Assembly (NCBI GenBank): GCA_035697465.1
Contig: DASSCW010000189.1
Location: 1-28,737 of the forward strand
Origin: Candidatus Limnocylindria bacterium
GTDB taxonomy: Bacteria > Chloroflexota > Limnocylindria > QHBO01
Direction of reading: 5' to 3'
DNA: 28,737 nt
Positions 1 to 28,737 of this stretch are shown here, one piece after another. Numbering within the stretch: the stretch's first letter is position 1; every line of letters starts with the position of its first letter. Made by a program: the position numbers and the translations under genes. The notes beneath the pieces were generated by a model. That model was not told where the DNA came from. It saw nothing but the letters and a program-made list of their open reading frames with translations, and ran no database searches.

Positions 1-2
1 GG

Positions 3-557
3 TTCGATGGCTACTCGACCGGCATCCGGCAGAAGTTCGCGATCGCCCGCGGCATGCTGACGGAACCGAGCGTGCTGTTCCTCGATGAGCCGACACGCGC
101 GCTGGATCCCATCGCGGCCGACGAGCTGCGGCGGCACGTCGCCGAACACATCGTCGGGGACCTCGGGCGTACCGTGGTGCTTGCGACACACACCCTCACC
201 GAAGCTGAGGCGATCTGCGACCGAGTCGCGATCATCAGGCGTGGCCGCATGGTCGAGATCGGAACCATGGATGAGCTTCGCCATCGCATCGGACTATCCA
301 CTGTCCTTGAACTGACGGTCAGCGGTGAGTTAGCACCCATCCGGAACGCAATCGGCCGGGTCAACGGCGTTGCCTCCGTGTCCGACGCCGTGGACGACGA
401 CGCATCGACCCAGCTGATCGTCAGCCTCTCCGACGTGGAAGGGGCGACGGACCAGGTGATCCGTGTTGTGCACGCGGCAGGCAGCGTCATCCAGGCGATC
501 ACCACCCGCCGGCCGACCCTCGACGACATCTACCGCGCCGCGCACGCTGAAGGTTGA
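3..557 (+). CDS. ABC transporter ATP-binding subunit, 5'-truncated by the window edge; probable exporter of the lasso cluster
   Basis: Open frame from nt 3: FDGYSTGIRQKFAIARGML (signature-like), Walker B VLFLDEP, H-loop ATHTLTEAEAICDRV. Followed directly by an ABC-2 permease. Confidence 0.9.
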   Translation, partial: FDGYSTGIRQKFAIARGMLTEPSVLFLDEPTRALDPIAADELRRHVAEHIVGDLGRTVVLATHTLTEAEAICDRVAIIRRGRMVEIGTMDELRHRIGLSTVLELTVSGELAPIRNAIGRVNGVASVSDAVDDDASTQLIVSLSDVEGATDQVIRVVHAAGSVIQAITTRRPTLDDIYRAAHAEG

Positions 558-558
558 G

Positions 559-1380
559 GTGCAGTTGATGGAAGGGTGGCCGCGTGTCCTGGGGGCAACG
601 TTCCTGCGGGACATGTGGACGGCGACCAGCTACCGCGCGGGGTTCATCCTCTCCATCGGCGGATCGCTGGCGAGCATCCTGAGCGTCTTTTTCATCGGCC
701 AGGCCTTCGGAGCCTCGGTCAGCCCGTCCTTGGACCAATATGGCGGCAGCTATTTCGCGTTTGCGGTCGTCGGCGTCGCCTTCTCCGGCTTGCTGGGGCT
801 GGGACTATCGGGAATCAGCTCGCGGATTCGCGAGGGCCAGATGATGGGGACGCTGGAGCTGATGCTGTTGAGCCCAAATCGGCTGTTGGTGCTGCTCATC
901 GGCGCATCGCTGTGGAGCCACGCCATGGCCATCTTCTCGCTCGTCATCTACCTGCTGGTTGGCCTTGCTTTGGGCCTGGACCTCGGGCAGGCGAATGTGC
1001 CGATGATGCTGCTGTCCCTGGCAGTCTCGGTCATCGCCTTCAACGGGCTGGGGCTCCTCGCGGCCAGCGTGGTGATCGTGATCAAGCAGGGGAATCCGGT
1101 CAGCCTCATCGTCGGCATGGCGTCCGTCCTCCTGGCAGGAGTCTTCTATCCGGTCAGCGTCCTGCCAGGGTGGCTGCAGGTCCTCGCGCAACTGCTGCCC
1201 CTGACCCATGCGCTGGAGCTGGTCCGCCGATCGGCACTTACCGGCGAGGGCATCGAAACCTTGTCCGGGCACCTGCTGGCACTGGTCGCACTGAGCGTCA
1301 TTCTGGTGCCACTCGGGCTGTGGGCATGCCATCGCGCGGTGACGTTCGCCCAGACCGACGGCTCGCTCTCGCAATACTGA
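559..1380 (+). CDS. ABC-2 type transporter permease (about 273 aa)
   Basis: About six hydrophobic segments; REGQMMGTLELMLLSP and LAGVFYPVSVLPGWLQVLAQLLPLTHAL are typical ABC-2 permease motifs. Start GTG559 or ATG568, just after the ATPase stop. The track start at 463 overlaps the ATPase. Confidence 0.88.
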   Translation: MQLMEGWPRVLGATFLRDMWTATSYRAGFILSIGGSLASILSVFFIGQAFGASVSPSLDQYGGSYFAFAVVGVAFSGLLGLGLSGISSRIREGQMMGTLELMLLSPNRLLVLLIGASLWSHAMAIFSLVIYLLVGLALGLDLGQANVPMMLLSLAVSVIAFNGLGLLAASVVIVIKQGNPVSLIVGMASVLLAGVFYPVSVLPGWLQVLAQLLPLTHALELVRRSALTGEGIETLSGHLLALVALSVILVPLGLWACHRAVTFAQTDGSLSQY

Positions 1381-1390
1381 GAAGAGGACA

Positions 1391-2332
1391 ATGGACGGAG
1401 GCGAGGGCGGGGTGCCGCAGCCAACGCTTGGCAGCTGCGCCGGATACGAGGTCCGCTCGTCGAACGTAGGATTCCGCACGCTCAGGTCGGGTGGCGGCGA
1501 GCCGATGCTGGTCCATGGCGGCGACGATCCGCAGATCGGCGGGGAGGTAGTCGCCACCTGGCGCCCGCGTCCGGGCAACCCATTCCATGGCCGCCTCCTG
1601 CAGGATGGGGGCATCTTCCACTTCTGGGCAAGCGACGTCGGCTGGTACACCATCGATGCGCAGCACCGCACGATCACCATCTCGGGGGACGTCGACATGC
1701 TGCAGACGGAGCTGCGGCTCTTCGGGATCCCCGCCGCAATCTGCGCTTTCGAGTCTGGCGATGCGCCGCTCCACGCCTCGGCAATCGAAATCGACGGGCA
1801 GGCGATCATCCTGGCCGGCCCGAGCAGGCAGGGGAAAACGACGCTGGCGGCGGCCTTCGCCGCGCACGGGCATCGCCTGCTGTCCGAGGACACGACCCGC
1901 TGCGTCCCTGGCCGGGTCCCATCGGCTTTCCCAGGGCCAGCCGTCGTGCGACTGCGCTCCGACGTTGCCGGCTTGCTCGACATTCCGACGGCCACGGCAC
2001 TGCCGACGAGCTTCGAGGACGGACGGACGGCGTTCCTGTTCGACGATGCTTCGCGTGGCTCGGGTGCCGCTCTGCCCTTGCGCGCGATCCTTATGCTGCG
2101 GCCCGGCGAGGGTCCGCCGACCTTGCGGTCAGTGGACTCGGCGCGGGCGGCGCGGGATCTCTTCTCGCTGGCGTTCCGGTTGCCGACCGACGCGTCCCGC
2201 GCGGCGTGTTTCGCCCGCGTGGTGGACCTCGCCGGTCGCGTCGAGGTCATGGACCTGCATCGACCCATCACCATCGATTCGCTGCCGAGCGTCATTTCGC
2301 TCGTCGAGCGGCATCTGGAGGGCGGGGCCTAG
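1391..2332 (+). CDS. HPr-kinase-like P-loop kinase (PadeK-type lasso peptide kinase candidate)
   Basis: LHASAIEIDGQAIILAGPSRQGKTTLAAAFAAHGHRLLSED: His, Walker A and an acidic pair as in HPrK-like kinases. GAGGA RBS before ATG1391. Lies inside a lasso cluster. Confidence 0.82.
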   Translation: MDGGEGGVPQPTLGSCAGYEVRSSNVGFRTLRSGGGEPMLVHGGDDPQIGGEVVATWRPRPGNPFHGRLLQDGGIFHFWASDVGWYTIDAQHRTITISGDVDMLQTELRLFGIPAAICAFESGDAPLHASAIEIDGQAIILAGPSRQGKTTLAAAFAAHGHRLLSEDTTRCVPGRVPSAFPGPAVVRLRSDVAGLLDIPTATALPTSFEDGRTAFLFDDASRGSGAALPLRAILMLRPGEGPPTLRSVDSARAARDLFSLAFRLPTDASRAACFARVVDLAGRVEVMDLHRPITIDSLPSVISLVERHLEGGA

Positions 2333-3649
2333 GTGCCCGAGATCGCCTCGGTGATCGCCACTCTCGCCGACATTGGCGTCGAGCCGCTTGTCCTGAGCGG
2401 CCAGCGTCCGGAAGACGCCGAATCGGCTAAGCAGGAACGTGGGATCCAGCTTTTGATCCGCCGGGCCGATGTGCGTGCCGCGACGGCTGTGCTGGAGCCG
2501 CAGCCATGGCGCTACTCGTGGATTCGGCGGGGGCTGATGCGACTGGTGCCGATGGTGGACTACTGGTGGGACGGCGGCGCCTTTATCGAAGCGTACTGGG
2601 GGCTCCCCGCCGCCCCACTGCCGCCGATCGCGCTGGCACGGCTGGCGACCGCGCTGTGGAGCCGCGCCGAGAAGGACCCCGTCGGCTACTGGCGGCCGGA
2701 TGTGGCGAGCCTGGCCGTTCACTACGCCGTGCAGGCCTGTCGGCCCGGTCGCGGGCACGATGCCGATTGGCGCCACTTCGTCAACCTCAGGTCGCAGCTT
2801 GCCGACCTGTCCGCGGCGAGCGCCATCGCTCGCCAGGCCGGAGTGGCATCCGCATTTCGGCGGGCAGTGGCTGCGGCCGATGCCGGCTCGGGGCCGCCGC
2901 CGCGGGGACCAGTCTTCGACGGCCCGCTGGGAATCGCGTGGTGGTGTACGACGGCGGTGCAGGCACGCCTCCGTCCTCGGCGGCTGGCACGCATCCTCGC
3001 CGGCGTGCCCTCGCTCGGCGACGCGCCGATTCGCTGCCGGGTGGCGGGCACCGAGGTCGTCGCGGACACCGGGGTCTTCGTGCCTACCCCGGACGCCGAG
3101 ATCTTCGTGGACATGGTCCGCAAGCGCGTCGCTGGATTGCCGCGACCGAGGATTGTCGAGGTCGGCACCGGCTGTGGGGCGATTGCCCTGGCCATTGCCA
3201 ATGCCAGGCGCGACGGGGTGGTCCATGCCGCCGAGATCGACGTCGGCGCGGTCCGCTGCGCGCAACGGAACGCGGAGCGGCTCGGGCTGCACGACGTCGT
3301 CGTTTCGCGCGGGTCGCTGCTCGAACCGGTCTCGAGCGAGCTGGTCGGAGGCGTGGACGTCGTGATCGCGAACCTGCCCTTCTATCCGGCGCGCAATTTC
3401 GCATCGATCGGATCCGTTCCGCGCGACACCATCCAGGGGCCAGGGGACGACGGTCTCGACCTCGTTCGGCAGCTGGCAGCCGACGCCCGACGGTACCTGC
3501 GTCCGGATGGATGGCTGATCCTGCAGATGTTCGCGTGGCAGGTCGAGCTGTTGACCGATGAGCTGAAGCGAATGGGTTACGTGCCGGGCAATCCGCGGTT
3601 GTCTGGGCCATTCGCAATCTGGCCGATGGACTATCGCCCGGGTGCCTGA
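2333..3649 (+). CDS. Fusion protein 1: degenerate nucleotidyltransferase-like N-terminal domain plus HemK/PrmC-like SAM-dependent methyltransferase
   Basis: C-half has VFVPTPDAE, IVEVGTGCGAIALA (motif I), AAEID (motif II) and IANLPFYP (NPPY-like). N-half has GVEPLVLSG, GIQLLI, IEAYWGLP and SLAVHYAVQ, echoing the NTP_transf_5 pattern. Starts immediately after the kinase stop. Confidence 0.78.
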   Translation: MPEIASVIATLADIGVEPLVLSGQRPEDAESAKQERGIQLLIRRADVRAATAVLEPQPWRYSWIRRGLMRLVPMVDYWWDGGAFIEAYWGLPAAPLPPIALARLATALWSRAEKDPVGYWRPDVASLAVHYAVQACRPGRGHDADWRHFVNLRSQLADLSAASAIARQAGVASAFRRAVAAADAGSGPPPRGPVFDGPLGIAWWCTTAVQARLRPRRLARILAGVPSLGDAPIRCRVAGTEVVADTGVFVPTPDAEIFVDMVRKRVAGLPRPRIVEVGTGCGAIALAIANARRDGVVHAAEIDVGAVRCAQRNAERLGLHDVVVSRGSLLEPVSSELVGGVDVVIANLPFYPARNFASIGSVPRDTIQGPGDDGLDLVRQLAADARRYLRPDGWLILQMFAWQVELLTDELKRMGYVPGNPRLSGPFAIWPMDYRPGA

Positions 3650-3678
3650 TCGCGGCCGCCCAGCGCACCGCTCTGGCG

Positions 3679-4125
3679 GTGCCAATCGACATGAGGCACT
3701 ATTCGGCCGTGCTCACGCGATCCGACGACGGCCTCTCACTGCTCGCCAAGCTCAGCCTGCTCTGGCGCGTCTGGGCTGTCGCCGCACGGGTGCGGCTTGA
3801 GCTGTGGCGCCATCCGCTGCCTGAGGTCGTCTCTGTCCTCGCCGCGCCAACCGGTCGCCCGCGTGTCCCCACCTCGCTGCTCAGCCGGGCAGTGTCGCGC
3901 GGACTGCGGATCGGTCCGCTCCAACCGCGCTGCCTCACGCGCAGCCTGGTCCTCTATCGCCTGCTGCGCGCGCAGGGCGACGATGCGCAGCTGATCATCG
4001 GCATGCGCGACAAGACGGTCTCCACCGACGCGCACGCGTGGGTCGAGCTGGCCGGCCGCGACGTCGGACCGCTACCGGGTGGGAAAGGCTACCGCGAGCT
4101 GAGCCGGTATCCACGCAGCCTTTGA
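3679..4125 (+). CDS. Lasso peptide B2 protein (transglutaminase-like leader peptidase)
   Basis: CLTRSLVLYRLLRAQG...IIG...AHAWVE (catalytic Cys and His, Transglut_core3-like). Start GTG3679 or ATG3691. Confidence 0.88.
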   Translation: MPIDMRHYSAVLTRSDDGLSLLAKLSLLWRVWAVAARVRLELWRHPLPEVVSVLAAPTGRPRVPTSLLSRAVSRGLRIGPLQPRCLTRSLVLYRLLRAQGDDAQLIIGMRDKTVSTDAHAWVELAGRDVGPLPGGKGYRELSRYPRSL

Positions 4126-5450
4126 CTGAAGATTCGGCGGACTCGTCCTCGTCCGACGTCACCTCACTCATTCGCGTCCTGCGCGACGTCGGCGTTGACG
4201 CCCTGGTCCTGCGGTCCGGCGCCATCAACGACGCCGGCGTATTTCGCCCGCTCCAGCTCCTCGTACCGGAATCCGGGCGAAGAGACGCCGTCGCAGCACT
4301 GGATCGCATGGCCTGGCGCTACGCGTGGGTACGCACGGGACTGCTGCGGCTCACGCCCGGAGCCGTCTACGCCTGGGATGGGGGACGCGTCGTCGAGCTG
4401 TACTGGAGCCTGCCCGCCGCGCCGTTACCGGCATCGGCCCTGGCCCGCCTGACCGCTGCGCTCCGCCGGAGCGCACGGCGAGGGCCGGATGGCTACCTGC
4501 TGGCGGATCCGTCCGCCTTGTTGGTGCACCTCGCCGTCCAGTCGTGCCGGCCCGGCCGCGCGCGCGCGGGCGATTGGGCAGACTTCTTGAGTGCGGCCGC
4601 GACCAGTGAGGACAAGCACCAGGTACGCAAGCTCGCGCGAGGGGCGGGCGTGCGGCCGGCGCTCGATCGCGCCCTGGCTGCGGCGGCTGCCGGGCGTCAG
4701 CGGCCCGGGCCGGGCCGTACCTACGGCGCGGGCTGGGACGTCGCGCGCCTTGTCGCAAATGCGATGCAGGCGCTGGCGCCACGCTCGGTCGCCCGCCAAC
4801 TGGCGGGCTCGCCGATCTTCGGCGACAGCCCCATCCGTTGCAGAATCGGCGGAGTCGAGGTCGTCGCCGATCCGGGCGTCTTCGTGCCGGCGCCATCAGG
4901 GGAGCTGTTCCTCGACGAGGCCCTCGCCGCGTTGGGCAGCATCAGCGAGCCACTGGTGGTCGAGGCAGGAACCGGTTGCGGCGCCATGGCCCTGGCAGTC
5001 GCCAAGGCACGGCCCGATGCCACCCTGCACGCCACCGAGCTGTCGCGCGCGGCGGTGCGTTCGGCGCGCCGCAACGCGTCACGGCTCGGCGAGCTCCGGG
5101 TGAAGTTCTATGAAGGGTCACTATTGACGCCACTGCCGAGCTCGCTCGGTGGGCGGGTGGACCTCCTCATGGCCAACCTCCCCTATGTGCCCGAGGGGGA
5201 GGGCTTCACCCTTGGGGCGTTGCCGCCTTCGACCCTGACCGGCGTGGAAGAGGACGGGCTCGGCCTCCAGCGCCAACTCGCCCGATCGGCGATCGGCGTC
5301 ATCCGGCCGGGTGGCAGGCTTCAGCTCCAGATGCTGGCCTGGCAATGGTCACGCCTCTCGCCGGAGCTCGCGGCCCTCGGCTATCGACCCCTGGCCCCAC
5401 GGCTCTCCGATGCTTTCGCCATCTGCCAGGCAGAGCTGATCGCGGGCTGA
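4122..5450 (+). CDS. Fusion protein 2: paralog of 2333-3649 (degenerate nucleotidyltransferase-like domain plus HemK-like methyltransferase), about 442 aa
   Basis: VFVPAPSGE, VVEAGTGCGAMALA, ATELS, MANLPYVP; N-half GVDALVLRSG, PLQLLV, VELYWSLP, LLVHLAVQ. Colinear with fusion 1. TTG4122 overlaps the B2 stop (TTGA) and aligns with the paralog start; the track gives 4038. Confidence 0.78.
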   Translation: MTEDSADSSSSDVTSLIRVLRDVGVDALVLRSGAINDAGVFRPLQLLVPESGRRDAVAALDRMAWRYAWVRTGLLRLTPGAVYAWDGGRVVELYWSLPAAPLPASALARLTAALRRSARRGPDGYLLADPSALLVHLAVQSCRPGRARAGDWADFLSAAATSEDKHQVRKLARGAGVRPALDRALAAAAAGRQRPGPGRTYGAGWDVARLVANAMQALAPRSVARQLAGSPIFGDSPIRCRIGGVEVVADPGVFVPAPSGELFLDEALAALGSISEPLVVEAGTGCGAMALAVAKARPDATLHATELSRAAVRSARRNASRLGELRVKFYEGSLLTPLPSSLGGRVDLLMANLPYVPEGEGFTLGALPPSTLTGVEEDGLGLQRQLARSAIGVIRPGGRLQLQMLAWQWSRLSPELAALGYRPLAPRLSDAFAICQAELIAG

Positions 5451-5470
5451 CCGCAGGGGCAACGAGGAGA

Positions 5471-5764
5471 TCAGGCGGCGACGTGAATCAGATCGCGCTG
5501 CACCGCGCTCTCCACGAAGCGCCGCACGTCGGCCTCGAGTTCCGGTGGGCCATCGGCTATGAGCGCGCGCACAGCAGCCACGAGGTCTTCCAGGGTCCGA
5601 TCCTTATCCAGCAGGACCCAGATCGCGAATCCCAGCTGGTTGAGCTTGTGATACGCACCCGTGTCGAGATGGAGGAGCACCCCGCCGCCGGCGTCGGACA
5701 GCTCACGCGCGACGACCTGGGGATTGCGTGTCAGGGTCGATTCAGGTTCCACCGTCGGCTCCAT
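5471..5764 (-). CDS. PqqD-family RiPP recognition element (lasso B1)
   Basis: RNPQVVAREL...GVLLHLDTGAYHKLNQLGFAIWVLLD...TLEDLV...DVRRFVESAVQRDLI is a typical PqqD/RRE pattern. ATG5764 overlaps the cyclase stop (TGATG); alternative GTG5770. Confidence 0.9.
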   Translation of the reverse strand: MEPTVEPESTLTRNPQVVARELSDAGGGVLLHLDTGAYHKLNQLGFAIWVLLDKDRTLEDLVAAVRALIADGPPELEADVRRFVESAVQRDLIHVAA

Positions 5765-7557
5765 CACCACTGTGCCAGGAAGGCCTGGGCCACCGCCAGG
5801 TTACGTGCCCATCGGTAATCCAGGGTCGTGAAACGCTCCGACTCGAGCAGCGTCGCAAGGCGCCCGTAGTCGACGCCACCCAGGCGATGCTTCGGCGCGC
5901 CCAGCAGGCGACGGAGGGCAGCGTAGTCGACCTCGGCCATGTGGGCTTCGTCGAAGACAGTCTTATCCCGGCGGTCCAGGATCTCGTCCGGAACGCGGCC
6001 TCGGAGCAGGTCGCGCACCAGACCCTTTGGCCGGAGGTCCGGGAACTTCTGCTCGGCGGGGATCGAGAGGAAGAATTCCCACAGGTCCACGTCCGTCCAG
6101 GGCTTTCGCGATACCACGCCCGACACGTCCTGGCAGACCTCCTCCGCCTCGAGCGAGATTCCGGGACCGATGAAGCCCACCAGTTGGGATCGTCGCCACC
6201 GGTCGCGGACGCGGGGGACGTCGGTGTCCGCCGCCCGCCGGCGGTCGATCCAGTCGGGAACCACCGCCGGCCTGGTCCGAGCTCCGATCGAATTGCGGGC
6301 CGCCATCACCCGATGGGGCATGAGTGAGCGGATCACGAGGCGGGTCAGCGCCCACCACGTCCAACCCCGCGTGCGGCGCTCCGCCAGCTCGCGCCTGGCC
6401 GGAGACCATCGGCCGCGCAGCAGGTAATGCTCAAGGGTGTACCACTGCATTGCGGCGACGAATTCCGCGTGCTCACCGGTGAGCACCCGCCGCGCGCCGA
6501 GATTGCGCGCGTGGACATAGCTCTCCTCGTACTGCGCCAACGCCGCTCCGGGCCACGGCGTGTCGGCGAGGCCCACCCACCGCTCGATGTCGTCGAGCGC
6601 GTTGGCGGACAGCTCATAGGTGTGCAGAGGTATCGAGAAGGCCCTGGCCAGGATCTCCACGTATCGGCTCTCGTCGACAGACGGGTACCGCGGATAGACG
6701 GCCGAGATCGCCTGCAACTCACGTCCCGCCATCGCCCGGTGTCGGGGCGCCGCGAACGCCGCGATCGCCGGGGAGTCGATGCCACCGCTGAGGGAGATGG
6801 CGTCGCGACCGGTCAGGACGCGACTGACCGCCTGATCCATGAGCCGGGTAAAGTGCTCGGCGATCTCCGCCTGCCGATAAGTGGCAGATTCCAGCAGCGC
6901 CTCCGGCTGCCAGTAACGTGACAGCGTGGTCGCGCCCTCCTCGGAACGGACGGTCGTCGACTTCGGCAGGCGGCGGACGCCCACCAGCGACGCCGGCATC
7001 TCGTCGTCGACGTCTCGGTAGAAGATGCGCTCCACGACGTCCAGGTCCGGCTGCCGCGGGAGGGATGCCCCCGCGACTACCTGCTTTGCCTCGCTGGCCG
7101 CCATGAATCCGCTGGCGTCCTCGCGGAAGAACAGTGGGCGGTAGCCGATGTGATCGCGGAAGCACAAGACGGAACGCCCGTCGCTGATGCCTGCAGCGAA
7201 GACACCCCGCATGCGGGCCGGCAGCTCCGCGCCGAAGCGGTGGAATCCCGCCGCCAGGAGCTTGGCGATATCGATGGAGCCGCCGGCCGCTGCGTGCCCT
7301 GAGCCGTCCGGCCATAGATCGCGCGCGAGATCGACCGCGTTGTCGAGGGAGCCTGTGAAGGCGACCGCAAGACCATCGTGGACACCGACCCAGGCATCTG
7401 GCTCCGCGTGGTTCCCCGTCCTCGCCGCCATGGCGCAGCGTCCGAGGACGAGCGTCTGCACCTCCGTGCCGCGGTGCGGAGCGGCATCGATCATCCGCGT
7501 CGCGACGACACCGGGGTCATCATGGAGCGCTGACAGGAAGACTGCGATTGCGCCCAC
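5764..7557 (-). CDS. Lasso peptide cyclase (asparagine synthetase-like isopeptide-forming C protein), 597 aa
   Basis: MRGVFA..., RDHIGYRPLF, ATP-binding SLSGGIDSPAIA, SRKPWTD. The N-terminus MGAIA lacks the AsnB Cys nucleophile (MCGI). Flanked by the precursor and the RRE. Confidence 0.9.
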   Translation of the reverse strand: MGAIAVFLSALHDDPGVVATRMIDAAPHRGTEVQTLVLGRCAMAARTGNHAEPDAWVGVHDGLAVAFTGSLDNAVDLARDLWPDGSGHAAAGGSIDIAKLLAAGFHRFGAELPARMRGVFAAGISDGRSVLCFRDHIGYRPLFFREDASGFMAASEAKQVVAGASLPRQPDLDVVERIFYRDVDDEMPASLVGVRRLPKSTTVRSEEGATTLSRYWQPEALLESATYRQAEIAEHFTRLMDQAVSRVLTGRDAISLSGGIDSPAIAAFAAPRHRAMAGRELQAISAVYPRYPSVDESRYVEILARAFSIPLHTYELSANALDDIERWVGLADTPWPGAALAQYEESYVHARNLGARRVLTGEHAEFVAAMQWYTLEHYLLRGRWSPARRELAERRTRGWTWWALTRLVIRSLMPHRVMAARNSIGARTRPAVVPDWIDRRRAADTDVPRVRDRWRRSQLVGFIGPGISLEAEEVCQDVSGVVSRKPWTDVDLWEFFLSIPAEQKFPDLRPKGLVRDLLRGRVPDEILDRRDKTVFDEAHMAEVDYAALRRLLGAPKHRLGGVDYGRLATLLESERFTTLDYRWARNLAVAQAFLAQW

Positions 7558-7585
7558 GGCAGCCTCTCCCCAGCGCTGGATAGCA

Positions 7586-7613
7586 AATGACCGGGCCCGA
7601 AGGCCCGGTCATT
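7586..7613 (-). terminator. 12-bp perfect hairpin with UUCG tetraloop between precursor and cyclase (attenuator or stabiliser)
   Basis: - strand AATGACCGGGCC-TTCG-GGCCCGGTCATT, 19 nt after the precursor stop; only a short U-run follows. Confidence 0.75.
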
Positions 7614-7632
7614 GATTATGCCAAGTGAGGGG

Positions 7633-7779
7633 TCAGCTCGCGAACGGGTGCGAGAACTCCCCGTACTTGTCGGTTTCCATCACGATTTCAGACTTGTCGC
7701 CCTTGCCGGGATTGTCGAACGTGTGATCGGCGATGGACCCCAAGTCCTCGATCTCCGGCGCCTGGTAGATGATCTGCAT
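7633..7779 (-). CDS. Lasso peptide precursor, 48 aa: leader MQIIYQAPEIEDLGSIADHTF, predicted core DNPGKGDKSEIVMETDKYGEFSHPFAS
   Basis: Translated by hand (below the ORF-track cutoff). AAGGGGAG RBS 6 nt upstream; YxxP leader motif; Gly then Thr at -2; Asp7/Glu10 acceptor candidates; C-terminal Ser. Sits directly upstream of the cyclase. Confidence 0.88.
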   Translation of the reverse strand: MQIIYQAPEIEDLGSIADHTFDNPGKGDKSEIVMETDKYGEFSHPFAS

Positions 7780-7820
7780 CCCAAACTCCCCTTGTATTTG
7801 GCGGCATAGGCAAGCGCCAG

Positions 7821-7836
7821 TAGGTCAAAAGTACTA
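7821..7836. promoter_or_regulatory. Operator-like 16-mer, copy 1 (TAGGTCA-AA-AGTACTA)
   Basis: Shares the AGTACTA arm and TAG start with copies at 7992 and 9875; overlaps the precursor -10. Confidence 0.5.
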
Positions 7837-7856
7837 TGTCCCGCGGACCGCGTCAA
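7828..7856 (-). promoter_or_regulatory. Sigma70-type promoter for the precursor-cyclase-RRE operon
   Basis: - strand TTGACG (7856-7851), N17, TACTTT (7833-7828). Implies a 5' UTR of about 40 nt. Confidence 0.6.
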
Positions 7857-7981
7857 CGCAATCTGCGCACACTGTTGCCTCAGGGCAACGCCGAACTGAT
7901 GCCTGGATTAACTCCCGACAGCCAGCCCGCGTCCCCGGTGCACCAAGGCAACGGCACTGCCGCTGGCAGTCTGAAAATCGC

Positions 7982-8011
7982 TTGACTGTATTAGTACTCA
8001 AGTACTAGGTT
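7982..8011 (+). promoter_or_regulatory. Promoter TTGACT-N18-TAGGTT containing a perfect 7-2-7 palindrome (TAGTACT-CA-AGTACTA, 7992-8007)
   Basis: Same hexamers and spacing as the promoter at 9865-9894; upstream of the secreted-protein gene at 8357. Confidence 0.6.
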
Positions 8012-8356
8012 CTCGCTCCACCGGGGGACCCGAGCTGCCCTCGCTTCCGGCCAACCGCATATTCGTGCCCGAGCCCCGCGTAGTTGGCCGCCGCGCCGTC
8101 TGCCCAGACGCTGCGCTCTCGTCCGCGTTGCCCTCATCTCTTCTTCTTCGGGCTGCGCGGGATCTCGATCCCACCTAGCCCGATCAGGGAGGGAGGGTTG
8201 TGTGCGCGCCATGGGGGCGAGCACTAGGTGCGAGCAGTGCTCACAGCGCAACGAGGAGGCGAACCGAGAAGGAAGAAACGACCGAGACGGAGCTTCGGGG
8301 ACACCCAATGACGGACCGTGGTGTTTCCCACCCTCTACTAAGGAGCGATAGAACCC

Positions 8357-9553
8357 ATGACTCTTCGAGCGAACGCGCCACGGGCCAAGCGCCGCTGGAC
8401 GGCGCTGTTGGCGGCAGTTTCACTGCTTATCGGCCTAACGACGACCACTGTGCTGGCAGCACCTCCGGGCATCAGCCTCGAGCAGTGCCGCAACGGTTCA
8501 GCAGCCAGCCCCAATGACTGTGAGGACCTCGGTGGGTCGGCAGGATGGGTCAACGGTAACGTTGGCGCATCGCAGGGCCACCTCCTGGAAGGTTATTCGA
8601 TTCCTTATCGCGCCCTGATGAACAACCTGCCAGCGAACACCAACATCACCGTCACACTTGGCTATGACATCACCCACAGTGGTGCGCATGCCATCGACTA
8701 TCTGACCCACTACGACCGGCTTGAGCCGCATGGCTTCTTTGGCCACGGCGACGCCGAGGATGTCTTTCCGGTATCGGGCACCAGCGTTAGCGCGACCCCC
8801 TTCGCGACTCTTGCAATTCCGGAGCCGTCGAATCTATCGGCCGACGCCAGCGCCGGATGGGCCAATATTCCTGCGGAACAGAAGGTCATCACACTCTTCG
8901 GTGGCACCTTCCCGGCGAGCCAGCCTACGTTCTATGTCACCGAGGGCGACATCAACGCCTCGCAGTCGGAGGCTCGTGTTCAGTTCACGTTCCTGACTGA
9001 CAGCGACGGAGGTTCCGCTGTCCTGGCCTGGGGTGGACATATCGCCCGCGGCGATCATTGGGACGGCGATTCGGCCTCTGCGATCAGTGGCTCTCCGTAC
9101 CACATGCGTTTGAAGGCTTGGACTCTCGGCAACGTGGGTAACCAGGACCGCTCGCTGTCGGCAGGAGCTGTCCAGGTCGAGACCTCGACGACCACCACCC
9201 AGCCATCAGCCCAACTTACCTTCAGCGTTGCACTCAACGATCGCGCAGATGTTTCTGCCGGTGGTGGGACGGTTGAGTTCAACCTGTGGAGCACCAAGAG
9301 CGCGGATACTCCTCCGGTCTGCTCGGGGTTGCTGTACACCGAGACCGTCGCCCTTAGTGGCGGATCGGCAACGACGACTGGGACCGGATCGTTCGGCAGC
9401 AACGTTGTCGCACCGACTAGTGCAACAACGTACTACTGGACGGCGGACTACTCGGGCGACGACACGACAGAACCTTCGTCATCGCCTTGTGGCGCGGAGT
9501 CTGTCACCGTCACGCCTCCGACCATTGGACTGGTGCCTGCCCCGGCGCCCTAG
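8357..9553 (+). CDS. Secreted protein (398 aa) with a Sec signal peptide and a C-terminal Ig-like beta domain
   Basis: AAGGAG RBS; basic N-terminus, hydrophobic stretch, ...TVLA|APP; LEQCRNG...C disulfide pair; Ser/Thr/Gly-rich beta character; C-terminal TVEFNLW...C...YYWTADYSGD...PCG. Ends before a hairpin terminator. Confidence 0.75.
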   Translation: MTLRANAPRAKRRWTALLAAVSLLIGLTTTTVLAAPPGISLEQCRNGSAASPNDCEDLGGSAGWVNGNVGASQGHLLEGYSIPYRALMNNLPANTNITVTLGYDITHSGAHAIDYLTHYDRLEPHGFFGHGDAEDVFPVSGTSVSATPFATLAIPEPSNLSADASAGWANIPAEQKVITLFGGTFPASQPTFYVTEGDINASQSEARVQFTFLTDSDGGSAVLAWGGHIARGDHWDGDSASAISGSPYHMRLKAWTLGNVGNQDRSLSAGAVQVETSTTTTQPSAQLTFSVALNDRADVSAGGGTVEFNLWSTKSADTPPVCSGLLYTETVALSGGSATTTGTGSFGSNVVAPTSATTYYWTADYSGDDTTEPSSSPCGAESVTVTPPTIGLVPAPAP

Positions 9554-9582
9554 TTCCGCGGCCGCACAAACTTGGACCCGAT

Positions 9583-9610
9583 GAGGGCCGGCCCGCAAGG
9601 GTCGGCCCTC
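9583..9610 (+). terminator. Intrinsic terminator-like hairpin
   Basis: GAGGGCCGGCCC-GCAA-GGGTCGGCCCTC (GNRA loop, one G-U pair) followed by GTTCTATTT, 30 nt after the 9553 stop. Confidence 0.7.
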
Positions 9611-9623
9611 GTTCTATTTGCTT

Positions 9624-9800
9624 GCGGACTTTCATCTCCCTGGCCACCGAGCGTGTCGCGGACTTCCACGCCCAGGGCTGCGAGTTCGTCGCGTAGCCGG
9701 TCTGCCGTCGCGAAGTCTCCGGCCGCCCGCGCCGATGCACGGTCTGCCAACACGAGGCGGCTTCCTCAGGCAGGGTCGGTGATCTCGACCTCCGGAGCGT
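9624..9800 (-). pseudogene. cysS: Frameshifted relic of the cysS 3' end (second copy)
   Basis: Aligns with 12386-12564 in the same orientation. LADRASARAAGDFATADRLRDELAALGVEVRDT vs LAERASARAARDFATSDQLRDNLAALGVEVRDT (28/33 identical). Three single-base frameshifts relative to cysS; no 5' portion. Confidence 0.85.
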
Positions 9801-9864
9801 GTTGATCTGTGTCAACACTTCAACTGCACCAAGTCCCAGCTGGGAGCGGAAGTCGGCTCTGGTA

Positions 9865-9894
9865 TTGACTCGTGTAGTTCGAAAGTACTAGGTT
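9865..9894 (+). promoter_or_regulatory. Promoter TTGACT-N18-TAGGTT with operator-like copy 3 (TAGTTCG-AA-AGTACTA, 9875-9890)
   Basis: Near-twin of 7982-8011; directly upstream of the LuxR-type regulator gene. Confidence 0.6.
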
Positions 9895-9964
9895 GCCCGG
9901 ACCGAGCACCTCCGCTGCCCATCCTCGGCTCGCGTTGCCAACCTCAACCCTGGGGGACGAGGCC

Positions 9965-10834
9965 TTGATCCGCACCGGGCTGGGACAGCGAACCGCTGGA
10001 AGCCTACGAAACGCCATCGATAGCCGCTGGGCACGGCTGGTGGCCGATATCGCCCCTCAGTTCCTCGCGTTGGCCGCCGCGGCGACGATCTACGCGTTCG
10101 GACCTCCTGTTGACGCGCAGCGCGATGTGTGGGTGTGGGCAGTGCTCGCGGTCGCCTTCGCGGGACTGCGCCTGGGCACTCTGCGCACCGCCCTGGTCAC
10201 CTCAACGTATGTCCTGGACGCGGTCGGCGTGGCGATCTTCATCGGTGGCACTGGCGACGCGGAATCGCCATTCCTCGGCATCGCCCTGGCGGGGGCCTGG
10301 TGGGCGTCACAGAAGGCCGCCCGCGGTACGCTGTACGCCATCGCCTTCGCCGCTTCCTACAGCATCCTGGTGGCTCCGGCGGCGCTGCGCGAGGGACACC
10401 TCGCGGCCGTCATCTTCCAGCCCACCCTCCTCTGCATCGTCGGACTGCTGGCAGATAGCCTGCGCGCGCGCGGCGATCTGTCGCGATGGGCCTTCACCAT
10501 CCTCACCCATGAAGGGGAGAGCCAACCGGCGTCCGTCAGGGTCGGGCTGAGCCGCGTGGTCCGCGGTGGGTCGGTTCCCATCGACGTCCTGCTGACGGCC
10601 GGCCAGTTGGGCCTGACCGCGGCCCAGACGGAGCTCGTTGCGTACCTCATCCTCGGCTTGTCGAACATGCAGATTGCCGAGGCGCTCAGCCTCAGTGAGG
10701 CGACGGTGCGCTATCGGCTTACTCGGCTGTACCGCGTCCTTGGCGTGCGCGGACGAAAGGCAGCAGCGGAACGAGCCCGCGAGCTGGGCCTCGGTGATCT
10801 CGTGGGGTCCGGAGGCGGGCCAGCCGCTGTATAG
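9965..10834 (+). CDS. Membrane-anchored LuxR/GerE-family HTH transcriptional regulator
   Basis: About five TM segments, including IGGTGDAESPFLGI, then LTAAQTELVAYLILGLSNMQIAEALSLSEATVRYRLTRLYRVLGV (GerE HTH). Start uncertain: track TTG9893 overlaps the predicted -10; TTG9965 has an upstream GGGGACGAGG. Confidence 0.8.
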   Translation: MIRTGLGQRTAGSLRNAIDSRWARLVADIAPQFLALAAAATIYAFGPPVDAQRDVWVWAVLAVAFAGLRLGTLRTALVTSTYVLDAVGVAIFIGGTGDAESPFLGIALAGAWWASQKAARGTLYAIAFAASYSILVAPAALREGHLAAVIFQPTLLCIVGLLADSLRARGDLSRWAFTILTHEGESQPASVRVGLSRVVRGGSVPIDVLLTAGQLGLTAAQTELVAYLILGLSNMQIAEALSLSEATVRYRLTRLYRVLGVRGRKAAAERARELGLGDLVGSGGGPAAV

Positions 10835-10846
10835 GTCCGGGAGACC

Positions 10847-10908
10847 GCACCAGAACGTACCGATTCGCACTTTTCTAGCGGACTTGAGTATCGAGTGAGC
10901 CGTAGGAT
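10847..10908 (+). promoter_or_regulatory. Conserved promoter block, copy A
   Basis: GCACCA...ATTCGCACTTTTCTAGCGGAC (21 nt exact, 10863-10883) with TAGGAT 40 nt after the start of the 21-mer; identical layout at 11688-11749. Confidence 0.65.
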
Positions 10909-11064
10909 CGTCGTCCGGCACCATCGATTCCCGATGGAGATTCGCAACTCGGGGGAAGTCGACGCTCGCGGGTATTCCGCCCGCCCCGCTGCCCGCTCGT
11001 GGTCAGCCCGTCGGCGCGACGACCGCCTTGCTAACCGGAATCGGATAGTAGGAGGATCGTGCCC

Positions 11065-11589
11065 GTGATTCGGAAATCAGGTATTGCCTTGGCCGTCCTG
11101 ACGGCTCTCGTCGTCTTGGTCGGTGGCGCCTTTGGGGCCGTCAACCCCAAGGGCGGGCTCCCGACGGCGACCTTCAGTGGAGCCACTGTCACCGTGCAGG
11201 GCGGGGACTTCAGCGGGTTGGGGAATATTCCCGCGTTCGCCACGCTCACGGTCAATGGAATCGCGACGTACTTCTGCGAGAACCCGCAGGGTCACCAGGC
11301 ACCGGGTCAGAACCCGGTGGATGCGCAGACGGGGGTTTCGGATCCCACCCCGCTGACGACGAGTAAGAACGGCCGATCCACGATCCCGCCGCTCAGCGAG
11401 AGCGTGTCGGCTCCGACCACCCCTACAGCGCAACAGGTTGGGTGTGGAGGAAAGGGCAGCACGCAGTGGAGCGTCGTTCTCGATGAGCTGATCGCCACGT
11501 CCGCCAACGTCACGATCACTCACGATGGAGATGTCATCTTCTGCCGCAACTACGTGCTCGGCGGATCGTCGACGGGCACCGCCTGCTAA
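11065..11589 (+). CDS. Small secreted beta-rich protein, paralog A (about 174 aa)
   Basis: GGAGGATCGTG context; MIRKSGIALAVL... signal peptide; GDFSGLGN, YFCENPQG, four Cys. Track start 11059; 11065 gives better RBS spacing. Confidence 0.75.
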   Translation: MIRKSGIALAVLTALVVLVGGAFGAVNPKGGLPTATFSGATVTVQGGDFSGLGNIPAFATLTVNGIATYFCENPQGHQAPGQNPVDAQTGVSDPTPLTTSKNGRSTIPPLSESVSAPTTPTAQQVGCGGKGSTQWSVVLDELIATSANVTITHDGDVIFCRNYVLGGSSTGTAC

Positions 11590-11625
11590 GGTCGAGGTGA
11601 GCCCTCGATAAGAGGCTCAGTCCGC

Positions 11626-11658
11626 GAAACAGGGGCACCAACCGGTGCCCCTTGTTTC
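11626..11658 (+). terminator. Intrinsic terminator-like hairpin
   Basis: GAAACAGGGGCACC-AACC-GGTGCCCC(T)TGTTTC downstream of the 11589 stop. Confidence 0.7.
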
Positions 11659-11687
11659 CATACCCGCGTATCCCGGACGCCTCGACT

Positions 11688-11749
11688 GCACCAAACCGCT
11701 CTTATTCGCACTTTTCTAGCGGACGACGAGCGTGGCGCGAGCCTAGATT
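11688..11749 (+). promoter_or_regulatory. Conserved promoter block, copy B
   Basis: GCACCA...ATTCGCACTTTTCTAGCGGAC (11704-11724) with TAGATT at the same +40 offset (11744-11749). Confidence 0.65.
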
Positions 11750-11897
11750 CTTCCTCCATTTCGCGTGCATGGGCACGCGCGGAATCGGCCAGTAGGGAAG
11801 GTCGAAACGCACCAGCCAGGCTTCTCGGCTGCCCAGCCAGCGGCGATGGCAGATTGCGGCCAAGCCCTATCGCGGCCTCGTACGGAGGATCGTGTTC

Positions 11898-12317
11898 ATG
11901 TTGCGCAAGAGTGGAATTGGCATCGCGGTAGTTCTTGGGCTGGTGCTGACGGTCGCGGCGGTTACGGCCACCTCGAACGCGCACTTTGTCGGGACGCCGC
12001 AGCTCACGGTATCGGGGAACACCGTCACCGCCAGCGGCAAGGTGGCTGGGCTCGGCCAGGTGAACGAGATCCATGTCAGCGTCACAGGCGATGCCGCATG
12101 CATCAACCCGGGCAGCAAGAAGCCCCAGGCGGCCAACAAGGAGAGCTTCGCCGCGGGCGGCAACTTCCCGGTCCAGAACGGCAAGGCCCTCTTCAGCGTC
12201 CGGCTGACGGCGACCTTCCAACCGAACTGCACGCCGCCAATGAGCGTGCAGTGGTCGAACCTGGTCATCACGGTGACCGCAGTGCCTGACGACGGGACCT
12301 TCCTGCAGTTCCCCTGA
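11898..12317 (+). CDS. Small secreted beta-rich protein, paralog B (about 139 aa)
   Basis: GGAGGATCGTG context; MLRKSGIGIAVVL... signal peptide; GKVAGLGQ, ACINPGS, second Cys in PNCTPP. Track start 11892. Confidence 0.75.
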   Translation: MLRKSGIGIAVVLGLVLTVAAVTATSNAHFVGTPQLTVSGNTVTASGKVAGLGQVNEIHVSVTGDAACINPGSKKPQAANKESFAAGGNFPVQNGKALFSVRLTATFQPNCTPPMSVQWSNLVITVTAVPDDGTFLQFP

Positions 12318-12341
12318 TCGACCGGTGCCCAACGGCCGATG

Positions 12342-12372
12342 ACGAGGAGGGTGGCATCGCCGCCCTCCTCGT
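12342..12372. terminator. Probable bidirectional terminator hairpin between paralog B and cysS
   Basis: ACGAGGAGGGTGGC-ATC-GCCGCCCTCCTCGT, 14-bp stem with one G-U pair, between convergent stops. Confidence 0.75.
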
Positions 12373-12379
12373 TTCACGC

Positions 12380-13780
12380 CTAGCGGCGGACGGTCGTCTC
12401 CTGGCCGTCAGGCGTGTCGCGCACCTCCACTCCCAAGGCGGCCAGGTTGTCGCGGAGCTGGTCGGACGTGGCGAAGTCACGGGCCGCGCGCGCGGAGGCG
12501 CGCTCGGCGAGCATTGCGGCGGCTCCTTCCGGCAGCTCGGTGATCTCCTCCTCGGCGGGAGCGTCAAGGCTCAGTCCCAGCACCCGGTCGAAGTCGAGCA
12601 GCAGGGCGCGCCGCTGGGCGGCGCCGAGGTCATCGGCACCTGCCACGGCATGGGCGATTGCCAGCGCGGCGGGGATGCCCAGGTCCTCGCTGATGGCATC
12701 GGTGAACCGCGCCCGGTAGCCCGCCATCGGCTCAGCCGAGAGGTCGACCGCGGATGCATCGGCTTTATCGGCCTCAGCGGCAGCCCGTCGCAGGCGCCGC
12801 AGCCCGGAGGTTGCGGCAGACATGGCGTCGTGGGTGAAGTCCAGCTTGGACCGATAGTGGGCGGTCAGCGCCAGGTACCGGAAGGCGAGTGGCTCGAATC
12901 CGAAGTCGGGCAGCTCGTTGACTCGGATGACGTTTCCCGCCGACTTGGCCATCTTGGCATCGGCCAGGGTCAGGAACTCGCCGTGCATCCAGACGTTCAC
13001 GACGGGATGCCCGGTCACGCCTTCCGACTGCGCGATCTCGTCCTCGTGGTGCGGGAACTTCAGGTCGATGCCGCCGGTGTGGATGTCGAACCGATCGCCA
13101 AGGAACTTCATCGACATCGCCGAGCACTCGATGTGCCAGCCGGGAAAGCCGTCGCCCCAGGGTGACGGCCACTTCATGAGCCGGCCAGGCTCGGCCGCCT
13201 TCCACAGGGCGAAGTCCTCCGGATCGCGCTTGTCGGTCTCGACGTCGACGCGGTGCCCGGCCCGCATCTGGTCCAGCCTCTGCCCGGACAGCTGGCCGTA
13301 GCCCGGGAACTCGCTGACGTCGTAGTAGACGTTGCCGTCGACCTCGTAGGCAAGGCCGCGCTCCAGGAGCGTCGAGGTCATCTCGAGCATCTCCGGGATG
13401 TGGTCGGTGGCCTTGGGCATCACGTCGGCGAGCGGCATGTTCAGCAGTCGCTCGTCCTCCAGCCATGCCTCGGTGTAGAACTCGGCGATCTCGGCCGGAG
13501 GCTTCCGCTCCGCCTCGGCCGCCTCGAGCATGCGGTCCTCGCCGGTCTCGCGCATGTGGCCGACATCGGTGATGTTCTTGACGTACAGCACCTCGTAGCC
13601 GAGGTATTGCAGCGTGCGGCGCAGCAGGTCGCCGAACAGGTATGTCCGCAGGTTGCCGATGTGCGCGTAGCGGTAGACCGTGCTGCCGCAGGTGTAGATG
13701 GTCACGCGCCCGGGCGCGATCGGCTCGAGCGGTTCGACCTTGCGGGTCAGCGAGTTGTAGAGGCGCAGGGTGGGGAGCAT
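12380..13780 (-). CDS. cysS: Cysteine--tRNA ligase (466 aa)
   Basis: LRLYNSLTRK, YTCGSTVY, HIGN, NITDVGH, DFALWK, PGWHIECSAMS, DIHTGGIDLKFPHHEDEIAQ, KMAKS. Confidence 0.97.
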   Translation of the reverse strand: MLPTLRLYNSLTRKVEPLEPIAPGRVTIYTCGSTVYRYAHIGNLRTYLFGDLLRRTLQYLGYEVLYVKNITDVGHMRETGEDRMLEAAEAERKPPAEIAEFYTEAWLEDERLLNMPLADVMPKATDHIPEMLEMTSTLLERGLAYEVDGNVYYDVSEFPGYGQLSGQRLDQMRAGHRVDVETDKRDPEDFALWKAAEPGRLMKWPSPWGDGFPGWHIECSAMSMKFLGDRFDIHTGGIDLKFPHHEDEIAQSEGVTGHPVVNVWMHGEFLTLADAKMAKSAGNVIRVNELPDFGFEPLAFRYLALTAHYRSKLDFTHDAMSAATSGLRRLRRAAAEADKADASAVDLSAEPMAGYRARFTDAISEDLGIPAALAIAHAVAGADDLGAAQRRALLLDFDRVLGLSLDAPAEEEITELPEGAAAMLAERASARAARDFATSDQLRDNLAALGVEVRDTPDGQETTVRR

Positions 13781-13810
13781 GGAGCGCGAATTGTACCGAT
13801 GCCGGCTGGC

Positions 13811-15628
13811 CTACTCCTCGCTGGCGGCTTCCGCGCGGAGCTCGCGCAATGCCTGCTGGTCGATGCGGCCGAAGCGCGGCAGGTCGCCGATGCTGGTAGA
13901 GCGCGCCAGGCGCTCCTGCATCTTGCCCAGGACCAGCGGTCCGAACTGCGGTATCGCCATGAGCTGCTTCAGCGTCTCCGCCGGGACCTGGAGCAGCTCT
14001 GCCTTCTCGGTGGCCACCACGTCCGCGGTCCGCAGGCTGCCAGTCAACGCCGCGATCTCGCCGAAGACATCGCCAGGCCCCATCGACGAGAGCGACTGGT
14101 AGCTGCCTTCTCCACCCGTCCGCCCTGCCACCAACCGGCCTTCCAGGACGAAGTAGGCGCTGTCGCCCGGCTCGCCGGTGCGGGTGATGACGGTGCCGGG
14201 GTCCGCGTCGACCACGCGGCCGGTCCGGATGAGCGCGTCGCGGTCCCGCTGCGGCATGCCCGCCAGCGCAGGGATGTAGCGGCCCAGCGCCTGGACATCG
14301 TCGACCGTGGCCGGACGCCCGGCGCCGGCCTTCGGGGCCGCGGCCGCGCCGCGCAGCAGCGCCAGCGAGCGGCGCCACTCGGCTGCCGGCTGGCCGATGC
14401 CCGGCAACAGTGCGCCGATTAGCGACACGGTGATGAGCACGCCGGAGCTGACCGCGAACATGACCCGCACGTCGATGACATCGGCGAATCCGGCCAGGCC
14501 CATTCCCAGCAGGTAGAAGACGTCGCGCAGGACGTAGCCGGTGCTGAAGACCCGGCCGCGCATCTCGCGTGGCGTGTTGCGCTGGTTGATGAGGCGGCCG
14601 GCTACGTATGACGGTGCATTGAGGACGCCGGAGATGCCGATGAGCCCGATGGCCAGCCAGATGTTGCTGGTGAGCGCGTAAGCCAGGCCGGCGAGGCCCA
14701 TCCCCAGGAAGCTGAAGATGAGCCAGCTCCCCTCGCGCAGCCGCTCTGCATAGCGGGCCATCAGCAGGCTGCCCACCACGAAGCCGACCGAGGTGATGCC
14801 TTCCTGCAGCCCGTACTCGAATTCGGTGGCGTTCAGCACGTCCAGCGCGAATGGCAGGAGCAGGACGTTCTGTAGCCCGAAGGTGACCATCACCGGGATC
14901 CGGATCAGGTTCATCGAGCGCAGGATCGGTGTCGCCAGGATGAACTTCGCTCCGAACGCCAGGTTACGGACGACGTCGCCGACCGTCGTCGTCTCCTCGA
15001 CCACGAACTTCGGGATGCGCACCAGCGCGATCAGCACCGCAGCGAAGAGGAACGTGCCCGCGTCGATGAAGAAGACGAGCTCGACCGAATACTGCGCCAG
15101 CAGCCCGGCCAGCGCGAAGCCGACAGCTGTCGAGCCGAACTGCGCGATCGCCATGAGCGAGTTCGCGGCAGCGAGCTCCTCGTCGCTGGCCACCTCGGGA
15201 AGGACGGCATCGTTGGCCGGGTCGAAAAACTGACGGACCGATGACGAGAGCAGCACGATCACGTACAGCCAGAAGACCGAGTCACCCTCGGTGATCAGGA
15301 AGGGGATCGATGCCACCAGCGCTGCCTGGAGGACGACCGTCACGATCATGATCGTCTTGCGGTCGTATCGGTCCACGAACACGCCGGCGATCAGGCCAAA
15401 GATCAGGGTCGGCGCCGCCGACACCATGAGCATGATGCCGACGTTCAGCACCGAATCCGTCTCGCGGAAGACGATGATTCCGGCGGCCAGCGAGGTGAGC
15501 GCGTCGCCGATGGTCGAGACCAGCTGCGCCGTCCACAGGTAGACGAAGCCGCGCTTGCGGAAGACGGCGAACGGCCCCGGCGGCGCGGGCGCGGGCGCGG
15601 GCTGAGCGGGCTCGTTCGCGGCGGTCAC
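13811..15628 (-). CDS. MFS transporter with a C-terminal cyclic-nucleotide-binding domain (about 605 aa)
   Basis: WTAQLVSTIGD, GVFVDRYDRK (MFS motif A-like), about 12 TM; C-terminal FGEIAALTGSLRTADV phosphate-binding cassette. GGAGG RBS before GTG15628. Confidence 0.9.
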   Translation of the reverse strand: MTAANEPAQPAPAPAPPGPFAVFRKRGFVYLWTAQLVSTIGDALTSLAAGIIVFRETDSVLNVGIMLMVSAAPTLIFGLIAGVFVDRYDRKTIMIVTVVLQAALVASIPFLITEGDSVFWLYVIVLLSSSVRQFFDPANDAVLPEVASDEELAAANSLMAIAQFGSTAVGFALAGLLAQYSVELVFFIDAGTFLFAAVLIALVRIPKFVVEETTTVGDVVRNLAFGAKFILATPILRSMNLIRIPVMVTFGLQNVLLLPFALDVLNATEFEYGLQEGITSVGFVVGSLLMARYAERLREGSWLIFSFLGMGLAGLAYALTSNIWLAIGLIGISGVLNAPSYVAGRLINQRNTPREMRGRVFSTGYVLRDVFYLLGMGLAGFADVIDVRVMFAVSSGVLITVSLIGALLPGIGQPAAEWRRSLALLRGAAAAPKAGAGRPATVDDVQALGRYIPALAGMPQRDRDALIRTGRVVDADPGTVITRTGEPGDSAYFVLEGRLVAGRTGGEGSYQSLSSMGPGDVFGEIAALTGSLRTADVVATEKAELLQVPAETLKQLMAIPQFGPLVLGKMQERLARSTSIGDLPRFGRIDQQALRELRAEAASEE

Positions 15629-15728
15629 GGTGCCTCCGTTGGGTGATACCGTCGGTTGCGGACTGCCGGCGCTGCGCAGCGGGCACGCGGCCGGCACATT
15701 GTGCCATCCGGCCATCTACCATCGCCGC

Positions 15729-16325
15729 ATGCCGTTGCGCGATGCGAGCGAGGGTCTGCCGCTGACGCTGGGGGAGGAGCCGGCCTTCTGCCCCGCCTGC
15801 GGTCGCCCCGTAGCTGAGCGTGTGCTTGAGGAGGACCACCGACCGCGCCTGGTCTGCCCGGAGGGTCACGTCACCTGGCGCAACCCGCGGCTGGTGGTCG
15901 GCACGCTGCCGGTGCGCGATGGACGTGTCTTCCTGGCACGTCGCGCCATTGAACCGGGCGCCGGGCTATGGACCTATCCCGGCGGATTCCTGGAGCTCGG
16001 AGAGGCAGCGCAGGAGGGAGCCCGCCGCGAGACGGAAGAGGAGACGCAGCTGCGGGTCGAGGTCGGCCGGCTGATCGGCGCCTACTCGCGGCCGCATGCT
16101 GGGGTGGTGACGCTGGTGTACGAGGCGACCGTGGTCGGCGGCGAGCCGCTGCCCGGCGCGGAGACCACCGAGGTGCGCGGCTTCTTACCGGATGAGATTC
16201 CCTGGCCGGAGCTCGCCTTCACGACCACCGAGTCCGCGCTGCGTGACTGGGTGGCATCACTGCCGGGCCGCGGTCCGCGATTCGAGCCGGAGCTGTACGT
16301 CGAGGGAGATCCTCCCATCAGCTGA
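15729..16325 (+). CDS. NUDIX hydrolase with an N-terminal zinc ribbon
   Basis: FCPACG...VCPEGH, NP, Nudix box GGFLELGEAAQEGARRETEEET. ATG15729 preferred over the track start 15630. Confidence 0.88.
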   Translation: MPLRDASEGLPLTLGEEPAFCPACGRPVAERVLEEDHRPRLVCPEGHVTWRNPRLVVGTLPVRDGRVFLARRAIEPGAGLWTYPGGFLELGEAAQEGARRETEEETQLRVEVGRLIGAYSRPHAGVVTLVYEATVVGGEPLPGAETTEVRGFLPDEIPWPELAFTTTESALRDWVASLPGRGPRFEPELYVEGDPPIS

Positions 16326-16409
16326 TTTCGCGCGGTTCGCTGGTCGCCCGCGCTACGCCGCGACCCTTCTGCGCGGTGTTGGTAATAGTCTGGTGAGCTT
16401 GGAAGTCCG

Positions 16410-17723
16410 ATGAACGAAGGGCCGATTCCCGTCTCCTGCGAGCGCTGTGGCCGCCGAGTTGAGCTCCAGCCGCCTGCGCCCGGCGACCGCGACCTGGGCC
16501 TGGACAGGATCAAGGCCGCGTTCCGTTACTGCTCAGGCTGTCAGCTCTTCATCGGTCGCACATGCTGCTGGCAGCCCGAGGCGATCGCGTGCACCGTCGA
16601 TGCGCCCCGTTTCGCAGTGAGCGTGGACCGGCTGCCCGCGCAGGGCCCCAATCACTCCGCGCGCGACGCCACTGCTCGCAGCGCGCTCGAAGGGATGGCT
16701 GCGTCCCTCGAGGAGCTGGAACGGATCGAAGTGCCCGTGGGAGATCCTCGCGGCTCGGACACCGACCGTGGGCTGGCCAAGCGGGCCTGGGTTGATGCCT
16801 GGGGCGAGATCGCCTCGCTCGTCGCCCGCATCGAGACGAGTCGTGACGCCGCGGCGAAGTCCCTGTGGCGCCCTTTGATCAGCCCGGAGGGGCCTCGCGC
16901 CGAAGGGCTGGACAGCGAGCTGCAGGGTCTGGAAGATCGATATCGCCGCACCCGAGTTGCTGCCGAAGCGCGACTCCGCGCTGCAGCCGAGCCGTTGGCG
17001 CGCTCGCGCCGTCGGAGAACGCATGCGCCACGGTGGCGCGCCGGCTCGTCGCTCGTGCTTGGCGCGCTTGCGTCGGTGGCGGTGCTGTCTTTCTCAACTG
17101 CGTCGTTGCTCCAGCTTGGCATCATCGACCCGTTTGCGGATGGGCGCAGCGCGTCCGCCACTCAGCCGGAGGAAGCCGTGCTCGGTGGTGCGCCGAGTGG
17201 CCTGATCGCCGCCCTCGATATCGACACCCTGCGGCTCGGCAGGTTGGACGAGTCGGAGAGCATCGCCTCGGTGGCGGGGGACATACAGGTGGTTGAAGCG
17301 CCGTCGCCATTCGATCGGGGCATTCGTTTCGGTGGCGACGGATCGCACACCTTCTGCGCGCACTCCACGGCATCCGATGACGGCACCATCCGGTTCGACG
17401 CGGACCTGCTCACCCAATCGGCGCTGGTCGCAGCCCGCCTGAAGCTCACGGTGGCGCCAGCGGAGGCTGCTGCCACGATCGTCAGCGTGCCGCTGCGCCC
17501 GCTCGGCAACCTGCAGTCCGGAGCCTGGCATCGGCTACACGCCGCGTGGGAGCCGCGACAGCCCGCAGCGGTGACCTTCAGTGGGACCTCGGGCCAGGTG
17601 CGAAGGTTGACCGTGCCATTGGCGCGGGATGACCGCGCCGTGCCCGGAACGGTCTGTATCGCGGTGTCCGGCATGGGCACGCATGCCCAGCTGCTGATCG
17701 CCAACCTGCGGGTTCGTCGCTGA
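16410..17723 (+). CDS. Hypothetical single-pass membrane protein with a Cys-rich N-terminus (437 aa)
   Basis: CERC...YCSGC...CCW...C in the first ~60 aa, helical middle, one TM (LVLGALASVAVLSFSTASLLQLGII), beta-rich C-terminus. Confidence 0.65.
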   Translation: MNEGPIPVSCERCGRRVELQPPAPGDRDLGLDRIKAAFRYCSGCQLFIGRTCCWQPEAIACTVDAPRFAVSVDRLPAQGPNHSARDATARSALEGMAASLEELERIEVPVGDPRGSDTDRGLAKRAWVDAWGEIASLVARIETSRDAAAKSLWRPLISPEGPRAEGLDSELQGLEDRYRRTRVAAEARLRAAAEPLARSRRRRTHAPRWRAGSSLVLGALASVAVLSFSTASLLQLGIIDPFADGRSASATQPEEAVLGGAPSGLIAALDIDTLRLGRLDESESIASVAGDIQVVEAPSPFDRGIRFGGDGSHTFCAHSTASDDGTIRFDADLLTQSALVAARLKLTVAPAEAAATIVSVPLRPLGNLQSGAWHRLHAAWEPRQPAAVTFSGTSGQVRRLTVPLARDDRAVPGTVCIAVSGMGTHAQLLIANLRVRR

Positions 17724-17757
17724 CCGCGGCGCCGAGGTCGCGGGGAAGCAACGCGGG

Positions 17758-18195
17758 CTATGGCACCAGGATTGGGCGGCGCAGCAGATCGCCGCGAGTA
17801 GGCACGGCGGCCCCGAGCATGACGCCGTAGAGAAGGGCGGCCGCGAGCAGAACCAAGTTGGTCGTCGCACCATGCTCGGTCAGCCGGCCGAGGACCAGCC
17901 AGGCAAGGACCGCAAAGCATGGCCCGGCGATCGCGAGGGTGGCGCGAACGGTGAAGTAGCGGGCGAAGAAGTAGGCGAAAGTCATGCCGACGCCGCCCGA
18001 CGCGAGCTGCGCGATGGCGATGCCCAACGCCAGCTCCGTGTGCCCGCGTCCGCCGCCGAGCAGCTCAAGCGGCAGCAGCGGCCGCCAGCTCACCAGCAGG
18101 CCGCCGACCATGGCGGTGGCAGCCCACACCCAGCCCGCAGCGAGGCCTGTCACCAGGCCGCGGTAGGCCAGGCGCAGGCCGTTGATCTCGGTCAC
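17758..18195 (-). CDS. Small four-TM membrane protein
   Basis: 145 aa, four hydrophobic helices (GLAAGWVWAATAMV..., GVGMTFAYFFARY...). Downstream of the fab operon. Confidence 0.7.
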   Translation of the reverse strand: MTEINGLRLAYRGLVTGLAAGWVWAATAMVGGLLVSWRPLLPLELLGGGRGHTELALGIAIAQLASGGVGMTFAYFFARYFTVRATLAIAGPCFAVLAWLVLGRLTEHGATTNLVLLAAALLYGVMLGAAVPTRGDLLRRPILVP

Positions 18196-18266
18196 GCCTT
18201 GATCCTAGGATCGCCGGCGCCGAATCCTCAGCGGACCGATGGTCCGGGGCTTGCCCGTACGGGCGA

Positions 18267-19517
18267 CTACTCGTAGCGGCGGAAGACGGCGACGGCGTTC
18301 TGCCCGCCGAACCCGAAGCCGTTGACGATGGCCACGCCAACCGGGGCCTGCCGGGCGGTGTTCGGAACATAGTCCAGGTCGCAGGCAGGGTCCGCGTTCT
18401 CGTAGTTGATGGTTGGCGGAATCGTCCCGTCACGGATGGAGAGCACCGCGGCCAGCGCGCTCATCGCCCCGGCCGCACCCAGGGTGTGGCCGATCATGCT
18501 CTTGTTGCTGCTCACCGCCAGCTTGTCGGCGTGCGCGCCGAAGGCCAGGCGGATCGCCTTCGTCTCGGTCGCGTCGTTGAGCGGCGTGCTGGTGCCGTGC
18601 GCCACCACGTAGTCAACCTGTTCCACCGCGAGGTCGGCATCGCGGAGCGCACGCGTCATGGCGCGGGCGGCGCCGTCGCCCGACGGGTCCGGCGCGCTGA
18701 TGTGGAAGGCGTCGCCCGTCAGTGCGCCGCCGGCCACCTCGGCAATGATCGGCGCTCCTCGTCGCTCGGCATGCTCAGCCGCCTCCACCACCAGCACCGC
18801 CGCCGCCTCGCCGAAGACGAAGCCGTCCCGCTCCGCGTCGAACGGTCGTGAAGCACGCTCCGGATCGTCGTTGCGCTTCGAGAGGGCGCCCATGTTGGCC
18901 AGCGCCGCGAAGGCGACCGGCAGGATGGCGCTCTCCGTGCCGCCGGTGATGACCACGTCGGCGTCACCGTGCTCGATCATGCGCTGCGCTTCGATGAAGG
19001 CCTGCACCCCGGATGCGCAGGCGGCCACGCTCGTCACCACGGGCCCGCGCAGCTTGTTCTGGATGCTGATCTGGCAGGCGGCCATGGAGGGGGAGAGCAT
19101 CGGCACCATGAAGGGGCTGACGCGCTGCGGTCCCTGCTCCAGGTAGACGCGCTCGCCTGCGGTCACATCGCCGATGCCGCCGCCACCGGTGTTGACGACC
19201 ACGGCGATGTCGTCGCGGTTCGCGTCGCTGATCTCCAGACCCGAGCTTTCGATCGCCTGCGCGGCGGCCGCCACCGCGATCTGGCTGAATCGGCTCATCC
19301 GGCGCGCCTGCTTGAAGTCCATGAAGTCGCGCGGATCGAAGCCCTTGATCTCGGCCGCGATCTGGACCTCTTCGTTCGCCGGGTCGTAGGTCGTGATGCG
19401 CGCCACGCCACTCACCCCGGTGGTCAGGTTCGACCAGAAGGTCGGCACGTCATTGCCAATCGGCGAGATGGCGCCCATGCCCGTCACCACGGCTCGCCGC
19501 CCGGCATCCCGGCTCAC
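18267..19517 (-). CDS. fabF: Beta-ketoacyl-ACP synthase II, copy 2
   Basis: RAVVTGMGAISPIG, ACASG (Cys), AHGTSTPLND (His), KSMIGHTLGAAG (His), NGFGFGGQN. Confidence 0.93.
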   Translation of the reverse strand: MSRDAGRRAVVTGMGAISPIGNDVPTFWSNLTTGVSGVARITTYDPANEEVQIAAEIKGFDPRDFMDFKQARRMSRFSQIAVAAAAQAIESSGLEISDANRDDIAVVVNTGGGGIGDVTAGERVYLEQGPQRVSPFMVPMLSPSMAACQISIQNKLRGPVVTSVAACASGVQAFIEAQRMIEHGDADVVITGGTESAILPVAFAALANMGALSKRNDDPERASRPFDAERDGFVFGEAAAVLVVEAAEHAERRGAPIIAEVAGGALTGDAFHISAPDPSGDGAARAMTRALRDADLAVEQVDYVVAHGTSTPLNDATETKAIRLAFGAHADKLAVSSNKSMIGHTLGAAGAMSALAAVLSIRDGTIPPTINYENADPACDLDYVPNTARQAPVGVAIVNGFGFGGQNAVAVFRRYE

Positions 19518-19518
19518 G

Positions 19519-20805
19519 TCACGCCTCGTAGCGTCGGACGATGACGGTGCTGTTGTGGCCGCCCAGGCCCATCGAATTGGAGAGCGCGACGCGGACGTCG
19601 GCCGAGCGAGCCTCGTTCGGCACGTAGTCGAGCGTCAGCTCCGGATCGGGATGGCGCAGGTTGATGGTGGGTGGGATACAGCCGGTCTGGATCGCCTTCA
19701 CGCACGTGTACACCTCAAAGGCACCGGCAGCGCCCATCATGTGCCCGGTCATGCTCTTGGTGGAGCTGATGGCGAGCCCGTTGCGGGCGTGCGCACCAAA
19801 GACCTCCTCGATGGCGATCGATTCGTATCGGTCGTTCAGGGGTGTGCTGGTGCCATGCGCATTGATGTAGTCAACTTCCTCCGGACCGATGCCGGCGCGC
19901 GCCAGCGCCTGGCGCATGGCGCGCTGGTTGCCCTCGCCACGATCGGCCGGGGCCACCATGTGGAACGCGTCCGCGGCGGAGCCGTAGCCGATCACCTCGG
20001 CGATCGGGGTGGCCCCACGGTCCAGCGCGTGCTGCAGCTCCTCAAGTACCAGGACGCTCGACCCCTCGGAGACCACGAAGCCGTTGCGGGTTGCGTCGAA
20101 GGGGCGGCTGGCGATGGCAGGGTTGTACTCGCCGGTGTCGGGGTCGATGGGTGATCCGAGGGCCTTCATCTGGCTGAAGCCGGCCAACGCGATCGGCACG
20201 ACCACCGCCTCGGTGCCGGCGCCGAGCATCAGGTCGGCCTGCCCGCGCACGATCGCCTCCATCGCCTCGCCGATGGCGTGGCCGCCGGTCGCGCAGGCGC
20301 TGACGATCGCCAGGTTGTGGCCACGCAGCCCGTACTGGATCGCGACCATCCCCGACGCGGCGTCCGGGATCATGTTCGACAGCAGGAACGGCGAGACACG
20401 ATCGATGCCTCGCTCCAGCAGGGTCTTGACGCCGTCGCTGACCATGCCGATGCCGCCGATGCCGGTGCCCATCACGACGCCAAAGCGATCCGGATCGGCC
20501 TGGGTGGGGTCGAGCCTGTCGTCCGCGCCCATCAACCCGGCGGCGCGCAGCGCCTCACCGGTGGCGGCGACGGCCAGGTGCGTGTTGCGATCGTGACGGC
20601 GCGCGTCCTTGCCATCCATGTACTGGGTGGCGTCGAAGTCCTTCACCTCGCCCGCGATGTGGATGTCGTAGTCGGTCGCGTCGAAGAGGGTGATGTCGCC
20701 GATGCCGGAGCGGCCCGCGACGAGTGCATCCCACGAGGCATCGGCTCCAATGCCGACGGGTGAGACCACGCCGAGGCCGGTGACGACCGCGCGCCGCCCG
20801 GTCAC
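19519..20805 (-). CDS. fabF: Beta-ketoacyl-ACP synthase II, copy 1 (about 428 aa)
   Basis: RAVVTGLGVVSPVG, ACATG, NAHGTSTPLND, KSMTGHMMGAAG, NSMGLGGHN. GTG20805 overlaps the fabD stop (GTGA). Confidence 0.93.
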   Translation of the reverse strand: MTGRRAVVTGLGVVSPVGIGADASWDALVAGRSGIGDITLFDATDYDIHIAGEVKDFDATQYMDGKDARRHDRNTHLAVAATGEALRAAGLMGADDRLDPTQADPDRFGVVMGTGIGGIGMVSDGVKTLLERGIDRVSPFLLSNMIPDAASGMVAIQYGLRGHNLAIVSACATGGHAIGEAMEAIVRGQADLMLGAGTEAVVVPIALAGFSQMKALGSPIDPDTGEYNPAIASRPFDATRNGFVVSEGSSVLVLEELQHALDRGATPIAEVIGYGSAADAFHMVAPADRGEGNQRAMRQALARAGIGPEEVDYINAHGTSTPLNDRYESIAIEEVFGAHARNGLAISSTKSMTGHMMGAAGAFEVYTCVKAIQTGCIPPTINLRHPDPELTLDYVPNEARSADVRVALSNSMGLGGHNSTVIVRRYEA

Positions 20806-21809
20806 GTCGGAAGCCAGATGCCGTCCGCCCCGGGAGCGTCGATTGCGTGGGCGGTGGCGCCAGGTGCGATGCGCCGAATCAGGCCGGTCAACACGCGACC
20901 CGGTCCCACCTCGACGAAGTCGGTCACCCCATCGGCCGCCATGCGCCGGACCGTCTCGGTCCACTGCACGCCGTGCACCAGGTGCTCGGTGAGCTCCCGT
21001 CGCAGGCCGTCCGCCGTCTGGATCATGCTGGCGTGGACGTTGCCGAGCATCGGCACCTTCGGATCGCGGAATGGCACCTTGGCCAGGATGCGGCCGAACT
21101 CGTCGCGCGCGCGGCGCATCAGCGGGGAGTGGCTTGCCACGCTCACGGTGAGCCTGGCCGCCTTGCGGGCGCCGACCGTCTTGCTCATTTCGAGCGCGAA
21201 GACGAGCGCGGGGATGACGCCGGAGAGCACGATCTGGCCGGGCGCGTTGCGATTGGCAACCGAGATCTCGCCGTGCTCCCGCGCCTGGTCGACGATCTCG
21301 TGAACCTGCTCGTCTGACAGGCCGATGACGGCGCCCATGCCGCCGTCGATGCCGCGCTCCTGCATGATCCGGCCGCGCTCCCGCACCAGCTGGATCGCCA
21401 TCTCGAAGTCGAGCGCGTCCGCCGCCACGGCGGCAGCGTATTGACCCGCCGAGTGGCCCGCGAGCGATTGCGGGCGGAGCTCGACGCCGGCCTCGGCCGC
21501 TTCGGCGCGAAGGGCCTCGAGCCAGGCGATGCTGGTGGCCAGGATCGCCGGCTGAGCGTTGACCGTGAGGTCCAGCTCATCGGCCGGCCCCTCCGCGATC
21601 AGCTTGCTCAGCGGGAAGCCGAGCGCTTCATCGGCCCGGGCCATGATCGCGGCGGCCGCGGGCGCGCGCTCGAGGAGCGCGGTGCCCATGCCCACGTACT
21701 GCGAACCCTGCCCCGGGAAGACAAACGCGTGGACGCGGGGCGGGGAGTCGCCGTTGGTGGGCTCGGAATCGTCGCTCATCAGCTCATCTTCAGGACGGTT
21801 GGAAGTCAC
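20802..21809 (-). CDS. fabD: Malonyl-CoA:ACP transacylase
   Basis: FVFPGQGSQYVGMG, AQPAIL, AGHSAG (nucleophile motif), VSVASHSPLM, EVGPGRVLTGL. Start GTG21809 or ATG21779. Confidence 0.93.
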   Translation of the reverse strand: MTSNRPEDELMSDDSEPTNGDSPPRVHAFVFPGQGSQYVGMGTALLERAPAAAAIMARADEALGFPLSKLIAEGPADELDLTVNAQPAILATSIAWLEALRAEAAEAGVELRPQSLAGHSAGQYAAAVAADALDFEMAIQLVRERGRIMQERGIDGGMGAVIGLSDEQVHEIVDQAREHGEISVANRNAPGQIVLSGVIPALVFALEMSKTVGARKAARLTVSVASHSPLMRRARDEFGRILAKVPFRDPKVPMLGNVHASMIQTADGLRRELTEHLVHGVQWTETVRRMAADGVTDFVEVGPGRVLTGLIRRIAPGATAHAIDAPGADGIWLPT

Positions 21810-21862
21810 CCCGAGTATAGCCTGAGCACGAATCGGGCCTTCTCGGAGGCTTGGAACCCTTA

Positions 21863-22717
21863 TCAGACGTCGCAGAAGCTACCGGGGATCGGCTCGACCT
21901 CGAACGTCGGTGGATCGGCGCGATTGTCGACCCGCGCCAATCGGTGCCAGGCTGGGTAGAAGTGGGTTTCGACCGTCACCTCCAGCGCGTGCGGATGCTC
22001 GGCGTACGACCCGTTACCGGGACCGGCGCGGTACTCCTCCTGGGCGTCCTCCAGCCATTCGCGGTCCCACGTGCACGACTGGGCGATCTGCTCCGCCGTC
22101 CAGCCTTCGGTGTCCGGCGCCTCCTCTGCCACCAGGGGAATGTCGCAATGGGCGGCCGCCCACAGCCCGATAGTCTCCACGGACTCGTCCGGGTAGCGGC
22201 TGACGATCGCGGCATCGCCGCTGGACTTGAGCTGCTCGGCGGCGCCCGCCGCTGAGATGGCCAGCGCGTCCTCAACCGCCGGTCGGATCTCGACGGGGGC
22301 GACCTGCGCCAGCGCCGAGACGTGTGAGACGAACACGTGCCGTTCTAGCAGCGCTCCCGTTGCCCAGAGGGTGTTGCCCACCACTGGGCGCCAGGTGGCG
22401 CAAGCGGCCGCGACCTCGTCGAGCCCGGTAACGTCCGGCACCCGCAGCTCTTCCATTGCCGCAACGAGCATGTCCATCGTCGCGTCGACGGATGCCTCCC
22501 AGCCTGATGGATATGGCGGGTCGCCGAGCAGCATCGTCCGAACCTGCTCGAGGTCCAGGCTTGGCGCCGCGACCGGGGTGCCGCTCCCGGAGTCAACAAG
22601 GCCGCTCCCGGAGTCGGCAAGGCCGCTCCCAGAGTCGCCGGGGCCGGCCCGGCAGCCCGTCGCCAGCAGCGCAATGCCGACGATCAGGGCCGCGACGGAC
22701 GTCCGTGAGGTTCGCAT
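21863..22717 (-). CDS. Putative lipoprotein (about 284 aa)
   Basis: MRTSRTSVAALIVGIALLATGC: signal peptide II with lipobox. ATG22717 lies 4 nt after the peptidase stop; the track start 22867 overlaps the peptidase. Confidence 0.75.
   Translation of the reverse strand: MRTSRTSVAALIVGIALLATGCRAGPGDSGSGLADSGSGLVDSGSGTPVAAPSLDLEQVRTMLLGDPPYPSGWEASVDATMDMLVAAMEELRVPDVTGLDEVAAACATWRPVVGNTLWATGALLERHVFVSHVSALAQVAPVEIRPAVEDALAISAAGAAEQLKSSGDAAIVSRYPDESVETIGLWAAAHCDIPLVAEEAPDTEGWTAEQIAQSCTWDREWLEDAQEEYRAGPGNGSYAEHPHALEVTVETHFYPAWHRLARVDNRADPPTFEVEPIPGSFCDV
22580..22636 (-). repeat. About 2.7 copies of a 21-nt tandem repeat encoding xDSGSG(L/T)
   Basis: Units at 22580, 22601 and 22622 (GCCGCTCCCGGAGTC core on the + strand); protein GDSGSGL-ADSGSGL-VDSGSGT just after the lipobox. 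Confidence 0.85.
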
Positions 22718-22721
22718 CGAG

Positions 22722-24107
22722 TCAGACCGCTTCGGTGTAGCGCCGTACGACCTCGTACAGCACCGGAAGGCCGAAGCGGAGCGCACTGACGGGTACGCGC
22801 TCATCGTTGGCGTGGAAGAGCGAGAGGAAAGGGACATCCGCATCGAGGCGGAGCGGCACGAAGCCATAGGTCGGGATGCCCAGAAGGCCCATCGCCTTCG
22901 CGTCGGTCCCGAGCGTGATCATCATCGGCAGCGGTGTGGCCTCCGGGTCCGCGCGCAGCAGCTCCTCCTGCATCAGGCGCACGAGCTCGCTGTCCGCATC
23001 CGCCTCCGCCGGGGGCATGGTATGGACCGATTCGACCACGACGTCATCTCCGGCGATCTGCTGCAGCTCTGCCAGCAGGGCAGCCTGGTCGGTGCCGGGC
23101 AGGGTGCGCACGTCCACCTCCGCCTCTCCCGCGCCAGGGACCACGTTCACCTTCTTGCCGACGTGGATCACGTTGGGCGTCACCGTGTCGCGGAGCATCG
23201 CGTCGAGCGAGCGCCGGAGCACCGGATCGTCGACCGCCGCCGCCAGGCGGGCCTGTGCCTCGGTCTCCTGCCCCGCGGCGGCGAGGTCGGCCACCTCGCC
23301 CAGGCCGAGCCCCTCGAAGAAGCCGTGGACCACCGGGATCAGCTTCGGCGGTCGCGGTCCGGCGGCCAGCCGATCCACGGCGCGAGCCAGCTTGATGGCG
23401 GCGTTGTCGGGTGAGGGCATCGAGCCGTGGCTGGGCGTGCCGGTGGCGGTGACGCGCGTCCAGATGATGCCCTTCTCGGCGACCTGGATGGCGTAGACCC
23501 GCTGCCCGCCGATGGTCATCGAGTAACCGCCGACCTCATTGAGGGCAGCGGCCGCCACGCGGCCACCGGCATCGGCGAACAGGTCCGGCCGTTCGCGGAC
23601 CCAGTGGAGCGCGCCGAAGGTGCCGCCCGCCTCCTCGTCGGCTACGGCGGCGAAGATGATCTCGCGCCGCAGCGCCGCACCGGATTGGCGCAGTGCCACC
23701 ATCACCGACAGCTCCATGGCGACCATCTGCTTCATGTCGACTGCGCCGCGGCCCCACACCACGCCGTCGACGAGGTCCGCACCGAATGGGTCTCGCGACC
23801 ACGACTCGGCATCGACCGGTACCACGTCCAGGTGCGAGAGCAGGATCAGCGGCGGCTCGGTGTTCGGGACAGTGGCGGGGAGTCGTGCGAAGCAAGAGCC
23901 ACGACCCGAGAGCTCCAGCACCTCCGCCGGGATGCCCGCCGCGTTCAGCACGTCCGCGCAGTAGGTCGCGGCCGCCGTCTCGCCGCCCGTCGAGTCGCGT
24001 CCCGCAGCGCCGCGGGGGTCGCCGGGCGGGTTGACCGACGGGATACGGATCAGCGCGCGGAGGTGCTCCACGCAGGCATCGACGGCGTCATCGATCGCGA
24101 AGCTCAC
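22722..24107 (-). CDS. M20/M25/M40 (ArgE/DapE-like) metallopeptidase (about 461 aa)
   Basis: LIRIPSVNP, SHLDVVP, GRGAVDMK, ADEEAGG, NEVG, SHGS, KVNVVP, HANDERV. GTG24107 preferred. Confidence 0.92.
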   Translation of the reverse strand: MSFAIDDAVDACVEHLRALIRIPSVNPPGDPRGAAGRDSTGGETAAATYCADVLNAAGIPAEVLELSGRGSCFARLPATVPNTEPPLILLSHLDVVPVDAESWSRDPFGADLVDGVVWGRGAVDMKQMVAMELSVMVALRQSGAALRREIIFAAVADEEAGGTFGALHWVRERPDLFADAGGRVAAAALNEVGGYSMTIGGQRVYAIQVAEKGIIWTRVTATGTPSHGSMPSPDNAAIKLARAVDRLAAGPRPPKLIPVVHGFFEGLGLGEVADLAAAGQETEAQARLAAAVDDPVLRRSLDAMLRDTVTPNVIHVGKKVNVVPGAGEAEVDVRTLPGTDQAALLAELQQIAGDDVVVESVHTMPPAEADADSELVRLMQEELLRADPEATPLPMMITLGTDAKAMGLLGIPTYGFVPLRLDADVPFLSLFHANDERVPVSALRFGLPVLYEVVRRYTEAV

Positions 24108-24196
24108 CTGCGTACCGTAGCGCAGCGCAGGTGCGATATCGGCGGGAAGGAGCCCGATATGGTTCCAGGTGTCGGGCTTCGCACCGCCCGCGCCCC

Positions 24197-25552
24197 TCAC
24201 CGCTGGAGTGGGATGGCCGCGACCGCGGAGCCGATGCACCTCCCCTGCTCGAGCCCTCGCTCGATTGCGGATCGGAAATGGATGCCGCCGTACAGGCGAG
24301 AGATGGCGGCCTCCTGTGCGAACTCCGCGAACGAGCCGAATGAGCGTGGCGCGAGGCCGCGCGCGTCGTGCGTATGGTCGGTGAACGCGGTCTCACCGAG
24401 GGTCGCCTTCATGACCTCCGCCGCTGCGGCCGACTGGACCGAGTGGCCGGAGGTGTATTCCGGGAATGGAGGAGTGGTGAGTGGCAGGGCATCCCAGGTC
24501 GGGTCGATGTGGCTGCGGATGAAGCTGATCGGCCGCAACAGGTTGTGGATGTACTTGACGCGCCAGCAGGCGATGAAGGCGTCGCAGACAGCGATGCCGA
24601 GGCGAGCATAGGCGACCGCCGCGTCCGCGAGCGATCGGTCCTGGGTGCGCAGCACCTGGCCGAGGATCGAGACCGAGTGGCCCGGCGGGGTAGCGGTCAG
24701 CCCTGGATCGTCGGACCAGAAGAGGGCGATGTCGCGCTGCGCCGAGGTCAGGCCGTTCACCGTCTCGTACACCTCGAGCGCCTCCGCCAAGAACGCGCTG
24801 TCGGCCTGCGTGGAGAAGGGCGGCGGAGGCCCGGGGTTGCAAGTCAGGGCTGTGTCGAGCGCCATGGCGCGGTTCGAGCCCCATCTCGGCTGCATCGCGC
24901 GTTGGAAACCGGGCGGCGTCGGGACCCAGAGGCCCTCGCCGACGGGAGGGACGTAGTCAGCGGGGAAGTTGCGGAGGTATCCCTCGTGGCCACCATCGCT
25001 GCGCGACCACGCGTCGACGGCGCCTGCCGCCGCGCGCCCCGCTTCGACCGAGCGCCGCAAGATGCCAGGCGCCACGTTGCCGGCCATCTGCGCCTCGAGC
25101 TGGTCGATCTCGGCGCGGAGCGCCTCGGGCGCAGTCGGGAAGAGGTTGCGCGTCATGGACGCCAGGGTGGCGTTGGCGACTGAGGGCCAGTGGTAGGTGC
25201 CAGCACTCCGCGGGATGGCGGGGAGGTCGTGCAGTGTCCCGGCCAGGCTCACGTAATCTGGCATGCCCGGAACCAGCGACTCGTACAGGCCGACGCCGAG
25301 GCAGCCGAACGCACGCGAGGCCACCGGCGGCGAGTAGCCGGGCGTGCGCATGACAAGACGCTGCACGAGGCCGAACCAGGCGGTCGGCACGGCTGCGTCG
25401 TACTGCATCGCCGAAAGCGGCCGCGCCGAAAGCGTGGCGCCGGCCAGCGATGGTGACGACAGCCAGCGTATCGGGGTGAAGAGGGCAGCACCCGCGACGG
25501 CGCTCGACAGCATCCGGCGGCGGGAGATCGGTTTATTCCATTTCGACGTCAT
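24197..25552 (-). CDS. Vanadium-dependent haloperoxidase-like (PAP2 superfamily) protein with a Tat signal (about 451 aa)
   Basis: MTSKWNKPISRRRMLSSAVAGAA (twin-Arg); WRVKYIHNLLRP, PPFPEYTSGHS, SRLYGGIHF vanadate/phosphate-binding motifs. GGGAG RBS before ATG25552. Confidence 0.85.
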   Translation of the reverse strand: MTSKWNKPISRRRMLSSAVAGAALFTPIRWLSSPSLAGATLSARPLSAMQYDAAVPTAWFGLVQRLVMRTPGYSPPVASRAFGCLGVGLYESLVPGMPDYVSLAGTLHDLPAIPRSAGTYHWPSVANATLASMTRNLFPTAPEALRAEIDQLEAQMAGNVAPGILRRSVEAGRAAAGAVDAWSRSDGGHEGYLRNFPADYVPPVGEGLWVPTPPGFQRAMQPRWGSNRAMALDTALTCNPGPPPPFSTQADSAFLAEALEVYETVNGLTSAQRDIALFWSDDPGLTATPPGHSVSILGQVLRTQDRSLADAAVAYARLGIAVCDAFIACWRVKYIHNLLRPISFIRSHIDPTWDALPLTTPPFPEYTSGHSVQSAAAAEVMKATLGETAFTDHTHDARGLAPRSFGSFAEFAQEAAISRLYGGIHFRSAIERGLEQGRCIGSAVAAIPLQR

Positions 25553-25569
25553 CGGTCGTCTCCCTGTGA

Positions 25570-25605
25570 TCGATGGGGGTGAACCGGTGGGCCCACCCCC
25601 ATCGA
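25570..25605 (-). terminator. Intergenic stem-loop between the secreted protein and the haloperoxidase-like gene
   Basis: TCGATGGGGGTG...CACCCCCATCGA, 12-bp stem with a 12-nt loop; no clear U-tract. Confidence 0.55.
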
Positions 25606-25616
25606 AGTCTGTCTGA

Positions 25617-26246
25617 TCAGCTGACGGGAGGGAAGATGGCCAGCCACCAGGACGCCGGAGTACCGACCGGCGTCGAGATCGACGCGGGCAGCAATGCCGG
25701 ATCCAGGGCGCCGTGCGGCGCGACGGCCAGGTGGACATCGGCATCCGCCAGGTCGTAGCCCATCGCAAGGGCCTGTCCCAGGGTCTCGGCGTTCGGTCCG
25801 CCGAACGTGAAGGTGTCCCTGTTGACGAACCCCTGCAGGTTCAGGTTCGCGCCACCCTCGACGTGGCCGCCCGCGTTATAGGCGCCGGCAACAACGTCGG
25901 GATCGTTCATGAGATCCGCAGGTCCGCAGACGGGGCCGGCGCACTCCTCGGGGTTAAAGAAGATGAAGACCCACAGGCTGAAGACCTCGGGATGGCCCGC
26001 GACGCCGCTGCCGGTCGGTCCCGTCGGATAGCTGTAGCTGCCCGGCTCCGGGGTCGACATTCTCAGGCTGGCAGCCACACCGTTCGGGGTGCGAAGGATT
26101 GCCGCACCGCCTGCTGCGACGACGGGCCCGGCCAGGCCCTGCCCCACAACGTTAGCCGTCTCCCAGCTGCCCGCCGCGGAGGCGGTGGCGGCCGTGAGCA
26201 CCAGGCTGATCGAGGCAATGAGGCTGGCGAGAATTCGCTTGCGCAT
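25617..26246 (-). CDS. Secreted hypothetical protein (209 aa)
   Basis: CGGAGGATCTT RBS; MRKRILASLIASISLVLTAATASA|AG signal peptide; SLWVFIFFNPEEC...CG motif. Confidence 0.75.
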   Translation of the reverse strand: MRKRILASLIASISLVLTAATASAAGSWETANVVGQGLAGPVVAAGGAAILRTPNGVAASLRMSTPEPGSYSYPTGPTGSGVAGHPEVFSLWVFIFFNPEECAGPVCGPADLMNDPDVVAGAYNAGGHVEGGANLNLQGFVNRDTFTFGGPNAETLGQALAMGYDLADADVHLAVAPHGALDPALLPASISTPVGTPASWWLAIFPPVS

Positions 26247-26372
26247 AAGATCCTCCGAAAGAGCTGAGTGGTCTTGGATCGGTGGTCGCCGGGTACCCGC
26301 CGCGGATCATCGGCCTTGACGACTACGGAACCGATCCGGCCTGCCTCGCCGTAGTGCCCCCGGAGTGGACCG

Positions 26373-28737
26373 ATGCGGAGCGCTACCCCTCGACGTGGGT
26401 CCCTTGCTGACGCAGAATTCCTCCGGTCTGGGATGAGACCGATCACGCGTCACACCGAAGTCAGCGCCGCCCTCGCTGCCTGGACGGCGGCGCCCGACCC
26501 CGTCGACGGGGACGGGCGCAACGCTGCGCCCTCGATCAGACCGATGCCATTCCGGTCCGCCGCGTTCGACGATGTCCACGGAGCCGTCGAGGCAGCGCTG
26601 CTGCTGATGGGAGCCATGCCGCACGGCGACAGCGGGGCTCCGATCGCCGTCGCCGTCGCCGTGGGCGAGGCGGAGGCTGCGCGGGCCGAAGCTGATGAGC
26701 TGGCATCGCACGCTCCGCCCAGCGCGATCCTGCTGACGCCGGCCGCCGTCGAAGCGATGGGCCATCGAATGCCGGACGGCATGGCGCTGAGGGCTGAGTC
26801 GGTGATGGCTGCGCATGGCGCAGTGACCGCCTTCTCTCTGCGAAGTGCAACCGAGATCGTCCCGCACGCGCTGCCACTCCCTGCCACGCGCCTCATCGGC
26901 CGCGGGAGGGAGCTCCGCGCGCTGCGCGACCTGCTGGCGGACCAGCGCCTCATCACCCTGGCTGGTCCGCCGGGCAGCGGCAAGACCCGGCTGGCGGTCG
27001 AGCTGGGCCGCATCGCGCTCGGAACATTCGCCGATGGTGCGTGGTTCGTCCCACTCGCGCCAATTCAGGAGGTGGCCCTGGTGGCCGACGGGGTGGCCCG
27101 AGCGCTGGACCTCTCGGAGAAGCCCGGCAGTCCCATGTCACAGGTGGTGGCGCAGCATCTCGCGCCGCGTCGGCTCCTCTTGATCATCGACAACTTCGAG
27201 CACCTGGTGGGCGGCGCCGCCGTCGTTGCGGAGTGGCTCGCGGCCGCACCCGGACTGCACGTGATCGCGACCAGCCGCGAGCCGCTGCACCTGTCGGGTG
27301 AGTGGGAATTCGAAGTGCCTCCGCTACGGGTCCCGGCTGACCCAGATGACCCGCGCGCCGCCGACGTTGAGGCGGTTCAGCTCTTCACCGAGCGCGCGCG
27401 CGCCGTCGACGCCTCATTCCAGACCGATGGGCCGACGCTGCGGGACGTCGCGCATATCTGCCGACGGCTGGATGGGCTGCCGCTGGCCGTCGAGCTCGCC
27501 GCCGCCCGTGCCAAGGCCCTTCCGGTGGCCTCCATTCTCAGTCGGTTGGAGAGCAGCATGGAGCTTCTCACCCGCGGCGCACGTGACATCCCGGAGCGCC
27601 ATCACTCTCTCCGCGCGGCGGTGTCATGGAGCCACGACCTGCTGACGCGCGAAGAGCAGGCATTCTTCCGCCGACTCGCCGCTTTCCGCGGTGGGTGGTC
27701 CCTCGATGCGGCGGATGCAGTCACCGCCGCCGAAGAGCTCGGACAGACCGCCCTCGATCTCACCGCATCTCTGCTCGACAAGAGCCTCATCCGGCGGCAT
27801 ACGGACGCCCGGAAAGAGCCGCGCTACGAGATGCTGGAGGTGATCCGCGAGTTCGCTGACGAGCAGCTCAAGTTGGCGGGCGAGGATGAGGAAACCGTGC
27901 AGCGCCATGCGACGTGGTACCGGGATCTCGCTGAACGGGCGGCGCCGATGTTGACAGGGACTGACCGCGGGGAATGGCTCGACCAGCTGGAGCGCGAGCT
28001 GGACAACCTGCGGATCGCGCTGCGCCGGGCAGTCGACCACCAGCGCGTCGAGCTGGGCCTGCGGCTGGCCGCGGCGCTTTGGAGGTTCTGGCAGATCCGT
28101 GCCCACATGACTGAGGGCAGGCAAGTCCTGGCCGAGCTGCTGGAACTCGACGCGGAGGTGGATCCTGCCATCCGCGCGCGAGCGCTATCGGCCGCTGGGA
28201 GCCTGGCCTACTGGCAGAACGACGGCGTGCCGTGCACGCAGCTCTACGAGGCCGCGCTCGAGCTCCGACGCCAGGTCGGGGACCCCGCGGAAATCGCCAG
28301 TAGCCTGTACGACCTCGGGCACGCCGTGAGCTGTGTTGCGTCCGTGAAGGACCCCGCGCGCGGAAGGCTCCTGGAGCTGGAGGCGCTCGACCTCTACCGG
28401 TCCCTTGGCAGCCGAATGGGCGAGGCCTGGCTTGTCTGGGCGCTCGGCTGCAACGCCCACTTCGCCGGCGACAACCGGTCGGCGGTCAACGATCTCAGTC
28501 AGGCGATCGACATGTTCAGGGAGCTTGCGGACCCATTCGGACTGGCCTGGGCGCTCACCATGAATGGCCTGGCATCGATGCTGAGCGGGCAGAGGGAGAG
28601 CGCAACGAAGTGTCTCCGGGAGGCGCTCCCGATCTTCGCGGAGGTCGACGATGTGTCCGGAATCGACTCCGTGCTGGAGCATCTCGCTCGGCTCTCGGCC
28701 GCAGATGGTGATCCACGTCGCGCCGTGCGCCTGGCGG
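26373..28737 (+). CDS. Putative ATPase (NB-ARC/STAND-like)-winged helix-TPR regulator with a degenerate class III cyclase-like N-terminus; 3'-truncated and absent from the ORF track
   Basis: Frame read by hand at intervals and apparently open to the window end: RLIGRGREL, LITLAGPPGSGKTRLA, LIIDNFEHL, TSREPLHLSGE, DGLPLAVELAAAR, RHHSLRAAVSWSHDLL, RYEMLEVIREFA, then TPR-like helices. Start ATG26373 (GGAG RBS) or ATG26433. Confidence 0.85.
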   Translation, partial: MRSATPRRGSLADAEFLRSGMRPITRHTEVSAALAAWTAAPDPVDGDGRNAAPSIRPMPFRSAAFDDVHGAVEAALLLMGAMPHGDSGAPIAVAVAVGEAEAARAEADELASHAPPSAILLTPAAVEAMGHRMPDGMALRAESVMAAHGAVTAFSLRSATEIVPHALPLPATRLIGRGRELRALRDLLADQRLITLAGPPGSGKTRLAVELGRIALGTFADGAWFVPLAPIQEVALVADGVARALDLSEKPGSPMSQVVAQHLAPRRLLLIIDNFEHLVGGAAVVAEWLAAAPGLHVIATSREPLHLSGEWEFEVPPLRVPADPDDPRAADVEAVQLFTERARAVDASFQTDGPTLRDVAHICRRLDGLPLAVELAAARAKALPVASILSRLESSMELLTRGARDIPERHHSLRAAVSWSHDLLTREEQAFFRRLAAFRGGWSLDAADAVTAAEELGQTALDLTASLLDKSLIRRHTDARKEPRYEMLEVIREFADEQLKLAGEDEETVQRHATWYRDLAERAAPMLTGTDRGEWLDQLERELDNLRIALRRAVDHQRVELGLRLAAALWRFWQIRAHMTEGRQVLAELLELDAEVDPAIRARALSAAGSLAYWQNDGVPCTQLYEAALELRRQVGDPAEIASSLYDLGHAVSCVASVKDPARGRLLELEALDLYRSLGSRMGEAWLVWALGCNAHFAGDNRSAVNDLSQAIDMFRELADPFGLAWALTMNGLASMLSGQRESATKCLREALPIFAEVDDVSGIDSVLEHLARLSAADGDPRRAVRLA

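Follow-up and report, generated by a model that had tools for sequence, protein, structure and literature searches.

The window analyzed here, a 28,737-nucleotide stretch from an uncultured soil Chloroflexota bacterium (Candidatus Limnocylindria-like), carries a lasso-peptide cluster that is probably of the kinase type (paeninodin/pseudomycoidin-like) with an extra N-methylation; our best inference is that the lasso peptide is both phosphorylated and methylated. The phosphate-tagging type of lasso peptide is already known, and the new part is a pair of methyltransferase fusions, MT1 and MT2; we found such a fusion in no lasso-peptide paper. We propose tentatively, with a little less than even confidence, that MT1 and MT2 are the first lasso side-chain N-methyltransferases, acting on a Lys or Asn amide nitrogen of a phosphorylated Asp1-Asp7 lasso, and that their inactive nucleotidyltransferase (NTase) domain is a new RiPP docking module used beside or instead of the PqqD-type RiPP recognition element (RRE). 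If true, such reuse of a pseudo-enzyme would extend what is known of how RiPP substrates are recognized. Each new tailoring enzyme widens the range of products that can be made from lasso peptides, which are valued as scaffolds.

All of the genes named in an earlier reading made from the letters alone (here, the sequence-only reading) were confirmed by Pfam and NCBIfam: the A/B1/B2/C/D lasso machinery, the kinase, and the two methyltransferase fusions are real, and the models it proposed as checks, PF13471, PF05402, and PF00733, matched B2, B1, and the cyclase, respectively (Table 1). The genes for the core machinery and for tailoring are all intact. The description of the cluster as complete holds for A/B1/B2/C only, because the contig start, at the left edge, cuts the cluster within the ABC ATPase gene and leaves its C-terminal part; the plus-strand operon does run off that edge, as had been noted. 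Contig C355 was considered as the source of the missing ATPase N terminus and rejected, as it carries only a paralog with 33% identity and no DNA overlap. The remaining ATPase is 54 to 65% identical to its counterparts in the closer clusters (L013, L015, L018, L019, L021, and L023) and 33 to 46% in more distant loci, and together with the ABC-2 permease, whose coding sequence probably begins close to where the ATPase gene stops, it spans positions 3 to 1380. The suggestion of a poorly mined lineage was apt: Limnocylindria-like Chloroflexota are known from metagenome-assembled genomes (MAGs) only and are unmined, the source MAG is 57% complete, and a literature search combining lasso and Limnocylindria returned nothing relevant. 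An assignment of the host to Acidimicrobiia, suggested by a single MAG label, was rejected because CysS matches pointed to Candidatus Limnocylindria. The tailoring set described as unusual is present, but it also occurs outside the window, with at least 67 fusion homolog clusters and recurrent two-copy clusters. The conclusions drawn here are independent of the unpublished genome G017.

Table 1. Features of the lasso-peptide cluster and its expression signals
Feature	Position	Strand	Evidence
ABC transporter ATPase, C-terminal 184 aa	3..557	+	Pfam ABC_tran, DrrA1-3_C
ABC-2 type permease	463..1380 (ORF limit)	+	PF01061, 56 bits; syntenic in related loci
HPrK-like peptide kinase	1391..2332	+	TIGR04352, PF07475 (weak matches, below cut-off)
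MT1, degenerate NTP_transf_5-like domain + HemK/PrmC-like N-methyltransferase	2333..3649	+	TIGR03534, E = 2.7e-29 (below cut-off)
B2 leader peptidase, transglutaminase-like Cys protease	3679..4125	+	PF13471, 52.8 bits; NF033537, 54.8 bits
MT2, second such fusion, 442 aa from TTG 4122	4122..5450	+	TIGR03704, TIGR03534, ~1e-27
B1, PqqD-type RiPP recognition element	5471..5770	-	PF05402, 56.9 bits, above cut-off
Lasso cyclase, Asn-synthase-like, without N-terminal Cys	5764..7557	-	PF00733, 93 bits
12-bp GC-rich hairpin, precursor-cyclase gap	7586..7613	-	MFE -29.6 kcal/mol, z -4.2
Precursor peptide A, 48 aa (21-aa leader + 27-aa core)	7633..7779	-	ORF read; 60 homolog clusters
Ribosome-binding site GGGGAG	7786..7791	-	Read from sequence, 6 nt 5' of ATG
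Promoter-like TTGACG-17-TACTTT	7828..7856	-	Conserved in 7 related loci
Palindrome GTTGCC-CTGA-GGCAAC, upstream of -35	7874..7889		Candidate regulator site

The short ORF proposed as the lasso precursor exists as claimed, with the leader MQIIYQAPEIEDLGSIADHTF followed by the core DNPGKGDKSEIVMETDKYGEFSHPFAS; it had been called unannotated, which does not fully hold, as it is already a called gene in a public protein collection. The leader carries the motif YxxPxIx3Gx5TF (Y5, P8, I10, G14, and T20-F21), which bears out both the reported YQAP motif and the Thr at -2. In an alignment of 53 precursor homologs, P8, G14, and T20 are invariant, as is Lys8 of the core (K29 of the precursor). A precursor homolog adjoins the cyclase in every related locus in which that flank is present, so the earlier concern that the ORF might lack conservation beside cyclase homologs falls away. 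The family comprises at least 70 distinct cores, all out of MAGs or metagenomes, and the compound is therefore reachable only by expression in a laboratory host. The precursor core is much more conserved than that of most lasso families; that it varies so little among soil Chloroflexota and further uncultured lineages suggests that the peptide either has a conserved target or acts in signaling. Literature searches with the core and leader motifs gave nothing relevant. The first core residue is Asp, which is unusual among lasso peptides, and Asp7 occupies the predicted ring acceptor position.

The cyclase is AsnB-like and devoid of Cys1, as had been proposed: its N terminus reads MGAIAVF, with Gly at the position of the AsnB nucleophilic Cys, and Gly (G-A/S) recurs at this position in the majority of the 16 family loci examined (for L016, L019, and L119 the reading did not begin at a clear start). 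It scores 128 bits against the narrow NCBIfam model NF033535 (cut-off, 525) and 127 against TIGR01536 (cut-off, 267). In a search of PDB sequences its sole match was 7ylz (1.4e-9) and no E. coli AsnB chain was matched at E ≤ 1e-3, so that the likeness to glutamine-dependent AsnB, against which the sequence-only reading had advised a check, did not appear. The start of B1, which is also matched by lasso PqqD models of NCBIfam, overlaps the cyclase stop, and B2 scores above the cut-off with both of its models.

In the kinase, H128, G148-K149-T150-T151, D167, and D191 are invariant across 18 homologs, and the spacing of H128, K149, D167, and D191 is that of BsfK (H148, K169, and D186/D187), residues shown to matter in that enzyme (PMC10368454). 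Searched against PDB sequences, the kinase had no match; its structural model (pLDDT, 91.7) matches the folds of PEPCK and HprK/P. By analogy with PadeK, the phosphorylation site would most likely be the C-terminal Ser27 of the core, which ends in HPFAS, the alternative being the invariant Ser of FSHP. Ser is the last residue in 43 of the 70 family cores and the penultimate one in 24, and the site may differ in these 24, which end in Ser-Pro or similar.

The two fusions are classed as MTS/HemK-like by Pfam and NCBIfam. They are 47% identical over their full length (the MT2 ORF is open from 4038), and in a tree MT1 groups with the fusions of L104 and L105, in a different subclade from MT2. They are thus old paralogs, and the tree rules out MT1 as a recent tandem copy of MT2. 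Both copies carry the SAM motif VE(V/A)GTGCGA and the motif IV ANLP(F/Y); G283, G285, G287, P354, and P357 are invariant, and GTGCG and NLP(Y/F) are conserved. The best PDB folds for the AF2 model of MT2 (pLDDT, 92.6) are PrmC/HemK, KMT9/N6AMT1, and PrmA, all N-methyltransferases. The N-terminal domain of MT2 aligns with the NTP_transf_5 proteins of the clusters themselves (hhalign, 96.5%, E = 7e-10), and the DxD metal site is lost in the N-terminal domains of the fusions, which read LQL or IQL there (DLD to LQL in MT2). The equivalent residues are essential in PsmN, the enzyme type that adds a hexose to the phospho-Ser phosphate of pseudomycoidin and that is inactivated by D134A/D136A (PMC6993621). 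Fusion homologs adjoin lasso genes on every contig long enough to show neighbors. Our best guess for the methyl acceptor is the invariant Lys8, with Lys5 or Asn2 as alternatives. No core residues were found to covary with the presence of the fusion; since L013, L016, and L017 lack the fusion and keep the same conserved core residues, covariation cannot point to the acceptor. The Lys pair of GKGDK is likewise uninformative: it occurs in each of the five clusters that combine two MTs with a known core, but also in most one-MT clusters.

Comparison with known systems helps to place the cluster. Paeninodin from Paenibacillus dendritiformis (PadeK) and the ThcoK/SyanK systems (PMC9266682) belong to Firmicutes and Proteobacteria in contrast to the Chloroflexota host here; the window adds two HemK-like methyltransferase fusions and a core highly conserved across its family, and whereas the paeninodin ring joins Ala1 and Asp9, the core of the window has Asp as its first residue and a probable ring of 7 residues. 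The psm cluster of Bacillus pseudomycoides (PMC6993621) combines a kinase with an NTP_transf_5-type enzyme acting on phospho-Ser, and relatives of the window have both; the window itself shows only degenerate NTP_transf_5-like domains, devoid of the DxD essential in PsmN and fused to methyltransferases. The Bsf cluster of Bradymonas sediminis (PMC10368454) shares the kinase residue spacing, has kinase and nucleotidyltransferase genes, and shows RRE-assisted phosphorylation; unlike the window, it lacks a methyltransferase fusion and carries Ile at -2, and BsfK phosphorylates core Ser3. With PrmC/HemK (TIGR03534; PDB codes 2B3T and 1NV8) and HemK2/KMT9, which are their best matches by profile and by structure, MT1 and MT2 have in common the class I SAM fold, the GxGxG motif, and a motif IV that resembles NPPY (NLPY/NLPF); however, they score 102 and 94 bits with TIGR03534, about half of its cut-off of 199, the N-terminal helical domain of PrmC is swapped for an NTP_transf_5-like one, and their genes lie within a RiPP operon. 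SAM-dependent tailoring of lasso peptides is also performed by StspM/LasF (C-terminal O-methyl ester) and by PIMT homologs (aspartimide; cellulonodin-2 and lihuanodin), but these enzymes belong to unrelated subfamilies and are O-methyltransferases that modify carboxylates, whereas MT1 and MT2 are of the amino/amide N-methyltransferase type. Reviews of interlocked peptides (PMC13352647, 2026) and of lasso modifications (PMC9266682, 2022) list O-methyl esters and aspartimides, not side-chain N-methylation, and a literature search combining lasso and HemK found no paper linking the two.

In the pathway that we envisage, B1 would bind the YxxPxI leader and the kinase would phosphorylate a Ser of the linear precursor, most likely Ser27. 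The dead NTase-like domain of MT1 and MT2 would serve as a docking module, from which their HemK-like domain could transfer a methyl group from SAM to a side-chain nitrogen, Lys8 being the best candidate. B2 would then cleave after Thr20-Phe21, the cyclase would link the Asp1 amine with the Asp7 carboxylate into a 7-residue ring, and the ABC-2 transporter would export the product. Judged from its genes, the product is likely an Asp1-Asp7 lasso peptide of 27 residues with a phosphorylated Ser and N-methylation.

Three other readings bear on this scheme. The HemK-like fusions could leave the peptide alone and methylate a cellular target, such as a translation factor or ribosomal protein, for self-protection or regulation, as their closest folds, PrmC, PrmA, and KMT9, methylate translation components and proteins and as clusters lacking the fusion have the same core residues. 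We consider this quite improbable: the N-terminal domain, which replaces the substrate-binding domain of PrmC, is paralogous to the NTP_transf_5 that tailors the peptide in these clusters, as a standalone domain it forms a very small family (1.84 billion representatives contain 49 clusters at 50% identity), and the fusion gene sits in all loci within the biosynthetic operon, among the kinase, B2, and B1 genes. That same descent from an NTP_transf_5 enzyme would also fit a dead NTase domain that recognizes an appendage (an amino sugar or a nucleotide, for instance) placed on phospho-Ser by a missing NTP_transf_5, with the methyl group going onto that appendage. PsmN works on phosphorylated Ser (PMC6993621), and a true NTP_transf_5 gene immediately precedes the fusion gene in L018, L021, L022, L023, and L101. 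L104, though, has the order kinase-B2-MT-B1-C with no NTP_transf_5 in between, and the substrates known for NPPY-like pockets of the HemK type are Gln amide and Lys amine; methylation of an appendage is thus, in our estimate, unlikely. Related clusters carry the true gene in the region corresponding to the left edge, where it adjoins the ATPase gene in L013, L015, and L019, and a search of the window's own genome for NTP_transf_5 (PF14907) matched only the degenerate domain of MT2. This also speaks against an appendage; yet, as the contig ends here and the MAG is incomplete, the lack of an NTP_transf_5 with an intact DxD does not establish its absence, and the gene probably lies beyond the contig end.

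The remaining alternative concerns the peptide scaffold, which might be branched-cyclic or otherwise atypical instead of a threaded lasso or might form its ring from a different start. When produced in the absence of its kinase and PsmN, pseudomycoidin is unthreaded (PMC6993621), and the core of the window begins with Asp. Furthermore, while Asp or Glu is present at core positions 7 to 9, counted from the TF cleavage site, in 58 of the 70 distinct cores, the 12 that have no acceptor there all possess a second Thr-Pro|Gly site with Asp or Glu at position 7 or 8. The full B1/B2/C set and the standard leader motif argue for a conventional lasso, and a 7-residue ring in the window core could be only Asp1-Asp7 or Gly4-Glu10, of which only the former has Thr at -2. 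We therefore hold an unthreaded or differently started product to be improbable and retain the Asp1-Asp7 lasso.

On sequence evidence, the A-C-B1 genes are driven by a conserved promoter, with a predicted hairpin after A. The ribosome-binding site reported for the precursor is in place (Table 1). The reported promoter fared unevenly: the seven related loci share its GTAC.TT columns without exception and largely keep the -35, but a strict sigma-70/terminator scan of positions 5300 to 8400 flagged neither a promoter nor a terminator at the precursor, and the element was judged by cross-locus conservation in place of the strict consensus scan. The hairpin, which none of 200 shuffles matched in folding, is a candidate partial terminator or attenuator, and L013 has a similar one 3' of its precursor. 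Farther upstream lies the palindrome, for which a LuxR-type regulator encoded nearby would be a candidate binder; its pattern G.TGC-N6-GCA.C is invariant in all seven aligned upstream regions.

The window carries a real, intact-looking lasso cluster of the kinase type, possibly incomplete at its left edge and with chemistry that is predicted throughout. Pfam and NCBIfam scans confirmed every gene named in the sequence-only reading. That reading had called the cluster complete with a plus-strand operon running off the left edge. The run-off is borne out, as only the C-terminal half of the ABC ATPase is present and, the window being the entire contig, the operon is cut there; "complete" applies only to A/B1/B2/C. 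What is new in the cluster is the pair of N-methyltransferase fusions and a strongly conserved core starting with Asp.

Genes of the lasso cluster assigned by Pfam and NCBIfam scans
Feature	Position	Strand
ABC-2 permease and C-terminal half of ABC ATPase	3-1380	+
HprK-like kinase	1391-2332	+
Methyltransferase fusion MT1	2333-3649	+
B2 (leader peptidase)	3679-4125	+
Methyltransferase fusion MT2	4122-5450	+
B1 (PqqD RRE)	5471-5770	-
C (lasso cyclase)	5764-7557	-

The proposed precursor ORF (A; 7779 to 7633, minus strand; 48 aa, MQIIYQAPEIEDLGSIADHTF followed by DNPGKGDKSEIVMETDKYGEFSHPFAS) is present with its RBS (GGGGAG, 7791 to 7786) and a promoter (TTGACG-17-TACTTT, 7856 to 7828, minus strand) that a strict consensus scan missed; downstream lies a 12-bp hairpin (7586 to 7613; -29.6 kcal/mol, z -4.2). 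In seven loci the upstream region is conserved at the -35 box and, without any variation, at the -10 (GTAC.TT) and in a palindrome, G.TGC-N6-GCA.C. The window's copy of the palindrome (GTTGCC-CTGA-GGCAAC, 7874 to 7889), situated ~18 nt ahead of the -35, is a candidate binding site for a regulator. A LuxR/GerE gene occupies 9893 to 10834, and a GerE response regulator adjoins the cluster of the related locus L016. A search of 5.8 billion proteins recovered 60 clusters of precursor homologs (46 to 82 aa, 59 to 88% identity), and alignment of 53 of them revealed invariant P8, G14, T20, P24, G25, K29, D37, E41, S43, H44, and P45. Each related locus fetched, from a genome of the same genus, NCBI MAGs, and contigs of JGI, ENA, and Logan among others, has a homolog immediately upstream of its cyclase, and in close loci the precursor is more conserved than the cyclase (63 to 88% versus 54 to 66% identity).

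A cut after Thr20-Phe21 gives a core D1-N-P-G-K-G-D7..., so that Asp1 and Asp7 would form a canonical 7-residue ring. Asp or Glu occurs at positions 7 to 9 from this site in 58 of 70 distinct family cores; the other 12 all have Thr-Pro|Gly three residues later, with Asp or Glu as residue 7 or 8 counted from the Gly, and the Thr of this later site is found in only 4 of the 58. The association is suggestive because the sequences are related to one another; within a single precursor family, the leader cleavage site may have moved by three residues. QTPGKGTKSSD-type cores without Asp7, in which Thr-Pro precedes Gly4 and Asp is residue 8 counted from this Gly, occur in the related loci L013 (G011:C4, same genus), L018, L021, L023, L101, L112, and L034. 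Ser is final in 43 and penultimate in 24 of the 70 cores. Across the 53 aligned precursors Lys8 (K29) never changes, unlike Lys5 and Asn2, making Lys8 the favored candidate if the methyl acceptor is conserved; fusion-less clusters retain the same residues, so we infer this role rather than assign it. Sister precursors with the same leader and a two-Cys core (DTPG.GDKG.CG.DPM..EPSC...; L020, L028, L113 to L115, L119, and L122) suggest a disulfide-bearing variant; their clusters often have two tandem fusions from a separate duplication of their own.

The cyclase indeed lacks Cys1: its N terminus is MGAIAVF, with Gly at the AsnB catalytic Cys position, as in most of 16 family loci read (those of L016, L019, and L119 not from a clear start). 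In a PDB sequence search, its sole match was the hydroxyamidotransferase 7ylz (1.4e-9), and E. coli AsnB was not matched. B2 and PqqD scores exceed their curated cut-offs. The kinase has weak profile scores; its H128, GKTT (148 to 151), D167, and D191 do not vary among 18 homologs and are spaced as in the lasso kinase BsfK, where residues at those positions were shown to matter (PMC10368454), and its AF2 model (pLDDT 91.7) resembles PEPCK and HprK/P folds.

MT1 and MT2 are 47% identical across their full length. Their C-terminal halves match PrmC/HemK profiles (1e-27 to 1e-29, at half the curated cut-off score), and GTGCG and ANLP(F/Y) are retained; the MT2 model (pLDDT 92.6) is nearest to PrmC/HemK (2b3t, 1nv8), KMT9/N6AMT1, and PrmA, all of which N-methylate Gln or Lys in proteins. 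The N-terminal halves share ancestry with the true NTP_transf_5 enzymes of sister clusters (hhalign 96.5%, E = 7e-10), whose DLDLLV is replaced in the window by LQLLV and IQLLI. Since D134A/D136A, equivalent to the lost DxD positions, inactivates PsmN of the pseudomycoidin system (PMC6993621), this N-domain is predicted to have no transferase activity; we read it as a docking module. Reviewed lasso modifications comprise phosphorylation (paeninodin), phospho-hexosylation (pseudomycoidin), C-terminal O-methyl esters, and PIMT aspartimides (PMC9266682; PMC13352647). HemK-type N-methylation is absent from both reviews and differs from the ester and aspartimide chemistries; literature searches, one kind linking lasso peptides with HemK and another for the core motifs, gave no result.

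Homologs of the full-length fusion form at least 67 clusters at 90% identity. The N-domain alone, searched against 1.84 billion representatives, has only 49 clusters at 50% identity, most of them 410- to 480-aa proteins with the domain N-terminal. The fusion lies among lasso genes in every contig long enough to reveal neighbors. The gene order seen most often is ATPase, permease, kinase, B2, NTP_transf_5, fusion, facing B1-C-A in convergent orientation. In L015, the closest relative, whose precursor is 88% identical, there is a single fusion, and a true NTP_transf_5 lies on the far side of the ATPase; the fusion is absent from L013. Clusters with two fusions occur repeatedly, in tandem in Gaiellaceae-type Cys-containing clusters and as MT-B2-MT-B1-C-A, the window's order, in L105. 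Recent duplication as the origin of MT1 and MT2 is rejected by a maximum-likelihood tree, in which MT2 joins a well-supported clade with the fusions of L015, L018, L019, L021, L023, and L101 and MT1 groups with L104/L105 (support 94/95); lying in separate clades, the two are therefore old paralogs. In L017 (ERZ25039586 contig_5126), one gene (7785 to 9899) combines an NTP_transf_5 domain with GT2 glycosyltransferase domains, and the cluster also has a 2OG-Fe(II) oxygenase. The family's tailoring set is highly modular.

All relatives of the cluster come from MAGs or metagenomes. CysS (12380 to 13780) is 85 to 86% identical to proteins labeled Candidatus Limnocylindria (Chloroflexota), and the lasso cluster lies near cysS and a KS-KS-AT set in the window, L019, and L013. 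L019/L026 (JAICUY010000001.1), labeled Steroidobacteraceae, has both the lasso cluster and its neighbors cysS, KS, KS, and AT in common with the window at 76 to 84% protein identity; its label or binning is probably wrong, and the cluster's spread across six phylum labels calls for caution. In L019 (12612 to 12768), nothing separates the precursor gene from cysS; in the window, ~4.5 kb (7857 to 12379) with a 398-aa protein without a Pfam match, the LuxR-type regulator, and two further ORFs lies between the two, which fits an insertion next to cysS. Beyond cysS, a fusion gene (13811 to 15715, minus strand; PF07690 and PF00027) encodes an MFS transporter with a cyclic-nucleotide-binding domain at its C terminus.

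Follow-up and report, generated by a model that had tools for sequence, protein, structure and literature searches.

Only two methylations of lasso peptides are listed in the reviews of the field (2021 and June 2026), the C-terminal ester and the Asp O-methylation that leads to aspartimide. The enzymes concerned, carboxyl O-methyltransferases of the lassomycin/StspM kind and LihM-type aspartimide PIMTs (cellulonodin/lihuanodin), share with the proteins described below the character of SAM-dependent lasso tailoring enzymes. The closest described clusters are of the paeninodin/pseudomycoidin type, which combine genes A, B1, B2 and C with those for an ABC exporter and an HPr-kinase-like protein, the precursor having Ser as its last residue. 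In the pseudomycoidin pathway of Bacillus pseudomycoides, PsmN acts on the phosphoserine adduct, and its D134A/D136A mutant is inactive (PMC6993621).

The stretch of DNA analysed here (the window, 28,737 nucleotides) holds all of these elements and two further genes, one on each side of B2. The features are as follows.

1-557, plus strand: ABC transporter ATPase, 5′-truncated by the contig end (PF00005 and DrrA1-3_C matches)
568-1380, plus strand: ABC-2 permease (PF01061, 56.8 bits)
1391-2332, plus strand: HPr-kinase-like lasso kinase, P0004 (HprK_rel_A TIGR04352, E 6.9e-10; Hpr_kinase_C, E 0.0016; both below cut-off)
2333-3649, plus strand: MT1 (P0001), 438 aa, fusion of a pseudo-NTP_transf_5 domain (roughly residues 1-225) with a HemK-like methyltransferase (roughly 235-438)
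3679-4125, plus strand: lasso leader peptidase B2, P0003 (NF033537, 54.8 bits, cut-off 33; PF13471, E 4.5e-14)
4122-5450, plus strand: MT2 (P0133), 442 aa, second pseudo-NTP_transf_5/HemK-like fusion (the longer reading frame from 4038 is P0002)
5471-5770, minus strand: lasso B1, a PqqD-like RiPP recognition element (PF05402, 56.9 bits)
5764-7557, minus strand: lasso cyclase C, asparagine-synthetase-like (PF00733, 93.1 bits, and GATase_7)
7633-7779, minus strand: precursor peptide A, 48 aa (P0129), with a YxxPxLxxxGxxxxxTx leader of canonical form and Ser at the C-terminus

The GTG start of MT1 abuts the TAG stop of the kinase gene (2330-2332), and the TTG start of MT2 at 4122 overlaps the TGA stop of B2 (4123-4125). 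This start was adopted for MT2 on the basis of the database gene call of 442 aa, as the longest reading frame begins at 4038. The arrangement proposed by an earlier sequence-only reading, a B2 gene flanked by two fusion genes, is borne out by the reading frames at these coordinates and by the B2 score above the NF033537 cut-off. The spacing of the leader, the Ser at the end of the precursor, a B protein split into B1 and B2, cyclase C and the HPr-kinase-like gene mark the cluster as a kinase-type lasso cluster. The HMM matches of the kinase are below their cut-offs, but the position of the gene is conserved, kinase homologs of 40-61% identity holding the same place in related clusters. Among named relatives, the cluster of a Chloroflexota MAG comes nearest. 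Unlike the paeninodin/pseudomycoidin-type clusters, the present one belongs to an uncultured high-GC host lineage with genomes of roughly 2-3 Mb, carries two methyltransferase fusions and has no intact nucleotidyltransferase gene within the contig, although one may lie past the contig end. In related clusters an NTP_transf_5 or a GT4 gene stands upstream of the ABC ATPase gene, and the cluster probably runs on past the 5′ end of the contig.

The two fusions had been described as colinear proteins of about 440 aa, which agrees with the 438 aa of MT1 and the 442 aa of MT2; their alignment over 426 residues shows 47% identity (E 4e-104). All motifs quoted in that description are present in both translations: GVFVPTPDAE in MT1 and GVFVPAPSGE in MT2, EVGTGCG and EAGTGCG, NLPF and NLPY, LVLSG and LVLRS, GIQLL and PLQLL. 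Both reading frames are uninterrupted, SAM-binding and catalytic motifs are intact, and orthologs at 54-60% identity exist for both copies. MT1 and MT2 are old paralogs that belong to different subclades and are not the product of a recent duplication. As both also look active, they may act at different sites, in different methylation states or at different stages of the pathway. Clade-specific residues were considered as an argument for different sites and set aside, since the MT2 clade differs from the rest at only three specificity-determining positions (L228Y/F, T252A, F400L), which are too few.

HMM, Foldseek and conservation across 48 family sequences agree with the sequence-only reading that the C-terminal halves are HemK-like with intact motifs. 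The scores for MT1 and MT2, respectively, were 102.4 and 94.4 bits for TIGR03534 (cut-off 199.1), 94.3 and 96.9 bits for TIGR03704 (cut-off 248.8), and 87.5 and 67.1 bits for TIGR00536 (cut-off 115.5). Thus neither fusion reaches the curated HemK/PrmC cut-offs, the scores being about half, yet the HemK-family models are the best matches. The best Pfam match of the domain is PF05175, and RNA methyltransferase models score lower (RsmC 16.8 bits and RsmA 23 bits, against 102 bits for PrmC). With a structure model of pLDDT 91.1 and pTM 0.87, Foldseek placed the HemK/PrmC structures on top, 1nv8 (2.9e-14), 2b3t, the PrmC-RF1 complex (2.6e-13), and 1vq1; further neighbours are KMT9/N6AMT1, TrmM, PrmA, a carbamoyl N-methyltransferase and METTL5. 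Across the 48 sequences there is no variation in the ExGxGxG motif, in the acidic character of residue 301 or in N347-x-P349-[FY]. The class I methyltransferase fold, the SAM motif and an (N/D)PPY-type motif IV are present, the middle Pro of the latter being replaced by Leu.

With PrmC/HemK (TIGR03534; 1NV8, 2B3T) and the actinobacterial TIGR03704 proteins, the fusions share the class I fold, ExGxGxG, the acidic residue after strand 2, the N-x-P-[FY] pocket and the GDDGL loop that follows it. The NLPF/NLPY motif had been taken as a departure pointing away from Gln. This does not hold, because the genome's own PrmC-like gene likewise reads NLPY, and the motif is therefore not diagnostic. N[VLA]PY occurs in 27 of 52 single-domain HemK relatives, and N[VA]PY is found in TIGR03704-type proteins as well. 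To our knowledge, the characterised N-x-P-[FY] methyltransferases all act on nitrogen, whether of the Gln amide, Lys or exocyclic base amines. Unlike PrmC/HemK, the fusions give no match to the helical PrmC_N domain (PF17827), and residues 1-225 form a nucleotidyltransferase-fold domain in its place; they are located in a RiPP cluster, are patchily distributed and exist alongside a separate PrmC-like gene. Of the known lasso methyltransferases, the PIMT-like enzymes are of another family, the fusions scoring only 15.7 bits with TIGR00080 (E 0.01, cut-off 159), and those of the StspM/LasF kind probably are too. Neither kind has a counterpart of the accessory domain, and the N-x-P-[FY] motif of the fusions suggests N- rather than O-methylation.

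The N-terminal halves had been likened to NTP_transf_5 proteins, and HMM, profile-profile and fold comparison all point to homology with that family and to a Pol-beta-like nucleotidyltransferase fold. PF14907 (NTP_transf_5) is matched by 8 of 20 family members (best E 9.3e-9); in the window, MT1 gives no match and MT2 gives 16 bits (E 0.0096) against a gathering threshold of 31.2. An hhalign comparison with cluster-encoded NTP_transf_5 proteins gave a probability of 77.6% (E 1.9e-5, 170 columns), in which KG, DxD and DLHW of the latter are aligned with SG/RS, GIQ/PLQ and EAYW/ELYW of MT1/MT2. TM-scores to PF14907 clusters of the ESM Atlas reach 0.74. In the PDB the top fold matches are weak (best E 6.8e-3, TM 0.36-0.40), but every one is a nucleotidyltransferase, and RNA-acting examples include poly(A) polymerase, MenT3/TglT and the CCA-adding enzyme; a sequence search of the PDB with the N-domain profile returned only chance matches to designed helical proteins. 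The loss of the metal-binding DxD, noted for the two proteins, extends together with the third carboxylate to the whole family: the DxD-, third-Asp- and KG-equivalent positions vary across 48 members, the window reading GIQ/PLQ, E/E and SG/RS. Conserved Trp/Arg-rich motifs, WRYxWxRxGxxR and YYWWDGG, sit on the former active-site strands. Judged by these residues, the N-domain is a catalytically dead paralog of a PsmN-like NTP_transf_5 enzyme. With PsmN and the intact NTP_transf_5 proteins of related clusters (P0130-P0132) it shares homology, fold and the kinase-type lasso setting, whereas the DxD, essential in PsmN, and the third carboxylate are missing and the Trp/Arg motif and a C-terminal methyltransferase are added.

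About 90 full-length two-domain homologs were found (E 1e-150 to 1e-40), which means that the fusion is not a chance resemblance, and the family, a rare one, comprises 152 representatives at 50% identity. In public annotation the homologs are called 'release factor glutamine methyltransferase'. The co-occurrence with RiPP genes that the sequence-only reading had made a test of its idea is observed: 19 of the 24 informative loci are kinase-type (paeninodin/pseudomycoidin-like) lasso clusters. A kinase is present in every lasso-linked locus that extends far enough, a true NTP_transf_5 in at least ten and GT4 in two. The intact NTP_transf_5 gene usually adjoins the fusion, and in loci L098 and L100 it occupies the slot after B2 that MT2 fills here. 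In five loci (L001, L003, L086, L097, L118) the flanks available around the fusion contain no lasso gene, and in the tree such unlinked copies are scattered among the lasso-linked ones. In a Gemmatimonadaceae genome with a partial relative, the cyclase was sought and gave no match. A scan of species-representative genomes by full-length alignment keyed on the SAM motif and returned nearly all ordinary PrmC, only L006-L009 being relevant, while a metagenome scan with 10 closer N-domain sequences gave 11 loci; the unpublished genome G062 was left out of all claims.

Within the same taxonomic family the fusion is present in 3 of 36 genomes, and in the sister families in 0 of 24. Clusters carry zero, one or two copies, and the copy of Chloroflexi bacterium RBG_16_72_14 is broken across three reading frames. 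In a genome of the same genus (G011) the same lasso cluster lacks the fusion while its precursor type is unchanged, from which it follows that the core lasso pathway can do without the methyltransferase. The fusion copy of G011 is unlinked, with the lasso cluster elsewhere in the genome. Synteny of this copy with the window was rejected, as the neighbouring MFS/cNMP-binding genes are alike in architecture but only 26% identical.

Homologous precursors were found in 11 related clusters, giving a comparison set of 12, and all 12 end in Ser. The sequence-only reading had excluded Gln as a target, the core having none. This is correct for the window and fails for the relatives, where Gln is at predicted core position 1 in 8 of the 12. 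Asn2, Lys5, Lys8, Lys17 and His23 had been put forward instead. Lys8 alone among the N-nucleophiles is invariant throughout the 12 precursors; Asn2 is found in 3, Lys5 varies, and Lys17 and His23 are missing from the L004 precursor. A core beginning at the Gly after (T/N)P (7-8-residue ring) was rejected because the leader agrees with the canonical YxxPxLxxxGxxxxxTx spacing if it is cleaved after HTF, and because L105 would be left without an acceptor. Also rejected was the idea that two fusions track a GKGDK core motif, since L105 and L106 have GKGDK with a single fusion.

Taken together, we propose, with a probability of about 0.6, that a kinase-type lasso pathway has in MT1 and MT2 its SAM-dependent tailoring methyltransferases, with the dead N-domain docking the substrate. 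The N-domain may have retained the peptide binding of its ancestor, most likely docking at the C-terminal region phosphorylated by the kinase, and would stand in for the helical N-domain by which PrmC grips the release factor. A peptide nitrogen would then be offered to the N-x-P-[FY] pocket and methylated. Lys8 of the predicted core would be the best candidate, followed by Gln1 in the relatives or Asn2 here, and the two paralogs may differ in site, methylation state or pathway stage. A narrower version, in which a phospho- or phospho-glycosylated C-terminus is read by the dead paralog, the HemK-type domain N-methylates a side chain (e.g., Lys8) and two paralogs give two methylations, is put forward only tentatively. 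The lasso-free loci, the G011 cluster without a fusion, the sub-threshold PF14907 scores and the weak N-domain matches in the PDB count against a tailoring role.

The dead domain might instead recognise the very group that is methylated, that is, a C-terminal Ser adduct consisting of phosphate or of a sugar or other moiety from a PsmN-like enzyme or, in some clusters, GT4. The paralogy of the N-domain with the enzyme acting on the phosphoserine adduct of pseudomycoidin (PMC6993621) fits this. So do the kinase, NTP_transf_5 and GT4 genes of the lasso-linked loci, the C-terminal Ser of all precursors and the remodelling of the former active site to a conserved Trp/Arg-rich surface. However, the N-x-P-[FY] enzymes known to us methylate nitrogen, we know of no O-methylation of phosphate or hydroxyl with this motif, and a true nucleotidyltransferase is not visible in the window, though it may lie past the contig end; methylation of the adduct thus appears unlikely. 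Another target could be a cellular one, either the molecule on which the lasso peptide acts or some RNA or protein in the producing cell, methylated to protect that cell or for a different purpose, with the N-domain as an RNA/protein-binding module. About a fifth of the loci are unlinked to lasso genes, RNA-acting nucleotidyltransferases are among the fold neighbours of the N-domain, and the C-domain has PF05175 as best Pfam match and tRNA/rRNA methyltransferases (TrmM, METTL5) as neighbours. Nevertheless, the protein Gln-methyltransferase models far outscore the RNA models, the closest relatives of the N-domain are the tailoring nucleotidyltransferases of the pathway itself, the cluster already has an ABC exporter, and unlinked copies are interspersed with linked ones in the tree, that of G011 coexisting with a lasso cluster. 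We regard this as distinctly unlikely.

With the N-domain already a pseudoenzyme and clusters freely gaining and losing copies, one even in three frames, it could be asked whether one or both fusions are non-catalytic scaffolds or decaying duplicates. Uninterrupted reading frames with all motifs intact, the orthologs at 54-60% identity for both and the high model confidence make this very improbable. Finally, PrmC and PrmC-related models as best HMM matches and the public annotation would suit housekeeping PrmC/PrmB, i.e., release-factor or L3 Gln methyltransferases merely located beside the cluster. This is hardly credible in view of scores at half the curated cut-offs, the replaced PrmC N-terminal domain and the occurrence in few genomes of the taxonomic family and in none of those from the sister families. 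Moreover, a full-length PrmC-like gene distinct from the fusions lies on contig C50 of the genome (198.4 bits for TIGR03534; 178 bits for the HemK family, cut-off 115.5), and for this reason the fusions are most probably not the release-factor methylase that acts on Gln of the GGQ motif in RF1/RF2.

The architecture had not been recognised as described lasso chemistry, and in the lasso-peptide literature within reach of our search neither a HemK-type nor an NTP_transf_5-fused methyltransferase was found. On the preferred reading, a tailoring role of MT1 and MT2, a third lasso methylation chemistry is predicted, probably on nitrogen, since about twenty clusters conserve a HemK-type enzyme. If the phosphorylated C-terminus is indeed read by the dead domain, the product would be the first lasso peptide known to have an N-methylated side chain, and the N-domain the first pseudo-nucleotidyltransferase serving as a RiPP recognition element. 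Confirmation would also add a new way of methylating peptides at specific sites and supply an annotation rule for roughly 100 proteins labelled as release factor glutamine methyltransferases. In many clusters an active nucleotidyltransferase stands beside its dead, fused paralog, which would represent the evolution of an enzyme into an adaptor inside one pathway.

The lasso peptide cluster occupies the left end of the window, where the two fusion proteins, MT1 and MT2, are encoded together with the following genes.

1-557, +, ABC ATPase, 5'-truncated by the contig edge
568-1380, +, ABC-2 permease
1391-2332, +, HPr-kinase-like gene
2333-3649, +, MT1 fusion, with a GTG start directly after the kinase stop codon
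3679-4125, +, lasso B2 peptidase
4122-5450, +, MT2 fusion (442 aa), with a TTG start at 4122 overlapping the B2 stop
5471-5770, -, B1/PqqD, converging on the + strand genes
5764-7557, -, cyclase C, converging on the + strand genes
7633-7779, -, precursor (48 aa), converging on the + strand genes

The longest ORF of MT2 runs from 4038, and its start was set at the TTG at 4122 on the basis of the 442-aa public gene call. MT1 and MT2 are colinear and share 47% identity across 426 residues; all the motifs quoted for them in the sequence-only reading were found in their sequences. A cysS gene lies near the cluster (12380-13780, -), as it does at the related loci L099 (8298-9812) and L106 (13747-15168), where it is followed by a NUDIX gene and two ketosynthase genes. 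These shared surroundings indicate that the cluster occupies a recurring chromosomal site. The gap of ~4.6 kb between precursor and cysS in the window holds a 398-aa protein without Pfam match (8357-9553), a LuxR/GerE regulator (9893-10834) and other ORFs.

The N-terminal halves of the window proteins are weak against Pfam, with no match for MT1 and 16 bits on PF14907 (NTP_transf_5) for MT2. At the family level, the proposed kinship with NTP_transf_5 was borne out. PF14907 was matched by 8 of 20 family members (best E 9.3e-9), and the N-domain profile aligned with the intact NTP_transf_5 enzymes of related lasso clusters (P0130-P0132) over 170 columns with a probability of 77.6% and an E-value of 1.9e-5; P0130 itself scores 125.6 bits on PF14907. 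Comparison of the N-domain model (pLDDT 84.4) with the ESM Atlas gave TM up to 0.74, with clusters made up entirely (100%) of PF14907. For this model, the leading PDB matches are nucleotidyltransferases only, namely mimivirus poly(A) polymerase (probability 0.98), TglT/MenT3 and LnuA, with CCA-adding enzyme and cGAS lower, at weak E-values of which none is ≤0.001.

In the profile alignment, the KG, DxD and DLHW motifs of the intact enzymes correspond to SG/RS, GIQ/PLQ and EAYW/ELYW in MT1/MT2. The loss of the catalytic DxD noted earlier thus holds, and the equivalent positions are variable across 48 family members: the first Asp position is occupied by E (12), T (10), R (6) and others, the second by Q (20), D (11), E (9) and others, and the third by E (21), H (12), T (7), F (4) and others. 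In PsmN, the sole studied member of this enzyme type, the D134A/D136A double mutant is inactive (PMC6993621). This makes the N-domain a nucleotidyltransferase-fold pseudoenzyme across the whole family. Conserved Trp/Arg motifs, WRYxWxRxGxxR and YYWWDGG, stand instead on the former active-site strands. The evidence is good both for the domain assignments and for the status of the N-domain as a pseudoenzyme.

For the C-terminal domain, the top HMM matches of MT1 and MT2 are protein N5-glutamine methyltransferases, with 102 and 94 bits on PrmC TIGR03534 and 94 and 97 bits on the PrmC-related TIGR03704, about half of the curated cut-offs. A confident full-length AlphaFold model (pLDDT 91.1, pTM 0.87), built on a 48-sequence alignment, found its best PDB matches in HemK/PrmC (1nv8 at 2.9e-14; 2b3t, the PrmC-RF1 complex, at 2.6e-13), followed by KMT9/N6AMT1, TrmM, PrmA and carbamoyl N-methyltransferase. 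The ExGxGxG SAM motif, the acidic residue 301 and N347-x-P349-[FY] are invariant across 48 family members. Judging from these matches, motifs and the model, the C-domain of either paralog appears to be catalytically competent.

Leu in NLPF/NLPY does not signal a changed substrate. A separate PrmC-like gene on another contig of the same genome (C50:3294-4091; locus L108:1441-2313) has a full N-terminal domain and also reads NLPY. Its product is 31% identical to the MT1 C-domain and scores 198.4 bits on TIGR03534 (cut-off 199.1) and 178 on the HemK family (cut-off 115.5). Since this gene carries NLPY rather than the textbook NPPY, a HemK-family call in the lineage does not need the middle Pro. 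NVPY, NLPY or NAPY are likewise frequent in single-domain relatives.

A word-indexed search returned ~90 full-length two-domain relatives, nearly all metagenomic and publicly annotated as 'release factor glutamine methyltransferase'. An exhaustive N-domain profile search gave 152 representatives (50% identity), of which 94 reach E ≤1e-10; the proteins at the weak end of its results are 340-420 aa long, like intact NTP_transf_5 enzymes. The expected co-occurrence with RiPP genes was observed, as the fusion lies within a kinase-type lasso cluster in 19 of 24 informative loci; the available flanks of the remaining five (L001, L003, L086, L097 and L118) hold no lasso genes. The most frequent arrangement runs kinase, B2, intact NTP_transf_5, fusion, towards which B1, C and A converge (L103, L090, L006, L117). 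In L098 and L100 the fusion precedes B2 and the intact nucleotidyltransferase follows it, while in L105 and L106 the nucleotidyltransferase is upstream of the ABC genes. Two fusions occur in the window, in L004 (in tandem, with an intact nucleotidyltransferase) and in L088 (flanking B2). L098 also carries a second HPr-kinase-like (ScmC-like) gene (13044-13952) beside the usual one. In L006, from the public MAG Chloroflexi bacterium RBG_16_72_14, the fusion gene (819-2147) is matched in three reading frames and the cyclase (2493-4282) is in two pieces, which reflects either a decaying cluster or indel errors of assembly.

The contig end at 1-557 probably truncates the cluster. In its closest relatives, L105 and L106, the ABC ATPase gene is immediately preceded by the intact NTP_transf_5 gene. 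The contig of the window ends at exactly this place, so the apparent lack of an intact NTP_transf_5 gene may be an assembly artefact. In L103 and L104 a GT4 glycosyltransferase occupies the position just upstream of the ABC ATPase. The 58%-complete genome yielded MT2 as its sole PF14907 match.

A maximum-likelihood tree of 86 family members does not place MT1 and MT2 as sisters. MT2 groups with P0065 (SH-aLRT 96) within an 8-member clade (98), and at the two loci of this clade with context examined, L105 and L106, the fusion follows B2 and the precursor is of the DNPGKGDK type, as in the window. MT1 is placed elsewhere, nearest to P0007, which is the copy following B2 in L088, the other locus with a pair around B2. 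This placement points to old paralogy or acquisition as the source of the pair and not to recent tandem duplication; the L004 tandem pair has a separate origin in a deep clade. With no more than three positions setting the MT2 clade apart, the sequences give no firm support to the idea of one methylation site per paralog.

The leader common to 12 related precursors matches the canonical YxxPxLxxxGxxxxxTx spacing, in agreement with the cleavage after HTF assigned earlier. The 12 also have in common Pro3-Gly4, Lys8, a few acidic residues and a C-terminal Ser. Among the candidate sites first listed, Lys8 stood as the sole invariant nitrogen nucleophile of the predicted core. The others are not invariant: Asn2 is restricted to the window, L105 and L106, Lys5 is variable, and Lys17 and His23 are missing from L004. 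Gln is found at core position 1 in 8 of the 12, including L119, from a cluster without fusion; in the window, L105, L106 and L004 this position is Asp instead. As to the ring, if cleavage follows the canonical Thr(-2) (HTF|), Asp7 and Glu10 are available in the window core (7633-7716). Eight relatives (L098, L099, L006, L090, L103, L104, L117, L119) have cores with a Gln start, Thr7 and the first acidic residue at 11, and the choice in L105 is limited to Asp7 or Glu14. No one ring rule of 7-9 residues accommodates every precursor compared.

The fold neighbours of the C-domain methylate Gln amide, Lys (KMT9), carbamoyl nitrogen or exocyclic base amines. By this analogy, N-methylation by the fusions is a reasonable expectation, with Lys8 as the first candidate and Gln1/Asn2 as the second. 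Given the descent of the N-domain from an enzyme acting on the phosphorylated C-terminal Ser, the most economical inference is that it would dock the phosphorylated C-terminal end of the peptide. Alternatively, the fusions might methylate the phospho-linked adduct itself.

The lasso modifications named in the reviews of 2021 and of June 2026 include the C-terminal methyl ester, Asp O-methylation leading to aspartimide, phosphorylation, phospho-glycosylation, glycosylation, acetylation, acylation, citrullination, hydroxylation, epimerisation, cross-links, halogenation, prenylation and dehydroalanine; neither side-chain N-methylation nor a HemK-type enzyme appears in them. A full-text literature search, outside which most subscription journals fall, returned nothing relevant on lasso peptides with HemK, glutamine methyltransferase or NTP_transf_5. 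The fusion is a real, conserved and undescribed tailoring-enzyme architecture in a known kind of cluster. Among the genomes searched, it was found in 3 of 36 from the same taxonomic family and in none of the 24 belonging to sister families, a distribution that fits a mobile accessory gene and not a housekeeping one. The fusion of G011, a genome from the same genus, is diverged (30-34% identical) and unlinked, lying directly after an MFS/cNMP-binding gene (L118, G011:C7, 9475-10827). The lasso cluster of G011 is on another contig (L119, G011:C4, 9503-17787), where B2 abuts B1 with no fusion between and the precursor is ordinary. The gene content of this cluster thus indicates that the fusion enzyme is an accessory to the pathway and not a core part of it, and makes G011 a natural strain against which to gauge what the methyltransferase does.

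Follow-up and report, generated by a model that had tools for sequence, protein, structure and literature searches.

Gene cluster around the precursor

The stretch of DNA analysed here (called the window) is 28,737 nucleotides long and comes from a Candidatus Limnocylindria bacterium of the Chloroflexota. On its minus strand lies a short gene, called P0001, for a lasso-type precursor peptide, together with the following genes and features.

1391–2332, plus strand: HprK-like kinase (TIGR04352, 6.9e-10; PF07475, 0.0016; both below the curated cut-offs)
2333–3649, plus strand: HemK-type methyltransferase fusion
3679–4125, plus strand: B2 leader peptidase (NF033537 lasso_biosyn_B2, 54.8 bits against a cut-off of 33; PF13471)
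4038–5450, plus strand: second HemK-type methyltransferase fusion
5471–5770, minus strand: B1, a PqqD-type RRE (PF05402, 2.6e-15)
5764–7557, minus strand: lasso cyclase (C), Asn-synthase-like (PF00733, 3.7e-26; NF033535 lass_lactam_cya, 3.9e-37, below its cut-off)
7587–7612, minus strand: hairpin between the precursor stop codon and the start of the cyclase gene
7633–7779, minus strand: lasso-type precursor gene P0001, 48 codons plus stop, recognised from its homologues and its GC3

The cyclase and the PqqD-type RRE are encoded 3' of the precursor on the same strand, while the kinase, the methyltransferase fusions, B2 and an ABC exporter, which also belongs to the cluster, converge on the plus strand. 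The combination that marks the lasso class, that is, an Asn-synthase-like cyclase, an RRE (B1) and a transglutaminase-like B2, adjoins the precursor, and the same set is found in at least 30 related loci. The HprK-like kinase is in turn a feature of the paeninodin type, and its orthologues, with 35–52% identity, are present in nearly every related locus. Judged by its gene content, the locus is a complete split-B lasso cluster that is kinase-associated and paeninodin-like.

The HemK-type methyltransferase fusions were seen only in the clusters of the DNPG/QTPG subfamily (the window, L007, L008, L011 and L013–L015), and other relatives carry stand-alone NTP_transf_5 genes and glycosyltransferases in their place.

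The hairpin has a perfect 11-bp stem, which a G–U pair can extend to 12, and a 4-nt loop of sequence UUCG. It is GC-rich, and the 83 nt around it fold at −41.2 kcal/mol, corresponding to z = −3.8 relative to shuffled sequences. Probably, it either terminates transcription in part or stabilises the RNA, and would thereby tune the ratio of precursor to enzymes.

The precursor gene and the predicted cleavage site

A purine-rich ribosome-binding site, AAGGGGAG, is located ca 7 nt 5' of the ATG of P0001, and the GC3 of the gene is 88%, compared to 68% GC for the window. A homology search yielded 60 close homologues (59–88% identity) and a profile search another 152, more distant relatives; many of these sequences are related to each other, such that the counts given below overstate their independence. 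P0001 is the only ORF in the window that carries the leader motif. The homologues and the neighbouring cyclase and PqqD genes imply that the ORF is not a chance frame. As had been claimed from the sequence at the outset, we thus have a lasso-type precursor, a view that is borne out by the leader register, by the adjacent cyclase, B1 and B2 genes and by the homologues. Read against the whole cluster, P0001 is a genuine precursor of a kinase-associated, paeninodin-like lasso-type RiPP.

The precursor is divided as follows.

7717–7779, minus strand: leader M1–F21, with the pattern Y5-x-x-P8-x-I10-x3-G14-x5-T20-F21, assigned from conservation and the YxxPxL register
7636–7716, minus strand: predicted core D22–S48 (core residues 1–27), from translation; 7633–7716 when the stop codon at 7633–7635 is included

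The YxxPxL motif spans positions −17 to −12 of lasso leaders, and this rule fixes the boundary between leader and core (PMC10368454). With D22 as the first core residue, Y5 is at −17, P8 at −14, I10 at −12 and T20 at −2. This is as expected for lasso leaders, which are characterised by YxxPx(L/I/V) in the register −17 to −12 and by a Thr, or more rarely an Ile or Val, at −2. P8, G14 and T20 are the same in all 60 close homologues, and Y5, D12, S15, I16, H19 and F21 in at least 90% of them. The leader is almost identical also across the 152 distant relatives. The lasso_leader_L3 model (NF033521) matches residues 5–18 with 14.2 bits (E = 0.035), which does not reach its curated cut-off of 19 bits. 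On the strength of the register and of the near-invariant leader residues, we accept the position after F21 as the B2 site. This assignment, which agrees with the original prediction based on the Thr(−2) rule, is well supported, and B2 would thus most likely leave Asp at core position 1.

Translation of 7636–7716 on the minus strand confirms the predicted core of 27 residues, in which Asp1, Asp7, Lys8, Ser9, Glu10 and the last residue, Ser27, can be read, and in which positions 8 and 9 hold no acidic residue. The xxPG start that had been pointed out is a conserved feature, with P3 and G4 invariant in the 60 close homologues. At the C-terminus, endings with Ser or Ser-Pro are common, with a Ser as the last or penultimate residue in 57 of the 60 close homologues, and the very last residue is Ser in the window, in 30 of the 60 close and in 72 of the 145 distant homologues; the Ser that is strictly conserved is an internal one, Ser22. 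Asp1, which had been taken as an atypical start, loses much of its oddity, as variability among the first four core residues of this family is highest at residue 1 and a lasso peptide with Glu1 has been published (PMC13632552).

Canonical starts at Gly4 or Gly6 were considered and rejected. They would need Glu10 or Glu14 as acceptors, of which the former is not conserved, while the position of the latter is occupied by Glu, His, Ala or Val in the relatives. In two distant precursors, P0074 and P0089, a Pro follows directly after the predicted HTF cut; Pro at position 1 was absent from a large-scale survey of lasso precursors (PMC13632552).

Conserved residues of the core

The positions of the core that are relevant for the ring closure and for the phosphorylation are the following.

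7696–7698, minus strand: codon of core Asp7, the acceptor proposed first; Asp in 56 of 60 close homologues
7687–7689, minus strand: codon of core Glu10, the acceptor proposed second; Glu in 2 of 60 close homologues
7645–7695, minus strand: conserved module, core K8 to P24 (K-x7-D-K-Y-G-E-F-S-H-P), delimited by conservation
7669–7671, minus strand: codon of core Asp16, here the proposed true acceptor, an acidic residue invariant across the family
7651–7653, minus strand: codon of core Ser22, candidate phosphorylation site, the invariant Ser of E-x-S

The core residues that are invariant in the 60 close homologues are P3, G4, K8, D16, E20, S22, H23 and P24. Thus, when the question is which acidic position is invariant, the answer is D16 and E20, and not the two residues, D7 and E10, on which ring closure had been predicted. 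Position 7 is Thr in the close homologues that lack Asp. Position 10 is acidic in 13 of the 60 and is mostly Ala or Ser. Among the 145 distant cores, 43 (ca 30%) have an acidic residue at positions 7–9, which is about the chance level, and in 23 the Asp of the module is not preceded by any acidic residue.

The module, on the other hand, can be followed through the whole family. K8, D16, E20 and S22 (K29, D37, E41 and S43 of the precursor) are each present in at least 90% of 119 diverse precursors, and the family form of the module can be written as K-x7/8-D-K-[FY]-G-E-x-S. The pattern D-x-[FWY]-x-E-x-S occurs in 167 of 205 cores, of which 140 have a Lys 8 or 9 residues before the Asp and 157 have Ser at the position of Ser22. 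In 105 of the 107 distant module cores a Lys is found 6–11 residues before the Asp. Offsets of 8 (36 cores), 9 (44) and 10 (18) account for 98 of the 107, and the standard deviation of the offset is 0.92, whereas the same Asp lies anywhere between 14 and 55 residues from the HTF cut, with a standard deviation of 7.3. The module Asp therefore keeps its register relative to the Lys rather than to the N-terminus. A literature search with the leader and module sequence strings returned no relevant match.

The Cys residues provide information about the fate of the segment before Lys8. An even number of Cys is found in 105 of the 109 module cores that contain Cys, and when there is one Cys before the Lys, the number in the module is odd in 41 of 42 cases (Fisher p = 3e-25, a value in which independence is overstated since the sequences are related). 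This parity indicates that the N-terminal part is disulfide-bonded to the module and thereby retained in the product, at least in the Cys-bearing subfamilies. Furthermore, no second protease is conserved across the 39 loci described below, in which the shared neighbourhood consists of C, B1, B2, the kinase, the ABC exporter, NTP_transf_5 and glycosyltransferases.

The cores of the xRC type (such as P0137, L040, L041, L043 and L044) have one Cys fixed at position 3 and the other between the Glu and the Ser of the module, a placement that suggests a disulfide tying the N-terminus to the tail.

Related loci and the cyclase tree

A genome scan with the leader-anchored alignment gave 39 loci, all in metagenome-assembled genomes (MAGs), from Gaiellaceae, Solirubrobacteraceae, Conexibacteraceae, Acidimicrobiia, Chloroflexota, Gemmatimonadota and one member of the Steroidobacteraceae. 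According to tblastn searches with the proteins of the window, the cyclase, B1, B2, kinase and ABC genes are present in nearly all of them.

Several of these loci bear directly on the role of position 7. Forms with Thr7 are found in the intact clusters L002 and L013–L017, and also in L004, which stems from a genome of the window's own family and is a short locus in which the cyclase is cut by the locus end. In L009 the residue is Asn. Altogether, at least seven species-level genomes or contigs (L002, L004, L009, L013, L015, L016 and L017) have Thr or Asn in place of D7. The only acidic residues of the L009 core are D1, D16 and E20, which makes D16 the first one after Asp1. In L028, L029, L035, L036 and P0093, the module Asp is even the first acidic residue of the core, and the next one is the Glu four residues later; the adjoining cyclases are 46–48% identical to that of the window (48% for P0093). 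The clusters of L009, L028, L029, L035 and L036 are intact, with C, B1, B2 and kinase.

In a maximum-likelihood tree of 26 cyclases, those of the window and of L007, both belonging to D7 forms, nest with those of L016, L013 and L015 (T7) and of L009 (N7), with a support of 100/99. The SGGxD PP-loop, which binds ATP, is invariant in all 26. Position 7 is thus Asp, Thr or Asn inside one well-supported cyclase clade, which is not the pattern of a xanthomonin-type ring. Among the positions of natural lasso peptides, the acceptor varies least, and substitutions are not tolerated there (bioRxiv 10.1101/2020.11.25.399105). The intact clusters that lack D7, the cyclase tree and this rule of acceptor invariance together argue that D7 is not the acceptor of the family and that D16 is, with E20 as a less likely candidate. 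Neither of the rings originally predicted, Asp1–Asp7 and Asp1–Glu10, is upheld as a conserved feature. D7 must nevertheless have some function, because it is conserved in 93% of the close subfamily. The possibility that Asp11 stands in as the acceptor in the T7 forms was rejected, as this residue is missing from P0068, P0071 and L009. When the cyclase was modelled in complex with ATP, Mg and the HTF-plus-core peptide, the score was 0.01, and the result was counted neither way.

One locus, L037, contains two tandem short precursors (positions 597–860 of the locus, plus strand) that have the same leader and cores of 16–17 residues starting with G-x-P-G. Their only Asp is at position 8, the Lys–Asp module is missing, and they adjoin C, B1, B2 and kinase genes. 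By its sequence, L037 is a canonical member within the same cyclase clade, fitting an eight-residue ring from the α-amine of G1 to D8. The cyclases of the family can therefore work in the textbook way, starting from the HTF cut.

Two other loci, L034 (5340–9576) and L042 (10010–12050), have the same leader, B1, B2 and kinase, and no cyclase within 5–10 kb. Their cores are without the module, and that of L042 is very basic and has no acidic residue. The products are probably linear phosphorylated peptides, which would be made with a B2-type peptidase. In addition, the cyclase matches in L008, L010, L011, L012, L014 and L039 are in two pieces, which in L008, L010 and L039 lie in different frames; the core of L039 has no Lys. 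These split matches may be long-read indel errors or real frameshifts.

The cluster closest to that of the window is L007, from a MAG of the Steroidobacteraceae, a gammaproteobacterial group, with a precursor that is 83% and a cyclase that is 62% identical, and the next closest are from Chloroflexota MAGs (L013–L016). Among 401 sampled genomes of the phylum, only 2 have the precursor, and the sole further carrier in this sample is G160, a genome of the window's own family in which the T7 form resembles those of the Chloroflexota. This patchy distribution suggests horizontal transfer.

Proposed maturation

In the maturation that we propose, B1 would bind the YxxPxI leader and B2 would cut after F21, whereby Asp would become the first core residue. 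The cyclase would then adenylate Asp16 and close the macrolactam there, rather than on Asp7 or Glu10, and the octapeptide DNPGKGDK that precedes the rest of the module would remain in the product. We consider this, a ring on Asp16 with residues 1–8 retained, to be an evenly balanced proposition on the basis of the comparisons above.

The favoured amine partner would be the ε-amine of Lys8, owing to the fixed Lys–Asp register, the variation of residue 1 and of the length of the N-terminal part, and the lack of a second protease. With its 32 atoms, the ring would equal a 10-residue ring closed on Glu, and it would carry a short N-terminal extension. We put this forward tentatively, as a possibility that is rather less likely than not: a side-chain-to-side-chain macrolactam from Lys8 to Asp16, through which the phosphorylatable tail may thread, with the N-terminal octapeptide free. 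The alternative partner for Asp16 would be the α-amine of Asp1, which gives a 16-residue ring. This option is textbook chemistry and is consistent with L037, but it leaves the Lys unexplained. The kinase, finally, would phosphorylate the invariant Ser22 or the C-terminal Ser, the two likely targets.

It should be pointed out that there are observations that speak against a ring on Asp16, namely the high conservation of D7 in the close subfamily, the canonical cores of L037 and the fact that the Lys–Asp offset is not strictly fixed but ranges from 6 to 11. Also, we know of no lasso cyclase that uses a Lys side chain as the nucleophile. A literature search for such a cyclase, and for data on an E7D variant of xanthomonin, gave nothing usable. 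The characterised natural lasso rings all have 7–9 residues (bioRxiv 10.1101/2020.11.25.399105).

Alternative ring closures

The α-amine of Asp1 could instead be joined to Asp7, in a seven-residue, 22-atom ring followed by a loop and tail of 20 residues, with K8–D16 as a variable loop and with Y18, F21 and H23 as plugs. We judge this to be unlikely, although it accounts for a number of observations. Besides the presence of D7 in 56 of the 60 close homologues, residues 1–8 are the best-conserved part of the core, and the sequence of a conserved N-terminal part, a variable and indel-bearing stretch at 10–14 and a conserved stretch at 15–24 resembles the arrangement of ring, loop and plug. L037 and P0123 show G1-x-P-G-x3-D8 cores behind the same leader, and D7 is found also in subgroups with an unusual Lys–Asp offset (6, 7 or 11). 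However, the Thr7 and Asn7 forms described above have cyclases that nest with that of the window, and P0068 and L009 offer no other acceptor before D16/17. The 22-atom ring would, moreover, be one atom smaller than a seven-residue ring closed on Glu, which to our knowledge is the smallest lasso ring characterised. A 10-residue ring from Asp1 to Glu10 is chemically feasible, and Glu10 is indeed there in the sequence of the window; an unnatural variant of fusilassin with a 10-mer ring has been reported (bioRxiv 10.1101/2020.11.25.399105). However, Glu is found at this position in only two of the 60 close homologues, for which reason we set this ring aside as hardly credible, and L007, the nearest neighbour in the cyclase tree, has Ser there.

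Asp16 could also be the acceptor in an ordinary lasso peptide if a second cut after Lys8 freed the α-amine of Ser9. The ring would then have eight residues (nine in the insertion forms), the product would be an ordinary lasso peptide of 19–20 residues and DNPGKGDK would be a spacer. The most frequent offsets, 8–9, coincide with canonical ring sizes, and the Lys is followed by a small or polar residue (Ser, Gly, Asp, Asn or Ala). A Cys recurs three residues before the Asp and another just after the invariant Ser, which suggests a disulfide between ring and tail, similar to that of class III lasso peptides. It has also been found that the PsmC cyclase acts on a free core without B1 or B2 (PMC6993621). 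This scenario is nonetheless quite improbable in our view. It would need a second protease, and none is conserved in the 39 loci, while the register of the leader points to F21 as the residue after which B2 cuts. The Cys parity (41 of 42) bonds the part before the Lys to the module, which means that this part is not discarded. In addition, P0138 has Pro after the Lys, and the offsets of 6, 10 and 11 would lead to rings of 6, 10 and 11 residues. Other outcomes that can be envisaged are that Glu20 is the acceptor, that two isopeptide bonds are formed, or that the product is an unthreaded lariat or a linear phosphorylated peptide. E20 is conserved as well as D16, the related cassettes L034 and L042 lack the cyclase and have cores without the module, and linear polyphosphorylated peptides associated with HprK-like kinases and RREs are known (PMC13381572). 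In the window, however, the cyclase is intact and has the invariant PP-loop, the conservation of E20, two residues before the invariant Ser, can be explained by a recognition motif for the kinase, and the spacing of the Lys is tied to the Asp. Taken together, we give these outcomes only a slim chance.

Comparison with known systems

The closest parallels are paeninodin from Paenibacillus dendritiformis and pseudomycoidin from Bacillus pseudomycoides, with which the window shares the split B1/B2, the Asn-synthase-like cyclase, the HprK-like kinase and the ABC exporter. Further common traits are the NTP_transf_5 gene, here found in the related loci, the YxxPx(L/I) leader with Thr at −2, and the frequent C-terminal Ser. 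[quoted passage not shown] The rings are where the two differ from the window: they extend from Ala1 to an Asp within positions 7–9, whereas the conserved acidic residue of the window is at position 16, with an invariant Lys eight residues before it. The hosts are also different, Bacillota in the case of paeninodin and pseudomycoidin and uncultured Actinomycetota, Chloroflexota and Gemmatimonadota for the family of the window, whose subfamily, in addition, has the two HemK-type fusions.

The lasso precursor BsfA from Bradymonas sediminis likewise has YxxPxL at −17 to −12 and a HprK-type kinase (PMC10368454). In this case an internal residue, Ser3, is phosphorylated (PMC10368454), and the kinase target need therefore not be C-terminal. 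BsfA differs from the window in having Ile at −2, where the window has Thr, and a canonical Gly1–Asp8 ring, where the window has no conserved acceptor at positions 7–9.

The xanthomonins are the only characterised class known to have a seven-residue ring, which is the size that was first proposed for the window. The xanthomonin ring is closed between Gly1 and Glu7 and has 23 atoms. A ring from Asp1 to Asp7 would have 22, and the family of the window does not keep an acidic residue at position 7 throughout. Palassoptide A2 provides a precedent for an acidic residue 1, Glu1, in a proven lasso peptide, comparable to Asp1 of the window (PMC13632552), and its cyclase PalC accepts every residue at position 1 except Pro (PMC13632552). 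Unlike the window, palassoptide A2 has a canonical Glu1–Glu8 ring and no Lys–Asp module.

The linear polyphosphorylated peptides (LPPs) of Bacillota (PMC13381572), finally, combine a lasso-like leader motif with an RRE, a HprK-like kinase and an NTP transferase, and in this they resemble L034 and L042. Their clusters have a signal-peptidase-like leader peptidase and no cyclase, in contrast to the window, which has B2 and an intact cyclase.

Implications

According to the rule used in textbooks and in genome mining, a lasso ring extends from core residue 1 to one of residues 7–9, counted from the Thr(−2) cut. The family described here departs from this rule while having the complete machinery. 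As far as the sequences tell, what sets it apart from the known systems is the combination of no conserved acceptor at positions 7–9 with an invariant Lys–Asp pair; the gene set and the leader are of an already known type.

If the ring is indeed closed on Asp16, the cyclases would either make much larger rings than those characterised or use a Lys side chain as the nucleophile. In either case, the range of known lasso chemistry and topology would be extended, and the core prediction for the family would have to change. If instead the Asp1–Asp7 ring were true, it would be the smallest lasso ring known. The family has so far been found only in metagenome-assembled genomes. A ring between Lys8 and Asp16 would, if true, represent both a new lasso topology and a new cyclase nucleophile, and it would be common to at least 200 sequence clusters (representatives at 50% identity), mostly from Actinomycetota and Chloroflexota.

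Follow-up and report, generated by a model that had tools for sequence, protein, structure and literature searches.

A conserved TAGTAC-N4-GTACTA palindrome in sigma70-type promoters of Candidatus Limnocylindria is a candidate operator, probably of a regulator other than the adjacent membrane LuxR protein

The DNA analysed here (the window, a stretch of 28,737 nucleotides) belongs to a metagenome-assembled genome of Candidatus Limnocylindria (Chloroflexota) from soil, labelled G000, whose assembly comprises 2.1 Mb and is 57% complete. The Limnocylindria are abundant uncultured soil Chloroflexota in which, to our knowledge, essentially no gene regulation has been studied experimentally. The region of interest contains on the minus strand a gene for a lasso-peptide precursor of 48 amino acids (7633-7779), which heads minus-strand cyclase and PqqD genes, and on the plus strand a conserved, partly structured 5' leader of ~280 nt (8018-8300, conserved to ~8274), followed by a gene for a secreted protein of 398 amino acids (8357-9553). 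The latter protein begins MTLR..AKRRW, continues with a hydrophobic stretch, and is a member of a variable family encoded 3' of the leader. Beyond it lie a decayed duplicate of the 3' end of cysS (9624-9792, minus strand, 76% identical to 12386-12553) and, on the plus strand, the gene of a membrane-anchored LuxR/GerE regulator, which has five hydrophobic segments and, at about residues 225-299, an HTH domain near the C-terminus (9935-10834; the start at 9935 is that of the protein collection, the longest ORF running from 9893).

Three related 16-mers reported in an earlier note on this DNA are present exactly, none of them being assigned to a strand. Box 1 (7821-7836, TAGGTCAAAAGTACTA; TAGTAC-TTTT-GACCTA on the minus strand) lies in the promoter of the lasso precursor and combines one perfect with one weak half-site; box 2 (7992-8007), within the leader promoter spacer, is a perfect palindrome, TAGTAC-TCAA-GTACTA; and box 3 (9875-9890, TAGTTCGAAAGTACTA) falls within the LuxR promoter spacer. 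The motif stands well above background, with three matches to the palindrome at no more than three mismatches in the window vs 0.04 expected from shuffles, and four occurrences of the heptamer AGTACTA vs 0.13 expected. The whole assembly holds just six 16-mers within three mismatches of the palindrome, four of which, namely the three window boxes and C255:94-109, are embedded in promoters; another of the six, C62:1415, has no recognisable promoter around it. The last of the six, the box-like sequence C65:320, which recurs in five genomes of the same genus, is coding sequence and was rejected as an operator. The bare core GTAC-N4-GTAC shows no genome-wide enrichment, its 10 hits being in line with the numbers for other spacings, so that it is the full 16-mer class alone that stands out. 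The full palindrome occurs in G000 at the leader site only; sites 1, 3 and C255 each possess a single good half-site, and because this half-site partly doubles as the -10, some of the similarity may reflect promoter constraints.

The earlier note had placed the boxes over sigma70-type core promoters, and this is upheld by the hexamers read from the sequence: all four G000 sites combine a -35 TTGACN with a -10 TAnnnT, 16-19 bp apart. On the minus strand the lasso-precursor promoter has its -35 TTGACG at 7851-7856, in a layout shared with relatives, and its -10 TACTTT (7828-7833) inside box 1, 17 nt past the -35. On the plus strand the leader promoter, which is also read from its homologs, consists of TTGACT (7982-7987) and TAGGTT (8006-8011), the first two bases of the latter being the last two of box 2, and the LuxR promoter consists of TTGACT (9866-9871) and TAGGTT (9890-9895). 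These two are indeed twins of the form TTGACT-N18-TAGGTT (7982-8011 and 9866-9895). A simple promoter scanner reported none of these promoters, an uninformative result because it demands a TATAAT-like -10. No metatranscriptome contig crosses a box, and contigs begin a short way downstream of each of the three. Precursor mRNA contigs from three metatranscriptome studies have minus-strand 5' ends at 7808, 7812 and 7814, each then followed by sequencing adapter, vs a predicted start at ~7821; a leader contig begins at ~8028 in a relative vs ~8018 predicted, and a LuxR-side contig at ~9922 vs ~9902 predicted, all of these being contig ends and not mapped 5' ends. RNA cover from four runs is absent at 7843-8004 and over most of 8248-9624, which is not evidence of silence.

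The shape of the site emerges from 53 homologous leader promoters that were gathered by a leader-only signature, the box not being used in the retrieval. The -35 is TTGACG in 34/53 and the -10 TAGGTT in 30/53, with spacers of 18 bp (n=29), 17 bp (n=20), 20 bp (n=3) and 16 bp (n=1); as 49 of the 53 are of 17-18 bp, activity is expected of these promoters unless they are blocked. Exact palindromes are found in 34 of the 53. Conservation amounts to 79-94% at each position of TAGTAC, the half-site within the spacer, and to 79-100% over the six outer bases of the half-sites; the central four nucleotides are variable and of low information content. In the 7-2-7 NarL-type inverted repeat that the earlier note had proposed, T stands at base 7 of the left heptamer in 47% and A at base 1 of the right heptamer in 64% of these promoters; positions 7 and 10 of the site are thus weakly conserved, the 7-2-7 reading is not borne out, and the site, TAGTAC-N4-GTACTA, is a 6-4-6 palindrome whose four central nucleotides are free.

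Such an element might be intrinsic to the promoter, or a lineage-inherited sequence copied with it, the extra G000 sites being alike by way of their -10. The right half-site does overlap the -10 at sites 2, 3 and C255, the left half contains it at site 1, and the leader promoter is inherited as one unit with the leader. However, promoter spacer bases are normally unconstrained, and here TAGTAC is more conserved than both its flanks and the central four nucleotides, the surrounding spacer bases all differing; moreover the palindrome recurs in unrelated promoter contexts of other families, about tenfold above control. A promoter-intrinsic origin is consequently judged highly improbable.

The GTAC-N4-GTAC dyad also brings to mind the MerR operator at Pmer of Tn501/Tn21, CCGTAC-ATGA-GTACGG, which shares this core and likewise lies between the promoter hexamers, in that case TTGACT as the -35 and a TAAGGT-like -10 (PMC11049809). 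A MerR-family regulator would bind the spacer dyad and switch the promoter on by DNA distortion upon a signal. Activation of this type requires a spacer of 19-20 bp (19 bp plus MerR distortion at Pmer), whereas 49/53 leader promoters have 17-18 bp, and promoters with 17-18-bp spacers are reported to be constitutive and almost unaffected by MerR (PMC11049809). The dyad of the box promoters is in addition ~5 bp nearer the -10 than in the MerR layout, so as to overlap it, the outer bases are TA in place of the CC/GG of the MerR operator, and no MerR gene is linked to the box loci. Activation by a MerR protein is therefore regarded as quite unlikely.

A survey of one set of 251 class genomes yielded ~71 exact copies of the palindrome in 60 genomes, vs 7 matches to the reversed control. 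The order TTGACN, box, TAGGTT, leader and then variable secreted proteins is a conserved module, of which box 2 is the ancestral, class-conserved site. In family f1 the targets are the secreted protein, a GT2-SIS operon, the lasso precursor and the LuxR gene. The element is kept in orthologous promoters of other genomes, as at the GT2-SIS promoter of G000, G011 and G003, and more loosely at lasso promoters. The TTGACN-N14-box layout of the latter is found also in G011, G043, G080 and G099, and the -10 TAC(T/C)TT is kept in the orthologs. Lasso promoters of other genera have GTAC-type inverted repeats at an equal offset from the -35 but deviate in flanks (CGGTAC) or in spacing (G093), which makes a shared reader there uncertain. 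A further site in G011, which lies at the stop codon of cysS (TTGAAT-cgtg-TAGTTCCCGGGTACTA), is without a clear promoter role. In family f2 the palindrome lies directly upstream of radA; the f2 and f3 sites, being in other contexts, could have a different reader. The mini-regulon proposed in the earlier note is supported, in that the boxes are real, non-random, and retained in orthologous promoters in the manner of the operator of a small regulon.

The proposed reader of the boxes has fared less well. It was suggested that a dimer of the adjacent membrane-anchored LuxR/GerE protein binds them, so that it would both autoregulate its own gene and act as a co-repressor of lasso precursor and secreted protein. 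GerE-type HTH dimers bind short inverted repeats, and the ~16-bp inverted repeats of NarL/LuxR 7-2-7 pairs can overlap promoters as do those found here. No regulator gene other than the GerE-type gene near the box was found in the window; the latter occupies the same syntenic slot beside the leader and secreted-protein genes in L073, L074 and L075, and its own promoter bears a box in G000, G112 and G127. Against this assignment stand both the site and its distribution. The 6-4-6 conservation pattern, with its weak heptamer positions 7 and 10, differs from a LuxR-type 7-2-7 repeat, and the box does not co-occur with the protein: the palindrome is found in 60/251 genomes, the LuxR protein in 11/251 and both in 3/251, so that 57/60 exact-palindrome genomes are without a membrane-LuxR homolog at E<=1e-15. 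No such homolog was found in families f2 and f3, in G003 (92% complete) or G024 (95% complete), which both carry a perfect box, or at the contiguous G011 locus, where the palindrome is intact. Conversely, the LuxR orthologs of L073, L074 and L075 have a near-identical recognition helix and box-free promoters (TATTGACG-N16/17-TAGGTT), the box is degenerate where the leader is immediately followed by the LuxR gene (G114, L097, L129, L145), and the G022 homolog has no box-like site across its 3.7-kb locus. The motif, its positions, its conservation and its independence from LuxR are directly shown, and the protein is not supported as either binder or autoregulator, the complete model being judged unlikely. 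LuxR may still regulate its own gene in lineages that bear the gene (as with the box upstream in G112 and G127), but comparison with related genomes indicates that the membrane LuxR is probably a target of the box and not its binder. As to other readers, no transcription-factor family tracks the box in a guilt-by-association search around the 53 leader loci. Small upstream genes that recur at these loci are confined to one lineage with degenerate boxes.

A resemblance is also seen to the operators of LexA. The Gram-positive "Cheo box" CGAAC-N4-GTTCG has in common with the present element a 16-bp, 6-4-6 palindromic form with a free central tetranucleotide, placed between the -35 and the -10 of a TTGACN promoter. 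The lexA promoter of G000 is built exactly so, with its LexA box at the same spacer position as the element discussed here, and provides a precedent for such a repressor-site layout in this genome. The SOS box of G000, TAGAAC-N4-GTTCTA, which is found at lexA, a dnaE2-like gene and uvrA, differs from the GTAC box by one symmetric base per half-site. LexA itself, encoded on C225 in G000, is present in almost all class genomes searched, and the consensus of the cyanobacterial LexA box, RGTACNNNDGTWCB / AGTACWNWTGTACT (PMC3091678), is matched letter for letter by box 2 (AGTAC-N4-GTACT). The GTAC boxes could accordingly be SOS operators of low affinity, or alternative ones, read by LexA, which would make the expression of surface-protein, envelope and lasso genes depend on DNA damage, and the family f2 palindrome directly 5' of radA is in keeping with this. 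Yet no mixing of the two classes of site is seen. Each of the 19 lexA promoters examined is GAAC-N4-GTTC, a form strict at lexA and the other SOS genes, whereas GTAC is strict at the leader promoters and a GAAC/GTTC half-site in LexA orientation occurs in 0/53 of them. The recognition region of Limnocylindria LexA is B. subtilis-like and essentially invariant; unlike in cyanobacteria the LexA operator is GAAC-type, and no cyanobacterial-type LexA was found. Nor was a conserved LexA paralog found; a second S24-peptidase protein (C25), a candidate for a box-reading paralog, was rejected as it was found in G000 only. Apart from the radA site of f2, the targets also differ: those of family f1 are genes for secreted proteins, for the envelope and for a RiPP, none of them a DNA-damage or DNA-repair gene. 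Direct reading of the boxes by the SOS repressor is consequently given little credence.

The explanation that we favor, with a probability somewhat better than even, is that the boxes are operators of a putative dimeric DNA-binding protein, conserved across the Limnocylindria and distinct from LuxR. Such a protein would bind the 6-4-6 palindrome TAGTAC-N4-GTACTA, at sites 2, 3 and C255 within the spacer and -10, and at site 1 across the -10 and the start site. We infer that one reader serves all of these sites and that it acts negatively, as the box overlaps an otherwise near-consensus sigma70-type promoter and its occupancy should exclude RNA polymerase. The ancestral target would be the module of promoter and leader from which variable secreted or surface proteins are expressed, to which the G000 regulon would add the GT2-SIS/heptose envelope operon and, with the weakest site, the lasso precursor; the membrane LuxR gene would be a lineage-specific addition, and its protein a regulated neighbor.

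The leader that accompanies the ancestral site contains invariant blocks, an invariant long stem and one covarying hairpin. No hit at gathering score was obtained in the window against Rfam 15, the sole match at E<=1 being a chance microRNA match; a profile search detected no second leader copy in G000, the LuxR 5' UTR included. As the minimum free energy of the whole leader is no better than that of shuffles (z = -0.37) and RNAalifold recovers only invariant stems from a MAFFT alignment, structural support rests on the local hairpins. A more speculative reading, possible but held with clear reserve, is that palindrome and ~280-nt leader form a two-layer module, DNA operator plus new structured RNA, for hypervariable surface proteins throughout the Limnocylindria, in which the operator is a specificity offshoot of the LexA box and the reader is either a new regulator or LexA in a second mode. 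If so, it would be a natural instance of two operators of one genome that have diverged by a single base in each half-site.

A sharply defined, class-wide candidate operator, TAGTAC-N4-GTACTA, is now available together with target genes, namely those of variable secreted or SpaA-like surface proteins, of a lasso-peptide precursor and of a membrane LuxR regulator as well as an operon for envelope glycosylation, and the conserved leader RNA without a known Rfam family is a further result. The near-identity of the box to the LexA box of the same genome offers a clean natural case for how operator specificities are kept separate. That the neighboring regulator is probably wrongly assigned as the binder matters for heterologous switching-on of the lasso cluster. 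Soil metatranscriptomes readily yield the precursor mRNA, so that repression at site 1 is not tight in situ.

The three 16-mers that an earlier note had singled out are present in the window at 7821-7836 (box 1, in the minus-strand lasso precursor promoter), 7992-8007 (box 2, in the promoter of a conserved non-coding leader) and 9875-9890 (box 3, in the LuxR promoter). The observation as such is confirmed by three matches to the palindrome with ≤3 mismatches versus 0.04 expected in the window, and AGTACTA occurs 4 times versus 0.13 expected. The twin promoters TTGACT-N18-TAGGTT, also claimed earlier, are found at 7982-8011 and 9866-9895, and within box 1 a TACTTT follows a minus-strand TTGACG at a distance of 17 nt. 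The whole G000 genome (a MAG of 2.1 Mb, 57% complete, 68.8% GC, with the window as its contig C189) holds only six 16-mers within 3 mismatches of the palindrome, and 4/6 are embedded in promoters: the three window boxes and C255:94-109, flanked by TTGACC and TAGTCT and located 5' of a GT2-SIS glycosyltransferase/heptose operon.

In G003 and G011 of the same genus, and in further genera of this family, the perfect palindrome of box 2, its TTGAC/TAGGTT hexamers and the ~280 nt of non-coding DNA that follow are conserved, with 75-85% identity; this comparison also included the unpublished genome G017, the source of locus L014. A metagenome scan with a signature made from the leader alone yielded 53 distinct genuine promoters, with spacers of 18 bp (n=29), 17 bp (n=20), 20 bp (n=3) and 16 bp (n=1). 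When these are anchored on the -10, the positions of the spacer half-site TAGTAC are conserved at 83, 79, 94, 89, 79 and 85%, the information at the four bases in the centre is 0.18-0.74 bits, and exact TAGTAC-N4-GTACTA occurs in 34/53. The 7-2-7 geometry proposed earlier is thus not borne out, since conserved half-sites around a free four-base centre make a 6-4-6 palindrome. Such a free-centred conserved palindrome, in a promoter stretch where RNA polymerase makes no base-specific reading, is, as judged from conservation, what marks the site of a dimeric DNA-binding protein. A TGTCG motif is also seen ~10-14 nt 5' of the -35 in leader promoters (~7960-7975 in the window; loci L087-L147) at ~50-60% per position, and in a few contigs TGTCGCC-aac-GCGACA replaces the -35; this is possibly a second protein site or a UP-like element.

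The box recurs at other promoters and in other families. The GT2-SIS promoter element is kept in three genomes, as TTGACC-gac-TAGTAC-tttc-GACCTA (G000), TTGACC-cat-TAGTAC-tact-CGCCTA (G011) and TTGCAC-atc-CAGTAC-gtaa-GTCCTA (G003). In orthologous lasso-precursor promoters of four genera GTAC-type inverted repeats start 14 nt past the -35 (e.g. CGGTAC-TTTG-GTACCG in G043); the flanks or spacing of these repeats differ, and TAC(T/C)TT doubles as the -10. Across the class Limnocylindria, the exact palindrome was found in 60/251 sampled genomes, with ~71 sites versus 7 for the reversed control; four unpublished genomes (G017, G181, G191, G221) contribute one palindrome each, and the tally without them is 56/247. 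In family f3 (loci L165, L168-L182, L013) a conserved GGACTATAGG element accompanies the palindrome, and in f2 (L184, from the unpublished G221, L185 and L189) the palindrome lies between this element and radA, the pair being directly 5' of radA. A box also lies ~340-355 nt 5' of a ~380-aa membrane protein in f3, and likewise in G004/G007 of f1, the family of G000. The box is most likely the putative operator of a class-wide dimeric repressor, which is proposed to bind the 6-4-6 palindrome.

The earlier note had cast the adjacent membrane LuxR protein as autoregulator and co-repressor, and the window yielded no second regulator gene. The protein family has >100 soil-metagenome homologues. The gene often occupies the same syntenic slot; certain lineages have it directly 3' of the leader, and there the box is degenerate. 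The perfect box is kept and no full-length LuxR homologue was found in G003 (92% complete), G024 (95% complete) and the contiguous G011 locus. Full-length homologues (E≤1e-15) occur in 11/251 class genomes, all f1; this tally used the same sampling, presumably with the same four unpublished genomes, none of which is among the 11 matches. The recognition helix SEATVRYRLT.LYR is common to the four closest orthologues, of which only that of G000 has the promoter box; L073, L074 and L075 lack it in their orthologous promoters, and it is present 5' of homologues in G112 and G127. Because boxes occur without LuxR, co-occurrence is rare and the boxes at several LuxR genes are degenerate or missing, the LuxR gene is better read, on this comparative evidence, as a recurrent target of the box than as the gene of its reader. 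The mini-regulon idea is supported, and the adjacent LuxR protein as its reader is not; palindrome and homologue occur together in only 3 of 251 class genomes.

LexA is a further candidate. The G000 lexA promoter reads TTGACA-at-AGAACgcatGTTCG-gc-TAGCAT, and the leader box departs from the organism's LexA box, TAGAAC-N4-GTTCTA, at a single symmetric base in each half-site, sits at the same place in the spacer and fits the cyanobacterial LexA consensus AGTACWNWTGTACT (PMC3091678). However, lexA promoters are GAAC/GTTC in 19/19 examined from f1-f3, each of these 19 genomes has its lexA box within the promoter spacer, the LexA recognition region is essentially invariant, and none of the 53 leader promoters is GAAC-type. 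That the GTAC and GAAC classes are kept apart argues for a reader other than LexA. No LexA paralogue conserved across related genomes (G017 included) was found. A second S24-peptidase (LexA/UmuD-like) protein, its N-terminus cut by the contig end, is encoded at C25:1-420 of G000; none of 40 related genomes has a close orthologue. Additional SOS boxes TAGAAC-N4-GTTCTA lie 5' of a dnaE2-like gene and uvrA, and the SOS regulon of G000 is recognisable from such boxes (C225:1348; C225:4483 and 4514; C347:1112; C300:4203; C117:7009) upstream of lexA and of further genes that include uvrA and the dnaE2-like gene, which has a PHP domain. In Pmer the MerR operator is CCGTAC-ATGA-GTACGG, set in a spacer of 19 bp (PMC11049809); it has its core in common with the leader box, but the 17-18-bp spacers of the leader promoters misfit MerR-type activation.

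The leader (8018-8300, conserved to about 8274) is ~280 nt long, occurs across genera and in >50 soil-metagenome contigs, is single-copy in G000 and has no Rfam match. It contains invariant blocks and an invariant long stem (GGCCAACCGC...GCG.TAG.TTGGCC), and a second, covarying hairpin; the latter folds in 44 variants of the sequence, which have 13 distinct inner stems and a loop that is mostly GCCC (mean z -1.7 versus shuffles); the MFE of the whole leader is unremarkable. The leader is a candidate new cis-regulatory RNA. The gene 3' of it encodes a secreted protein, variable except for a common N-terminus, or, in some lineages, the membrane LuxR protein; one homologue of the secreted protein consists of SpaA/prealbumin-fold repeats. 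Immediately 5' of the leader promoter in G011 (L062 6779-7669) is encoded a membrane protein whose C-terminus weakly matches an HTH; it is analogous in architecture to the LuxR protein and unrelated in sequence.

In the window the lasso precursor (7633-7779, minus strand) shares its strand with an Asn-synthase-type cyclase and a PqqD protein, with a B2 protease and methyltransferase fusions on the plus strand. Downstream lie a secreted protein of 398 aa with no Pfam family (8357-9553), the GerE/LuxR protein with five TM segments (9935-10834), two small secreted proteins (genes at 11059 and 11892) and cysS. The LuxR gene and the genes of the two small secreted proteins stand between the 3' end of cysS (12386-12553) and a decayed duplicate of it (9624-9792), a cassette that G003 and G011 are without; in L073, L074 and L075 the LuxR gene occupies the same slot. 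The 21-mer ATTCGCACTTTTCTAGCGGAC is repeated at 10858-10880 and 11699-11721, upstream of the two small secreted-protein genes, and ORF translations suggest similar DNA in a G114 locus.

Contigs identical to the window from four soil metatranscriptome studies cover 7617-7814; their ends at 7808, 7812 and 7814 run straight into adapter and lie a short way downstream of box 1. The leader contig of a relative begins at ~8028 and an identical contig at ~9922, and none of the metatranscriptome contigs crosses a box. Because the data are contigs, these ends hint at start sites and do not map them. The ~195-nt minus-strand transcript, 100% identical to 7617-7814 in the four independent studies, carries the lasso precursor only, and its contigs stop at 7617-7620, just short of 7591-7611, where a conserved GC-rich hairpin stands between the precursor and cyclase genes.
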